Shown piece after piece: positions 1-64,000 of a stretch of 64,000 nt of DNA. Source of the DNA: Bispira polyomma (taxonomy: Eukaryota); the NCBI GenBank assembly GCA_965649765.1, contig OZ287752.1:52700001-52764000 (forward strand). The letters are read 5' to 3'. Below the pieces are notes generated by a model, which was not told where the DNA came from, searched no databases, and saw only the letters and a program-made list of their open reading frames with translations. A program made the position numbers and the translations under genes. How positions within the stretch are numbered: position 1 is the stretch's first letter; each line of letters begins with the position of its first letter.

Positions 1-55
1 TCAGTTTAACAGTGCAAGTAGCATATTAATTACCTGTAAACTAAATGAATTAACT

Positions 56-287
56 GTGGGCATAAGGTCCCCCTGTATTATTAAAGTACATATTGTACTC
101 ATGTAATTAAAGTTCCACTTAAAACCTAAGTCAAACTTTAATTTGTTAATCTTCAAAGTCATATCTAAGTTTCAACTTAAATCTAAATTTCTAAAGTCAA
201 CTTCTTTCTTAGTTAGGGTGACTTAAACTCATTCTGGTTTAACCTAAAGTCCTAAACTCAGTTGACTTAAGGGGACCTTATGCTCAC
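56..287. mobile_element. Short MITE-like element with 17-bp terminal inverted repeats
   Basis: GTGGGCATAAGGTCCCC (56-72) and GGGGACCTTATGCTCAC (271-287) are inverted with 1 mismatch; the interior is non-coding with repeated ACTTAA/CTAAG words. Confidence 0.55.
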
Positions 288-1255
288 TCAAAGTGCATAT
301 CATGTCAAAGAACTGTACATAAATATCTTAGTAATAGTAGCTGTAAATATGAAATAAATATATTTAACCGCAGTATTGTCTTTCTATGACTTGTTCGGTT
401 AATTGAGTTTCCTCAGGCACTACTCCGAGGAACTGATATATTTATTTGATGTGTACAACACAGTTTGCAACACAGTCATCCCATACATCTTTTTAGATGT
501 TTAAACCAATGTTAGCCTTTCTTTTACATTATATACAGCACATCCTGTGGTAGTATAAACATCATTTTCACAATAAATTTACATCAAGAAAACAGCTTCA
601 TTACTCAAGATTTGGCCGAATAATTCATGTCAGTATATATACAAGTACAAAAGTCCAAAATCCCATTCCACCACAAAATTTGCACAGGGCTGTGTTTTTT
701 TTCAAATGGCCATTTCAGTATATTTAACTCCATGGCTTGTGGATATTGATACCTTTCAGATCATGTAGAAGGGAAATGAGTATAAAATCAAATGCACAAC
801 GAGTTTTTAGCTGTTACATTACAATCTCTTACATTTAGTATAAAGTGTTGCATATATTATAGCTATTACTTGTTTGTAATGTCACCAATAGTTCCTCTTT
901 GTGCTTATTACTTAAATTACTCTTCCTTCTGTTGGACCCATGTGCTTGTTTCTACACAGTTATATAACTCTCACTTGTTTTGTGTTTATTCAATTGAATA
1001 TGTTTTATACTTGAACAACATTTATAACAACAATAGACGTATACTCATGTAAGTCTACACTTGTAACAGAGTCCTTAATGAAGCATGCTACAATATACAT
1101 GAATTAGAAAAATGTAATACAAGGTAATATCTGAAAGGGTATTTCAATGTTTTAATTTCGAGGTACAGTGAGATACAGCACTATTTAGTTGCAAATAAAC
1201 ACTTTTCATCCTTTTTGAAGGTAGCTACTTCTACTACTATAGTAGTACCATACTA

Positions 1256-1693
1256 TACAGAATTTTATTTCACAAAAGAAACAAAACAATGTAGTAACTA
1301 CTGAAGTAAAAATATCACTAATGCATAATAAATGTCTAAATATAATACAGAATTTTACTTCATAAAAAAACCATTGTACTAACTACTCCAGTAAAGATAT
1401 CAGTAATGCATAAAAAATGTATAAATATTATACAGAATTTTATTTCAAAAAGAAAGAAAACATTGTACTAACTACTCGAGTAAAGATATCAGTAATGCAT
1501 AAGAAATGTCTTAATATTATATAGAATTTTATTTCAGAAAAGAAAGAAAACATTTTACTGACTATTCGAATAAATACATCAGTAATACATAAGAAACGTC
1601 TTCATAAAATATAGAATTTTATGTTAGGAAAGAAAGAAAACATTGTATTAACTACTTGAGTAAAGATATCGGTAATGCATAAAACATGTCTTA
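1256..1693. repeat. Minisatellite, ~89-bp unit x5, downstream of the receptor stop codon
   Basis: Units starting TA(C/T)AGAATTTTA at ~1256, 1346, 1431, 1520 and 1610 share AAACATTGTACTAACTACT...GTAAAGATATCAGTAATGCATAA. Confidence 0.85.
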
Positions 1694-1897
1694 TTTTCTA
1701 ACTTACTACAAGTAAACCAATTAGCTGGCGATAAAAACAACCATTGAATTAATCAATTCTCATTCAAATACAGGTACATATTTTATATTTTAACAAAATC
1801 TGTTGCAGTATATTACCATAAAAAGTCCCAAAAATGATATGACAAAACTTACTCCAGCTGAATCTACACCTATTGAGAAAGCAAAGTCAAAAACACA

Positions 1898-4800
1898 TTA
1901 GGCTAGGGCATAGTGCTGGCTGCTGGCTATAGATTGGTTCTGGTAGAGGTCTCCTGGTTCATACGCATAATGTGCATTGTTACTCCCACCACTGAAGTAG
2001 TTGGTCAGATGCATCAAAATATCGTCAAACGATGGCCGTTGGTTTGGTTCTGGATTCCAACAATGCATCATGATACCATCATAGCTAAGTTTGAGTAAAG
2101 AATATATTGCATGAATAAAAAACTGTAGTTATTAAGAAAATCACAGTATTAAAGTTTTGTATACATATATACATTTTACCTTATCAGAATATGTAATAGC
2201 GAATAAGAAGACTAAATATGTATCATATAATAAATAAAATAGAAAGTTTGTGATGGCCTTTGATTGGCCGTGTTTAGAATTGTCTTCCTATTCGTCTTTG
2301 TCTTCTCATTTTCTCGCCTTCGTCTTCTCAACTCATTTTTAAGAAATGACAAAAACATTGCAAATGAAAATTTTAAATTTTAAGGCATTTTAAATACTCT
2401 GTTCCACTTAATATATAAATATTGTGTGGGTAATAGACTTTATGGATTTACAGTTTTATATTCATCATATGGGTTAGTTTACAACACTGTACTGTCAATT
2501 TTGCCTTACATGAATTCAGTGTAGTCAGGATCCTTTGGCAATCTGTATCCATTCTTGACTTGTGCTGTCATTTCTTTATCTGTCATGTCACCATAAGGTG
2601 GCTTACCTGCAAAAATAAACATATTGTATAATTGCATTTCACAAATGTACGAAACATTTACATATTTTTTTAGCAACGTACAGTTTTAGAACTGGTCAAT
2701 CATGTTTAATATACCACAATTGAGTTTTATGCCTTGCATGTCGATGTGAGTCTATGGTCTATGTGAGCTATACTGTTGTATTTTTAAAACATGTACTTTA
2801 CATAAATTGTGTAAGGGTATTAGAAAGTATAAACAAACACAGCAAAAACATTTGAAGGTGTGATCAACTTCTTGTTTAGATGGCATGGATGTAAATATAT
2901 AAGTACCATGGTATCAACTTGGGCCATATTTCATGGGGCATACACATGTACATGTCACCATTCATTTGCATAAATATTGCCAAAAGGAACTCAATTATAG
3001 AGGCAGATATTATATTTTCTCTATACACAGAAACATAAGATTTGTAATGAAATTCAGTGTAAGATGTTTTATGCATAAGTGAAAAAAAAATATAACAGGA
3101 CACGGCTGTGTTTGCAATTCTGATTGGTTCAACGGTATGGTCAAAATAACCATATACAGATTGATGGGATAAGACTAATTTCGTCTGTAGTATACTTGAT
3201 TCCTAGTGGATATAGTTCCTTGAATAATTTTTACAGTATAATGAGCTGGAATCATGTAATAATTTGAATTTGTCATGTTAGAAAGGAATAACACATTCTA
3301 AAGCACATGACACATTGTACGGTAATTGTTACCACTCTTGAACATTATCTATATTTATACCTTTAGAGTACACCTCATGCAGGAATATGCCATATGACCA
3401 AACATCAGTCTCTTTGGTGTACAGACGTGCCTTGCCTTTAGCTCTGTAGAACTGTTCTGGGGCCATCCACTTGAGTATTACTCTATCCTATGGGTTATAT
3501 CAGCCAAAATACATGTACCATATGTTGAAAATGCTTGCATCTGCAGTAATAGTATTTGCACAAGGTACTGAAATTAATTCATTGAGGTAACACAAATGGT
3601 AAATTTTATACACATTTAGAATGAATAAATAAAATGTCAACAAAATTACACCCTTGTTTATTAAGAAATACTAATGACAATTATACTTGGTGATCCTACG
3701 GACTATTTGATTCTGGTATGTATGAATTGTTTGTTCTGCTTATTGTACATGTGTAAAGGTAAATAAATAATAAATTATATATTGGGAATCTAGGAGAAGT
3801 TAATGCTGAGAGATCCAGAAGGGTGAGAGCTACAATACAAATAAAAACTAAATTGCGGAAATTCCATGCAGTACATACTCCTTTATGTTCATCAATGTCA
3901 CTGGCTTTATCTCCCTTGGCAGGTCCAAAGCCTGTGACTTTAGCCACATAACGGCCTGTTGTGTCCCTGGTGAGTAGGACATTCCTTGCTCCGAGGCGTT
4001 TGTGTATTATCTACAAGGAAACACAGAATGTAAAATTAGCTAGAGATCTCAGTGGTTTTTCAAATACTCAGATCAACCCACACATTATGATATAGAATAT
4101 GTCTAGTGATATGTGACTCTTTGAAATTGGTAGGATTTAACCTTAACTATACTTTTCACTTTTATGATACTCTCCAAAGATATCTCACATGGTTTGTCGA
4201 ACTTGCATCCAGTGGCTGCATAATCACTAATTAAGTACTTCTTAGTATTTTAAACATTTGCAAGTAAAACAGTACTTTTGGCACCACCATTGTGGGGTTG
4301 AATAATAACTTTTACTGTAAAAAAACATAATATGAAATACATTAATACTGTAATATATATGTACCAAACATATAATGTAATGAATAGTTCTGACTACTTA
4401 ATTTAAAAGAAGTTTGACTCCATAATACTGTGGTAAAAAAATCGGCTGCCGTTGAAGTCAATATTTAGTCAATAATGTAAGCTCATTAAATTAAAAATCC
4501 TTGTGTTTTTTTTTAAAAAGTGCTATGTATTAGGGAAAATGTTACCTCATTCTGATGCAAGTGACTCATGCCTTTGGCCACTTGTTCTGCAAAGTTGTTC
4601 ATCTGGTCTTCTATGTCACTGGTAATCTTCTCTACCTTCTGCAGCCATTTGAGTAACTTTCCCTCTTCACAGTACTCCAAAATGATCATAGGTCCTGAAA
4701 ACAGTATGCATATTTTAGCTCCCAAAAGATAAATAAATTAGAGAAATGAATACAACAGCAACAACAACCAGATCTCAAGAAAATTTATGCGACATTTTGA

Positions 4801-6787
4801 GACATAATTTGTATAATCTACTTTGGCATTTTTCTTTTAATCACAATATATAACTTATAAAAATATTATATTACTCTTCACAATTAACTCGTGTAATATA
4901 ATTTAAGTCCTTCAAAATAAAAGATAATAACTTCCTGATACAAACTAACCTTACTCTAGCTAACATAGATTCGACAGACTACATTTATGCAGGAAATCAC
5001 AAAATCACATGCAACATCAACCATCATATTCCATGCGATATTTTCATTAATAGCACCAGCCAAATGTTTTTCAGCAGTGTATTTACCATGGTTGGTTTGT
5101 CCTAGTTATTATGGAGTTGGTCTGTGGAATGTCGTGTCCCTAGTTCAACTCCTGGTACAATCACATTAGCTACTATAAATGATATCCTTGCACATGATGT
5201 GAAGACACAATCACCTCCCCATCGACAACTACCACTATGTTGTACGACTATCTCTTCTTGGCCCTCTAAGGAGCAATGTTATTATCTATTTATCTATCTT
5301 GCTGTTATATCACCCAAATAATGTAACATACGACACTATTGACCGTATCTTATTACTATTTTTAAGCACAAATATTTTCATGAAAACTTGATCAATTGAT
5401 AGTAATATTCACAAGTGAAAATATGGATCGAAGTATGGACAAAGGTTTTTTAAAACTATATGTAAAATACACATGCTATAATGGAAATGTAATGGTGAGA
5501 GGAAAATATAAGTATAATCGGTATTAGCAGTGCAAAACCTGTGATTTCATTCATTTCACATATTATTAGTAATATTATTATGAATTTTTAACGTGCTTCA
5601 TTGATGCTAGGCAGCTTCTAAAGCGCAACAGCAGAATCAATTGTCCAATCATTAAGTCCAAAGAGATTGCAAAGCCGTAAGAAAGGAAGTGGGAGCGTGC
5701 ACAAGGGAAGCTAAGGTGGGTGTGCAAGCTTAAAAAGATAGTTTTTCAGCTTTTTCCTAAAATTGATAAGTGTGTCAACTGATCCGAGGTCGACTGGGAA
5801 ACTATTCCATAACAGTGGAGCTGCAGTGGAGAACGCTCTGGATCCCGCCTTCCTGACTAAGTTTTTGGCATTTTCAGAAGGTAGTATGTCTTTTCCCAGC
5901 AGGGAGATGGGAAACGAATGTTACATTAAGTCTATGTTGCTGCATTGCATATGTGGCTGAGAGGTTAGAATGTTCGACTTTGGATCAGATTGTTCCAAGA
6001 TGGATCCTAGCTGCAGGTCAGGAAAAGTTAGTTTAGGGCAAACTATTTCACACAAGGTTGAGTAATGGGCAACCAATGGGTGTTAGTCCTTGCATTGTAT
6101 GTGGGAGCTGGGAGTGCACAATACCTACAAATGAGTAAATATACCTTCAGGTGGAGGTACTGCAGCTATGTACTTTAGGATATTTTCATGTGATGGCACA
6201 GCACTAAGGAACGACATCTTCGCCTCCATCAAAGTTTTATCCTTGTCTGTGGCACCCACTATGACGTCAGAAAAAATGATTTACGACAAATTATGTTACT
6301 ATGTAAATACTGAAGAGAGAAACTAAATAGAAACTGGTGCTGCAAAATGTGCAGATGTAAGGACAACTGCTATCACACTTTCACATGACATTAGTTACAA
6401 AGCCTGTATTTTACCGTGGCATTATTCTTGGCTTGACAATCCGTTCTGTTCTTTTTACTGTTTCATGCAGTTTAAGTTAGCCTATGACTTATATGCTAAT
6501 CAGTATTTATTTGTGTCTGATAAATTACTTACTTATGTGTATTGCTTGCTCATAGACTGAAATTCAAAATAACAGAAATGATGAATAGCGCTTTGAGTTT
6601 AGGAAGACACAGTACTAGCCCACATTAATAGTACAGGATATGACACAAAAATATGCCTACCTTTATTTACTTTGGCCACTACATCAATTGAATTTCTTGA
6701 CTGTTTTAATTTTGCCTTCAGTATCTCAGCAAACATCCCTTTGGCCAAAGGTAAGGGATCGCCCAATGCAACTCTGTCATTAGTCAA
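1898..6787 (-). CDS. Tyrosine-kinase-fold domain and C-terminal tail (exons 20-26 of the receptor)
   Basis: LAKGMFAEI (G-loop), VVAK, HENILKY, IILEYC, VAKGMSHLH, IIHKRLGARNVLL, AKVTGFG, KWMAPE, TDVWSYGIFLHEV, GKPPY, GYRLPK, MMHCWNPEPNQRPSF. Confidence 0.93.
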
Positions 6788-9700
6788 CTATGTTAATAAA
6801 ACAAAACCAAGATAATAGTACAATAATGTGATTTTGAAGGGTGTTATAAGTTTTTAGCAGCACAACATTAATCATTAACAGCAGTCGGGTCTAACATTTC
6901 TTTGGCTGTTAATGATTAATGGAGTGCTGCTAAAAACTATAACGCCTGTACAAAATCACGTTAATACTATTACTATGAGATAAAATAAAAAGCTGAAAAC
7001 TGATATAAATCCTGATATTTATTGTATAAATATTTCAAATAACAACTAATACATTAACTAATCTTAACAAGCTAAACATGTCTTCTTATATGATATGTCC
7101 ATTTCTCATTATCAACATCACTTATTACCAAGGGTAATAACACAATTGTTAAATGTTAAATTATTAAATCATTTCTTCGAGCTAAACTAATTATCATAAC
7201 ATTTCTAACCTTTCTGTTGTGACATATAAGGGTATTGATCGTGTGAATGAAGACATAGTGTATATAATAACTAAAATGACCTGCAAAACCACAAGGATTG
7301 ATCACTTGCTTGATAGGTCAAAAATACGGTGCTATGTACAAGGATGACTATATAAAATATGACGTCAGTGGTGAGCTGTTAATCCTTCAGCATTTCATTA
7401 ATGCCTGGCAAACTCGGAATTACGATATTTTAGAATACATATAAATTGTTGTTAACCTGCTAGTAAACGGCCGTCTATCTAAAAATAATAACCATTAACA
7501 GCCAAAGAGCAAAATCATGTTATTACTATTATTATGGGAAAAAATAAAAAGCTGAAAAATACTATGAATCCTGATATTATACTGTTTTTTTGTGTAAACA
7601 ATTCAAATAACAACTAACAAATTAACTAATCTTAACAAAGTCTTTTCATATGATATGTCCATTTATCATTATCGACATCACTTAATATTACCAATGGTAA
7701 AATTACAATTAATGAATGTTCTGCCCATTAGTTTTTATAAATAACCCTTTTATTTCCCCATGATGTCAGAGGTGAGCAGTTAATTAAAATCACTTAATAT
7801 TACCAATGGTAAAATTACAATTAATGAATGTTCTGCCCATTAGTTTTTATAAATAACCCTTTTATTTCCCCATGATGTCAGAGGTGAGCAGTTAATTAAT
7901 GGTTCAGACTTTTTATTAATGCCCGAAAAAAAATCGAAATTAAGGTATTTTGGAATACATAAAATTGTTGCTAACCTTTTAGTAACGCCCACCTATCTAA
8001 AAATAATCTATAGTAAAATACATAAACGGAACATTCATCCAATTGGACTTAACCTCTCCAAAAACTGCTTGGCAGAATAAAAAAATATATTGTGTGTGAG
8101 TTGGTGTATCTAGTAAAAGTGTAACTCATTAAATATTGATATGAAACACTAACACCAACAATGTATACATGTTTATGAGATCACTGTATTTGAATCAGTT
8201 CTCAATATTTGATTTATCATTCCTTTATGCTGAGTTTTATATTTAGCAGAGGCTATGAAAATGGTTGTAATTCGAATAGTCATACTAATTTTTGCACTGA
8301 AAATATAACCTATTTTTGTAAGTTTATCAGGACAGTTTAGTCTTTATATAGATTGACAGATAACTAACAGAGAGCCATATCTAAAACCATATAATTTACT
8401 ATATATGTCATTTATGTTATCTAGTACCTTCCACTCTATAGCTCCTATAGGTTCTGCACTATCATATGAGTAAAAATTGTCTTCTGTCTCCCCATCATAG
8501 GCAACCCTGTATGTCTGGAACATATTGAGAATACTGGCACAATGAGATGATATACAAGTAGGTTGTTCCAAAAAGTAAAACAAGTTACATTATTGAAGCG
8601 TAACTTGCTATCCCAGTAATGATTGGCAAATATTTTTCATGAGAATATGGTAACGTTGGCAGTATACATGCTAAAGGCTGTTGGCTTACAAAGCACTGAA
8701 GCTTGACTATCTACCCTGCTACCCTTAATTTCTAACAACACTGAAGTGGCTCTTGTGATATGGCACACCAAATCCTTAGATCGATGTTAAATCCATACAA
8801 AATTAAAAAGACAATAATGCAAGGTTCTACAAGCACAACAGCAGAATCAGTGATCCAATCGTGTCGCCGTGGCCATAGCAAGGTCATAAAGACAGATGTG
8901 GGGTGTACAGGATGAATCTAGGTTTCGTAGGCAAGTTTAAAAAGACAGCTTCTAAGCTTTTTCCAAAAACCGAATTTTTTTTTCCGAAGTATATCTCTAT
9001 CTACTGATCTGAGGTTGACTAAAAGATTGTTTCATAACAAGGGAGCTGCAATGGAGAAAGTTCTTGATCCCACCTTTCTGGTGGGTCTAACAGAAGAAAC
9101 AGAGAGCCTATTACCTCTGTTCAGGTTAATAAAGGAGAGAAGGGAAGCGATTTAGGAGGGCTGTTGAGTGACTACCGCCAATTGTGTTAAAGTGAATTTT
9201 GAACAAATTATATAGTGAATGGGAGTCAGCGTATTGTTTTAGGTATAGAGTGATGTTGGTGTGACTGCCCAGGCCAAAAATCACCTCGCAAACCTGAAAG
9301 ACTTAAAATGTACCACTACTAACATTTTCCCAAGTTGTTTCTCAAACATATGACTGACCTTGACTTTTGTGCCATGCTCTAAAGGTTCATCATATTCATA
9401 AGGATTCCTCTGGTACACCCTGTTGTTTGTAGTGATGCTGCTGACTGCTTGACCTGGGTCACCAATTCATAAAGAAACTTTATAAAGGTTACCTAAATTA
9501 ATCTTATAAAGGGACAATTATATTGTATTTCCATTTATTTTATTATAGTATAGCAAAATAAACATAGAAATAAAATATTATATTTCAAATTTACTTTACC
9601 AATATAACTTTTGTATATTTTTCCTGCATATGTATAATTAAACCTTGTCATTTGTAACCTTCCTACACTCTAAAAAACTGACCAACAGATGACCATAATT

Positions 9701-12700
9701 TTATCGTTGTAAAGGATTTGTCGGGTGATCTGGCAGACTCCACCAGTTGCATTCCAGACAACAGATTAGTATATGAAAGTTCAACAGACAGTTGCTGCTA
9801 TTTCAAATACACACATATATATGGATTAAGAACCTCAAATACAACAACAACATTAATCATAAAAATCAATTAAAATTGTCTTTAGTATTGTGTTACAAGT
9901 AGCATGTTATCACCTAATCTGTGTTATTTACATTAAACAGTCAAATATTAATGTATTAGTCTTGTAATGGTTCTTAAAATATTTATTTTCTCTTTGTTCC
10001 GAAACCAAAATTATATAGTTACATTATTGAAGCGTAACTTGCTATCCCAGTAATGATTAGCAAATACTTTTCATGAGAATATGGTAACATTGGCAGTATA
10101 CATGCTAAAGGCTGTTGGCTTACAAAGCACTAAAGCTTGACTATCTACCCTGCTACCCTTGACTATCTACCCTGCTACCCTTAATTTCTAACAACACTGA
10201 AGTGGCTCTTGTGATATGGCACACCAAATCCTTAGATCGATGTTATGTATATATATATATATATACCGTTCAAAAATATATTTATTCAAAATTAACTTCT
10301 CCATACCAGGTTGAGAGCCAATGTGACTGTTCCTGCTGAGTCTGTTCCTGATGTTGTGGGTTGTGTTTCTCAGAGCTGGTGGGATAACATCTTTGTTGTT
10401 TCTCCATCTTATAAAGATCAATGTTGCCAGGACCATAGCAACAAGAAGTATCAAAGCACCTTGAGAAAAGGGGGAAAAATAGTGTATTACTGGAAATTAT
10501 TATTACATATTCTTGGATTAGTAAATGCATTAATATTTACATGTGCACACAGTTAAACACTAGTCTCCTAACATTGAGAAGAAAGGCTATATGGCCGTCA
10601 TGGTGAATCAAAATAAAAAGTATGAAGACCAAGACACAATATTAATAGGTCTATCAGTTTGATGTTTATTTTACCTTCATATGTGTACAGGTCATTACTG
10701 CTTGAGTGTATTTAGAGCAAACTTTATTACTAGTCCCTGAGCGAACATGGACCTTTTCATAAATCCACATGCTTACCTATTCCTGCACCTATCCATACAC
10801 CAATTCCAAGGTTGCTGTCACCACCTATAAAACAGGAGAATAAGAATTCTATCTTTAATTCTATCTTTAATTATATGGCAATATCATTCTTGTAACTTTT
10901 ATAACAAATCTATTAATTAATCCATGTGTGTGACTTTGCTGTGTGTTTTATTCATGATATTTGTTAGATCTAAACACATTCTAAATATAAACTTAATGTT
11001 TGTCTTATGCCTTGTTATTTCGTAATTGTTACGAATAGACAGTTTGATATTATTCCTATCTTAGGTATTAAATTTCTGATTTACATTGAATTATCTTATT
11101 TTGTATGTGTTTGTCTCATTGTCATGTTTACCATGTAATAATTTATGATCATCTGATCCTTATTTGAACATATGTACTTTTCAATATCCAATAATTATCC
11201 CACCTTCTGTGTCATCTAGTGCACCATGTCCATCATCCCCAGTCAGAAATGTCACTTTCTCAGTCCCTTCTTGTCCTCCTTTATAACTCAGCCTGACTGT
11301 TACTGTATACTCTGTTAAAGGTCTTAGTCCATCGATAGCGACTGATCTCTGTGTTGGTGGTACTTCTACTGTCTTGGTGTTGCTGCCTGCTGTATACACC
11401 ACTCCAACACTCAACGTAGTGTAACACACTGGGGCATACTGCCATGTGATATTCACTCTGTACACATTACTGGGGAACTCAATAACCTTTACATTCTGTG
11501 GAGGTGGATCTAGAAAAACAAAAACATCCTGATTTGTATAGCTATTGTGTATTATTACTTAATTTTATTAATTAAAAACAAATTAACATAGTATTTTAAA
11601 GGCTAAATAGTGACAAGTATTTTGAATGAATCCTCTGAGTGTTTATTACAAGTACCAATTTGTCGTATTGCAATGTATAATGGTGTTACACTATGCAAAT
11701 ACAAATTCCAAGGGTATACAGCACTTTCAACATATGTAAAGTAAGTAGGAACAATTATATGAAATAAACCTAAGATAAACTTTCATCAAAAACTTTGTTT
11801 CTTTGATTAATTTTATGTAGGCTTATTTAATTGTTGTAATGATGTGGAAATATATTTTTTTTTAATTTCATATGAAATGTTTACCAGCATGTTAATCACG
11901 CATAGTTTTAATTTACCGCAGTAAATATATACAATATTAAGTATGCTTACAATAGCCTATTCCTTTCAGGTTCTGTAAAGTTCCAATCTAGAAAACATAT
12001 ATTACAAAAACATTTATGTAATTGTTTTGATAAGTTGTTGCTTTTTAATTTGTGAATAAATCATTATACAATCTACTTTTTAGAGTGCAAGTTGAAAACC
12101 AGTTTTTTTGTGAAAAATAGTGATAAATGCTGAAATGAATTAAGAAAATTGACATCATTGTGACATAGAATATTTTACTCACTTATATGCCTTAACAAAT
12201 ATGCCTTATATTTAAAACATATTTGAATATGTCATCAAACGAGAGAATGTTGAAAATAAATCATAAAAATGTCTTACTTCATAACTTTCTGTAGACTGCC
12301 ATGACAATCCTGCACCATTAGCTACATTAAAATCTAATCTGAAGCTGTGTCCATCAAGGTCTTTTAATTCACAATTATTGATCCAAATAACCTGCTGGTT
12401 TGTGAAGCAGTCAGTATCAGGGACACAGTAGCATTCCCCACTGGTTGCACATGCACCACCCGTGGTGTACTGGGTGGAAAGTTGAAAAAAAGACATCATT
12501 GCATGACAATGAACACACAAAATTGTGTCAATTCTCAAAAGGGTACATTCATACCAATACAACATCACCTTTTAAACACTCAGTAGAGACCAGAGGCCTT
12601 AGGGACTTAACTTAGTCTTAAGGTTAAGATTTTTGTATTAGTCATGTGACAGTAAGAAAAATATCTTTGGTCGGTGTTAATTTTGCACTTAACAATAAAA

Positions 12701-15700
12701 CATGTGCAACTTAAATAAACTAGTCCTGACAATGGCGTGTTCTTTGAATAAGCTAAATGTATGCTTTGAATTGCTTTATAAGAATACTGTGGTAATAAGA
12801 ATAATTTTAGAAGCATTTGGTTATACATATTTCACCTTTGAATGAATCTGTCCACTTTGAGAGCCACTAAACACAATACTGTCAGTTCCTTGAAATGTAA
12901 TGTCATTGACACTGTAGTTGATCTTTTGTATACCACTCTCTCTATCTTCTACATGTATAGTTAGGCTATAATTATAACATTATAACATAAGTGTTATTCC
13001 ACCTGTACAATTACAAAGACAACAGGGTTTAATAGGTGGCTTAGTATGATCTTCTGTGGCATTAAAATATGTTTAACAAATACCCGAAATTATAAAAGAT
13101 CGAACTTGAAGTAGTACAATGTTTAAATAACTGTACCGAAATGCAGCCTGTATGTTTTAATTTTTTATAAATGAGAATGCATTATAACATCTTAAGGCCT
13201 CTTTATATAGCTTTAAAAGAAAGAAAAAAAAACAAATTGTATGGTTATTCTGTATATATTGAGTATTTCAAGTAAACCTGTATGTATAGCACATGAGAAA
13301 AAAAAACACCCCATCATAGAATTATTTAAACCAATTCAGGTTTCTAATACTTAATTTTACCAGCTATGGTAGTTTTATATGAAACTATTTTTATATCATC
13401 ATATTATTATCAATATTTGTGCAAACATCAGTATCAGCATACCTTGACATATAAGGCTTTCCAGATATTGTTGCATCAACATTTTGCGTAAACATGATTG
13501 TTTGATTGAATATGGCTGAAGAATCATCTAATCTGATCTTAAACTTCTCGCCCTGGTCAATAAAAGGGCAATGATGGTTAGAGTCTATTTTGAATATGTC
13601 GAACATTACAATACAACATTTGCTCTTTATTCTTTATATATTTTGATAGACTTATCTATATGACAGATTGTTTCACAGAAGAAGTTCAGTTTAAGAATCT
13701 CACCTTGCTGTTACCCACAATGTCAGTTGCCACTAGATGTAAATACATTACACTATTCCCTGAAACAGTGATAGATTCTTTGTGTTGCTGGACAGATGGG
13801 GGTAAAATAGTATATTGCCCTGGTGAAGGCTCAGATTCCTCACTAGTAAAGGCTATTCCAAAACGATTTATACCATGGGTATTTGAAATCTGGCTGACTG
13901 TTCTTAATCCATAGTTGTCATCAAATGTAACATCTGTACGTGGTTTTACTTCAGCCAAAAGATTGTTATCATGCAGAAAATTGTTCCTATATCTGAAATA
14001 ATAAATTTGTTATGTGCCCTGTATAAAATAATGTTATAGTTGTCACTCATTTCTATATACAAAGTCTTTGATGCCACTGATAGAAATTTGCTTTGCATTG
14101 GCTGACAGTTAGCTAGTCTTTTTGACAATAAACAACATTTAAATGATTAGTTTAAGTGAAACATTGCATTTTAAGTTATATTTGAATTTGGATATTTAAC
14201 GTTGACTCTAGTACCTTTTATTAGGTTATATTGGGACGGGTAGTTGGAAACGCTGGAGAAAACACTGCATACAGTCGGTCAAGGTTCTGCAGAGAAACCA
14301 GGGGCCCACAGTAAGGAACTACCACCTTTCCCATATAGGCATAGACTGGATTCAAACTCACGCCACCCAGAGGTGAGAGACCAGTGATTGTGAAGCGCAA
14401 TGCTTGCTAACTGCTAGGCCACCGCGGCCCCACATTTTAGGTTATCAAAAAAAAAAGAATTTAAGTTTTACCATATACCTATTTTTCCAGGTAATTGTTA
14501 CAGTTGCTACTGTGGTTGTAATCCAGTATGTAGAGCCGATCACTTTAGTTCCTCCTATCTGTACTGCGTGCTCGTCATCAGTGTCTATTCTACTGGTGTT
14601 GTCATGCAAGAATAATGCACGAGCCTTGACAATGTTGCCAGTATGGTCAACAGCTTCAAAAATGGCACTGTACATGCCTGTCGTGAGATTACAGTTGATA
14701 AATTAATTCATTTGTAGTCAGTTTTCAGTACGCATCTAAAACCTTATGGAGTCAGTACAGTAGCTTGGATTCAAAACAATAATTCTTCTTTAGTAAACTA
14801 AAGAGGCAAAAATCAATCTTTAGCATCAGTAAAAACCATTAGAAAATGATTTTGCTTGCCCCTGGTATAAAAATAAATAACTTATGGCTGTTCTGGTATG
14901 TGATTATCATAGCAACTAGTTATCTTACTTTACCTTGAACAAGGTCCTTCATTTTTGAAGACAAGTGTTTTACCTACCGTGCCCAACGTTATTTTTATAG
15001 TAAGAAAAATTGCTCTACTATTTTGTTTAACGATTAAAAGAAATTATAATGAAAATATATTAGGACAAGTATAATATTTTATCTTTACCCCAATTTAAAA
15101 CAAATTGTTATTAAATAGATTTAAACTATACCTGGATAATTAATATCTATGTAAGGTGACATAGCATCGACAGGTAAGGTAGCTTTTGTAACATACTCTG
15201 CCCTTTCCACAAGCAGACCAGTGCTGTCTACTTCCATCATGTAGACGGTGTACCTGAACTCTTCTAATCCAGAATCATTGTCAATCCAGCCTGCGAAATC
15301 TAACTGGGTAGTTCCATACTGTCACCATCAAAAGAAGAATTAATATAAACCAAACACAGTTTTTGCAGGCAATGTAAATGACAAGATTTTGTATTAACTT
15401 TTATCTCCAATACTCTATAAAGTGACTGTACATTGGTATTCTGGTTTAAATGAATGACCTTATGAATCCTCTCATATTACTCTGCATTCAATTAATATTT
15501 ATTCATCAGAGATTTCAGTATCACATTTTTTTAACCTTGGCTACAGACTTGGCTATAAACTGACAAGTAAGTAGTTATCAAATCAATGATTGCATATACT
15601 AAGCACATATTTAAAATGCTTACCTTGGAAACACCTGGCACAAATTCACATGCATACGGTTTATTAGCAGGGCATGTTCTGTCAGAAAGGCAATGTTTCG

Positions 15701-18700
15701 GGGGCTCAAGGTCAAATTTAATCTGAAAGTCATAAGTTGTTGTGCTTCCAGTAAACACCCTCTTCTCGACGTTATTCGAATTATCCACATATTCCTTATA
15801 GCCTCCAGATTGTGACACTATCTTCAAATTCAGATGGTCCTTGTGAGAGGCCACTGCGGTGTGTGACCAGTTGTATTTCTGGTTGTGACAATTTAGGGAC
15901 TTGTGGGGGTTGTCAGAACTGGGCTGATTTTGACCTGGACTGGTATCAATTATACACGGTATTTGCACTGGACCCCAGATCTGTACATTTGCTGTTAATG
16001 ACAAAACAGTTACAACATAACCAAAAATGGTATTTTATTATCCACTAGTTCTTGAAATGCACCAATTTGGTGTGTAATTCAGACCGGGAATAAGTTAATA
16101 TGGCGTATCACTCAGCGCCATTGTAAATGTATATGAAAACTATAGTAATTACAGGTTTTTAGTGTCAATTTGGCACAATTTTTTAAGGTAGTTGTCAAAA
16201 GTCTTTGACACAAAAGATGAACCTTAAACAACAAAATGGTATATTAAACTCGGTTTTAAGTGTTTTAAAAACACTAATTTGAAGTTAATTATTTATGGTA
16301 ACAATTCTGTACTTCTTTATTTACACTATTTGGGTGTGCCATGATCAAGACTGTTTCGTATGTTTTTGGTGGTTTTAATATTGTTATAGTAAGCAAATTA
16401 ATTCATAAACAGTTAAAAACTCTCCACATGTATAAAATATAAGCATTATGTAATGTTACTGCACATAAAACTATATTTTTAGTGCCATTTAAGTTAATGT
16501 ATAGATTGTATTTAAAGCTAATTCTGTAAATTGACAAATCAGTACTTTTGTAAATATTATATAATTGAATTTTCAATATTTTAGGACTTTTTCTGACTGT
16601 TTTGTATAATATTGTGACCTGTATAAGCATAATTACATTTTATAAATGGACAATAAAAGTAGAAGAACCCTTGATGTGTATCAGAAATATACAATTTTAT
16701 GTAGAAATTTAACCATCATTCATCATTACTGTAATTTTAAGTAGTTTACTATGTTTCCACTATCATTAAAAGATTAGCGATTATCCAATCTAAATCTAAT
16801 ATAGCATGTCAGTTTTGATTTCTAGTTACAGTGGTCTTTAAAGTGACAGGAACAATACACTGTACATACAGAGAGGCTCACTCGACCAACCAAATTGTTC
16901 ACCATAACCAGGTGGTTCTTTTTGGAGGTACTGAACGATTCACCAGTATCAAAACAGGACTATGAAAAAGTGTTCACTATAGGGAGGTGCTTTTCATTTA
17001 CAAGTGTCTACTAACAGGTTTTAAAACATCCATATTTTGTTTTCTGTCACTTTAGTGGAAAGTTTACTATACATCTCTATATGTTATTGTTTATAGCATG
17101 TTGCAAATATTTTAACAAATAACTACAAGAATGAATATTCAAATCACAGTGCAGAAGGGTAAAAATAAGAGATAATTATCTATTTAACAGTTGAAATTTG
17201 TAATAAAAATTAAAGTAGACTAAAAACTAAAATAATTATTAGATAAGTTACTTAGATTCTAAACCTACTCTACCTTTATTATTCATTGTCAACTCTGCAT
17301 ATGAGTTTATCAATCCAAATGGAGCGGCCACCATGTATTCACTAGGTAGAGGTGGTAGGTCACCAGGCAGAGGAAAAACCACCTCATAGCTCATCTCTAG
17401 CACACTGGGCAGTTTGGTATTACTGTAGAGAGATGGCTTAATTCCATACTCATCTGCCATACAATTGCCGTTGAAACTTGTAGTTGATTTCCCTGCCTCA
17501 TTCATTTGAAACTGGAGGCCACATGTCCTAAGTGAGCCTCCTTCTAAGACTGAATAACACCAACACTAACAGGGTATTACAATTACAGGTATATAAATAT
17601 ATATGTAGCATGTGCTCATGTGTCAAGTAATAAAATAATACCATTGAAGTATATACTCATTGTGACTGAAAGGACTTGGGAAATATGGGAGGAAGTCATA
17701 TATTTTAAATTTTGCAGCTAATAGATGGACCTGTTGACTTCAAATGTGACCTCAAGTATAATGCAAAGAAATAGATGTTTACAAATATAGTAATGATATT
17801 CCATTCAGACTAAGGTAGTAACATTTTTATAAATAACTACCAACATCACACATTTGCAGGACCCTGACTTAAGTTATTTATTGTAAACTTACTACACATT
17901 GCACCATTACTTAAAAAGGTTAATTAACACATGCTTACTCTTGCTACAGGATGATCCAGTAAATCCTGAACTACAGACACATTTGCCACTAGTAATGGAA
18001 CACGTACCAGGGTAGCAGTCATTGTTTACAGAACAGATTGCTAAAATACAGGCAATTGGTGACAATGTCATCACAACACAACATATATACTAGGTAAACA
18101 TCATTGAATTAAGTTGGGTGTTAGCAGCTTATATCATGACAACCAGATTAAACAGTGGAAGAACCAGTGCTGAAACACTGTAAACCACCAAAGTTTCCCA
18201 CATAAAAGAACAAACAAGATGCCAACCAACTGGTGAGAGACCAGTGATTGTGAAACATTCACTTCTACCCGCTGGGCCACATCACCACTAAATATCTGAA
18301 ATACAACATTATGTATGTACCCTTAGTAAACTGCATAGTTTCCTTGTAGCCATTTATGTTTTAATATGAACACATTTGGCCGTCTTTCCATTTAAAACCA
18401 TGATGGAATTCACAAATTAAATGACCCAATATGGCAGCTGTTGTACTGATAACTGGCAAAAGTGATAACAATTGTCTATCTAAATACTAACCTAAAGTAC
18501 ATGTTGAACCTGAGCTTCCTGGGCGGCAATAGCAATCTTGAGGTGCTATACAGACTGCATTATTTTGACAGTTGGTACACACAGCTATAGGTATGGTCAA
18601 ATATAAATTAACAAGTATTAACAGCAACTATAAACAATACAAATAGAGCTATACAGCACACCACCCTTAAAAGATACCATCATTTTTTATGTTTATAGCT

Positions 18701-21700
18701 TGACAATTTGATGCATATAAAATCTTTCAAAATGGAAAATAAGTTTGTCGATGTTTTCTATCTTGTTGCAGTATAAATCACAAGTTATGTTATAACAATG
18801 TGTGTGCAAAATCAGAAGAAGTAGCTATTTCGTACAGTCGGCATATGTAGTAGAACTGATCCAACATAGTTAAATAACTATTGTATATTGTGTACAGAAT
18901 TTTTCTGTAACGTAGCAAATATTGTCAAATGAAGATTTTCATTCACTGATACTTGTATTGTCACATTGAATACACATCCAACAGACCAACAAATATGTAC
19001 ACAGGTTCTATCCACACAACAAATAGAAAATGAATATGTCAGATGAGATGTTTGCACGCTGATAAAAGAATATATAGAAAACATACAAGTTACTCACGTA
19101 TGTCACACTGTGTCCCTGTGAAACCAGTACAACAGCCTTGTCTGACTTTTGCTTGGGCTTCGTAGTATGAAACACTTCTGTACTTAGTACAATGCTTTGA
19201 CCTCCTAGATAAAGCAAAATCAGTAACCTGAGTATGTTTTAGTAAAGCAATAGATATACCAGCAACCCCTTCGATCTTGCTTTAGTTTGCTATCCTTCAT
19301 AGTCATTAAAACAATTATATTTTTCTGCTGCTTGCCATTTTCATATTTATTAAAACAATTTGACCTGCTGCAACAGTCACAAATGCAGAATTAGGTCTAA
19401 ATCTTACTTCAAACTTTAGTTTTGATGATGTTGCACATGACAATGATGTCAACAAAGCAAATATGAGTAAAACTTCTTCAGCAACATTATTTAACCTAAT
19501 ATCGATAACAATACAATGTTACAACAATACACGATCCATTCTATTCACATAAAATCAAAATAATCAGAATATTCTGGAACAATATCTCAGTAACGAATAA
19601 ACTAAAAAAATCTGGTCATAAGGTTTTGTGCAAAATACCTGTACTAATTGTAATGCAAAGCAAGATACAAGAATTGTCCTTTAAAAAAGTATTTAGCACA
19701 CATTGTAAGTGACACCCCTCAATCTAACCAGGTTGATTGAAATCAATATCACGCCGTGCCTTTATACCAAAATAGATTTAATACAGACTGTAGCCTTAAG
19801 TCTTTACTTACCGACATCGGGACCAGCCCCAAAACCCACATGAGGTGTAGTAATAACATGTCCCCACATATGACTCTGATCTTGTCTTGCTCACAGATGT
19901 AGTGTAGTGAATGTCACAGAAACCACTACAACAACACAAAGCCATCATTATGTGTTTGTAGTTACTGGAAACTGTGGGATTTATTATTATTATTAATTTA
20001 TATAGTGCCTTTTTAGTTGGTCAAAGAAAAGTATACGATGACCATGACAGATAAAAATAATAGTACATCAAATGATTAAACAAGATATATATGTAAAGAA
20101 GAGATTGTAGAAAATAAAACTACCTCCCCTAAAATGTAGGTACGGTAGAGATAAGTCTTAACTGAAATAGAGTCGTTACAAGGACAGGATAACTCTGAAG
20201 GGAGCCGTACTGATCAGCCGATACACACTCACTTGCAGAGTTTATCTAACATGTTTGAAAACCTCTATAACATCCTCCATTGAAAAGAAATAAGTCTTTT
20301 TATCAAGAGATAAGTCGTTAGTGGGGTGAATCATACATGATAATGGCCTCCAAACTTATAATCGTTATATTGGGGGGTATGATCGGTATAGTTTAACAGG
20401 GATATTACATACACAGAAATAAAAGTAATCAAACAAACTATAGCAAATACAAAAAAATGAATAGTTCACAAATTGTAAACATTTGAACTAGCTTGATATA
20501 TTAGTCATGCTGCAACATACTGAAGCCTTTTTATCTGTTAAATGTTCCTTTTTTTGTACCAAGCAGTAGACCACAACAATAGTCTAATTGCGATATTACA
20601 AGAGCTTAAACTAGTGATTTATTTGCATCAAATGTCAGAAACTTTCTAATTCTATATAATCTTATTGATTGTTTTCATCAAAATATGCACCATGATTCCT
20701 AAATGAGAATACAAATTTAATTGTGCAGTCTCTAACTGTAATTTCGATGTAGGATGGTACTTTATGATATTTTCAATACAATTTTCTGAGGAACCACAGC
20801 AATAGAATTATTGTTATTTGGATTTAAAGAAATGTAGAGTTGACTATCCCAATCAACAAAAGCCAAATTAACATTTTAGCCTGGTTGTGTGAAGTGTCGT
20901 GCTTTGTGCTTTGGTACGGGATAAACAATCTGTACTGAAGTTCTCATCAAAGCCTATTTGTAGATATTACAATTACTTATATGAGTGCCTTATACAATCA
21001 GCTACACAAAGTTCTTACATATGAAGAACGACAATTACAGTTTTGGGCAAGAGATCAACATATTTCTTATTATTGCGAAAAAGGTGCATTTATTTGTGGA
21101 GATGAGACCTGCACATATCGAAAGGTTCAGAATAACCAATCAATCCAACTTTATGATAGTTTGCCATTTGTTGGTTAAAGTTCAGAACAATTGATTATAT
21201 ATTGTTGCTGTGTATATAATCAATTAGTTAGTATTGCATAAAACATACCTGCATGATATCAAGACCACATGTGCTCAGTTCGTCAAATAATAAATCAAAA
21301 GTAAATATGAGGTTATTTTATTAGCATTGTGTGCATATATAGTAAAGGTATGTTAATATTTTATGCCAATAGCCTGTGTCTATTCTAATGTTATACCGAG
21401 AGATAGAATTCTAAACAGTGAACTATGTGATCTCAAGTGTTTATATCCACATGTACACATCCACACAATTAAAGAAGATAGAGTCATATTATTAAAGGAT
21501 TTTTTTATAATTTTAATATTTTATTTTGCATAACAAGACATAAAAATGTTTTTACAATACATACATAACAAGTTGTACAATTTTCACGATCTTACATTTA
21601 CACACATATTAAATAAACAAAGAGACAGATATATCAGTGTTAGCAGATCAACAAGTACTAATGTGATGCACAAACTATGATACTCAGTAATTAATAATCA

Positions 21701-24700
21701 GGTGAATCTAATTCCCGATTTGGTGCCATTCTTTTCAAGATTACGTTAACATTTTTTAACAAATAAATGAAGTTTTGAAATGACAGGTTTTTATTTTTAC
21801 TTCCTTGTTTGTTGGTGAAATGTGTTGCTAAAATGAAGACAATTTTTTTCCAGAAGTTTGCATTCCAGCAGTGTAAGACAGTATGAACACTTTTGCAGAT
21901 GATGGGGGGGCCTCTAATTCCTTACCTAAATATTATAATTTAATGTGTAAAACTTTATACTAAGAACATTGCATGTATGCTTCTTTTATCACTATTATAT
22001 ATTTCTAAAAAGTGGCACAGGTTTCTACTGACATTGGTGGCTTAGACTGTATTCTTTTTATTAGATCATTATATGTCATATTTGATGCGAGATTGCAAAG
22101 GGGCACTAGTTTGATATTAACCTTAATTTGAATTGAATTAGTCAACTGGTTTACAGGCATAACAATTGATTGGAATCGAGCTAGTCATTTGATTTATATT
22201 TGCATTGAATGTCATATTTACGTTATTTTTCTTAAAAATTTCACTATTGCCATCTAAAATATCCATTATTTTAATATTGTACCTGAGGTGGTTAAGATTT
22301 CACGAAATATGTCTCTACTTTTCTCTCTTTGCTATGGTTATGTTTCTGTTATAAATGATATATTCGTTCAATACTTTCTCATTTTCAATTAGGTCAGAGT
22401 TTAGCACAGTTTAGCACAGTTTAGCATGACAGTTTAGCCTGGCAGTTTAGCCCAGCAGTTTAGCCTGAAAGTGGGGCCTGGAAGAGCACAGGACTAAAGC
22501 TTATTCCATTCGCACATCCATTCGAGAGGGGATGAAGTTGTAAGTGTTTAAGCAATCTAAGTTTACAGCCAACACAGAGACCCACCACAATAAGGACTTG
22601 TATGACAAGGTGAGGCAATAGTAAGACGATGCCAAGCAGATGCAGATGTGAGTTGCTACCGCACCTTCTGCCTCGAGTAAGTTGCTGATGGCTGAGATAA
22701 ATGATTTGCGCTTAGCCTGTTTCAGGAAGAGACATTTTAAATGTTAGGGGGTATAGAAGACAGACTGATGTTCTTATCAGGGCCTTAAGTAGGGCCATGA
22801 ACTGACCCACATTGGTAGTTGTAGTACATCAGCAACTCAGACTCTAACCACCCATTCTACTCCTGCTCCTCCTCATGTAGTGATGTGACCACAACCAGCT
22901 GTTGTTGTATCGATTCTATTCGTTGACCCTACTGGGTGTGCTCCAATCAGAACAGCTATTGCTTTGATGTAACTAGGGATGATGCATATAACATCAGAAG
23001 GTTATCTGCTTATTGAAAACTTAAGCACATGGTGTTAAGTCAGTTTAATGCTGTAAATATCCTAACCCTGTAAGAATCTATTGTCTCATCTTAGATCCAG
23101 CAAGAAAAAGCGGACCTTGATGATTGGGAGTCAGAGAAGGAAAAACGAAGCCAAACACAATGTAAATATCCATACCCAACCTTTGAGATACTGTGTGTAT
23201 ATGTAAATAACCTTGATAAAAATGTGCATACTTTAGCAATAGTAAATAATTGTAAATAATCGAAGAAACATAGCAGTGATACTTGGAAGTGAAAGGGATG
23301 ACACGGGAAACAATGGGGGGCATGAGTGGCTCTATAATAAGCTTGATCCACTGTATAAAGACACTCAGAAGAAGGTCATGCTGTGGGAGTCGTACTGCTC
23401 AACCAAGGGATTGGACTATGTAGAAGTGATGAAGTGGGTCACATCCCAGAGGACTATATTTGGCAAGCTGAGTGTGCCCAAGTCTGAACAAGCTGTCTCT
23501 GTAAACAGCTGCGACCAGTCCTCTGGGGTGGTGGGGCAGTAGAGGAATTTCTACTGGAATTCGTTGATGAATGCCTGGCAAACCTCGGGAACAAACGTGG
23601 CGATGGTTGACCTCCCCACCCGGATTGCTTACTGAAGTGAGGTGTACGACTCCCTAGTCGCCAAATGTCTTAAAGTTATTGCAATCTTCAGCCCAGGTGA
23701 GAGTGCCTTGCAGTACCAGGTCGTGTTTCTTGCAATCCTGGGGGCCACCCTCCAATCCAGTTCTTGGAAAAATTCCGGGGTCATCCTCAAAAAGTTCCTA
23801 TACGACCTTGTATCTTGTGCCTCCATCCGTGGTAGAAGTGCCGAGTAGTGACCGTGCTCCTCCCTATCCCTGAATGGATACCCAAATATAATAATTTGGG
23901 GTATCATGTTGCTCAGTTGACTTATTAATAAAAACTGTCTGGATTTTGTGTGTTCTCCCCCTATATATAGGGTTTTGGAGGCGAATTGCGCGGTTCTGTA
24001 CATCTCCCAATTGCAAAATTGCAAGATTTATGTCTTTGAGGTAGCGAGTAATCGGGATCGATGTACCAACCTATCGGGAGCGAGGTACCGACCTATCGGG
24101 GATGACAACGACCTATCTTTATGATCGCTCCGACTTATCTCTGTCAATCGGGAGGATTTTTTGGCAAAATTCCCAATCTGTCCCAATCTATCAGGCCTTG
24201 CTCCCGACCTATCGTAAGACTTGGGAACCATTACGATTATAGTCGTGCGACCTAAAATTTCCCGCCTTTTTTTTCCAAAATCGGGGCAAAATGCTTAAGA
24301 TTGCTCCCGACTGCATTATCAGGGTCTCCTCTTGATCGGTCGGCATAGTGTGACAGGGGCTTTAGGAATTACTTGACACTGTGTGACCCTAAAACTAACC
24401 CGGCCTTAATATTTTCACTACACATATTTTAAATTTATGCATTTTCTTACTTATCCCTGCAGTGGGTTGCTTTAATAATGTTTGTTTTAAAAGTGCTATT
24501 ATCACACTTGATTAAAATAGTTTCAATTCGAACCAAGTCACATATGATTTTTTTCAATCTTGCAAGATTTTCGCGGCAAAAAGTCATATAGTTTACCTGC
24601 AGAGTTCTCATGCCACCTACTCATCAGACAGTTCACTCTAAATTTATTTTTCAGCGTATATTGAAAGTTTATTCCTGTCTGTGCAAACTATGCCTAGTAC

Positions 24701-26275
24701 CTAGTCTGGATAAGTCTCGAATATTTAATAAATGTACTGATATATATATTGCTATATTAAACACATATATTTTGACAGTACAAAAACTTCTTCTTTAAAA
24801 CTTTAGAAACCTTGTATATTTATTTTCTTTTTAATTTTTCAAAATTAAATTGCTGCATATGTATTATATGTCGTTAAATACCTATTAAGGTGAATCTTAA
24901 AATGTATCAATCAAAATTAAATTTTAAAAATGTATATCATTTCAAAAGTAAATAATGAGATTAAGCCCACAAAAGTAAAACAGTGTAATTCCAAAATATC
25001 GATTACAGAATCTTTTTGCATTAAGCTTAAACTATTGAAAGACATACCATATTTGCTTTACTTCCTACATCTTATCACATAAAACTATTTTCAACACCAT
25101 TACGATATTGACTGAAATCTCATAATACTGATCAGGCAATCTGTGTAAAAATGAACCCCAAATATCAGTCACTATGCGAAATAGTAATTTTAGTTACTAT
25201 GCATAATGACCAGTGGTTTCAGGCATTATGCACATTCCCTAACCCCTAAAAAAACATAAATGGAAAAGGCGCAATGGTCATTACAAATTTATTTCTAATC
25301 TATTTTTCTTTTAGTTATATATTATTTGCATACTACTGTAGATATAAAATGTTAAAATGTACTTAGCCTGGGGTGCCAGGCCACCATGCACTCCAAGGTG
25401 AAACATAGTAGGGCATTATGCCCCAACCTGCCATTAGGTTATTATAATTAAGGTGTATTGTGATGATGCACAGTTCTTATATACATACAATATGTAACAA
25501 AATGTTATTGCAATTTACGCAGTAATGGTTAATAGCCTGTACTGGCGCAAGGAAAGTGGGAGCAGATGTGACAACCCACATGATTAATTTAACCCATTTA
25601 AGCCTGTACTGGCCAAGCCAGTTCAGCAGTAATGCCAACTTATTTATCTGCCAGGTTGAAGGCCTGGTCTGGCCAAACCGGATACCCATATGCCAACGTT
25701 TGACAAAGTTATAAAATGACCAGAATTTTGTGTTCACTGGTAAACATGAAAACACCCTGACATGTAAAATATATCTAGCAAAATGACTGAAAGTTGTACT
25801 CATTACGCGTCATGAATGGTTACACAGATTGACTGTAACATATATAACAAAGCATTCATTTAAGTATCATATTTAAGATTATGTACGTTATATGTATGTT
25901 ATATAAACATTTAATGCTGAACTTTTTTTATCAGGTAAATAATAACAAAATATATTAAAACAATTTTGTAATACCCTGTTACATTACTTAATCTGCTTCT
26001 CATTTATAAAAAAATAAGAATATTTTTCATTTACAGCTTTAATATTAATAAAAGTTATTTTATTGAAACTTTGTTTTGTATGTTTTTCAAACTTCTTTAG
26101 TTTCTTTGTTGACATGATGTCACAAATAAAATAATTTTTTTTAAGATATGGATAAATTTTATTGAAGAAGTCGACATTTTTAAAAAGCATAATTTAAATA
26201 TAGATCTAACCTGTAAACAACCCCAATGGAGCAGACACAAAGCAGAAATCCTACAAATACTGGTAAAACATCCAT
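1898..26275 (-). CDS. Single-pass EMI/EGF/FN3 receptor tyrosine pseudokinase, 26 coding exons, 1296 aa
   Basis: Exons assembled by hand, all GT-AG, total 3891 nt in frame: 26211-26275, 19812-19925, 19098-19204, 18492-18584, 17939-18040, 17274-17549, 15624-15991, 15132-15318, 14479-14677, 13704-13992, 13443-13552, 12836-12965, 12278-12469, 11951-11987, 11204-11509, 10777-10824, 10307-10459, 9359-9453, 8428-8514, 6661-6787, 6145-6258, 4546-4694, 3879-4010, 3361-3487, 2510-2606, 1898-2084. Signal peptide MDVLPVFVGFLLCVCSIGVVYS; TM GVWIGAGIGALILLVAMVLATLIFI followed by RWR; kinase motifs KWMAPE, DVWSYGI, CW..EP..RPSF. Confidence 0.9.
5575..5880 (-). mobile_element. L2-clade LINE 3' fragment (intronic)
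   Basis: Minus strand translates GSRAFSTAAPLLWNSFPVDLGSVDTLINFRKKLKNYL, the typical L2/CR1-group ORF2 C-terminus; related copy at 8800-9290. Confidence 0.8.
6811..8010. repeat. Composite intronic repeat: ~70-bp-arm inverted repeat, ~500-bp direct duplication and a near-exact ~111-bp tandem duplication
   Basis: Arms 6811-6882 and 6905-6973 are inverted; 6950-7500 resembles 7505-8010; 7677-7787 is repeated at 7788-7899. Confidence 0.7.
8583..8789. repeat. Intronic ~207-bp direct repeat, copy 1
   Basis: Near-identical to 10017-10245 (AGTTACATTATTGAAGCGTAAC...CCTTAGATCGATGTTA). Confidence 0.9.
8800..9290 (-). mobile_element. L2-clade LINE 3' fragment (intronic)
   Basis: Same family as 5575-5880: shared CAACAGCAGAATCA...TCCAATC 3' UTR and a decayed RxFSxAAPLLWN-type reading frame. 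Confidence 0.7.
10017..10245. repeat. Intronic direct repeat, copy 2 (extra internal ~22-bp tandem duplication)
   Basis: Matches 8583-8789; GACTATCTACCCTGCTACCCTT is present twice. Confidence 0.9.
11204..11509 (-). CDS. Fibronectin type III domain exon (exon 15 of the receptor)
   Basis: PPPQNVKV...VNITW...IDGLRPLTEYTVTV, phase 1-1 exon. Confidence 0.9.
14222..14431 (-). mobile_element. tRNA-derived SINE
   Basis: Minus strand begins GGGGCCGCGGTGGCCTAGCAGTTAG (A-box-like) ... GAGTTTGAATCC (B-box-like), then a TGGGAAAG...GGTTTCTC core. Confidence 0.75.
17939..19925 (-). CDS. N-terminal EMI domain and two EGF-like domains (exons 2-5 of the receptor)
   Basis: C..(SCGFWGWSRC)..CTKYRSVSYY..CCTGFTGTQCDIP is an EMI-like Cys pattern. 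CTNCQNNAVCIAPQDCYCRPGSSGSTC and CSVNNDCYPGTCSITSGKCVCSSGFTGSSC are EGF-like, each on a phase 1-1 exon. Confidence 0.85.
18105..18283 (-). mobile_element. Decayed tRNA-derived SINE
   Basis: Shares GGTGAGAGACCAGTGATTGTGAA with the 14222 copy and the CAGCACTGGTT..CCAC core with the 27254 copy. Confidence 0.65.
22397..22468. repeat. Short tandem repeat of (C)AGTTTAGC(A/C) units
   Basis: Six AGTTTAGC cores spaced 10-13 bp apart. Confidence 0.8.
23276..24361 (-). mobile_element. Internally deleted PIF/Harbinger transposon in receptor intron 1
   Basis: Minus strand: transposase N-terminus YRNFLRM..FQEL..V.PRI....T...ALSPGLKIAITLRHLAT.ESYTSLQ with stops. Convergent plus strand: MADF/Myb-like HEWLYNKLDPLYKD..KK..LW. 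TIR AGCCCCTGTCACACTATGCCGA ends at 24361 next to TTA. Confidence 0.85.
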
Positions 26276-27253
26276 GTCTTGGTGAATGTTGTGCAGAAAT
26301 GATTTGTAATCTTACAACTTAAGGAAATAAATTTTATCAAAATTTGCTATTTATAACTTTATCTTCACAAGAATTACCAAATTGTTTTTTTTTTGGTCAG
26401 AGAAAATTCCCAATTTGTACATATATAGTTGTACTTTACTTTAAATAAATATGTTATTGCAGCACCTATTTTAATTCAGTCTGTATTTAAGATAGCACCT
26501 AGAGGTATACCTCCCCACATTACAACTTTCAAACATTAAATGTGACCTATTTATTACTAAATTTGAGTTGCATTCTAAAGATAAAAGATGTAGTAGTCCG
26601 ACAAACCTTTTAACAAATCATTAGCTGCAGATATTTGAACTAACAGAACAAACTTTGTTTTCCGACATGTGACTTCGCTTAATGATTTTGTTTATAAGTG
26701 TATTTCCATATAAACACACATTTATGTCTTTTCATGACCGTATTGATATAGATTATTATGTGTGTTTACTTTCAATATGTGTATACACATATATGTACAA
26801 CTGGTAATGTTGAATAAATACTTTTTATGGCGATTGGGTAATACATGTACAACATTGGCATAACACACTGGACTGAAAACTCACACACTGAGCTGTAAAG
26901 TTCACTTCAAGTAGAATAGGCCCATTAATTGATTATGTGATGTTGCCCTATGTAGCATAATAAAGTTATATTGTTCACATATTTGTATTGTAGTGATACT
27001 TATGACACTGTTCATTGTAATAACTAGGATATACACCTATACATTGAGCCATTAAGAAATAAAATGTGTTCAATATGCACAAAATTACAAAGGTTGAAAG
27101 TAAAACATTCAGAGAAATTAAGACCATTAATTGATGGTTGCTTTTATTGCAGTTAATACTCATGGTATTGTATCCTTCATCTGGGATCAAAACACAGTCC
27201 TTCTTGACTGCTAAAGTTCTAAAGTACAATCATCAAACATCTATAGCTGGAAA

Positions 27254-27459
27254 GGCACTGCAGTGGCCTCATGGCTAGAAGCGCCTACTTACAAATGTGG
27301 GTTCAACTACTGTTTCTTCATGTGGGAAAGTCTGTCAGGTATTTGCCGTAGGTCAGTGATTTTCAGTGTTCCAGCACTGGTTTTTACCACTATTGAATCT
27401 GGCTGTATTGATATAATATAAGCTGTTGAAAGTGAGGTAAAACCGAACTAAACTCAAAC
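27254..27459 (+). mobile_element. tRNA-derived SINE with a Meta/RUDI-like core
   Basis: GTGGCCTCATGG A-box-like, GGTTCAA B-box-like, TGTGGGAAAGTCTGTCAGGTATTTGCCGTAGGTCAGTG core and GCTGTTGAAAGTG..GTAAAAC tail. Confidence 0.7.
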
Positions 27460-27629
27460 TTTGTTTGACAACTTTTGCTTATACTTATGTTTTTAACAAA
27501 TTAAGAATTCCTATAAGGAATATATTACACCTGCAAATATTTTCTGAAGACTCAATGATAAAACTAAATGATATAACTGAAAAAGAGGTCAAATGGTGAC
27601 ACATTTAGCAACATCAATAGAGATGGTAT

Positions 27630-27692
27630 CATGTGCCTTAGAATCTACCAGTACAGAGATTAAGTGCTACAAAAGCTAGATTAGATTAGATG
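27630..27692 (+). mobile_element. L2 LINE 3' tail remnant
   Basis: GATTAAGTGCTACAAAAG followed by (TAGAT)n, the same tail as at 47700-47780. Confidence 0.55.
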
Positions 27693-29034
27693 ATAGGACG
27701 TAGTGACAGTCTGTATCTGTCTATACCTGGGATTCACGGGTTAAGATTGAATCAAGGCTCTTCTGCTTGAGAAGTATGATATCACAAAATTCTTATGTTA
27801 ATTCTTCTTTACACATAATTGTCACAAAACTATGTGAGCTCTTGGGCCTTAGCCATGTCATGGTAACACACTAGCCTCCCACCCCCGCCATAATGAGCAT
27901 TGAATATTGGCCCAAGTGTGTATATGAAGAAGTAGATGTGATATCCTTATCCTATGAACTGCCCGTCGACACAAGATATGACACAAGATGTGTTGAAAGT
28001 TAGATGGAAACCCAAAACTAATCTAATCTAATTTCAGAGGTTTTAGGGGATCTTAGGGGCCGTTCCTGTGATAATTTAGTGTTTATTTATTGTTACTCTA
28101 AAGTTTAGTGTATTTATGGTATTACATTAGAGACATAAGTCGTAGGTCATTTCAAGAACTGAGTGAACCAGATTACATTAACTTCATTACATTATTATTT
28201 TATTTGTTTATTCTAACACATATACAATGGTAACATTTAGACAATGTTATTTTAAAATTCATAGTTTATTGCAACCACAAAGTTTTCTGATTTTTCTAAT
28301 GATTTTTGCCAGATGAATATCAAGTCATAAATAAGGACGTATGTAAATATCAAGATGTTTAGAAATAATGTGTTTATACAAAAGAAATGGTATACCCTTT
28401 TTAGAGAAAGAAAAGCTCCCCTTATCACCATCGTCCCCTTTGCATTTATAGCCAAATCGAGCCATGCGTATTAAATATGAGAAGAACATCAGGTTTGCAT
28501 GTGGCTCTACATAAGAAGGGCTATAGATGTCTGCATATCATGATACAATTAGTATTCACATTCATTCAACCTTTGTACAACGTTTTATCATTTTGTGGGT
28601 TATTTAGAATGACTGAAAATAAACACAATCTATTGCATAAGATTTATATGTCTATAAGGAAGTCTGTGCTTCAAATGGGAAATTTAAAGACGATGTTTTT
28701 TTTTTCAGGTTTGCTGATGTGTAGAATATGTGGGATTGGATAAATTATCAGAGCCTCCCGTCATCTCTTAAATAAATATAATTTGAAATTCAGGGGTCGT
28801 AATCATTATGAAAGCTCAGGGTTCCTCTCATAAGCTCTAAACCCGGTGACGACCCAGTAAAAAACAAGAGAACTCAGTAGAGCGCATACCTACGCTATGA
28901 CGTACAACATCAAAAAGCCTCAGTGTTAACTTCAGACCTAGACCTCTAAATCTCGGCCATGCGAGATACACACAAAATTTTGTCAGTTATCTAAAATATC
29001 AATAGAACATCATTTTTTAAAAATATTGACCCCA

Positions 29035-29238
29035 GGCCGTATTCACCAAAGGGCTTAGTCTTAACTTAGTTTAAGGCTTAATATTTTGGTCTTACATTTT
29101 GGCCTGAAAGATGAAGATTTTGGTCTTAGTCACAGTGGCAGCAAAAACAGATCTTCGGTGAGTGTTAACTTTGAGTGTTAGGCAGTCTTAAATATTTTAG
29201 ACATAAATGTTAAGCTTTAGACTTAGTTAAGACTGAGC
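29035..29238. mobile_element. Truncated palindromic MITE related to the 56296 element
   Basis: Starts CAG-GCCGTATTCAC..AGGGCTTAG; inverted arms GCTTAGTCTTAACTTAG / CTTAGTTAAGACTGAGC. Confidence 0.6.
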
Positions 29239-32200
29239 TATAAGCTAAACATAAGATATAAGCTAAATACTCATTAATGTTATGTAGCTATTAAGGCATA
29301 AGCTAAATACTCATTGAAGGTAACTACTGTCAAAATGATTGATGTTCTTTCACGTCTCTTGCCCTAGCAAAAAAAAGTCAGGTCACAATCGATTAGTAGT
29401 TACTATGTAATCCTGTTGACAAACAACAAACCAACAGACGGCATAGAAAACACTCTCTTATTAAAGATAATATGCAAAGCCATGAGAGTTTTAAAAATTA
29501 AGTGAACAAAGTTTGATGTATGACGTCACTCGTGTTTTGCCAAATTAGGTTGTCTAAGTTTGAGGTCAAAAGTAAAGCAAAGGTCATTTGTGTTTTGATA
29601 GTTGAAGTTGTTGAAAAGAGAAATGCTGTTTGGACAAATTGATTTGCAAATTTAAATTTACAACTGTACAAAAGTTTTAATTTTTTTAAATCCCAACAGG
29701 ACTGCATAATGTTACAGCATCTTTGGGGAGCATAAAAAGGACCACTATAAAACGAAATAACACTATAAATATGTACCATAACAAGTATTACATTCAAATT
29801 AGAATATGTCATACAAAATAGGAGTTGCGTGTAGTAGTTTACAGCTTCATGACATTTTAACAAAGCCCTGGGTAGTGCATTAATTGTGTTATTCTAATAA
29901 GAATAGGAATTTCCAGAGGTCCTATTTATATTATCTTAAAGGGATAAAGGGGACCCATAGTTTTTTGTTATTAGAATGACTCACTAGAAAACATAGCCCG
30001 TGGTTTTCCCCCAAACCCAAAAAAGTTTGCATCTAAAGACATCCTACTGTAGTCTTTTTGCCTCAAGTTTTTCATCAAGAAATTATTGATGTATAAGTTT
30101 TCAATTTTGCACAATGACACCTTACACAGTAAAAATAGAAAAACACTGTCAATGGTTTTCCCCAAATTTCTCGAAATGCATAAATTTTGACTGTATATAA
30201 ATTACGAAACTTTGATTTACTACTTCTTGTTTAGTACCTATTTATAATCAGTGTCTTATCTTACTAAACAATAAGTATTTATTTTTGCTATATGGCTATA
30301 GCGTACTTTAATTTTTAGGCCTCGTTTTATCTCTTTATTCCCGGTCAACTGACTTGCAGTCTTTACTCACAGACAGTTCCTACTATCTTTTCATTGGAAA
30401 CCATTCCATGTATCTATTATACTTTATGCTATATCTTATGTTAAAGTAAATACATGTAGAAATAGCTAAAACTTGTACACACATGATATATTACAAGGTA
30501 AAGGATAATTTTAAACTCCCCACAATCAAACAAATCAAAAGGGCAAAAAAGTGACAGTATACGAATAGCAAGAACGAAGAACAATCCCTACAATAATACC
30601 AAATAACTAGCCACGTATAACTACTACATCATACACACATCATCTATGTGAATATTTATTCTACATTTATATCAGCCCAAATTCAGGAATAATTATAAAC
30701 TAAGTTAAAAACACAGGATGTGGATTGAAATGGCCAGTTTATTCAACTGACAAAAATGTATATATTAAACCACGCATACAAGATCTTTAAAATTTGATCA
30801 CATCACACAAGTGACTTATATAAAAGTGAAGAATTCCTTTCTATGTCAAAGGTTATATCAGAACCAGTTGGTAGAAAAGATTAATAGGGACAGAAGCTGT
30901 GAGTCACTTGATGGGTGTTCCCCTGAAATGCCATACATTGTTTTGGTAACCATGAAAATGATATGGAGTCAGTCACTCCAGTTTATTTATAGTGAAGATG
31001 AAATATCAGATTACTATGTAGAAATAGAGTAGGAGAAATTTAGATCAAACATACAACTGATACAACATACAGCATAAAATATTACTGGAAAAACACACTG
31101 TATAGTGGGTGTATTACTGTTAAGGTCCATTCACACAGTCCAGATCCAGATCCCGATCATGGATTTGTATAAATTTGACAAGAATAAAACAGTGTGAGCA
31201 TCCACACAAAGGATGAATCTACCTTAAGCTGGAAACTGTGCAATTGCTGTGTTATCTGAGATGAGGAAGTCTGTAGTAGATTCAATGCAGTGGAGCTGCT
31301 TCCCAGAGAAGGATGGAGGGGGAAAGTACAGCACTCTCGGGAGGCTAGCCAGGGAGCAAGGTGTCAAGCTGGGAAAATGTAATAAAAATCAAACCTATTA
31401 AATTTGGCAAGCGGTATATATAATATTATTATCCACCAGTATTGCATGCCCACCAATAATAAATGAAAACCTGTCTGAAAAATGTCTTTTAGGAACTGAA
31501 GGTCACTGGGCTTGTAATGATTCAGTAACTGTCGCCTTAAAGTGACGTTAAGGTAATCATAGTTGACTGTTAACAAATATTAACTTGAAATACTGAGTGT
31601 GAAGTGAAGGTTACCAGAATACATAATGTACCAATTAAAGGTTTATCTGTATAAATAATGTACTAATTCAGTGTGTATAACTAACTTAACATGTATACTT
31701 AATGGATCTGTAAATATATTGTAGTAGTAGCAATAACCTCAATTTTATGTATAACAAAATAGTAAGCTCATCTCGTGTGTCTTTGAGCTTTCTTCCCCTG
31801 GGGTTGGTGGGGCCTGTACAGTAGATTTCCCATTTTGTCACGTGTCATGGGTACACAATGGATGTCTTTTAAGCGGTAGATAGAGGCAAATATCAAAGGT
31901 TCTAGTCCACAAGTTAATATGATTTATCCTAGATTTTGGTGTCTGTGTAATGTTGAAGGCTGGATGGCTGATGAAATGGTGGTAGCTCCAATCTCTACTA
32001 TTTCATTTGCACCTAGTAAAAGTGGAAGGTCAGATACACATTGGACCAAATGGTACACGTAAGTATTTGCAAAGTAACACAGGCTAATCTCTTATTTGTA
32101 GACTGTCTCGGGAACGCAATTGTAATGCACAGTTCACCAGCTGAGGATTGGTTGTGTGAACCTGTAATTGCCCAGTTTGTGGTCCTAGTTCTGCTGGTGA

Positions 32201-34282
32201 GACATTGGTCACCTCATTAGCTTCTAGCTGCATCCGAACGGTGCTAGTAATGATGTCAGCATGGACTCGGACTTTCTCCTCTGACAGCAAGGCTGGTTTG
32301 GGTGGAGAATTGTTCTTTGGAAGTGTCTGAACTCTGACCCGCGGATGACAATGCGGCTGATGACACTGCTACAAGGTAGCCTGTTGTAAAGTGGCATCTT
32401 GGACTAGACCTTGTAGCAGATTGTGTTGTCATGGTTATCTGTGGAAGCAGAGTGTAGAAGAGTAGGTTGGATATGTAAATCACATTATTACAGTGGTATA
32501 GGTAAACCGTAGGTAACCATGAAGATGAAGCCATACTTTAATTAAACTGATGAATAAAGTAAGAATTAATCGTAACAATTCAACATACAGATGGAGAAGT
32601 ATGGTAAAAATGAAAAAAGACTTTTTAATAAACTATCAACAGGTATGAGTATGGCCATATGAATGAAATGTACTTAACTGAAATGGAATATCCAAGGATA
32701 TAACTGTATAACTGTGTAACAGTACAATAGGTATTAAGCACAATATGTAGTTCAATGCTAACATAAAGAAGTAAATGTTATAAAGTTATTATTAAATGTT
32801 AGTAAAAGTAAATTAATAAAAGGGAAGAACAATATAAAAATATATATCTGTGTCAGTGAAGAGCAAAGCTTCCACTGATTACACACACACACAGGTTTTT
32901 CAACAGATCAACCCTATCTGGTAAATATCAGTGATGGACTAATCCTCACATACAAAGTTAGCCTTTCTTTGGCGATATAAATGTGATTATATAGTTAATA
33001 AAAGCATTATATAGCAATTACTAGCCGTACATGGGCCATAAACAGGCAAGTGTTATTGCCACCTATATAATGACACCTATTCATGGTCTAGTGTAACGTC
33101 AATCATAACATAGACTTGGTTATCCTTATCCACCATGCATGATATTGTTATTATTCAACTAATACAATGGAACTACACTATTTTAAGCGCCATTGTCTGT
33201 TTAAAGTCATACTGCACACATATAATGCTTGAGAGAAAAGGACTTGACATCAACACCTATGTGAATACATATGGCCATTCCATCACATGTACTTGTGTAG
33301 AGATTGTGTAATACCATTAAAAGTATATTTAGATGTATTTAGGGGTTAACAGTGGTGTCATTTCAACGACTCTTTAAAAAAATACTTATTTTTAATGTTT
33401 TCATTTCTTGTTAGTTATGCATTTAATTGATTAGGTAACATTTTCTAAGCCAAAAAAACAATTTCATATACCGTTTAAATCTAAATCTATTAAAAAGGAT
33501 TTATATATCCCACATTTTAACTTAAAAGCTGATGTCAAAAAATATGAATAATATAGTTCAAAGATAATAACTTGGGATCTCATTTAAAGAAAGGCACTTA
33601 AAGAAGATATGTTATTTCAGTTAAGTAAATATACTTGAATTTGAACCATTATTTAATCATCTGAATGTAAATAATAGTATGGTTAGGATTCGGCAGCATT
33701 ATTTATGTCGATTTTTTCATTTTTTTTTTTTTTATTTCTGTTTAAAATAGGTCAAGTGTTTATCTATAGAAATCATACTGCGCATAAAGGTGTTTTGGAA
33801 GCCATTTCATTGGTTGAACAAATACCTGACTAGACAGGGAAGGAAGGATTTATGTATTGAATTGACTTCCTCAACGTATTTATACGCATAAATATTTGGC
33901 ACAGTTCCTTATGTGGTGAAGTTAATCAGTTGAGGTGTAGAACAAATAATAACAATTCTGTTTTAGAGTTTGGCAAATCCAACATTATTTAGGCTGATGC
34001 GGTTTGAGCTTTGCACCAAATTTCACAAGATGGATATATTTTGGTTTCCCTGTTCCGGACTTATGGCGCTTATCTTGCTGTCTTTTGCTCAGATGGTGAA
34101 TGGGTCAGTAATGATGTCGATAATTACTGAATAGTTTAATTGAACAATGTATATTTTTGCGAAAAAAATAAGTCACTAAAAATAACCGATTTGGTATATC
34201 ACCAAAGGCAAATTACATCTTTAAACTAGTAGTGAAAGCATAATATTTACAAATTTATCTCTTCTGCTAACCAGAAATACAG

Positions 34283-34284
<2 letters not shown>

Positions 34285-34362
<78 letters not shown>
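34285..34362. repeat. (TA)n microsatellite
   Basis: Essentially uninterrupted TA run of ~70 bp. Confidence 0.97.
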
Positions 34363-34365
<3 letters not shown>

Positions 34366-34444
34366 CAATACAAAGACTCTTTTTGTCAGAAAAGGCATGT
34401 TTAATTACATTAAATTTTAATAGCAGAAATAAATTTCTAGTTGT

Positions 34445-34656
34445 ACTGTGCAGAGCACGACCCAACAGGGGTCTGCTAGTTCAGTTCAATAGTAAAGCAT
34501 ATACCTTAACCCCTGGCGATTAACCAGTATACTACTGTCCTCTAACTTCATAATCTCTCGACCAATCAGAAATGATGCTACAGCAAGCAGGCTAATTTAT
34601 GTGTGGTCATTCTTCCATTTTGAAAAGGAAACTTCAACTGACAACACGAACAATTT
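34445..34656 (+). repeat. Split direct repeat A1 (212 bp)
   Basis: Identical by eye to 40180-40391; contains CCAATCA and CCATTTTG promoter-like words. Confidence 0.95.
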
Positions 34657-34777
34657 GAATTCGCTATTATACATGATAGGGTTGAAGTTCCTTAATTTTA
34701 ACATTTTAGTTTTTTATATTTTGTTTGTTTTTACATTATAGTTATTAAAAAGTGTTGTATATGCCTGTGAATTAAGA

Positions 34778-36028
34778 ATGGGTAGAACAAAGAAAACATC
34801 AGCATCAGCGGTAAAACAGACCAAAGCAAGACAGCCTACTAAGAGGACGACTTCTACAAAGAAAGGTAGTCAGGTAGCATATGACCCGCTCGTTACAGAT
34901 CTAGCCAGTCCATTTGACCAAGCCGGCTCGGAAAACTCACCCAGTATTATGCCTCAGGGTCTTCAAAATTTTGGCCACCATTCCATGAATCATCTGCCAC
35001 GTGGCGGCACAGATAATGGGGAAATGTTGGCAATTTTACGAAGGTTAGAACAATCACACGTTGTACTTTCACAACGCTTAGACAGAGTTGAGTCGAAGGA
35101 CACTCCGAGTTCTGCGTCACCGACACTACTCCCACCTCGTGCTAAGCAGGCTGCTACAGTGCCGATTGTTACAGTTCCACTCTTACAGCCAGCTCCTACT
35201 TTGCTTCCTACCACTGATTACGCTACGATGGCGGCAGCGCCGATGGCTACAGTTCCTCACACGAAGACAGCTCCAACTTTACTGCTGGGCAATGACTACG
35301 ATAAGGAGGGGATCGTGCCTCAACCCGATGTGTTGAAATCCATGCCAGACGTTCAGGCAATGGTTAATCAGCGCCTAGCAGAATACAGTCTACAAGCACA
35401 AGCGAACTTTGCTCAAGGTAAGACCCCATGACAGAAATCGGGTCGCTTTAACGGTACAGACATACCTACCAACAATCCGAAACTTAGATGGGCCAACGAG
35501 GGTTGGACGGGCGGATCGGCGGAAAAACGACCACTCTTTGATGAACTATCCCTCCCACAGTGGGCATCCGGCCAGCTGGCCAACGCTTTACAAATCTCTG
35601 ATCCTATAGTTTCACGTGAAGTCATACAACAGGTAGTACTAGCGTTACGAGATGCGGCGTCACTCCCATGGGACGTGGTGAGGACAGCCTGGGCTCTGAA
35701 TATGACAGAGGTTGAGGAAGGGCGACTCGCATGGGGAGATACGACCCAGTGGGCGTTGAATCGCCTAAGCGCTTCACAACTCGCTATGTTAAACTCAAAG
35801 GGATCTGGATCTACACTCACACCGTCTTCAAACCAGAACGGCGCAAAAACTATCTGCAAGCTGTATAATTCCGGCAAGTGTGTACATAAGGCAGACCATG
35901 ACAGATTTAAACACGTATGCTGGCATTGCGCCACAGTACTCCACAAAGATATGTATCACCCAGACTTCAAATGCTATAGATCCAACTCGGCTAAGCAAAC
36001 GGATTCTGCACCTAAAGGAAATCAATAG
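34778..36028 (+). CDS. gag: Ngaro Gag-like protein (416 codons, one internal TGA at 35429-35431)
   Basis: ORFs 34778-35431 and 35675-36028 share a frame that is open across a single TGA (KTP*QKSGRF). C-terminal Cys/His fingers CKLYNSGKC..H..HVCWHC..H....C. Confidence 0.85.
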
Positions 36029-38980
36029 GACGTTGACCAACTACCAGGTAGTAGGGCAGACAGTGGAAGTAATAAAAGTAAAATAGATAATAAGAAAAGT
36101 AAAACATTAGTAAACAGTTTTAAATCAGTTAAGTCACCTAGTATTAATCAGGTGAATAGTTTTGAAGGAAGTAAAAACATTCATAGATTTTTGCATGAAA
36201 GTTTAAGGTTGAATAATATTGATTCCACTTACAATAACACACACGTGAGTGAAACTATATGTAGTAACGAACAATTAGATTTCAAGAATCCCTATATGGG
36301 TGAGGTCACGAACGGTAACATGGGCATTCTGCCACATAGTATATATCAACACCCAGTACAGGGCTTCATAGAATGTGATACTGACACATCGATTAAAAAT
36401 ACCCCTTTTAATGTCAGTAATAGCTGCACTGATAATACATATAATATACCAGTTGGCAAACAATTGGGGATAGGTGAACAATCATTGATGGATTGGGACA
36501 ATTCACAGGTAAATAGTGAGTATACAGGCAGCTTTTACTTTAATAATAATAACAACATTTGTGTCAATGATAATTCCCCAATTTGGGGAAGGGAAAATAT
36601 AAAGACAAGTTATATCGTGGACACATGTGTTACGGGCAGCACAGGCTACGGTAGCCAATTGCAGACATGCAATGGTGCATATATGAGAGTGTTAATTTCT
36701 GTAACTAACTGGTTATATGTAGTTCCAAACTATCAGGGAGGTTTGCCTGTCCTATTTCTTCAGAGCAGTGAAAATAAATTGTCAGGTTTTTATGTCATGG
36801 GAAATGGATTTATAGGTCAGTATGGACATTACTATAGATGTTTAGACGAGCCAGTAGGCGAAATTGTGGTCACGGAAACTAGTTACAGAGACATCACTCT
36901 TGTTGCCCAGTTAGAAGGAAAATGTCAAAACAAGGCTACGGTAGCCCATTGCAGACAGGATGCTGATAATGCATATACAAATTTTCAAAAAGACATTTAT
37001 TATAAAGAACATTTTAATATGAATTATACTGAATATGTAACTGATATAATAGATAAAATGTTATATGAAGACAGTGATAATAAAGTATCACTGCGAATGC
37101 AAACGGGACCTAGTAAGGTCAGTACAGTTAAATCCTGTGCAAAAGGTAGAGTGTACACGTCCGCTTCTTCTCCAGAACTAAGGTTACTAGACAATATTTC
37201 AGACACTAAGGTGTTAAAAATAAGTAAGGACTTTAATTTACCAGAAAAAACTAAGGGTTTCTTGGCATTGTCAGAAACAAAATTTAAATTTCAAGGACCA
37301 GATAGGGCTCCCATACACATAACCTCACCACAACAAATGTTAGACTTAGCTAGGATAATTAAGGACACGGGTTACCCAAACTACAGAATGGCACGATTTC
37401 CTATCAACTCTGGTTTGAATATTGAAGTTTGGGAACAGATACTCCAGGACTACCCAGACGAACTTCTCATCCAGTATTTGAAATTCGGTTTCCCTTTGTC
37501 ATTAACAAACCCTGACATACTTAAAATTAAGGAAGTTACTAATCACCACTCTGCCCTTCAACATACTTCAGCAATCACACAATATTTAGAGAAAGAAAAG
37601 CAATGTGGCGCAATGTTGGGGCCCATTGTGGACATCAATAACGATTTATTTCATAGTTCTCCATTGCTCACCAGACCCAAGGACTATACTAAAAGGCGCG
37701 TCATACTCAATTTGTCTCACCCTAAGGGCGCTTCCCTTAATGATAACGTAGACAGGGAAAAATTCGACGGAGTCGATTTTGTCCTTAGATTTCCTACCAT
37801 TGATGATATAATACAAAAGATTCGTAATACCATTAATCCCAAGATCTTTAAACTGGACGTTGCGCGTGCATTTCGAAATTTGAGAGTTGACCCAGCTGAT
37901 GCTGTCAAACTAGGAATTTGCTTTAAAGATAATAAATATATCGATCCTGCGGTTGCGTTTGGCTGGGTCCACGGCTCCGCAGCTTTTCAGCGCTGTTCTG
38001 ACGTGGTCGCTTATACCATGGCCAAACGCAATCACACCATATTCTGTTATATCGACGATTACGTTGGAGTCTCTACTAAAACGGAAGTGGATGAAGCATT
38101 TAAAGAACTGCATGGATTAGTCACCTCTCTCGGTTTACCCATCAACCCGGGAAAAATTAGTAAACCTAGTTCCACAATTACTTGTTTAGGAATAGATATA
38201 AACATAGATGACAACACCATAAGTATTACTACAGAGAAGCTTCAGGAAACTTATAACTTGTGTCTAGAGGTACGCGACAAGAAATGGGTCTCCCGTTCGA
38301 AATATCAATCGATATTAGGTAAACTTTTATATATACATAAATGCGTCAAACCGGCACGCATTTTTATAAATAGGTTACTCATCGCATTCCGAGGTAACAG
38401 CCAGGCGAAACGGATAAAGATCACGCAAGAAATTAAGGCTGACCTTTCTTGGTTCGTTAAGTTTCTATATAGCTACAACGGCATAAATTACATTACTCCG
38501 GTCACTGATACTTATGGCAACCAAGTCTTCATTGATGCATGCCTTACAGGCTTAGGAGCAGTATGTGGTAAGCAAGTATATGCTACTCCATTATTTAATA
38601 TATATGGACAACCATTATCTATAGTACACATAGAAATGTTGAATATACTTATAGCTTTGCGTGTTTGGGGTGAGCAATGGAGACATAATAAAATCATAAT
38701 GCATTGTGATAATATGGCTGTTGTCCTGGTAGTAAGGTCTAATAGAACTAAGGATAAATTTTTGGCATTATGTCTTAGAAATATTTGGTTATTGTCAGCG
38801 ATATATGACATAACTATTGAAATTCAACATATTAGGGGTAAGGAAAATATTATTGCTGACTTGCTGTCCAGATTGTTTTCAGACCAACCCCCACTTGGGG
38901 AACAGTTCAATATTCTTAAGGATAATTGTGACTGGCACAATATACCAATACAGTACTTTAATTTGGACCTTGATATATAA
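36029..38980 (+). CDS. pol: Ngaro Pol: long N-terminal extension + reverse transcriptase + RNase H
   Basis: KRRVILNLS, KLDVARAFRNL, FGW, YIDDY, CLGI (RT); FIDACLTGLG, HIEMLN, HCDN, GKENIIADLLSR (RNase H). The frame is open from directly after the gag TAG. Confidence 0.95.
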   Translation, partial: DVDQLPGSRADSGSNKSKIDNKKSKTLVNSFKSVKSPSINQVNSFEGSKNIHRFLHESLRLNNIDSTYNNTHVSETICSNEQLDFKNPYMGEVTNGNMGILPHSIYQHPVQGFIECDTDTSIKNTPFNVSNSCTDNTYNIPVGKQLGIGEQSLMDWDNSQVNSEYTGSFYFNNNNNICVNDNSPIWGRENIKTSYIVDTCVTGSTGYGSQLQTCNGAYMRVLISVTNWLYVVPNYQGGLPVLFLQSSENKLSGFYVMGNGFIGQYGHYYRCLDEPVGEIVVTETSYRDITLVAQLEGKCQNKATVAHCRQDADNAYTNFQKDIYYKEHFNMNYTEYVTDIIDKMLYEDSDNKVSLRMQTGPSKVSTVKSCAKGRVYTSASSPELRLLDNISDTKVLKISKDFNLPEKTKGFLALSETKFKFQGPDRAPIHITSPQQMLDLARIIKDTGYPNYRMARFPINSGLNIEVWEQILQDYPDELLIQYLKFGFPLSLTNPDILKIKEVTNHHSALQHTSAITQYLEKEKQCGAMLGPIVDINNDLFHSSPLLTRPKDYTKRRVILNLSHPKGASLNDNVDREKFDGVDFVLRFPTIDDIIQKIRNTINPKIFKLDVARAFRNLRVDPADAVKLGICFKDNKYIDPAVAFGWVHGSAAFQRCSDVVAYTMAKRNHTIFCYIDDYVGVSTKTEVDEAFKELHGLVTSLGLPINPGKISKPSSTITCLGIDINIDDNTISITTEKLQETYNLCLEVRDKKWVSRSKYQSILGKLLYIHKCVKPARIFINRLLIAFRGNSQAKRIKITQEIKADLSWFVKFLYSYNGINYITPVTDTYGNQVFIDACLTGLGAVCGKQVYATPLFNIYGQPLSIVHIEMLNILIALRVWGEQWRHNKIIMHCDNMAVVLVVRSNRTKDKFLALCLRNIWLLSAIYDITIEIQHIRGKENIIADLLSRLFSDQPPLGEQFNILKDNCDWHNIPIQYFNLDLDI

Positions 38981-38986
38981 TTTCAG

Positions 38987-39964
38987 GTGCAAACCACTTC
39001 ACACAGAACTTCACCAACTCAGCCTGGAGAAGAATAGGTTCTGCATTAAGGCCCAACACTACAGCTACCTACAATAATCAATTCAGAACATTTACATCAT
39101 TCATGTGTTACGCAGGAATACAAACAATGAATACTCATGCATTCATAGCCTTTCTTGAATACCTTGTTCAGAACGGTTCTTCACCAAGCATGATAAACAA
39201 CTACATTGCTGCCATAAAACATATGGCTAAGAAACTATATTTTGATTTAAGCATATTTGAGAACAACATAGTCTCAATGTTTACAAGGAGCTTGGCTCAT
39301 ACTTCAGGTTTTAGACCCAAACCCAAGGGAATCTTTGAAATACGTCACATTTTCCTCATTTCAAAGGCTTGTGAAATTTTGGATGACCCTCCTTTGTTCA
39401 GAGCTATTTTTCTGTTAGCATTTTTTCGGGTTTTTGCGAATCTCCAACATAGCCCCCCATTCCAGAGCAAAGTTTGATCCAACCCGCCATTTTCTGAGGA
39501 AAGATGTAGTATTTGGTTATCCGGGGGCACATATAATCCTTAAGTGGGCCAAAAATTTCCAAAACAGAACAGACACACATATCATACAGGTACCTCTCCT
39601 TGAGAATTCCATTTTATGTCCAGTTAAGGCACTTCAGGAGTTAATGTCATCTAGGCCACTGGAGGAACATAAACCTCTTTTTGTTAACATACAGCAACCA
39701 CATTATGTGATTATTGAGTCACACGTTAGATCTGCTTTAGCTGCAGTATTACAACACATAGGCATTCCATTAGAATCACACAGTTTTCATACCTTTAGAA
39801 GGTCAGGGGCTACATACGCGTTTAATAACAACGTCTCATTGCAGAACATAATGGCCCACGGCCTTTGGAGATCATCAGCCGTGTGGTCATATTTACACAA
39901 AAATTCTCAAGCTATTTCTGCAATCCCACTCACTTTTGCTTCTTCTATTCCCTCCTTTTCTTAG
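38987..39964 (+). CDS. Tyrosine recombinase (one extra T in the T-run 39421-39426 splits the frame)
   Basis: N-terminal ALRPNTTATY...F..F; catalytic set R (LRISN), K (KWAK), HxxR (HTFRR), W (HGLW), Y (VWSY). Removing one T restores LLAFFGFLRISN. Confidence 0.9.
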
Positions 39965-39971
39965 TTTGGCT

Positions 39972-40391
39972 TGGGTCCTTTTAAAATTGAGGATATGTAT
40001 TTTAAAAACCTCTCTTTTACCTTATATTTTAACCCTACCTGTAAATAGATATATATGAAACATATAAACTAACATGTACAGGAAAATAAAGTCCTCAAAC
40101 ATTAGTTTTACTATCTTTGGAAACTTACACCACTGGACATCTAACCTATCACATTTTCATTTGACCTTTACCAAATTGAACTGTGCAGAGCACGACCCAA
40201 CAGGGGTCTGCTAGTTCAGTTCAATAGTAAAGCATATACCTTAACCCCTGGCGATTAACCAGTATACTACTGTCCTCTAACTTCATAATCTCTCGACCAA
40301 TCAGAAATGATGCTACAGCAAGCAGGCTAATTTATGTGTGGTCATTCTTCCATTTTGAAAAGGAAACTTCAACTGACAACACGAACAATTT
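39972..40391 (+). repeat. B1/A2 junction of the split direct repeats (overlap ACTG)
   Basis: B1 39972-40183 equals B2 41262-41473; A2 40180-40391 equals A1. Confidence 0.95.
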
Positions 40392-40423
40392 CCCACCCCC
40401 TCCCCTTTACCACAGCTTCATCT

Positions 40424-40458
<35 letters not shown>

Positions 40459-40627
40459 TAGGGCCTATCTAGGTCATTATAGTAAATGTTGTTACACAAA
40501 GTTGGCACTATGAAGGATTTAGGCTAATTTTGTTTACGAATATAATGATTGTTGATTTCATTTACACTTATGCAACATTAGGCTTAGCCATTCTCCTGAA
40601 ACTGATTTCCATGATAAGCTTTACCTA

Positions 40628-40847
40628 GGTAACTTACGTGCAACCTCCATGGATTCGACCCCTGGTCCGTGTGGTACTGGTTCCCAGCTTGCAACTACCC
40701 CCTGGTGTGGGCTACCGGGGATTAAAGCTCTGCAGTTGGGAACCTTTATTGCTAGGCGACTAGGTGCCGTAGGACCTGGGTTCTAACCTAGGAGGTGGTT
40801 TTCGTTGAGATGGTAATAGTTAGTCATGAGGTATGGCGAATCCATTG
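40628..40847 (+). ncRNA. Candidate conserved structured RNA element in the Ngaro A2-B2 spacer
   Basis: Nested stems P1/P2/P3 plus junction motifs shared with the minus-strand element at 63416-63661 (see findings). Confidence 0.65.
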
Positions 40848-41261
40848 TTTATGCTGTTTTAGCCACATTTATGTAAACAAAAGTTTACTATGGTAGAATT
40901 GAGGTCCGTTGATACATATAGAGTGTGAGAGTATAAAACTTTCTTTTAAATTGCTTTCATTGTGCATAAATAGTAGGCTATGGTTGTTCAGTATTTGGTT
41001 TACCAAACACATTTGTGATTGGAAAGTTGACGTCGCTGAATGTAACATTATGACTATGGTGTTTATTATTTTATGATATATAGAACTATCGTATGAACTT
41101 GAATTTATGGACTGTGACAATGTTTAGTCTTAGCGTTTATTAGAAATGGTAATAGGGTACTATTTCTTTAATTTTGACTTGTTTATTCTAGTCTTTCAGT
41201 TAATTGGTTCTTAATTATACTGTTATTATTTGTAGTCTTTTGACTTGTTGCACACTTGTGC

Positions 41262-41473
41262 TGGGTCCTTTTAAAATTGAGGATATGTATTTTAAAAACC
41301 TCTCTTTTACCTTATATTTTAACCCTACCTGTAAATAGATATATATGAAACATATAAACTAACATGTACAGGAAAATAAAGTCCTCAAACATTAGTTTTA
41401 CTATCTTTGGAAACTTACACCACTGGACATCTAACCTATCACATTTTCATTTGACCTTTACCAAATTGAACTG
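41262..41473 (+). repeat. Split direct repeat B2 (212 bp)
   Basis: Identical by eye to B1; contains AATAAA. Confidence 0.95.
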
Positions 41474-44400
41474 ATACAGTAAACTGAAACACTGAAATAA
41501 TATTTTTGAAGGTAATTCTATGTGAAATTTTTATACTGTTTTATGTTCTCACTTACTTCTTTATCTGTAACTTGGTTTTACATGTAAATATATTGGCCCA
41601 AAGCCTAATAAAGCTAACTAACAATATGTAACTGAGCTAAATTGTAGACTAATTGCCCATTAATTAGTAGTTTAATACAAATGGCATAGTAACAAAATAA
41701 CATTTTCTATTGTTACTATTTTCCAGTGATTTCTGTAACATGAGTTATTCAGTTACAATGAGGAGATATCGAACAGAATCGTACCAGACTACATGCTTTT
41801 ATTACACATCCTGTGGGTTTTGGGGATGGAGTAGATGCAGGTAATAACATATGTTACATCATCAAAGATAAATATTCAATAATAGTCAGTTCTTTATGAT
41901 GCCTTAGGGTTTTTAACACTGTACTAATGGTTCTTTTGCAACAAAACATTGCTCACCATTTAATGCTGCCTTTAAAAAAAAATGAACATAAGTTATCACC
42001 AAGAAACAGTCATTCTGAAAAGTGGTTATTGTGGAGGGTATGAAAACCTAAACGATGTTATTTGGTTTGGGCATCGAAACAAACAAACAACATGGATGTA
42101 TTTCAAAACACAGTGATTTGGATTCCATGTAATTATGATAGTGTTTTAGAATACAAATCAACGGGCTTCTTTGCTAATTTAATTGACTTTCTATGATTTG
42201 CTGGAAAAGGCACATTACAATGATCAAATACTTTTTTATTTGCACTTTGCACAATTTCTTTGTGAACATATATTTTGTGGTGCACACTGATCAAATAAAC
42301 AATTTAAAATTGCTATGAACAAAGATCATGTCAAGATTTTAATAATCTTTTCTGTATTTCTACCCCAGGAGAAGCAGATCCTGCACTAAGTATAAAACAG
42401 TGGGTTATTATGTCCCAGAGACAAGGACGAGAATCATTTGCTGTGAAGGGTTTTCTGGAGCCAACTGTGACTTAGGTTAGTATTGTGTATTACCTTGTCT
42501 TAGTGCTGTAACTGCAGGTTAATTCCGTGTTCACCTGTTCTGGTAATAGTCAGTGTTATCCTGGTATCTGTTCAAACATCAGCAGTATATGCGAATGGTG
42601 CTCTGACTTTTCTGGTCCATTCTGTAATGATAGTAAGTTGAGTTTAAATGATTACCGTTAGGGTCCAAAAAATAGGCCATTGGGGAACAGTATTAAATAG
42701 TCTTTTGATGAGAACCAATGCTAGATTGCAGGACTATCCTTTTTTTCTGAGAAGAAGTGCTTTTAGTTTGCTTTGTCACCAATTTAGTACTATAAAATAT
42801 ATATCTCAAATAAATTGTCTCTAAATATTTCACATATTGAAGTAACAAATATATTATTAGTTCCATAAATGTTCATGTGTATTGGATGTCTAATTAAGGA
42901 ATGAGTTGGCACCAATTTGGTGCTATAAAATATACATTTCAAATAAAAAGTAGTCAATTTATTTTTTTATCTACATATTGCACATATTGAACAAAACAAA
43001 TACATTTCAGGTTCCATAAATGTACTTGTATATTATTCGTCTGATAAACTAATACTATTCTGCTTATGGATGGCTATATTTTGGTCTGTGACCTTACAAA
43101 TAGTTGTAATTTAGCCTGACTAAAGACTGCCTGATAACCGAAAGTTTTAGTACTTCTAATTTATTGTTGTTGTAAATTGTAGTGGAGGATGGCGGTATGT
43201 TTAAGTCCTGTGGCCTTGCCTTAGAAACACAACAGGCAAATGAGTTTGCTACAACTGTTGGAAACTGTGTACAGCCCGGTAATGACAACTCCTATTACTC
43301 TGATATGGACTCACTAAGTGCAGTTGTACTGAACTATGACCTGGCTTATATCACACCATCTGCTGTTGCCCCTCTGCCTAGTGACACTATAGAGGCAGCA
43401 CTTGGACTGGTAGAATCTTATGCACAGCTGACAATACTTGATAAAAGTATGTTATTTCATAATTTTTTGTAAATAAGTTGTTTTTTACTATTATTTTTGT
43501 ACATAGTTCAAAAAGTTACAAGCAGAATAACAATAAAATATTGACTCTTAGATGAAACATTTAAGATGTTGTCAAGTTATTATGTATTAAGCAAATTCAG
43601 ACCAACTAGGATATACAATACTTAGATAAGATCCACTTTTTGATTATTCAGACAGCCAAAAGTATAGTCATCCACCATATTAAGAAGTTTACATTACTTC
43701 CAAATCAAAATATTTTAGTGCTTTCATAATTTTACCTATTTTTGTTAATATCAGTAGCCTTACGATGGGCCTTCACTGAACAACTGCTACCTACCAGCTA
43801 ACTTTACTTCTCATCAAACGCAAGAGTGGTAGTTAGATACAAATTTTACTCTACGTGTATGTACCAACAGTGGTTATAAGTAATAAAATATACTTACAGA
43901 CCTGACAACAGTTTGGGGCCCACAACAAATCCCCTGCAGTGCTGACGGCAGTTCAGGCCAGGGAGATCCCAGCCCTGACAATCCTTACCAGTCTTTACAA
44001 TGCCACAACATGAGACATGAGGTGGTGGATATGCCAACAATAGAAGATAGAGATATCTTGAAGGCTGAGGTTGTGTCCAAGACAGGTGGATACAAGAAGT
44101 ACCTGAATGCCACAAATGCTGTGCTGACGAGCTATTATACAGGAAGCACATCAAAGAGGGAGGTACAGGTCATCTTTGATCTGCAGCCCTCTAGCCAATG
44201 TCTGTGGAAACACAATCCCTAATGACATACATCTACTGATCATATACAATTGACATTCTTGAAAGAAGCTGCTGTAGGCTTGAGTTACTGTAAAAATTAC
44301 AACAAAGTTTTAGGATAGGAGATGAAACATTCAGGAACTCAGATTATGGTATATTTCTAATTTACTGTATAATAAATTTGCAACAGACTAATTGTAGATT

Positions 44401-45577
44401 TGAGGTATGTTTATGTACTAGTTTAGTTTCACTAAAATATGGGAAAATAAATAATTGGTGATGTGTCAATATATAATAGTATGACCTTACATATTATGTA
44501 AATATTACATCGTTGGTAGCGGTGGTGGTTGTGTGCAGTGTTGTGTTATTTTATATCTCGGATTAATATTTCCAAACCCAATGTATTATTATGAACTACT
44601 ACAGAATATGAAATTATAGGAAGGAACTCCCGTTAACAGTCAGAAAATTGAAAGTATATGAGTGCAGTAAATTCAATAGTTAGACAACAAAATTAGATAT
44701 TGTAAATGTTAGTTGTTTGAGAGTGTAGCTCTAACGATTAGGCTTCATTCAGTATCAGTGTTAATAAATGTACATAAATAAAATTTTAGAAACATATTTC
44801 CACACTTCAAATTGGTGTGTTACTCTATGCTATAATGTATCATGAACTTTGTGTCATGAAAATACCATTGGTTACTCCTAAAGTATTTAGTGGTAGCTTC
44901 TTTCATGTTTACTTAATAGATATACATGCACTATGTTGACAGTATATTTCTGATCTTTAACACACATAAGACGTAACAGAGTCAAGACTGGAATGTTGCT
45001 GTTAACGCAAGAAATGTTACTACATGTAAATTTAATGTGACACAAACTTATATCAAGAAAATTGCATAGTTTTAAGTTGTTACAGCACGCAGCCTAACTC
45101 AGCAGAATACGATTTCAACATAAAGATTATCCCTCACACATTGTGAAAAACATTATTTTGACACCAATTATAATGGATGATGTTCACAGAATTGGTCATT
45201 ATGAATATTGACTGGCTTATTGGGTGTTATCAGGTATATGCGCTTTCCCGTGTTCCTATAGAGATATATCTGAACCTGCTTACTACTACTACTACATTGT
45301 ACTTACTAAAACGTCTAATTTTCATGTGTCCTATAACAATGCCAGCTCCCAGTTTTACCACAGCACGGTGGTATTGTTATTGTCGAAACCCATCCATTCA
45401 CATCGTCAAAATACATTCAGTGGGTGGACATTTTACTCCTGCTCGAGTGGAAGGTCAACATTACTACTGTTAAAAAGCCAAATGTGCCTTACAATATCGC
45501 AGTCCACTGGAGGTTGGAGATATAAACCAAGGTGAAGTTAGTAAAGGCAATTTATTATATATGTACAGCTTTCCTAA

Positions 45578-47170
45578 GGGTACTGTTCCACTTAGCCGAT
45601 CGATCAGGACAAGGCCTCGATAATTTGATCGTGGGGATTTTACCCCATTGTGTCCCTTTCTGTGTTAAAAAACCCGAGAAAAATGTGGATCCCCCGATTA
45701 CACAGATAGTAATTAACGACTGAAAAGGTAAGTCATACACAAGGCCTGATTTTTTTTTGCATTGTTAACAATCGGTCCGATTGGTTGTAATAACCAAAGA
45801 TCTGTGACCTGACCGCCCCAACTGACCATGATAAGTCGCTCCAGCTAGTAGTAATAAAAAAAAGTCGTAACCACACCCCAAGTAATTGTTTGTACCTAAT
45901 GATAACGTGGCCCCCTTCTGACTGTTCCTGACCAAATCCTGGTCATTCACACTCAGGCAAACCTCAAAACGTCAAAATTGCCCCAATAAACTATATCAGT
46001 TTTAATTGTTCAGTCAAGTGAAAGAGATGGTTTCATAAAGATTAATAGAAATTGCAAGAGGTTTCCAAAGTGTACTTGCCTAAATCCAACTACAAGCAAT
46101 GGCTATTATGGACATTAAAAGAAGAAGGGAGTCAGAAAATCCAGATGTTCAAAGGAAAGTGGGCAAAAAAGGGCAAGACATAGACTCTGGGACAGACTAT
46201 GACTTACAGAAAGGGAAGAATATGGTCACTTCATAGCACTTCTGCCATGCATGGAAGAGCAGGATCTCCAGTTTACAGGAATTTTCTGAGGATGCCCCCA
46301 TAATTATTCCAGAAAATGGAGATGAGGGTGGGGCACAGGATACAGAAACAGATCACCTGTTTCAGGAAACCAGTTTCCCCTTGACTCAAGATAGCTATCA
46401 CTTATAGACATTTGGCAACTGGAGAGTTATACACATCACTGTAGTACTCTTTTGTAGTGGCAGATCAAGCATCACCACGTTTGTGTCACAGGTTTGCCAG
46501 GCCATCATTGATGAGTTCTAAGAAGAATTTCTGTCCTGCCCCACCACCCCACAGAACTGAAAAAAAGTTAAGTTTGTCTTCAGAAACACATGGAATATGC
46601 CATAGATGGGAAACATATTGCCATTTGACGTCCAAGAAGAAGGGCAGTGAATATTTCAACTACAAGGACTTCCACTCCATAATGATGACAACCTTGGTGG
46701 ATGCAGAATACAGGTTCCTAGGGGTCGACCTGGGATCTAGTGGCTGCAGCTCAGATTCTCAGATATTTAATAAAGGTCAGAACTAAAGGAGAAGATAAAA
46801 GATTAGTCTATCATCTTTCTCCCTCCTGATGCAATAAGCCCTTTTAGGAAACCCATCCCCTACTTTACCCTTGGAGATGATGCGTTGCAATGACGACCCA
46901 ACTCATGAAGCCCTTCTCCAGACGAGGGATGGACCCAAAGTGGAGGATTTACAACAGCAAAGATTTCCTGTGGGAGAAGAGTGGTAGAGATTTGCTTCGG
47001 AATCCTAGTTCAGAGGTTCAGGGTTCTACTCTCTAGCATGCAACTGGGACCACCAGTGGTAGCCTGTGTCGTCCTACACAATATGATGAGAACCGCTACT
47101 ATAAACCAGGGAATACAGCACCAAAATGCAGAAGACAACCCACTCAAGGAAATGGCCTTTTTTATTGCTG
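45578..47170 (+). mobile_element. Decayed PIF/Harbinger transposon (left end + transposase pseudogene)
   Basis: TAA then TIR-like GGGTACTGTTCCACTTAGCCGATCGATC. Fragments RNFLRM, GSEYFNYKDFHSI..LVDAEYRF..VDLGSSG.SSD.QIF, GDDA, VE.CFGIL..RFR, ACVVLHN, with frameshifts. Confidence 0.85.
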
Positions 47171-47554
47171 ACCAGGTGGGATGCTTCTCTCCTGAATTGT
47201 GTGAAGTACTGGTAGGGATGTTTGTCCGCTTAAAGAGTGAGCGAGTTGAGGAAAGCATAATTGTAATGGTCGCTGGCATTGTATATATTGTTTTCACAGT
47301 GTCAATTTAAACACAGTTTAAGATGCATTTAAGAGTAGTTGTATTGTAAATGCAACTAATTATATTGTATACTGATGATAGGTTTATGGCATTTTATAGG
47401 TCTGAGTAATGCCATAGAATATGGGGTGAATGCTAGTCTTGTATAGGTTAGATCAATGGTAAAATTCAATCAGACACCATTTATGGTGTATTTACAGCCA
47501 ATTTGTGTTATATGACACAGCGTAGTTTGGAACAGCCTACGTGATCATGTTCGC

Positions 47555-47780
47555 CTGGCTCAAACTTTCTCCTCTTTCAGGAGTAAGCTGAAGGCCTATC
47601 TTTTTGAACAGGCTTTTCCACCTTAGCCGTCACAACCATTTAAGGTAGTCTCCCTGGTTACGACTTCCATCCGCCCACTATTTTTGATTTGCGATTAACG
47701 TTTTGGGTTTGTTGCGCTTTAGAATTTGTTGTACAAAGATTAAGCGCTATAAAAGTACGACTAGATTAGATTAGATTAGT
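47555..47780 (+). mobile_element. L2 LINE 3' end
   Basis: FRSKLKAYLFEQAFPP* then a 3' UTR ending in (ATTAG)n. Confidence 0.8.
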
Positions 47781-49003
47781 AGTTATATATATATATATAG
47801 TTTAAGTTATCAGGTCACTTTTTATTGAGTGTATGGCAAATGACAAACATCCTACTATTTACTTTGCTAATGTTTTATGTAACTTTATTTTATAATTTAC
47901 TATACATGTACACACAGCCATTTATCGGCGTTAGTTTATGTATACTGATTGTTAGATTTTATTTATTTTTTATTTAGATGCTTAAATATGTTTAAATACA
48001 TAGAAAAACACGAAAGTATCAATGTTTTTGTGGATATTTAAAAAATACTAACTATTTCTGCCAAAATGTCAAAATTGTAAAAAAAAAGGGTTTTCTATTA
48101 TCTGATTTACATAGTTTTAAGTGACAACCTAAACGTATTCTTTTTAAATGCTTGATGTTTTCCCACAAGGAAGTAAATTAAACGTTTAGATTAGTTCTGC
48201 CTTGTGCCAAGTTTAACATTATTCCAACCAATCAGTGAATGCTTACAAAATACCTTTGTCTGGGAGATATCATTTTGTGTATACCTCACTATAAATATAA
48301 GGTAATGTAACACCTGGGCCGGTATATATCATTTGGCATTTTAAAGTTACCCCACTTTTACAGTACCCCCTGGTACTTTAAAATCACTTTTACAGGTGGG
48401 TTAATATAAAACTTATGTTAAGCTTCCCCTAATCTTATGTAGCATTAGTGGTGGAGTGTGTATCACATTTTTGATATAGTCTTATTAAAATAAACTTTGT
48501 TTAACCAATGCATATAGGCTTTAATGAAACTGAACATAATACTATACACTTAGTAATTATAATGAGAATTATATTGATGTGAATGCAAGACTGTTAGAAA
48601 TAGGGAATAGCTTAAAAAAAATTAAAATTTAATGGGGTAATTTCACATCTTCTTTGGTCTTTTATCTTTTCCTGAAGAAATATTTAAGGAAGTTTTTAGA
48701 TTGCACTTATGTGCGAGCGGTGTGAGAATTCTGTGCGAAGCCTGCCCCAACCATCAAAAATTATCTATATAAAAATATACATTACAACTTTATCTTGCAT
48801 CTTTATGAGGTAAATCTAGTTTGGTGAAATCGTAACACGAGATCGCAAAAGTGGGACCCACAGTGATTTTAATTAGGGCGAATAAATTAAGTAACAAACA
48901 TTTTGTAACAAATCAGGGCAACACTGACCTCAGTGAAGCCTGGCCGGAGCCATTTCAAGAAGTAAAGAGAAACGTCTTCAATATAAGCCTAACACCAGAC
49001 TAA

Positions 49004-49342
49004 AGGGCCCTACAGACGGCCCACGACACAACACTACAAACAAATATAAATGAGACAACATTTATTGATTATTCAGACTAATTACAGCACGACACTGCAG
49101 CACATTACACGGAAAATATATCTCTAAAAATATGTTGTGTCGTTGGAGTAATGTAATATGTAGCAAAAGTATTAAAAGGAAAGGGTGCATTCAAACATTA
49201 CCATAAGAAGTGTTATTATTATATGTATTATGTAGTGATGTGTCGTGTTTGATGTGAATAGTACTGTCTTGCAGTAATGTGTCGTCATCCGATGTACTGT
49301 GGTATAGTGTGGTGCTGGGTTGTCCGCGTTCTGTAAAGCCCT
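49004..49342. mobile_element. Tourist/Harbinger-type MITE
   Basis: TIRs AGGGCCCTACAGA / TCTGTAAAGCCCT, TAA on both flanks (49001-49003, 49343-49345), subterminal ACGACAC/GTGTCGT repeats. Confidence 0.75.
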
Positions 49343-49639
49343 TAAGACCTTTTATGAATACCATTGGGACTTCTACGTTACCTCAGTCAGAGTTTAGCAT
49401 GGCTTGCAACAATAATGTGTCATATTACGGCATACTAAAAACTCAAAAAATAAATTAAACACATGAGCAATAAATAAAACAAACATCTTGGCAATGGGCC
49501 AAGAAACCGTCAAGATAATTTAATCAATGACATGTTTACAATGTTAAACACATGCTAAAAGGATCGAACAAGTGTATTTGGGTTTTGGTGGTAAAATTTG
49601 GCAGTAAACTTCCTTAAAAGCTGTTGAGGTTCTTGGTGA

Positions 49640-52600
49640 ACCCATTACCCAGGGATAGGGAGGCGGATGGACCAACAAGATACACAGTCATATAGGAACT
49701 TTTTGAGGCGACTAGGGAGTCGTACACCTCACTTCAGTATTCATTCCGAGTGGGGATTTCAACCATCACCTTGTTTGTTCTCGAGGTTTGCCAGGCTATC
49801 ACAGATAAATTCCAGGAGGAATTTATCTGCTGACCCACCACCCCAGAGAACTGGAAGAAGGTCGCAGCTGTATACAGAGACACCTGGAATGTCTCCAATG
49901 CCCTGGGGGCCATATATGACAAACACATAGCAAAGAGATGTCTAAAAAGGGGGGGGAGTGAGTTCTACAGTGAGTACCGCTTCATGTTAGTAGACCTGGG
50001 TTCCAGTGGCTCCTGGTCTTATTCACAATTCACAGATTTTTAACCTTTCTGAATTGAAAAAAAAGATTGAGGACCAGTCTATCAACTTCCCCCCCTGCTG
50101 AACCCATAAGCCCTGATAGGCCCCCCACCCTATACTTCATGATGGGAGACAACACATTTGCCTTCAAGCCCAGCAGATGATCCCCCCCCCCCCCCTCCCA
50201 CATGTTGCACTGATTAGAAATCAACACAACCCAGCTAACATCAGAAATCCTTGTCGAGTAGCCATAGAACAGAGAGACGCCCTGCTGGACTACTTCATGA
50301 ATGAGGGGCAGTGCCATGGGAGAACTACCGTGTTTAAAGCCTCCCCTGAGCCTGAGTCTGAGGCAGAAATGAACAAGCCCAACCAAAAATATTCAAGAAC
50401 ATGTTCTGAGCTGTTGTTATAAAATAAAATCAAACCCACAACCCTCATGACAAAAACACATTGGCCCCACACCAAAAATGCACCCTACAGAGACAAAAAA
50501 CTTAAATTCATAACTGTTCACAGCCTTGTAAAAACTTGTAGAATCCAATCTTAAACCCCTTTAAGTAGAACTCTCCATTTTTATTTTAAAACCAAGTAAA
50601 TAAATAATAGTGAAACCCCCTTGTATTGAAGTCTGTCAAATTATTTCCCCTTTGATTTGGACAGCATAAAAATAATTTCTCAGATCTTTAACTCTGTAAA
50701 CCGTATTCAAAAGGGACATTGTCTTAAAAACACTTCTACTTTCGGAATTTCAATCAGAAGGCTGTATGTTTGATTTTTTATCAATTATTTTCATTCTTGT
50801 GTGTGGGGGCAAGTGTATTTTGTTTTGTGTGTGAGTGAGATAAGTTATTCGTGGGGCCAGTATACCTCTTGTAGTGAGTTTTGTCCATAACAAACAACTT
50901 CATATAATGTGTTTGAAACATTTGGGTGGCCCTGAAAAGGGTCGATTGGTGGCCAGATGACTGACGGAGGAGGAGAGGAGTGGCTGGTCGTTGGTGGTGG
51001 TGGTTAATGATGTTGAATTGGTTGTGGTTGATGATGTTGAATTGGTGGTGGTTGGGGTGTCTGTTGGTAGCTGTATGTCAGCAACATCCCGAAGCATGCA
51101 GGAGTCCTAATATTCTGGTAGCTGGTGTCTGGTGTGTTTAAATCAAATCCTCTGGCAAATGAGGAAGCTCTTGAGGTATTCAGGATGTCACTGTCCACTC
51201 ACATTGGCCCCACTGACAGTGGGCCTACTGATGGTGGGTTATAGTAAGCTCCACCAGTCGAGCTGCCTCCAGATATCACTTGGTGGCTCTGCTGAATACC
51301 TCTGGTGCTGGGTAGCAATGGTAATGTTTATTTTGTTTGTGTTGTAATCACATGTGGCATGGGCTGTTGCTGTTGCTGTAGAGGAGGCTGTGGTCTTAGT
51401 TGTTGCTGTTGTGGCGGATTTTGTTGATAGATGTAGTGTCCCTGCTGTGGTATATAAGCTGGAGGTTCCATCTGGTAGGGGAAGAATGCTGTTGCTGTGG
51501 TTAAAAAGCTGCTGTTGGAGCTGTTGGAGCTGCTGCCCTTTCTTTTCCTGGAGTGTTGATACTGGATTGAAAGACCCCCGTCTTGAACTACTTGAAGTAA
51601 CATTCTGGCAGTTTCTCTGTCTCCTTGCTTAACCAGTTCATATAGGTTACTCTAGTTCCCTCATCTTTGGGTTAATTTGCTTCCGTCAGGATCCCTGTAA
51701 TAGTCTGCTTTAGCCTCTCAATGGAATCTGCAAACTCAATCCCGATCTGCCTCTCCTGTCTCTCCCTGATAAGGATAGAGGATCCAAAGTCTGAAGACTT
51801 TAGTGAGGCCAAATTGGACGACTCTCCCTGGTATGAGTCGAAGTAGGATAACACAACAGCAAAATCACAAGGGGCGGTGCCCTGAGAGGCTGACGTGATA
51901 TGCTTGAATCCGGCAGACTTGTTGAGCTGGCATCTGATATACGGCTTGAGGAACGCAAAGTTTGTCTTCAGCCACTGTTGTCGCTCGGTCAATTTTGGGC
52001 CAGCTTGTCCAGACCTGGGCACACTGAGTTAGTAAAAAAAAGTCCTCTCAGATGTGAACCACTTTATGACTTCTACGTAATCCAATCCCTTGGTTAAACA
52101 GTACGACTCCCGCAGCATGGTATTCCTCTGAGTGTCTTTATACAGTGGATCTCGCTTATTGTAGAGCCAATCATGTTCCTTTAGGAAACAACACAGTCTT
52201 CATCTTCCCTTTCTTTTGTTTCCGACTCAAGGCCGCCACCTCACTGTCCAGGGTATACCTAGTATCCTGAGTATCCTAGATATCCTGCATTTCCGCTATA
52301 TTCAGAGTAGGCCCGTTCAACTGTTCAAAATATTCTGGGACCTCAACTGAATGTTGTCTATCTTGAATAATCTAACTTGGTAACGACTTATCCTTGTGAT
52401 ATTCCCGAGCTATCTTTACAGTCGGAGCATTTCTAAAGACCTATCCTTAACATTTGATAGGATAACTCGTGAAAAATAGATGATAACTCGTAATGCTCCC
52501 GCTCTATCGGGAGAAATTAGACGGTTAATCCTCTTCAAAATGGCAATTTTTTCCCCTGATGACGATCGGAAAGATAGGTCATTATAAGATTAAGATAACT

Positions 52601-52808
52601 CGTTAGCAGCTTACAATTGACCCTGATCTACCCCGACCTATCAGCCGCAGATCATCCAATTGCAGAGGTTTCCTAGCAGAGGTTATTTTGCACAAGTGAC
52701 CCCGAGTGTCTCGATTGACCCTAATAAGTCGGGACAACTCCCCGAGTGTCCTGATTGGACAATTTGGAGCCAACGGGACGGTCGGATTGAGTATGTGTGA
52801 CAGCCACT
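49640..52808 (+). mobile_element. Decayed PIF/Harbinger transposon with convergent transposase (+) and MADF/Myb-like gene (-)
   Basis: Plus strand: MDQQDTQSYRNFLR, ESYTSLQYSFRVG, MGDNTF. Minus strand 52190->50900: EHDWLYNKRDPLYKD, PRSGQAGPKLTERQQWL..NFAFLKPYI, Q/S/T-rich tail. TIR-like end GTATGTGTGACAGCCACT. Confidence 0.85.
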
Positions 52809-53059
52809 TTACTAATAAACCCTGCCTACCACCTACAGTATGTGTACGGGGAGCATGCAACAAGAAATGACCTGCTAGCGTATGATTTCTGATAAAACAA
52901 GGGCTATCCTAAGGTTCAGTGTGTGTTTCGGTAAGGCTGAGTGTGTCACATGACAACAGCGATAACACCACCTTTATTTTGCTGTGACCGACAATTTAGT
53001 CCTGTTATCTCAACTGGCCCAGGGTTTAGGTTAACGTCACCTGCCATTTAAAGTAGGCA

Positions 53060-53615
53060 AACTGATTCCAACGTCACTGGTCAAGGAGTGTATTGCCATA
53101 CTCATAACTCCCAATACCAACATTATCAATTACTCACTCAAGGAGGGCAGTTTTCTAAACTGCTTGAAGACTGCTCATGTCACCCCTTTACTCAAGAAAC
53201 CTAGCCTGGACAGAAACATCCTAAAGAACTACAGACCGGTGTCGAATCTCAGTTTTATCTTAAAACTTATGGAGAAGGTCGTGGCTAAATAGCTTAACGG
53301 ATTCATCTCCCAAGAAGGTATTGTAAATGTTAACCAATCTGCATACCGGGACTCCCACTCCACAGAGACTGCTCTGCTCAAGATTCAAAATGATATAGCT
53401 ACGTCAGTGGACTCGGAAAAGGCAGTGGTCCTCACATTACTGGATCTCTCTGCAGCTTTTGACACCATCGATAACCCCACTTTTTATGATTGTTTAACGG
53501 ACTGGTTTGGAATTGATGGGATTGTATTGCTGTGGATCAAATTCTACCTCCTAGACCGTAAACAAAAAATCAAAATTGGTAGCAATTTTTCTGGGGTCTT
53601 TTTGCTCCCAAATGA
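53060..53615 (+). mobile_element. L2/CR1-group LINE reverse transcriptase fragment
   Basis: VTPLLKKPSLD..ILKNYRPVSNLSFI.KL.EKVV, QSAYR..HSTETALLKI.ND, LLDLSAAFDTID; one in-frame stop. Confidence 0.9.
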
Positions 53616-53619
53616 CAAG

Positions 53620-54650
53620 CTTTAGCATTTTACTGTGTGTGAGGACACACATGAGAGTGTTACACTGTAGTCACATTATTGGGTGTTATACAAGTGTACA
53701 CTATGATTTTAGACATGCTCCTTTCTTTGAATTACATAGAGGAAAGTCATGATGCACTCAATGTTTTCAAAGACAAGTCTATGTCATTCAGGGGTTTTAG
53801 GGTTGTTATAAACAAACAGATCAGAGGAGCACCAGAACCAGACTGTCAACTATTTATATACCGAGTAGACCTCTCGGACTGAAACTAAAGACTAAGAAGA
53901 ATATATTGCTGAATTGGGAGTAAGCACTCGTTCCCTTCAATGTGTTCCAAACAGGAAGCAAAATTTAAATGATTTAATCTCATGGTTTCTGTATCACAGT
54001 TCAAACATATGTTTGATAGTTCTGCCTGGCCAGAAGGTTTGCTGATAAGGAAATTTATAATGCCTCATAATGACAGACAGGATAACAGTGTATGATATCA
54101 TGGATATATGTTCACAGTTCCTACAACAGTTAAGGTCAAGAGACTTGAAATATATTCAGGCATCATGTAACAGGTTTGATTTTGTTTCAATACAAGAACA
54201 CTGGTTACATGAGTCTCAAAGTAGATATGTTAACAGGAAACTTAGCAATATTAGATCACATTGTATATCTGGCATGTCTCCTAATATGCTACAGTTTGGC
54301 TGCCCTTCCGGGGGTTGTGCAATTTTGTGGTCAGCTGATATTATTGTTAATGTATGTCCAATAATGAAGTGGAGATTATAGTTATTTATCATGCTGTGTC
54401 TACATGCCATTTCGTAATAGTTCAAAAATTAAATAAGTACCTTATGATTTGTCTGGCATTTGTTCCGTGACTAAAACAGATTATATTGTTATTGAAGGAG
54501 ATTTTAACACTGATGTTACAAGAACTAATAATGTTAGCACCAAAACTATGTTACAATTTACATGTAATAAAACTATTCACTTGTATCTCTCTGATACCAA
54601 AAAAAAATATGTAAACTTTACCTGGTATAGTGTATGTAATAGAAACTTGA
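53620..54650 (+). mobile_element. Decayed CR1-group LINE 5' part (ORF1 C-terminus + APE endonuclease)
   Basis: RGAPEP..LFIYRV, WPEG..IRKF (ORF1); IQEHWL, PSGGCAILW, VYMP, GDFNTD (endonuclease), with frameshifts. Confidence 0.8.
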
Positions 54651-56295
54651 AAAGTTGCAGAACTAGACAAATTAATTAATATGTTAGAAATGCCATGGAA
54701 TGCACTTAAATGTACTATGTTTTTCTAATTTTTGTTGTACTAAACATTTGCATGAACTACAGTTGTACCATGATAAAATAATGTATATATAACAAGAATC
54801 AGCATATAATACAATTCCAGAAGCAAAATGTAGTGGCAGTTCCGAAAAAAGGTTGGTAAAAGGTTGATGACCTTGTAAGATCAAAGATTGTGATGTAGTT
54901 TTGACCTCAATGTCAAAGATAGGTTGCCTTACACATTTTAGATCTGTTTTGCTGAACACAAGGTTTGAGAATTTTATTTTGTAGATATTAGTAAGGCTAT
55001 ATACACGGTAGAAAAGTATGACAGAGGTATAACTTTAAAATATTACTAAGAATTTTAAAAGTCCCAATTGGGAGCACATAAAAACATAATAGCACAATAG
55101 CAATAATATGATTAAATAGTAGTAGCTACACATCAGTATTGCCAGTAAATCATTTATATATAATATAACGTCCAATTAATGGATCAGCTAGGTTCACATA
55201 TGAGAACACGTTTGTGGGACTAGGCACAACTAAGGCAATATTAAGCCTCAGAACAAGACTTCATTATAGGCATTACCAATCCAATTAACATTTTGTAAAG
55301 AATTTGTTCACAACACAGCAGTACAGTTAAATAGGCCCTTTCGACTAGAGTAAGAAAGTTTAATGTATCAATCAAATATATCTAGTGAAATTAATTATAC
55401 ATAGCATATCTATTGCTTTAAAATCATGCACTCAACAGTATCATACACAAGGAGTCAAAATTTAGAGCCTAGTGCCTTTGACACCTAATTGCCTAGCAGG
55501 GGTGGCAACCCGCCTCACAGAAACCGCTATTCTTCCCTGAAACCCTTAGGCGGTGAACCCAAGGTGAAGGGTGATCTGCCTCCACACGCCATTCGTGATG
55601 ATAATACTATTAATCATTAAGACAATAATTACTCTGTTTGTGAGTATACTGCAACAGTGTTTACAGTTGGCAATCTAGGATAATGGTTCATGGCTAAGTA
55701 ATAGTATGAGTGTTATATGTGAAAACTATCAATTAAACAGATGTATTTTAAACCAGAAAGGGTACTACAATTTTAGTGTAACTAAATTGTACATGTTCCA
55801 ACACTGACCAGCATATTTCATTTAATCAATGACATATTTCTGGAAATTATTTATTAAAGGTTGATTTAACTTTATTTAAGATTTTGTAAATTTTATGTTT
55901 AGTTAAAAGTGAGATAAAGGAGTACATTATGTACTGGGTTGTATAAGGTGACCTTATGCCCAATAGAGTAATATGTGTTTGCTGTAAATTTTAATTTTAA
56001 TTATTTAATGACATTAATAATTGTATATAATATTTTTATCTGATACATAAGATGTGGCAGACCACCATGTGACTGCATATTAATCAAAACAAGTGTATGG
56101 ATAAAAAAATATATGTAACCTACTAGTTTGCCGTACAAGTAAAATTAAAGTGTAATAGGGCATGTGAGAATTTTGCTGCCGAACTCAATTGAAATTTCCA
56201 GAGGGTTGTAGTTTATTTGGGGTTATATTTTAATATTATCTTGATCGATCTGTCGCAATATGAAAACCAATCAGATGCATATTGTTGGAAACCAG

Positions 56296-56402
56296 GGGCC
56301 GTATTCACGAAGGGACTTAGCCAGGTCTTAGGCTTAAATCTAGCACAAAAGTATACTGATTTAAGCCTAAGACCTGGCTAAGTCCCTTCGTGAATACGGC
56401 CC
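56296..56402. mobile_element. 107-bp perfect-palindrome MITE with CAG target duplication
   Basis: 45-bp perfect inverted arms (56296-56340 / 56358-56402), 17-nt loop, CAG on both flanks. Confidence 0.9.
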
Positions 56403-58120
56403 CAGCACATATCAAACTGATGATGAAATGTTATTGTTTATAACTAAGTTATACAGGAGACTTTTGTGGTCAACCAAAATGTTGTCCGGGAATAAAATAA
56501 CATTAAACTTCAAGCCTTTTATAAAAACTCTAACCTCTTGTTAAAATTTCTGTTGCATAACATGCAACTCTTATATAGTCAGTGACAAGGTTTGTCCTCC
56601 AAAAAGTTATAGGGAATCCTATAATATAGAACTGATCACCTAAAATGCTATTCTGTATCCAAGGATGTTGTCCACTTGTGACCATTCCGGTTATTGTACC
56701 TTGGACCTTTAAATTAACAGAACAACTTATCAATGGGCGGCAACTTCAGACTAAATTATTTAATCTAGGAAATTTTATTTGTTATATTCACTAAATAAGA
56801 TAATGAATGATATTATTGCATTATTAATACATATATCAATCGTGGCTTGTAACACAGTAAATATTTTGTAACTCTCTGTCAATACTACATCCATGGATAT
56901 TAACACCTCCAGTGACTTGGTAAAATTGTTACCCTTACACAGTACTGTGGCTTACCAAAGTAATGCTTTTATAGCTGCTATATCCCTTTATTAACTTGAA
57001 CAGTAACTCTTAAACCAAATCAAAATGAATAGTGTAACTATTCTAAGTTTGATTAATTAAATTAACTATTCTTTATAAAATTTGTAACATAGACTTAAGG
57101 TTTTAAAACTAATTTCATTGGGAAGCTTCTTTACATATTAACTGGTAAATCTTTAAGACTCAAAGACTCCAAGCTGATACCTGGTGTAAGACTTGAATAT
57201 ACTCAGTTGGTTAGAGGCTGGGCTATTGAGACCAATATTTATCAAAGATAAACTATTTCATAATACGACAATGTTATCAACGTTATACTTGTATTATACA
57301 TACAAAAGATACAATTCAGATCATACGTTTGAAAATGTTCATAAAAAACTTAATTAGAGCTGTATTTCATGATATGACAACTGTATGGAAGTTATTATAT
57401 TATATCTATAAAAAGATTCAACTTTAATAGAAGTTATCATTGTCTCTATGAAAGATTCAATTCAATTTTCAAAATGTTCCAAAAAAACTTAATTAATATA
57501 TTGTAAATTACAACCAATTTTAACCCTTTACCAATTGTGAAAACATTTGCGGTGCACAATTTTTTCCCGCTAAAATTTCCTGTTCCATAGTATTTTGGGG
57601 GGTTTTAATTCCATTTGTGTGTATATGTATATATTCTTTTAGTTGCTATTCTTTTGCATGACAGTTGTACACTTTGCGTACAAAAATGAAATAAATAATA
57701 ATAATAATTATATGTGTACTGTATGTAGAAGATAATCGTCAAGTGTTCTGATATCTTTCAATGCAAATGGTTCAAAGTTCCTGTTATCTGAGAAATATCA
57801 ACACAATTGATGACCAAAAAGACCACTTGTGTGTGGGTGATGTATATGTCAACAGTTTCTATATAGTTATATTACAATATAGCATTATGAATGACTTATT
57901 TACTCACAGTTGGCCATGATGAAACACGTCTATGGCTCTTAACATCTGCATTGTAAAACACTTACAATTTATTATCAGTTTCTGTCACCTTCCATTCGCT
58001 TTTCGTATGAACAAATACACCAATGCTAGCAAATAATGATTTGCATTCTATGGCGACATATAACCAGAACAATTGTAATGTAAAGAGTACCTAAGCATTT
58101 TAATACATAATAATACTAAG

Positions 58121-58268
58121 GGCGGGTATTCACAAAGATTTGTATTCTTAAAATGATTTTGTCTCACAAATTTGATAGGATGGAAATATTGTTTCAAATA
58201 ATATGATTGACTGTGAGGTTGAGGAAATTGTCAGCGTTATATTCGAAGACTGTTTGTGAACACGAGCC
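58121..58268. mobile_element. Decayed MITE of the same TIR type, ~300 bp upstream of the fucosyltransferase ATG
   Basis: GGCGGGTATTCACAAA ... TTTGTGAACACGAGCC. Confidence 0.55.
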
Positions 58269-58569
58269 TTGATAACCTAATAAAGTATCTTATATGAATA
58301 ATGTAATTTAACAGTACACCACGTCGTGGTACATAACAGCATTAATATTTTTTTGAACTTTTAAAACCGTGTGATGGAATTACAATGTGATTTCCTTAAA
58401 AGCTTAAGTTCTCAATATCAGGTGTGTTAATGATCGCTATTAATAATCTATTTATGTATTATGTAGTACAATTTGTGACATTCAACGGTGTTAGCACGAC
58501 TGGATAAGTTAACCTCTCTGGTTTTGGTATTTTTTTGGTAATGGATTAGCTGTATCAATAACTCTTACA

Positions 58570-59649
58570 ATGCAAATGATACCAAGACAAGAAGTTGTCA
58601 TTCACAGCTCCACTATAAGCCACAGATGGCTGTTAGTATTTTTGTCGTTATCAACTGTGTTGTGTACTATACTGGTATACACTTTCACCATCGCCAAATT
58701 CGTCCAGCCAGATCTAAAATATTACATTCGTTACCAAGGTTGCCATGACAACAACACAGGAGGGGGTAAAGGAGGACATGTGATACATAATGGTACCACT
58801 GGTCAAGGTTGGTGTCAAAAGTGCTTCATGACTTATAAAGAAGCAGATTACCCAGGTGGTAGAAGATTAGGGAATCATATTTACAATGTGGCCTCATTAA
58901 TCGGCATTGCTAGGTTGAATCGTATGACGCCTCTCTTGCCGGAAAATGCAAGGATATTTTTGTCGATGGATGTTCCTGTTCAGGTTGTGAAGGTTTCTGC
59001 TTACAAGAAGTTTGTCAAAGAGAGTCATCACTTTAAAGAAGTCGATAGCAGAAAGTTTGACCCTCGGGTGACAAATCTCACATGTAATGTGACATTGGTG
59101 GGTTTCTTTCAGTCGTGGAGATATTTGAAAGAAGTGCAGCATCTCATCGCAAATCAGTTCAGGTTTAAAGAGAAATTTGTCACTAAGGCACAGAGTTTGT
59201 ACGATAGTTACATCAGAAACAAGCAGTCTGATAGTGTCATTGGAATCCATGTACGCAGAGGTTTTACTTTACAAAAACTACAAAAACGTGGCTATGTCAC
59301 TCCAGGTCCATCCTATTTTCAACATGCGATGGAATATTATCAACACAAAATCTACCCAAATAAGACTCTACTATACCTGATTAGTAGCGACGACATCAAA
59401 TGGTGCAAGAAGAATATTAAAGGAGATCAAGTGATTTACTCTACTGCAGAACATCCAGAAGTAGACATACTCCTTCAGTCTTTCTGTAATGACTCTGTTA
59501 CATCCCTGGGATCGTTTGGCTGGTGGTGCGGTTACTTTGCTCAGGGACAAATGGTCTACTTTAAAGATTTTGCACGACCAGGATCAGCTGTCGATAAGGA
59601 AGTCAATATAACAGACATGTTTTATCCACAGTGGAAAGCAATGTCTTAG
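58570..59649 (+). CDS. Galactoside alpha-1,2-fucosyltransferase-like (GT11), type II membrane protein, single coding exon
   Basis: 359-aa ORF with N-terminal TM (WLLVFLSLSTVLCTILVYTF); motifs RLGN...ASLIGIA..N, GFFQSWRY, IGIHVRRG, YF..AM.Y, SDDIKWCK, GSFGWW. Confidence 0.92.
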   Translation: MQMIPRQEVVIHSSTISHRWLLVFLSLSTVLCTILVYTFTIAKFVQPDLKYYIRYQGCHDNNTGGGKGGHVIHNGTTGQGWCQKCFMTYKEADYPGGRRLGNHIYNVASLIGIARLNRMTPLLPENARIFLSMDVPVQVVKVSAYKKFVKESHHFKEVDSRKFDPRVTNLTCNVTLVGFFQSWRYLKEVQHLIANQFRFKEKFVTKAQSLYDSYIRNKQSDSVIGIHVRRGFTLQKLQKRGYVTPGPSYFQHAMEYYQHKIYPNKTLLYLISSDDIKWCKKNIKGDQVIYSTAEHPEVDILLQSFCNDSVTSLGSFGWWCGYFAQGQMVYFKDFARPGSAVDKEVNITDMFYPQWKAMS

Positions 59650-60603
59650 TTTGTCTTTTGAATTTACCTTTTCTTATTTACGTTATCGTATAGACAAGTA
59701 TATTACATGTTATTACTTATTTTCTAATAGAAGTGAGAGGTGTTTGTCTTTAAGGAGTTTTATTGGCTGGCAGTTCTAGTTTTGATTGCTGCTTTTTAAT
59801 TATTATATGTTTATTATTTTATATTGCACAATATAAGATGTTTGAAATTCCATTTACATTTTTAGTTCCAATTAACTATAATTGTTGAATATTTGACTTA
59901 TAAACATTGATCTATTTAGGTTTATCCAAATTAAAATATGGCTTTTTATAAAGTACTAATTTTAATAAGCTTTTCTTCTCTGTACTGTTTTAGCACTGCA
60001 TAGAACAACATGTTCAGTGTTTATAGACAAACGTGTCATGCAAATATAATATAGATTTAAACAATGATCTGGAAATTTTGGTTATTCTGAATAAATATCC
60101 TAGTATTTTGTCATCTTTCCATTGTATAGGAGATCAGGATAAAATGTCAAGCACACCTGCATTGTTTCCGAAACCCAATCATGTACCCAATCATGTATTT
60201 TATGTAATTCCGTATGTTTTACTAATTTGTGTGTGAATTATTGTTTCAGTCTGGTACTCCTCATATCCATTCGTCTCTAAAATAAGAACTCTATTATTGT
60301 TCTTTTGATTATAATAATATCTTTGCTTCCAGTAATCATTTTTAATTTTTCCTTTTTGTAAAGAAAACATGTAACAGATATAAAGCCCATTTTGATAGAA
60401 AAGTGAAAATACAGAGAGTTTAATTATTTTTTGGTTTTAAGATACAATTAAGAAGTCTAGCAAGTAAGCCTTTAAACTCAGGCTCAGTATTTTATAGTGT
60501 GGCCGTTGTACGTTTGGTTATTGCTGGTAATATAATCCCTTCTAATGCCTCTACCATATATATTAATTCCCTCTTCCTTATTTTTTGCAATACAATTACT
60601 TAA

Positions 60604-61151
60604 AGCCTGGTCACACCTACACATGCTGGAGCTACGTGTTTTTGACGTTTTGAACTGTTTTGAAATGTAGTTGAAGGTAATGCAAAAGGAAGGATCCCTG
60701 CTGTGTTCGTTCCAGAACGTTGCTTAACAGATGATATCATTCCAGAAACATCTCCGTTTAATCACTGCCACAATTACTTCAAAAATAATCATGGCAAAGC
60801 TCTTAAGGACATCTCCACTCATCTATATAAGTAGCATAACGTAGCAGTAAGTAGCAATAAGTAGTGATATCATCTCCACTCATCTGTATTTCTCGTGGAA
60901 CATTTTACTAAGTAGCAGAACACAGCAGAACGCATCTATAAGTAGCAGTACAGTAGTTCTCTGAAGTAGTAGGTAGTGATATCCTACCAGTAAAGTGTTC
61001 AATTTTTGTCAAAGTACCAACATCGTCACAAAACGTCACAATCGACTCCCCCTTTATGAAATGATGTCACTTTGACACAAAACTACCACGTTTTCGGTTT
61101 ATATTGCTTTGCTACGATGTGGGACGTCAGCACGTGTTGGTGTGACGAGGT
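60604..61151. mobile_element. Harbinger-type MITE
   Basis: TIRs CCTGGTCACACC.ACACATGCTG / CAGCACGTGTTGGTGTGACGAGG, TAA on the left flank, internal AAGTAGCA repeats. Confidence 0.75.
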
Positions 61152-61598
61152 CATTACCCAGTCTTGAAGGTATGCATAAAACAGTAGCATAACCTTGTCA
61201 GTTCAGAGAGAACCTCTAAATTAATCATTAAGGTACGACCGAAGCATAAGGTGTACTAAATATGACCAGCTGGTTCTGAAAAGCAAAAGAACCTAAGAAT
61301 TAGGTTAGCTCAGCCACCAGAGTTCTGTTCAATTAGAAAAACTAGGCCTAGCTATGTCTGGCCTCTGAGCTATTGGGGTTAGCACATGGCCAGTACTTTT
61401 CCACTGGGCTTTTGCCAAGAAAAAAAAGGTGACCATGTGGGCTTCATTCAGTTGTGAAGTGTAGAGGGCAGAGAGCTGCAAGAGAAATTTGGACTTCTGT
61501 TGGCTTGATTTAGGGAAATAAAATTTTAGTTAACATTATTTTAGAAACTTTCCGCATTCAAGCCAGCAAGAGTCCTGCCTTGTTGTACTATTTGTAGA

Positions 61599-62615
61599 AT
61601 GCCTCAGCAACATAATACTAGAAACAAAAACATTAATAAAAGTAACACAGAAAAAAGTGCTACCAGTTGGGCCGATGGCAATCAGATGGGTGGTGAAACG
61701 GAAGCTGTTGAAAGAACTGAAAATAACAAATCTTTGTCTCAAAAGCTGGACGAACTGTTGGCGGTAGTAAAAGTAATGGGAACTCAGTTACAAGGTCAGG
61801 AGCAACAGATCCGACGACAGGAAGAACGAGTCAGCTAAAACGAGATTTCAGCACTGCCGTCAGCCCAGAGCTTGCCTAAGATTGCTAGTCAATCTACAGA
61901 AGAGAAAAAAGCGAGACTACCTTCCTTCGAAGCACTCAACAGTGATTTGCAGATCCAAGCTGAGGTGCAACGTCAGTTGATAGATTATAACGACTCGTCT
62001 AGACCAGAATCAAAAGGTAAAAACGCTTCATCTCTTAAGTCAGGCAGATATCGAGTCGGGGTTCATAAAGTGCATACCTAGATTACCTGGCCACAGGACC
62101 ACTGTACTGTAGTTCATAGTAATAAACAGCCTACGTATGACGAAATGTCAACCATGCAATGAGTGCAAGGTTTACTATGCTGTGCGTTGGAGGAAACTGA
62201 TACTGTTCTTACAAATAATATACTAACATACCATGTCAGTCTCATGCAAGACGCTATAGAGTTGGATGTAGGCACAGCCAAAAGGGCGCACGCAGCCATG
62301 CTCCAGGAGATTGAGAAAGGGCGTACAAATTGGAGTAATATTGACCTGATAGAAAAAATTAGGGCAAGAAATACCCAAAGGATAAGTAACCCAACTTCTG
62401 AATTTAAATGTGGCCATGGCAGAGTGGTCGAGTCCAAAGTGTGTACTTTATTCAATAAAGGTAGCTGTCGATTAGAAAAGGACCACGTTACACGTGGTAT
62501 CAAATATGAGCATTACTGTAGTTATTATTTCAAGGAAAACCGGGGTCGCCCTATGTCCAAATGTGTACATCAAAAAAATAACAACAAAGAACATAACAAA
62601 GAACAACATGTTTAA
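61599..62615 (+). pseudogene. gag: Decayed gag of a second Ngaro-like element
   Basis: ORFs 61599, 61872 and 62163 share one frame with three stops. Collinear with the 34778 gag: QAEVQRQLIDY/QAMVNQRLAEY, KSGRY/KSGRF, PTYDEMS/PLFDELS, CTLFNKGSC..H..H.C. Confidence 0.85.
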
Positions 62616-62930
62616 CATAGAATTAATAAGGCCACAAAATGTTGACGGCAGTTCTTTACCTATAGACTGTCTAGACAGTGGCCCGGGTGGTGGTAATATT
62701 GGCAACAGTCCCCGTTTGTAAGTTTCAAGTGCCAGGTCAAAGATGTTAAGTGGTTCAAGTTGTAAGTTTATTGAAGTTAGGTAACACAAGATAATAAAAG
62801 AATTCACTATGAGGATTCATTTTTTACATGTTAGTAGTTATATACATAATATTACAAATCAGGTAAAATGCTTAAAATTTTTTATGAAACATCACAAGCC
62901 CCAACTAGGCAAAGCACATAATAAAACACA

Positions 62931-62989
62931 AAGGACTAGCCAATAAAAGACTAGCCAATAAAAGACTAGCCAATAAAGGACTAGCCAAT
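62931..62989. repeat. 15-bp tandem repeat x4 (GACTAGCCAATAAAR)
   Basis: Four consecutive units, each containing CCAAT. Confidence 0.9.
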
Positions 62990-63415
62990 CAATAATAGCA
63001 TCTATAAAGAACATATATCAACAAATATCAAAATTAGCAAATAACTTTGCATCACAAACGTATAATTCTAATAATAAAAGTAAATCCCACAGATCATAAT
63101 AACTTCATAGTTAAAATCAACATTTACATTCACATTATTCAGTAATATCGTGCTGTATACTTGGGGTTACCACAGAACATAAACAGTGTTTTTTTTTATT
63201 AGATCTGCCCTCGTTGTTTTGTGTCATTTACTGCCAATAAATGGGCCATAAATGTTTAGTTCACAGCTTCCCTTTTCGTTCACTACTGAACCATATACTT
63301 TACATTTAACATAGTTTATGCACGCGTCTACACGTTACTTCTAACAACAACACTACACATAATCATATGCTTTAACTATCTACATGTGTACTGGTTGTAC
63401 ATGTTGTACTAGTAC

Positions 63416-63661
63416 AATAATTCGCCATTTTAGTTTTCTTTTGCTTACTCAAATCAAATAGCTGTTTTTGGAAACCCCTGGCTTTGGACACCGAATCGCC
63501 TAGCAGATGAGAGTTAAACCTCTTAGAGCTTCTATTCCACTCTGGAACCTTAGACAAGAACTCAGAGGAAAGTATAAGAAGGCAGAACCCTCATTCCACA
63601 CAGCCAGAGGAGTATTACAGTACCCTTTTTGCAGTAAGTCAAAACGACTCCGTAAGTAACC
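63416..63661 (-). ncRNA. Second copy of the candidate structured RNA element
   Basis: Same motif order as 40628-40847, with different but complementary stems. Confidence 0.65.
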
Positions 63662-64000
63662 AAATAGACATAATTTCACGTTCACAATATGTTATTATCC
63701 TATACTTTCACTAATTTTCAATTCCAACTCAGAGTGCCAATTGGCTCTCAACTGACTTAATTTATAGCTGTAGTACTAAGGGGAGGTGGTGGGAAGTTAA
63801 AATAAATTTTTGCTGTTGTTCCTTCGGTTTCAGTTTTCAATATGGAGGTGTAACCCAAGGAAAAACTGGGAATAGCTAATTAATTAAGCACTGTGATTGG
63901 CCCTGGTGTAGCTATAGTAAAATGCCTTGAGGATAGCTATACCTAATTTTTTTGCTTAAGGTAGGGTAATATGTAGACCGAGTTTTCTGTCCTCGACGAT

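Follow-up and report, generated by a model that had tools for sequence, protein, structure and literature searches.

Receptor pseudokinases are generally phosphorylated in trans and then dock SH2 proteins, according to PMC13259870. The same paper describes HER3/ErbB3 as having lost the catalytic Asp and the alphaC Glu; SH2 proteins bind its tyrosines after trans-phosphorylation, with PI3K/Akt as the output. HER3 keeps DFG, has an L/Cys-rich ectodomain and possesses active paralogs. In STYK1/NOK, the alphaC residue is basic (Arg) and Gly replaces the DFG Asp (GLG), the catalytic-loop Asp is kept and the ectodomain has 22 residues (PMC13259870, Table 2). GFG is present and the catalytic Asp absent in EphA10, the alphaC residue of EphB6 is basic (both PMC13259870), and the two receptors have lost the beta3 Lys as well as the loop Asn; Eph receptors have active paralogs, FN3 close to the membrane, and ephrin-binding and SAM domains. 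The Wnt co-receptors PTK7, ROR1/2 and RYK, which form entire subfamilies without an active member, keep the alphaC Glu and the catalytic Asp (PMC13259870). Their ectodomains are of Ig, CRD/Kringle or WIF type, and vertebrates possess 1-2 genes of each. Among active receptors, FGFR has an Ig ectodomain and an activation-loop Tyr. Tie, whose kinase is also active, combines EGF and FN3 in an ectodomain of the order Ig-Ig-EGF3-Ig-FN3x3.

We analyzed a 64,000-nucleotide stretch of the Bispira polyomma genome (hereafter, the window), the features of which are listed in Table 1. The receptor gene at 26275-1898 on the minus strand is intact and encodes a single-pass cell-surface receptor. When its exons were spliced by coordinates with a script, 25 of 25 introns were GT-AG and the sole stop was at the terminus, in line with the original prediction that all exons are clean. 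The order of domains is signal peptide, Cys-rich module, two EGF repeats, approximately five beta-sandwich/FN3 domains, transmembrane (TM) helix and tyrosine-kinase fold, with an ectodomain of ~860 aa. Thus, the gene has the architecture of a receptor tyrosine pseudokinase (signal peptide, ectodomain, one TM, intracellular kinase fold) and its residues (HRD Asp, DFG Asp and alphaC Glu lost, VAIK Lys present). Exon 1 is a predicted exon: the neighboring copy has the identical 21 residues, and the DNA is 79% identical across 304 bp. We take the Cys-rich module to be EMI-like; a Pfam scan of exon 3 gave zero domain matches. Exon 5 matched EGF_Teneurin (E 4.3e-6) and EGF_2 (E 1.5e-4). The block of exons 6-14 (17549-11951) matches relatives with BLASTP E-values as low as 1e-98; its predicted fold is a series of about four beta-sandwiches of Ig/FN3 type, as modeled by AlphaFold2 for the tubeworm relative P0151 (pLDDT 90.7). 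Fold searches with the ectodomain gave generic FN3/Ig matches only and barely covered residues before ~370. The TM segment has a hydropathy of 2.8 across 19 aa, and a relative's model also contains this helix.

Table 1. Features of the receptor gene and of a second copy in the window.
Feature	Position	Strand	Basis or remark
Whole coding span, receptor tyrosine pseudokinase	1898..26275	-	26 exons, 3,891 nt, 1,296 aa
Exon 1, signal-peptide-like hydrophobic leader (aa 1-21), predicted	26211..26275	-	Phase matches exon 2
Exons 2-3, N-terminal Cys-rich module	19925-19812, 19204-19098	-	Sequence; N-termini of mollusc relatives alike
Exons 4-5, two EGF-like repeats	18584-18492, 18040-17939	-	Exon 4, Cys pattern; exon 5, Pfam
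Exons 6-8, family-specific ectodomain block	17549-17274, 15991-15624, 15318-15132	-	BLASTP, model of relative
Exons 9-11, family-specific ectodomain block	14677-14479, 13992-13704, 13552-13443	-	BLASTP, model of relative
Exons 12-14, family-specific ectodomain block	12965-12836, 12469-12278, 11987-11951	-	BLASTP, model of relative
Exon 15, membrane-proximal fibronectin type III domain	11204..11509	-	Pfam fn3 E 1.4e-7, over cut-off
Exons 16-17, single TM helix (~aa 865-891) and basic stop-transfer stretch	10824-10777, 10459-10307	-	Hydropathy
Exons 18-19, juxtamembrane region, acidic Tyr pair Y972 (8472-8470) and Y974	9453-9359, 8514-8428	-	Conservation
Exon 20, G-loop (from 6748) and beta3 Lys1025 (6673-6671)	6661..6787	-	Sequence
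Exon 21, alphaC helix, Lys1042 (6220-6218) replacing Glu	6145..6258	-	Alignment to active kinases
Exon 22, hinge and alphaD-alphaE, without long kinase insert	4546..4694	-	Pfam PK_Tyr_Ser-Thr E 5e-7; alignment
Exon 23, catalytic-loop Arg1121 (3998-3996), Gly1143 (3932-3930), Tyr-free activation segment	3879..4010	-	Sequence
Exons 24-26, C-lobe and tail, with tail Tyr1274 (1969-1967)	3487-3361, 2606-2510, 2084-1898	-	Pfam matches, conservation
Divergent second copy, partial (5' end), with five ectodomain exons	41731..44204	+	

The kinase domain had been described as dead at four independent motifs. All four changes are present: the G-loop LAKGMFAEI has one of three Gly, Lys stands in the alphaC column opposite the Glu of active kinases, Arg (CGC) replaces the catalytic Asp, and GGC turns DFG into GFG. 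The wording "four independent motifs", however, is an overstatement, since the changes form one inherited set common to the family. Of the four, the G-loop counts least, because the near-invariant xxGxFA is still kept across the family (middle Gly in 64 of the 65 rows having a residue there). As predicted, the beta3 Lys and the C-lobe (APE Glu, alphaF Asp and alphaH Arg) are kept; the catalytic-loop Asn is also present. The activation loop is Tyr-free but, contrary to the earlier claim, not short: the segment from GFG to APE has 29 residues; 43 active kinases have a median of 30 (26-32), and the 68 family rows one of 29 (24-38). A scan of the minus strand from 1500 to 9000 found no alternative HRD/DFG exon. 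An assembly error at the catalytic codons is not supported. Across 3479-4625, contigs of three sequencing runs (at most two samples of one study, which may be the source of the assembly itself) show 0 differences, and identical residue states return in paralogs and other species. These contigs have no splice joints at the exons and therefore carry no information about expression.

Using a dead-kinase query, we gathered 67 database relatives from annelids, bivalves and gastropods. The catalytic Asp is present in 0 of these 67 kinase domains (R in 58, H in 8, K in 1), GFGP is present in 67/67, the alphaC Lys in 64/64 rows covering the column, and an activation-segment Tyr is absent in 67/67. The alphaF Asp and the APE Glu are present in 69/69 rows, and the model of the relative P0031 superposes on the FGFR1 kinase (Z 32.0, rmsd 2.2 A, 277 residues). 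These sequences indicate that the motif losses are not private to the window gene but are an inherited set across the family. Kinases with non-canonical motifs have at times turned out to be active, and the retained beta3 Lys and catalytic-loop Asn count on the same side. Because both catalytic Asp residues are gone here, any catalysis would proceed without a base and without a metal site; judging from established chemistry, the domain very probably does not carry out phosphotransfer.

Across the family the replaced positions hardly vary, instead of showing a scatter of residues, and this could mean that the site has been rebuilt, with the beta3 Lys, the alphaC Lys and the Arg at the catalytic position forming a cationic pocket or switch. 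Such a pocket would bind metal-free nucleotide, or phosphotyrosine or an acidic loop; weak atypical catalysis would be its extreme form, and short of this form the idea agrees with a scaffold role. The hinge Glu/Cys/Gly retained in 66-67 of 69 rows and the mainly net acidic activation segments (50/68 negative) are consistent with it, and EphA10, EphB6 and HER3 retain ATP binding (PMC13259870). However, in 62/69 rows Val or Ile takes the place of the beta3 Ala that forms the adenine roof, which may narrow the pocket, and the missing base and metal site speak against catalysis. We consider a rebuilt site rather improbable.

Conserved acidic Tyr motifs flank the dead domain on both sides in the family: YxYGxM in the juxtamembrane region and YY in the tail. 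The four conserved intracellular Tyr columns are occupied in 57, 51, 56 and 49 of 60 rows; the first two are those of Y972 and Y974. YxxM is the PI3K p85 motif. It occurs at the juxtamembrane site in 43/60 rows, compared with 61 of 939 other intracellular Tyr residues. The window gene keeps Y972 and Y974 without the Met of YxxM, and lacks one tail Tyr column. By analogy with HER3, these motifs suggest trans-phosphorylation and SH2 docking, and they lend support at the sequence level to the proposal in the original prediction that the receptor may signal via a partner kinase. Our preferred explanation, which is probably correct, is that the product of the gene, a complete receptor with one membrane pass and a dead kinase, as in every annelid and mollusc relative examined, acts as a non-catalytic scaffold. 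Because the catalytic residues are gone in the gene and in all worm and mollusc relatives found, such a role, switched on by another kinase, is likely. As in HER3 and other receptor pseudokinases, a ligand would cluster the ectodomain with its EGF and beta-sandwich modules. The tyrosines of the juxtamembrane region and the tail would be phosphorylated by another, active tyrosine kinase, of Src type or a co-receptor rather than a same-ectodomain paralog, and would then serve as docking sites for SH2 proteins, with p85 a candidate in most members. The folded dead domain would serve as a docking or conformational platform.

The genome encodes 11 kinase copies of the family, nine of them within one tandem cluster. 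No canonical kinase is found among the 11: 10 have the catalytic exon, and 0 of these 10 have the Asp or DFG. A motif scan of 119 loci and the window, covering C5 52.52-53.29 Mb except 1 kb, gave no canonical HRD/DFG exon, and three distant ectodomain copies (C1 19.9, C1 67.0 and C2 90.3 Mb) have no kinase exons within the stretches read. An active paralog with the same ectodomain, for which a search had been advised, was thus found neither in this genome nor in the databases. The ectodomain-driven database search had low recall (4 full members in 46 matches), and both it and the dead-kinase collection may have missed an active receptor of this kind.

Between copies, dN/dS is 0.12-0.24 for the kinase and 0.39-0.54 for the ectodomain; thus, the family kinase domain is under purifying selection. 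For the window gene and its nearest copy the kinase value is 0.23 (95% 0.15-0.37), excluding the catalytic exon, which is absent in the neighbor; three other copy pairs gave 0.24, 0.12 and 0.22. This neighbor also lacks one EGF exon and has mobile elements inserted in it. For the fragment on the plus strand of the window, neither TM nor kinase exons were found, and a further family fragment lies on C5 at 40.8 Mb. These broken copies, together with the lost Met of YxxM, raise the idea that the window copy is a recent duplicate heading to decay. However, 26/26 exons are still open after a divergence of dS 0.29, dN/dS is below 1 (confidence limits 0.15-0.37 and 0.34-0.54), and the branch of the window gene is short (0.016 vs 0.085 for the damaged neighbor). 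Decay is therefore very unlikely.

The tighter constraint on the kinase than on the ectodomain, reversed in 13/1,000 bootstraps for the window pair, would also suit a dead receptor that acts chiefly as an allosteric partner or as an inhibitor or decoy of an active receptor kinase, the tyrosines being of secondary importance. Oysters, amphioxus and gastropods have proteins that carry this ectodomain but no kinase, and the partners of HER3 are activated allosterically (PMC13259870). Against this, the contrast is weak in a second pair (93/1,000 reversed), no active receptor with the same ectodomain was found, and four conserved Tyr columns would be superfluous in a pure decoy. We regard such a role as unlikely, and retain the scaffold explanation.

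In the kinase tree, 73 of 117 rows fall on one side with SH-aLRT 100, and the family clade remains at 100/100 after removal of the catalytic columns, when it is sister to FGFR/PDGFR-like rows (90/89). The stem is long (0.74 changes per site). Thus, the phylogeny and motif survey advised for the homologues gave one clade; with the family-wide replacements and purifying selection, they bear out the prediction of a selected pseudokinase in a poorly described invertebrate receptor family. A hemichordate protein has the family ectodomain and an equally dead kinase; this kinase is sister to the family with all columns (SH-aLRT 87) and not once the catalytic columns are removed (AU p 0.446). A shared origin with the mollusc RING-SH2 pseudokinase was rejected, since the two form separate clades. 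The family is old, kept since before the annelid-mollusc split and multiplied in both lineages. It also appears to be transcribed and spliced, because six relatives lie on 1.9-4.6 kb contigs scarcely longer than their ORFs. A homolog search with one ectodomain exon gave zero matches. In the ESM Atlas, the ectodomain matched unnamed mollusc clusters (0.86-0.89), and the kinase matches, topped by a chordate "Cad96Ca" cluster, are non-discriminating because all score 0.97-0.98. Our literature search, which did not extend to the pseudokinase census of Kwon et al. 2019, found neither a description nor a name for the family; that census may classify it. Thus, this old, selected receptor pseudokinase family is apparently undescribed.

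Among the known systems, STYK1 has the most similar kinase signature, with Lys and GFG in the family for its Arg and GLG. The original prediction noted that known receptor pseudokinases have different ectodomains, but omitted STYK1. In contrast to STYK1, the family and the window gene lack the catalytic-loop Asp and have a long ectodomain; the short STYK1 ectodomain is nevertheless compatible with shared ancestry because its loss in vertebrates is thought to be secondary. The trees contain no STYK1, Wsck or Tie kinase sequence, and the likeness to STYK1 is that of the described motifs; a STYK1-type catalytic-loop pattern had no match in the genome, which is uninformative. HER3 is the works-like model, and differs from the family in its DFG, ectodomain and active paralogs. 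EphA10 and EphB6 share the residues named above and the membrane-proximal FN3, whereas the family retains the beta3 Lys and loop Asn; a Pfam scan of seven full relatives found no EGFR-type or Eph-type ectodomain domains, including ephrin-binding and SAM domains, in 7/7. PTK7, ROR and RYK, although likewise without active members, differ in motifs, ectodomains and gene number (11 kinase copies here). The best sequence and fold matches are the active FGFR/Tie/Ret/VEGFR/PDGFR group, and this likeness explains database names such as "FGFR2-like". In contrast to that group, the family has lost all catalytic motifs, has neither an activation-loop Tyr nor a long kinase insert, gives no Pfam match to Ig I-set (EGF and FN3 were found instead) and sits on a branch separate from FGFR. 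Unlike Tie, its order is Cys module, two EGF and about five sandwiches, and the match to Tie2 FN3 (Z 12.6, rmsd 16.6) is generic only.

Receptor pseudokinases have hitherto been known chiefly from eight human proteins, and this family is a different one: it is pseudokinase-only, and both its ectodomain and the fixed set of replaced residues are peculiar to it. Farmed species have it too (oysters, mussels, scallops, clams and abalone), and there the annotation of members reads either "uncharacterized" or FGFR, Fer, Kit or Eph kinase; therefore, expression studies may mistake them for active growth-factor receptors. A bolder picture, which we offer as a long shot, is a bilaterian-old family (annelids, molluscs and a hemichordate) without an active twin, its active site rebuilt into an invariant cationic switch pocket; the tandemly multiplied ectodomains, which evolve faster, would form a repertoire for immune or self/non-self recognition and would reach PI3K by way of borrowed kinases. 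The family offers a natural case for studying how a dead kinase is put to use in the absence of an active paralog, and why the ligand-binding half diversifies.

The window receptor gene has an open frame of 1,296 amino acids in 26 exons, with 25 introns all GT-AG and no internal stop, so that the exons are as clean as originally predicted. Twenty-five exons were placed by splice signals and phase, and exon 1 was assigned by a leader search and its conservation in the nearest tandem copy (the neighbour). Read contigs, which may share the assembly's source, agree with the assembly over 3479-4625.

Features in and around the window (window positions, or positions on contig C5 of the B. polyomma genome, G000)
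Feature	Location	Strand	Description
Receptor gene	26275-1898	-	Leader, Cys-rich module (presumably EMI-like), two EGF, a block that Pfam does not name, a single FN3, TM, juxtamembrane, kinase fold, short tail (Pfam and sequence)
Exon 1	26275-26211	-	
Kinase-domain introns	2084-6787	-	Positions and phases presumably like the FGFR/Tie/Ret/VEGFR group
Region of original prediction	3879-6787	-	Four kinase exons
Catalytic Asp position	3998-3996	-	CGC, Arg
DFG Asp position	3932-3930	-	GGC, GFG
Truncated divergent copy	41731-44204	+	Five ectodomain exons; no exons found downstream
Very high-copy intronic repeats	about 14180-14430, 5570-5915		Summed contig depth 1e5-1e6 vs about 20 for unique sequence
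ORF pieces	23648-23869	-	Presumably Harbinger-type transposase
ORF pieces	46445-46783	+	Presumably Harbinger-type transposase
Neighbour (L026-L030)	G000:C5:52620828-52665600		Lacks the 132-bp catalytic-loop exon (in-frame loss) and one EGF exon
Two kinase copies (L020-L023)	G000:C5:52568265-52576369, 52587036-52592298		All seven kinase exons; no upstream ectodomain or TM exons detected
Open frame (L080)	G000:C5:52949950-52951470	-	506 codons, TM-like stretch, within the kinase-copy cluster

The replacements of both catalytic Asp residues lie exactly at the codons originally reported, and Lys1042 aligns with the αC Glu of active kinases, as had also been claimed; a Glu two residues before Lys1042 is not common to relatives. 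However, the activation loop is not short: the segment of 29 residues is normal (median 30 in 43 active kinases). Because both Asp residues and the Lys-Glu pair are lost, established chemistry predicts that phosphotransfer is absent. The essential motifs used for this reading are those listed in PMC13259870.

A catalytic-exon search of cluster representatives gave 26 look-alikes at E ≤ 0.001 (best 15 of 26 examined), and a tubeworm match used as the next query yielded longer proteins (best 120 of 161). At least 59 proteins match the window ectodomain at E < 1e-5; those with a named source belong to Ridgeia, to bivalves and to gastropods (Haliotis, Babylonia). Among the matches listed, which include near-duplicates and were collected with a dead-kinase query, the catalytic Asp was found in 0 of 67 family kinase domains, GFGP in all 67 and an activation-segment Tyr in none; of the 64 rows covering each column, all have the αC Lys and 63 keep the β3 Lys. 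In a quick kinase tree of 117 rows (after 16 short or redundant rows were dropped), the 73 family rows fall together on one side (SH-aLRT 100). One subgroup holds 17 rows, among them tubeworms and ten own-genome copies (support 98), and the other 56, molluscs among them (support 93). When the G-loop, αC, catalytic-loop and DFG columns were removed, family support was 100/100 and the family was sister to FGFR/PDGFR-like kinases (90/89), in trees without any Tie, Ret, STYK1, PTK7, ROR or RYK row. As the family is one clade, we infer from these sequences that the catalytic losses are older than the annelid-mollusc split. By the same tree, the source animal is probably an annelid.

A second, cytoplasmic mollusc pseudokinase family was also observed, with RING, SH2 and a Src-like kinase (P0104, P0118, P0120, P0124-P0126, P0129, P0130, P0134). 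Its members, annotated 'SRK2/SRK3-like' in the database, carry Asn in place of the catalytic Asp and a Gly at the DFG Asp position, and form their own clade (SH-aLRT 100) from chiton, snails, bivalves and octopus.

An ectodomain-driven search (46 matches, low recall) found, in Ptychodera flava, a protein that shares the ectodomain block (601 columns, E 1.7e-37). It has a TM and a kinase in which the catalytic Asp is replaced by Lys, DFG reads SFA and the αC Glu is retained. This kinase is sister to the family with all columns (support 87); once the catalytic columns are left out it no longer is, and neither placement is rejected by the AU test (p 0.446). Kinase-less proteins with this block occur in amphioxus and gastropods (P0153-P0158) and in oyster (cluster members P0194, P0196, P0197 and P0199, 892-910 aa, without kinase motifs), and one carries a C-type lectin. 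These are possibly decoy or secreted forms.

Two tubeworm relatives stood in for the window protein in structure prediction. The modeled kinase domain of P0031 resembles FGFR1 (Z 32.0, rmsd 2.2 Å). The ectodomain-only model of P0151 (pLDDT 90.7) is predicted to have about five tandem β-sandwiches, the last resembling fibronectin FN3 (Z 13.7, rmsd 1.9 Å); fold search named no specific receptor for it, multi-domain matches all having rmsd > 7 Å.

No description of the family was found in a search of openly accessible literature, which did not cover Kwon et al. 2019. The accessible parts of PMC8662651 do not mention molluscs or annelids, and those of PMC4883820 use 'inactive' once, about guanylate cyclases. 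A 'Tenascin-X' entry that PMC4883820 places under Tie at 29% is a possible family member. Apparently, the family is a previously undescribed group of receptor pseudokinases.

In the B. polyomma genome, the ectodomain exon has at least 15 matches and the hinge exon at least 11. At least 11 kinase copies are present, nine on C5 (52.57-53.14 Mb) and two on C1, and ten contain the catalytic exon. A search for an active paralog found none: in all ten exons the Asp is replaced by Arg or Lys and the DFG motif reads GFGP. The αC residue is Lys in ten copies and Leu in one. The neighbour, with a 21.7-kb insertion bearing retroelement-like ORFs where its exon is missing, is probably damaged. The two L020-L023 copies (dN/dS 0.22 between them) are possibly cytoplasmic forms or separated halves.

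By the Nei-Gojobori method with 1,000 codon bootstraps, dN/dS between window copy and neighbour was 0.23 for the kinase (0.15-0.37; 260 codons) and 0.42 for the ectodomain (0.34-0.54; 749 codons). Other pairs gave 0.24, 0.12 and 0.22 for the kinase and 0.39 and 0.54 for the ectodomain; distant pairs were saturated. Both halves are under purifying selection, as had been proposed, and the ectodomain is freer than the kinase. The window gene is real, intact, old and selected.

Over 60 family rows with TM, conservation outside the kinase core is seen at four Tyr columns: a pair in an acidic juxtamembrane motif (57/60 and 51/60) and a pair in the tail (56/60 and 49/60); YxxM starts at the second juxtamembrane Tyr in 43 rows. 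The window copy keeps both juxtamembrane Tyr and one tail column and has lost the YxxM Met; of five cluster paralogs in which this exon was read, the damaged neighbour not counted, three retain it. Tyr residues in acidic surroundings are suitable sites for Src-type kinases, and PI3K p85 binds to YxxM. Because phosphotransfer is predicted to be absent and these motifs are conserved, we favor a scaffold that would be phosphorylated in trans, by analogy with receptor pseudokinases generally (PMC13259870). A Src-type kinase would be suited to this phosphorylation, and members with YxxM would dock PI3K p85 at the juxtamembrane site. The tandem growth and the freer ectodomain point towards a possible recognition role.

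Follow-up and report, generated by a model that had tools for sequence, protein, structure and literature searches.

To our knowledge, the tyrosine recombinase (YR) retrotransposons, namely the DIRS, Ngaro, PAT and VIPER elements, lack a tRNA primer-binding site and are among the least understood retroelements. An earlier note on the window analysed here (the whole 64-kb stretch of DNA) drew attention to the spacer between two repeats of Ngaro-like elements, where invariant motifs appeared to be held between stems of freely varying sequence, as would be expected of a functional RNA fold. The questions raised by this locus are whether such a fold is real, whether it belongs to the retrotransposon in which it lies, and what it could do there.

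Layout of the host element

Element 1 is a Ngaro-like YR retrotransposon with reverse transcriptase (RT), RNase H-like and YR domains, whose parts lie in the window as follows.

34441-34656, + strand: A1 repeat, 216 nt, 100% identical to A2
36152-38980, + strand: RT/RNase H-like ORF (Pfam RVT_1, E 8.6e-10; RVT_3, E 3.9e-4, its score just under the cut-off)
39434-39964, + strand: C-terminal part of the YR ORF (Pfam Phage_integrase, E 1.2e-5; score 25.6 bits, cut-off 27.1)
39972-40183, + strand: B1 repeat, 212 nt, 100% identical to B2, with AATAAA at 40085
40176-40391, + strand: A2 repeat, whose first 8 nt (junction TTGAACTG) are also the last of B1
40392-41261, + strand: A2-B2 spacer, 870 nt, no ORF longer than 83 aa on either strand
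41262-41473, + strand: B2 repeat, 212 nt, with AATAAA at 41375

In the canonical Ngaro layout, A1-[ORFs]-B1A2B2, the direct repeats are split around the coding region; the elements described here share these split direct repeats and the RT, RNase H and YR domains, but differ in that a module-bearing spacer of ~0.9-1.2 kb parts A2 from B2 (PMC8547959). The YR of element 1 has 2334 homologues at E ≤ 1e-3, and 56 at E ≤ 1e-30. Its frame is open over 181 aa, against 329 aa in at least 20 near-identical copies, and the copy in the window is thus probably defective. A CCHC zinc knuckle was found nowhere in element 1, ORF1 included, and a zinc-knuckle Gag was rejected as a partner of the RNA for lack of this motif. 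In four families (element 1, L047, L049 and L083), AATAAA is found at matching positions of B1 and B2, which suggests that a poly(A) signal lies in the B repeat and that a shorter mRNA could terminate in B1.

Several other features of the window and its repeats were observed along the way. A run of 28 A residues lies at 40427-40454, 36 nt past A2 of element 1; neither the L024 relative nor element 3, the second Ngaro-like element considered here, has this run, which marks it as a local expansion rather than a family-wide poly(A) tail. The first ~45 nt of the A repeat (window 40184-40230) are conserved after B1 in L047, L049, L056 and L083, and hold a small hairpin of variable stem (GACCC/GGGUC versus GUCU/GGAC) followed by CUGCUA. 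Further downstream, the intact ORF at 58570-59649 encodes a glycosyltransferase family 11 (fucosyltransferase) domain (E 3e-26).

Architecture and covariation of the spacer RNA

The earlier note had described the same ordered motifs in the spacers of element 1 (+) and element 3 (-), and all of them were recovered. In element 1, GGTAACTTACG lies at 40628-40638, TGCTAGGCGACTAGGTG starts at 40750 and ATGGCGAAT occupies 40833-40841; in element 3, GGTTACTTACG lies at 63661-63651, GTGTGG at 63601-63596 and ATGGCGAAT at 63428-63420. The three stems P1, P2 and P3 pair in both elements as had been proposed, in folds as well as in covariance models, with P1 of element 3 at 63610-02/63483-75. The limits of the structure had to be redrawn. 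The 5' motif GGTWACTTACG proved to be the 5' strand of the base of a longer rod, whereas the 3' motif ATGGCGAAT, previously counted as part of the module, lies beyond the conserved rod and is not general, being missing from the tails of most families and found upstream of P1 in others. Element 1 gives the following parts.

40633-40809, + strand: whole rod-shaped module (MFE fold, flank duplexes)
40633-38/40803-09, + strand: base stem of the rod (MFE fold)
40643-48/40791-96, + strand: P0 (MFE fold)
40660-40668/40772-40780, + strand: P1, with a 3-bp extension at 40657-59/40781-83, enclosing the core
40669-40674, + strand: junction strand GUGUGG, kept in 43 of 44 sequences
40679-40689 and 40691-40693 with 40731-40744, + strand: P2, with a bulged U at 40690
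40700-07/40713-20, + strand: P3 hairpin, a short 'type I' tip
40725-40730, + strand: conserved junction AAGCUC, from P3 to the 3' strand of P2
40750-40771, + strand: 3' junction strand UGCUAGGCGAYUAGGUGYC, near-invariant (44 sequences)
40833-40846, + strand: ATGGCGAAT and possible pseudoknot 3' strand (40650-58 pairing with 40838-46)

As predicted from the folds and alignments, the module is a rod of about 180-230 nt across families, which runs from the base stem through P0 and P1 to the junction formed by GUGUGG and the 3' junction strand, and on through P2 and the AAGCUC internal loop to P3. The longest ORF across it spans 45 aa, and families differ by indels within the conserved block.

The claim that the stems covary was borne out well above shuffled and slid controls. 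A first covariance model, R1 (136 positions), was built solely from relatives of element 1; in its alignment of 44 sequences, standard pairs fill 91.5% of cells (71.5% after shuffling), two-sided changes occur in 27 of 31 pairs, and 0 of 500 shuffles reach the observed value on any of five covariation measures. A second model, R2, covers all families with 36 pairs and 45 sequences, and here 90.1% of cells pair (72.9% when shuffled) and double changes affect 28 of the 36 pairs. Sliding the partners by 1-3 columns lowers pairing to 32-57%. Up to five standard pair types are found at one pair (for instance GC:21, AU:15, UA:7, CG:1, GU:1). Two-sided changes are seen in 11 of 12 pairs of P1, one of which reads UA:19, GC:12, AU:8, and in 12 of 14 pairs of P2, where 91% of cells are paired. 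P3 occurs across families either as a short hairpin with a conserved loop or in the longer 'type II' form of element 3, and the long stem covaries as well (CUCUG/CAGAG, CCCUG/CAGGG, CCUUG/CAAGG).

Since the alignments were themselves fitted to the structure, alignment-free checks were added. Folding the core of single sequences returned P1 in 25 of 27 representatives and P2 in 18 of 27, against 0.3-6.6 bp recovered when the 3' strands were shuffled. The folding energy of single sequences is unremarkable (z = -2.07 in element 1, -0.69 in element 3), and the case for the fold therefore rests on comparison rather than on thermodynamics. G-U and U-G cells outnumber A-C and C-A cells five to one (220 versus 44), an excess that assigns the fold to the sense strand, i.e., the strand of the ORFs. 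We consider it very likely, from these sequence comparisons, that the module is a selected, structured RNA domain on the sense strand of a clade of Ngaro-like YR retrotransposons.

Pairing extends beyond the positions covered by the model. Duplexes between cognate upstream and downstream flanks average -16.95 kcal/mol, against -11.63 +/- 0.67 when partners are taken from other families, and 0 of 7316 derangements match the observed mean. This outer helix mostly begins at the first base past the core, and its sequences are wholly different from one family to the next, for instance CCACCUCC/GGAGGUGG, CCACUACU/AGUAGUGG, AGCAGCAAU/AUUGCUGCU and CUUACU/AGUAAG, the last being that of element 3 (63638-33 with 63449-44). 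The non-coding L025-type repeat is common to element 1 over exactly 40448-40811 and stops at the 3' edge of the rod.

Two finer details were also considered. The candidate hairpin CUAG-GCGA-CUAG at 40752-63 has a GNRA loop (GCGA in 35 of 44 sequences, GCAA in 8 of 44); U-C mismatches interrupt the stem in 15 of the sequences. A competing 4-bp helix, GGCR/UGYC (40755-58/40765-68), pairs in 98% of cells with one-sided changes only, and on this sequence comparison the alternative helix is the better fit of the two candidates. The strands resembling the 11-nt tetraloop receptor (UAUGG/CCUAAG) are invariant and hence devoid of covariation, so that a tetraloop-receptor contact cannot be read from them. 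An HDV-like nested pseudoknot was suggested by the 9-mer ATGGCGAAT together with the pairing AUGGAUUCG/CGAAUCCAU, and was rejected as a general feature since it fails across families: in element 1 the pairing spans 9 bp (p about 0.04 versus shuffles), compensating changes are confined to comparisons between element 1, L107 and element 3, and shuffling the tails of 31 representative copies leaves a best duplex that is just as good.

Copies, position and novelty of the module

Building a covariance model had been put forward as a check on the fold. R1, although it derives from relatives of element 1 only, finds element 3 in the window with 38.3 bits (E 1e-7; match at 63615-63465 on the - strand), and a third copy was also detected.

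63638-63444, - strand: module of element 3 (R1, 38.3 bits; R2, 94.3 bits; fold)
55601-55458, - strand: third, degenerate module (R1 match; R2, 39 bits, E 7.6e-8)

The third module has lost the 5' strand of P1 through an 18-nt deletion, a region in which its relatives L091 and L092 are intact in the alignment. According to BLAST and the covariance model, the module is the sole part of the spacer common to elements 1 and 3. Genome-wide (assembly of 1.04 Gb), the pattern GTGTGG, 65-95 nt, TGCTAGGCRAYTNGGTG has 284 + 100 = 384 exact matches, against 0 for the reversed-pattern control, and ~19 different sets of stems could be told apart by eye between the constant junction motifs among the matches listed. 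BLAST of the genome with the two copies yielded 646 and 166 first-look candidates, and 20 divergent copies (L093-L112) were taken for comparison.

Some of these copies lie in unusual settings. Eight element-3-like copies (L034-L041) are spaced ~29.4 kb apart on one strand of C3:15664436-15875060 and are 95-96% identical to element 3, an arrangement that looks like a tandem segmental duplication carrying the element. Near-identical units of ~1.3 kb (L007, L011 and L017) consist of A-spacer-B only, without ORFs and B1, and could stem from recombination between A1 and A2 or from the resolution of a circle at two BA junctions. L025-L028 and L030 belong to a non-coding repeat, at least 3 kb long, that carries an inverted B-end fragment, then spacer and rod (corresponding to 40448-40811), then unrelated sequence, with two tandem 173-nt repeats upstream. 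In the window itself, 56304-56399 is a near-perfect palindrome with arms of ~45 bp; it is probably a foldback or MITE-like repeat, scores weakly with R2 on both strands and is unrelated to the module.

The earlier note had placed the structure in the A2-B2 spacer of Ngaro-like YR elements, and this location holds: the order B1-A2-module-B2 was found in element 1 and in the five families of L024, L047, L049, L056 and L083. A search with a fragment of the YR gave 11472 first-look candidates; many of the best 150 are followed on the same strand, 550-1200 nt downstream, by one of the modules listed, an arrangement shared by at least four further families (A, B, C and D). Such YR/module pairs include ones with quite different stems (C1:24899671 / 24900795; C1:41431020 / 41432083; C1:67044835 / 67045958; C4:69310102 / 69309391). 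One large family with 76% YR identity has no module nearby among the matches listed. YR identity and model score amount to 74-77% and 112-133 bits in family A, 71% and 80 bits in D, and 67% and 44 bits in B, with C (74%, 65 bits) and L101 (70%, 132 bits) off the trend. Over these five families the score thus roughly drops with YR identity, which fits inheritance of the module together with the element.

No known RNA family had been recognised in the fold when it was first described, and the Rfam comparison agrees. Rfam 15 gave 0 matches in the window at gathering score, only chance-level matches for elements 1 and 3 at E ≤ 10, and 0 matches for 20 diverse copies at E ≤ 0.1; no likeness to the ribozymes of Rfam (HDV-like, hammerhead, twister, pistol and hatchet), to tRNA, to 7SL or to 5S RNA was seen. 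A search of the literature on Ngaro with ribozyme or secondary structure found nothing relevant. A tRNA-like or Pol III reading of GGGTTCNAA was discarded, as ARAGORN predicted 0 genes in six representative loci and the stretch is paired within P1.

Elsewhere, R2 matched none of four Ngaro-like loci reached through YR homologues, three of which come from one ENA assembly (L113, L115 and L117; 52-57% YR identity) and the fourth from a TARA metagenome contig (L116; 45%). As far as tested, the module is therefore not a general feature of Ngaro elements. A scan of metagenomes with the motif pattern returned 20 matches, about the number expected by chance, none of which scores as a module with R2; the model itself matched a single 20-nt fragment there (E 0.083). 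We regard a new RNA structure family, tied to a Ngaro-like clade, as real and strongly supported by the comparisons of sequences described above.

The distant loci have features of their own. L117 has B-like direct repeats ~1.4 kb apart, downstream of the YR ORF. A block of ~49 nt containing UAGGCRG...CUGACYCUG also lies downstream of the YR ORF, at L113:4491-4539 and at L117:4602-4649 and 4869-4914, in L117 between the two B-like repeats, and may be a cis element proper to the L113 and L117 elements.

Possible roles of the module

The explanation that we prefer, while rating its chances somewhat short of even, is a cis-acting recognition signal that would mark the read-through genomic RNA for reverse transcription or packaging. 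Given AATAAA in the B repeats, transcripts could either stop in B1 or continue to B2. Of these, only the read-through RNA would include the B1A2 junction together with the spacer and B2, presumably everything that a complete copy needs. A signal placed in the spacer would hence mark the read-through RNA only. The RT or the ORF1 protein of the element would then bind the marked RNA, leading to its packaging or to the start of cDNA synthesis, according to a logic that would parallel that of a retroviral packaging signal sited past the splice donor. The likeness to retroviral transport and packaging signals lies in only one RNA species carrying the signal; the module differs from them in having no motifs in common. 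That ORF1 is devoid of a CCHC knuckle speaks against a cis signal with this protein as partner.

The module would be the first concrete cis-acting candidate for YR elements, sited where only full-length RNA would carry it. It provides a defined object for retrotransposition, binding and ribozyme assays, together with a covariance model usable on other genomes. If confined to one lineage, its value would be narrower, that of a new lineage-specific RNA family.

The junction strands are invariant across families whose YRs go down to 67-76% identity, and a conserved host partner would fit this constancy as well as an element protein. The module could then serve RNA export, stability or splicing control through a host protein that binds it, by analogy with retroviral constitutive transport elements and those of IAP and MusD, a reading that we hold to be rather unlikely. 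Its position, past the last ORF but ahead of the 3' repeat, and its general shape of an irregular stem are in favour, as is the invariance of the loop strands in spite of the divergence of the element proteins. The MPMV CTE, the IAP RTE, the MusD MTE and the packaging signals presumably share this position, with a long irregular stem and conserved unpaired strands. The junction further contains two UAGG motifs 4 nt apart, a pair that we take to resemble hnRNP A1-type sites and offer as a lead. Against a host-bound element of this type, the module bears no sequence likeness to known transport elements.

The module might also act at the start of cDNA synthesis itself, as a tRNA-independent priming or RT-loading RNA that possibly cleaves itself to make the primer end; the cDNA start site of YR retrotransposons would then be the rod, which we think unlikely. 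For DIRS-1, the primer from which cDNA synthesis starts has been described as unknown (PMC7192593). As with hepadnavirus epsilon or the retron msr, a structured RNA could direct a tRNA-free start of the RT. Both of these RNAs are far smaller than the module, and their priming nucleotides are defined (a bulge and a branching G, respectively); no counterpart of these is identifiable in the module. A second comparison is with the 3' UTR structures of R2-like non-LTR elements and the tails of LINEs and SINEs, which are likewise covarying cis-RNAs in the non-coding 3' part; like LINE/SINE tails, the module is also kept by non-coding derivative repeats. Non-LTR structures, however, occupy the extreme 3' end and function in target-primed reverse transcription, whereas the rod belongs to a tyrosine-recombinase element, gave negative Rfam results and stands 500-700 nt from the likely poly(A) site, upstream of the AATAAA of B2, a placement away from the RNA 3' end that is awkward for direct priming.

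Ribozymes are known in retroelements, with HDV-like ribozymes in R2 and L1Tc and hammerheads in Penelope-like elements. The module shares with them a conserved core framed by covarying helices, and the invariant junction nucleotides between freely covarying stems could be those of a new self-cleaving ribozyme that processes the element RNA. We judge this decidedly unlikely, given that the Rfam searches matched no ribozyme, that no group of copies in the genome was seen to terminate at a single position within the module, and that ~180 nt is large for a small ribozyme. The 9-mer ATGGCGAAT is, we presume, the one found at J4/2 of the HDV ribozyme; the module nonetheless differs from HDV in giving no covariance-model match, in the lack of conservation of the would-be P2 pseudoknot across families, and in having a domain of 120-150 nt in the place of P3/L3.

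A promoter in A, if any, would be duplicated, since A2 is identical to A1, and a separate A2-spacer-B2 RNA of ~1.3 kb acting in trans, e.g., as a cofactor of the RT or of the recombinase, is conceivable though improbable in our estimation. The solo A-spacer-B units (L007, L011 and L017) are in line with it in so far as A-spacer-B can stand alone as DNA, which says nothing about expression, but recombination between A1 and A2 explains these units equally well. Nor is any complementarity of the module to the A/B junction conserved. The idea of a guide RNA was abandoned on the same ground, the 8-mers common to the module and the A/B junction in element 1 being lost in other families.

Very improbable, finally, is that the module is no RNA element of the retrotransposon, and that it represents a captured SINE- or MITE-like repeat or a hairpin at the DNA level: core k-mers are far commoner than flanks in public contigs, one non-coding family (L025-L028 and L030) has the module outside its standard context, and GAACCC/GGGUUC, in the lower part of P1, resembles a B box or a T loop, but ARAGORN and Rfam point to no tRNA, 5S or 7SL likeness, decay of an inverted repeat would yield neither compensating changes nor the five-to-one ratio of G-U over A-C, the model score roughly tracks YR identity (five families, with C and L101 off-trend), and the position of the module relative to the YR and B2 is constant across families.

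What the first reader, a model, noticed from the sequence alone, without database searches (positions are those of the whole stretch)
63416..63661. Second, independent instance of the spacer RNA motif with an extended P3
Seen: this copy has a longer P3 (extra AGTTCTTGTCTAAGGTTC) and a different outer segment (a GAGTC-GTTTT-GACTT hairpin after GGTTACTTACG). The junction words GTGTGG, AAGCTC and TGCTAGGCGA are exact. It lies ~130-370 nt after the CCCACC tract that ends A2, similar to element 1 (~240-460 nt). Inference: peripheral stems vary while the core is fixed, as in ribozymes and other tertiary-folded RNAs.
Basis: partly seen in the sequence, partly recalled or inferred. Interest (0 to 1): 0.7.

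Follow-up and report, generated by a model that had tools for sequence, protein, structure and literature searches.

The report
Swappable folded RNA in Ngaro retrotransposons
Many distantly related families of a jumping gene in this animal carry the same small folded RNA at three different places and appear to swap it; it matches no Rfam family and likely works as a docking site for a host protein that would help the element's full-length RNA leave the nucleus or survive.

Summary
The motif is real at 63468-63615 (minus strand) and belongs to a family independent of element 1 (RT 57-58% identical, four-fold sites near saturation). The parent expected beyond 64000 is absent: this copy is a solo A-spacer-B remnant; full-length relatives lie elsewhere. 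The 3' core occurs 822 times genome-wide (control 0), with tree-aware covariation (31 compensatory branches, null maximum 16). The fixed part is a three-way junction with a 4-bp hairpin; AAGCTC, P3 and the outer hairpin vary or vanish. The motif sits at three positions in Ngaro-like elements, its tree conflicts with the recombinase tree, five complete elements lack it, and another clade has a different folded RNA in the same slot. No Rfam or literature match. Best reading (0.35): an accessory, host-factor-binding element for export or stability of the unspliced RNA. Rivals: an RT/Gag-binding replication enhancer shaped like telomerase CR4/5 (0.3), a new ribozyme (0.12), a tRNA-capture site (0.08). 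Function is untested; no RNA data were available.

The parts
63468..63615 (-). Motif A, long-P3 subtype (the finding)
   Evidence: Model R1 92.3 bits (this copy was in the training set); 67% identical to element 1's motif over 130 aligned nt, score 85.5 against at most 57 in 200 shuffles
63602..63610 (-). P1 5' strand, pairs with 63483-63475; the junction-closing pair is U-A here and C-G in most families
   Evidence: Sequence; C-G 25, U-A 11 of the rows; 4 compensatory branches at this pair
63596..63601 (-). GTGTGG: GU junction plus GUGG, predicted to pair with CUGC (63506-63503) through tandem U.G/G.U
   Evidence: RNAalifold register; G.U in 36 and 35 of 37 cores, A.C in 0
63526..63531 (-). 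AAGCTC: long strand of a C-loop-like internal loop (G-C-N-C-U); conserved but not invariant
   Evidence: shape compared with the C-50 loop printed in PMC2441787
63535..63570 (-). P3, long form, with an 18-nt weakly paired insert at 63562-63545
   Evidence: long in 10 of 28 rows, reduced in 4 of 28
63487..63505 (-). Invariant 3' core: UGC-UA then the 4-bp hairpin P4 with a 6-nt loop
   Evidence: Near-invariant in loci chosen by recombinase, not by motif (alignment A4); 822 genome hits against 0 control
63636..63650 (-). Family-specific outer hairpin GAGTC-GTTTT-GACTT
   Evidence: Stem kept and loop variable within this family; not seen in other families
63788..63973 (-). 3' part of the A repeat ending in the CCCACC tract (rest of A lies at window-equivalent 64464-64520)
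   Evidence: Alignment to full-length relatives
63974..64000 (.). Start of a 490-bp inverted-repeat insertion in A with a 9-bp target duplication (Mutator-like; label recalled)
62705..62897 (-). B repeat closing the solo A-spacer-B remnant (its 5' edge may lie about 15 nt further up)
   Evidence: Matches B1/B2 of relatives at 93-95%; end matches L065 B2
34441..41473 (+). Element 1: A1-ORF1-RT/RH-YR-B1-A2-spacer-B2; ORF1 is interrupted by a stop and YR by a frame break
   Evidence: Repeats 100% identical; ORFs; Pfam RVT_1, RVT_3, phage integrase
40655..40787 (+). Motif A in element 1 (short-P3 subtype)
   Evidence: 124.4 bits, training copy; z -3.72; contigs at 85% likeness pile up about 70-fold here over the flanks
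55461..55601 (-). Third, decayed copy of motif A in the window
   Evidence: 40.5 bits, E 1.6e-8, not in the training set

Best explanation
The finding is one copy of a conserved folded RNA module carried on the sense strand of many Ngaro-like tyrosine-recombinase retrotransposon families, and it likely acts as an accessory docking site for a host protein that would promote export or stability of the element's unspliced full-length RNA. Shown: the core, its covariation, its three positions, its absence from some complete elements, and the conflict between motif and recombinase trees. Inferred: (1) this copy is a solo left by recombination between A1 and A2; (2) the elements splice, so the RT-coding genomic RNA retains an intron; (3) the module passes between families by template switching or gene conversion; (4) a ligand that tolerates such swaps is more likely host-encoded than element-encoded; (5) the benefit is export or stability, as for retroviral transport elements.
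For: Sense-strand RNA fold: three invariant G.U pairs in 35-36 of 37 cores with no A.C; 31 compensatory branches against null mean 3.2, maximum 16; held-out alignment 87% paired, slid controls 39-49%. Position-flexible: A2-B2 spacer, RT-YR gap (L115/L123 family), YR-B1 gap (L319 family). Exchange: between element 1 and L457, L493 or L066 only the 137-154-nt motif aligns (81-86%); for L457 and L493 the YR is 39-52% identical with four-fold sites 12/33 and 4/20; motif clade 100/99, rejected by YR data at p-AU 1.7e-63, reverse test 0.0075. Splice-like donor at the ORF1 end and acceptor before YR recur in most families shown; in the L123 family the motif lies inside the predicted intron. Another clade has a different folded RNA in the same slot. 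Precedent: a recombination-acquired transport element replaced the ancestral one in a primate retrovirus (PMC11379458, abstract and passages).
Against: No direct test of export, stability or binding. Motif-less families have the same splice-like sites, so splicing does not predict the motif. No Rfam match to any transport element. Splicing itself is predicted only; no joint at those sites in three contig sets of unknown type. The groups were named after the similarity was seen, and extreme conservation of one subtype could mimic exchange. The architecture fits an RT-binding element at least as well. All data come from one genome.
Confidence: 0.35

Rival explanations
1. The module binds the element's own RT or ORF1 protein and enhances packaging or initiation of reverse transcription, working like telomerase CR4/5.
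For: Same outline as CR4/5 in PMC4993307 (passages): three helices, a 4-bp stem with a short conserved loop, an invariant A between the long helix and that hairpin, action from a separate position, and only partial dependence in some lineages. ORF1 holds a Cys/His-rich stretch. Two repeat-mediated strand transfers would allow any internal position (inference). The DIRS and Ngaro papers searched give no priming site.
Against: Near-identical motifs sit beside recombinases only 39-52% identical, so no co-evolution with the element's proteins is visible. Five complete elements lack it end to end (best score 13 bits), one from a family with over 20 copies at 94-97% YR identity.
Confidence: 0.3
2. 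A new class of self-cleaving or otherwise catalytic RNA that processes the element's transcript.
For: Invariant unpaired junction and loop letters with variable periphery; autonomy would explain free exchange; ribozymes are common in other retrotransposons (PMC6765202 passages).
Against: No match to any Rfam ribozyme at gathering score or at E up to 3-5. Cleavage between RT and YR, or between YR and B1, would sever the template from its 3' repeats; the examples in PMC6765202 free an element from a co-transcript.
Confidence: 0.12
3. A tRNA-capture site: the P1 5' strand pairs with the variable loop and T arm of a host tRNA (best tRNA-Pro) to recruit a primer, and the P1 3' strand masks it.
For: A profile of the P1 5' strand scores 21.6 on the complement of host tRNA-Pro (Asp 17.4, Ala 17.3; 300 shuffles at most 13.8); the 3' half scores 18.0 on tRNA-Pro (shuffles at most 7.3); the loop reads U-N-G-G with G at N in 1 of 38.
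Against: The loop alone is not Pro-specific (3.0, shuffle mean 1.7). The finding's own family and several others lack the match. No complement to a tRNA 3' end was seen. The panel held only some isotypes. Descent from a tRNA or tRNA-derived repeat explains the likeness as well.
Confidence: 0.08
4. A small non-coding RNA gene or hitch-hiking module transcribed from the A2 promoter copy (also from solos), acting in trans as a decoy or only for its own spread.
For: Many copies have no recombinase element within 7-8 kb; the same slot holds a predicted mini-exon in the L032 clade.
Against: In two families the motif is not downstream of A2. No target duplications or fixed ends were looked for or seen.
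Confidence: 0.1

Closest known systems
Ngaro-like tyrosine-recombinase retrotransposons (10.1101/2021.08.05.455354 and PMC7192593, passages)
   Same: A1-ORFs-B1-A2-B2 split direct repeats, RT/RH and YR, no room for a methylase after RH.
   Different: A 0.05-1 kb spacer between A2 and B2 that holds a folded RNA; neither paper's searched passages mention a spacer or such a motif.
Retroviral and retrotransposon RNA transport elements: CTE, MusD MTE, MER11-derived CTE (PMC11379458, abstract and passages)
   Same: Structured, non-coding, cis-placed; gained and replaced by recombination.
   Different: No sequence match; smaller, with an invariant core of about 45 nt; function here untested.
Telomerase CR4/5 three-way junction (PMC4993307, passages)
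   Same: Three helices, 4-bp hairpin with conserved loop, invariant A before the hairpin.
   Different: 6-nt loop, not 5; no template or pseudoknot domain found; multi-copy in transposons; no Rfam telomerase hit.
Self-cleaving ribozymes of retrotransposons: HDV-like, hammerhead, twister (PMC6765202, passages)
   Same: Fixed core, variable periphery, patchy among families.
   Different: No family match; internal position rather than at the element's boundary.
C-loop motif (PMC2441787, passages and text parts 1 and 3 of 4)
   Same: G-C-N-C-U opposite A-N-C, as in that paper's C-50 loop.
   Different: Only a sub-module; missing in one family.

Membership tests
Ngaro-like YR retrotransposon | Split direct repeats A1...B1-A2...B2 | tested here: met
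   Element 1; 9 of 16 loci of the finding's family show both repeat pairs; the window copy itself keeps only A and B
Ngaro-like YR retrotransposon | RT/RNase H and tyrosine recombinase ORFs | tested here: met
   Pfam; 10 of 16 family loci have RT and YR upstream
Ngaro-like YR retrotransposon | No methylase domain (separates from DIRS and PAT) | tested here: met
   No Pfam methylase; the RT ORF ends 36 residues after the RVT_3 match
Ngaro-like YR retrotransposon | RT groups with reference Ngaro elements | not tested
   No named references were available; homologues were unnamed
Known self-cleaving ribozymes (Rfam) | Match to a family covariance model | tested here: not met
Known self-cleaving ribozymes (Rfam) | Site-specific self-cleavage | not testable with these tools
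   No raw RNA reads
RNA transport elements (CTE/RTE type) | Host element makes an intron-retaining genomic RNA | tested here: inconclusive
   Splice-like sites recur but no spliced joint was seen
RNA transport elements (CTE/RTE type) | Promotes export in a reporter; binds an export factor | not testable with these tools
   Needs experiment
Telomerase CR4/5 | 4-bp hairpin with 5-nt loop and A between the helices | tested here: inconclusive
   4 bp and A present; loop is 6 nt
Telomerase CR4/5 | Part of a telomerase RNA | tested here: not met
   Multi-copy within transposons; no Rfam hit
tRNA or tRNA-like gene | Cloverleaf | tested here: not met
   0 of 16 motif loci called by ARAGORN; with introns allowed one antisense family-1 copy was called, implausibly

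The most novel reading that the evidence does not exclude
A transferable RNA activation domain for a reverse transcriptase, convergent on telomerase CR4/5, or a new ribozyme class, that is traded between retrotransposon families and moved within them; with motif B it would show an interchangeable functional-RNA slot in Ngaro elements and could reveal how these elements, which have no known primer site, start reverse transcription.
Probability: 0.25. Interest if true: 0.85.

Novelty: new variant of a known kind. Interest (0 to 1): 0.64.

Why it matters
How tyrosine-recombinase retrotransposons prime, package and export their RNA is largely open. A 115-150-nt module with an invariant core, hundreds of natural variants, natural minus-motif families and a natural substitute makes those questions directly testable. 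A structured RNA that moves between families and positions is surprising whatever its ligand. The finding alone is only a second copy in a dead remnant; its value lies in the family it exposes.

Tried and rejected
Rfam: 0 hits at gathering score in the window; only weak unrelated hits in 8 and 10 loci. Other collections: 56 metagenome loci and 80 of over 120 viral-contig loci from loose patterns had no element-1 protein match and no motif fold by inspection; 3 further viral-contig hits scored 13-14 bits; all judged chance. RNA evidence: no RNA holder listed; contigs show no ends or splice joints. The pairing UGG/CUA was dropped for GUGG/CUGC, which continues into covarying pairs; the two registers are equally paired over the invariant letters themselves. 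A pseudoknot between the P3 loop and AGCUC looked possible but was inconsistent. Likeness to the selected C-loop receptor in PMC2441787 was rejected: that oligo is complementary to its construct's cap. Likeness to HDV, pistol, twister-sister, riboswitches and xrRNA was considered from recall and rejected on strand order. L392 (chimeric half motif) and L444 (separate insertion) were dropped from the tree labels; L481 was dropped as mis-anchored. The 3' flanks of the two window copies scored above the 75th percentile of shuffles, so faint residual similarity there is not excluded. Literature searches listed no description of this motif; subscription papers and repeat databases were not searchable, and no supplements were read.

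Full report
Observation. The words are beyond chance. A model built from 28 copies places the motif at 63468-63615 minus, element 1's at 40655-40787 plus, and a third decayed copy at 55461-55601 minus that was not in training.

Context. Element 1 is A1-ORF1-RT/RH-YR-B1-A2-spacer-B2, the Ngaro layout described in 10.1101/2021.08.05.455354 and PMC7192593 (passages). Beyond 64000 there is no parent for the finding. The copy runs A (to window-equivalent 64520, split by a 490-bp insertion with a 9-bp duplication), spacer, B (to 62705), and lies between fragments of an older plus-strand element. Of 16 family loci fetched at 10 kb, 10 have RT and YR upstream and 6 do not. I infer a solo left by A1-A2 recombination.

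Independence. Full-length relatives have RT 57-58% and YR 68% identical to element 1; four-fold sites match at 0.30-0.34 against 0.27-0.29 expected. Local alignment of the two 3' regions finds only the 33-nt A-end tract and 13-17-nt scraps.

Extent. One pattern gave 591 hits and another 822, each against 0 for the reversed control. Because those patterns select for the words, I also sampled by recombinase: 27 of 60 loci scored 48 bits or more, 13 of 60 and 4 of 40 in two other samples. In the first sample the 3' core columns are near-invariant, though many rows are close relatives. Public contigs at 85% likeness pile up from about 200 on the flanks to 14,000-16,000 on the motif in run X1; depth is not a copy number.

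Structure. The fixed part is a three-way junction: P1, a 2-nt GU link, P2 opening with G-C and tandem U.G/G.U, a UA link, a 4-bp hairpin closed by G.U with a 6-nt loop, and a 3-nt link ending in A. On 37 de-duplicated cores 31 branches show compensatory change against a null mean of 3.2 (0 of 10,000); the tree came from the same letters. The invariant pairs do not covary, so their pairing is inferred. The G.U pairs fix the sense strand. AAGCTC reduces to G-C-N-C-U facing A-N-C, a C-loop-like shape, and is missing in one family. P3 is long, short or absent. The outer hairpin is family-specific.

Distribution. Of 119 labelled recombinase loci (some are the same site fetched twice; sampling partly motif-led), 50 have the motif in the spacer, 11 between RT and YR, 6 between YR and B1, 17 have a different folded RNA (motif B) and 35 have intact B repeats and neither. 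Five elements were scanned end to end with filters off and lack it. Motif identity does not follow recombinase identity (rho 0.09, 24 elements). Element 1 shares only the motif, at 81-86%, with three distant families, and the two trees reject each other's groups (groups chosen after inspection). Exchange between families is the simplest reading.

Mechanism. A module that is position-flexible, exchangeable, dispensable and replaceable points to an accessory role with a ligand common to all families. Splice-like sites recur at the ORF1 end and before YR, so the RT-coding RNA would retain an intron, and transport elements are known to be gained by recombination (PMC11379458). I therefore rank a host-factor export or stability element first (0.35). 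Against it: motif-less families have the same sites, and the fold resembles telomerase CR4/5 (PMC4993307), so an RT- or ORF1-binding enhancer is close behind (0.3). A ribozyme is less likely because internal cleavage would cut the template (0.12). P1 resembles the tRNA variable loop and T arm, best tRNA-Pro, but not in the finding's own family (0.08).

Novelty. No Rfam family and no paper in searches describes it; those searches cover only the held open library. It was not found outside this genome, but no other animal genome could be searched. PMC3856414 (passages) added nothing. Earlier scan notes report other conserved tail motifs in fungal and lizard elements; I did not test them. Verdict: a real, undescribed RNA family of a known general kind, with unusual mobility and untested function.

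Noticed in passing
L431:3290-3525 (+); also L364, L365, L367, L371, L428, L433, L436, L440, L441: Motif B: a different conserved RNA of about 230 nt right after the CCCACC tract in another recombinase clade; 23 of 60 predicted pairs show a double change in 9 sequences; no Rfam match; it ends in a 4-bp hairpin with a GUAA/GAAA-type loop.
   Followed up: partly
L032 spacer (G000:C5 about 52775290-52775660); L410-L418, L420: This clade has a splice-acceptor-like site and a possible short exon in the A2-B2 spacer in place of a folded RNA.
   Followed up: no
window 35418 and about 38986: Splice-donor-like site at the ORF1 end and acceptor-like site before YR, recurring across families: YR is probably expressed by splicing.
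   Followed up: partly
window 62037-62519 and G000:C5:52764000-52781500: A nest of at least three further recombinase elements: an old plus-strand one that hosts the solo, an intact plus-strand one, and a minus-strand fragment.
   Followed up: partly
G000:C3:15664416-15875190 (L003-L010): Eight near-identical copies of the finding's family at about 29.4-kb spacing, a tandem amplification.
   Followed up: no
L337, L423, L392: Tandem A-spacer duplications giving two motif copies (L337, L423) and a chimeric junction joining a motif-less family to half a motif (L392).
   Followed up: partly
window 56295-56403: Perfect 46-nt inverted repeat, a small multi-copy element also in several fetched loci.
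   Followed up: no
window 58513-59649 (+): 378-aa open frame with a glycosyltransferase family 11 domain.
   Followed up: no
window 40428-40455: A long A run in element 1's spacer just after A2.
   Followed up: no
L502:2540-2600 region, L507: A motif-less multi-copy family has a small unrelated hairpin after the CCCACC tract.
   Followed up: no
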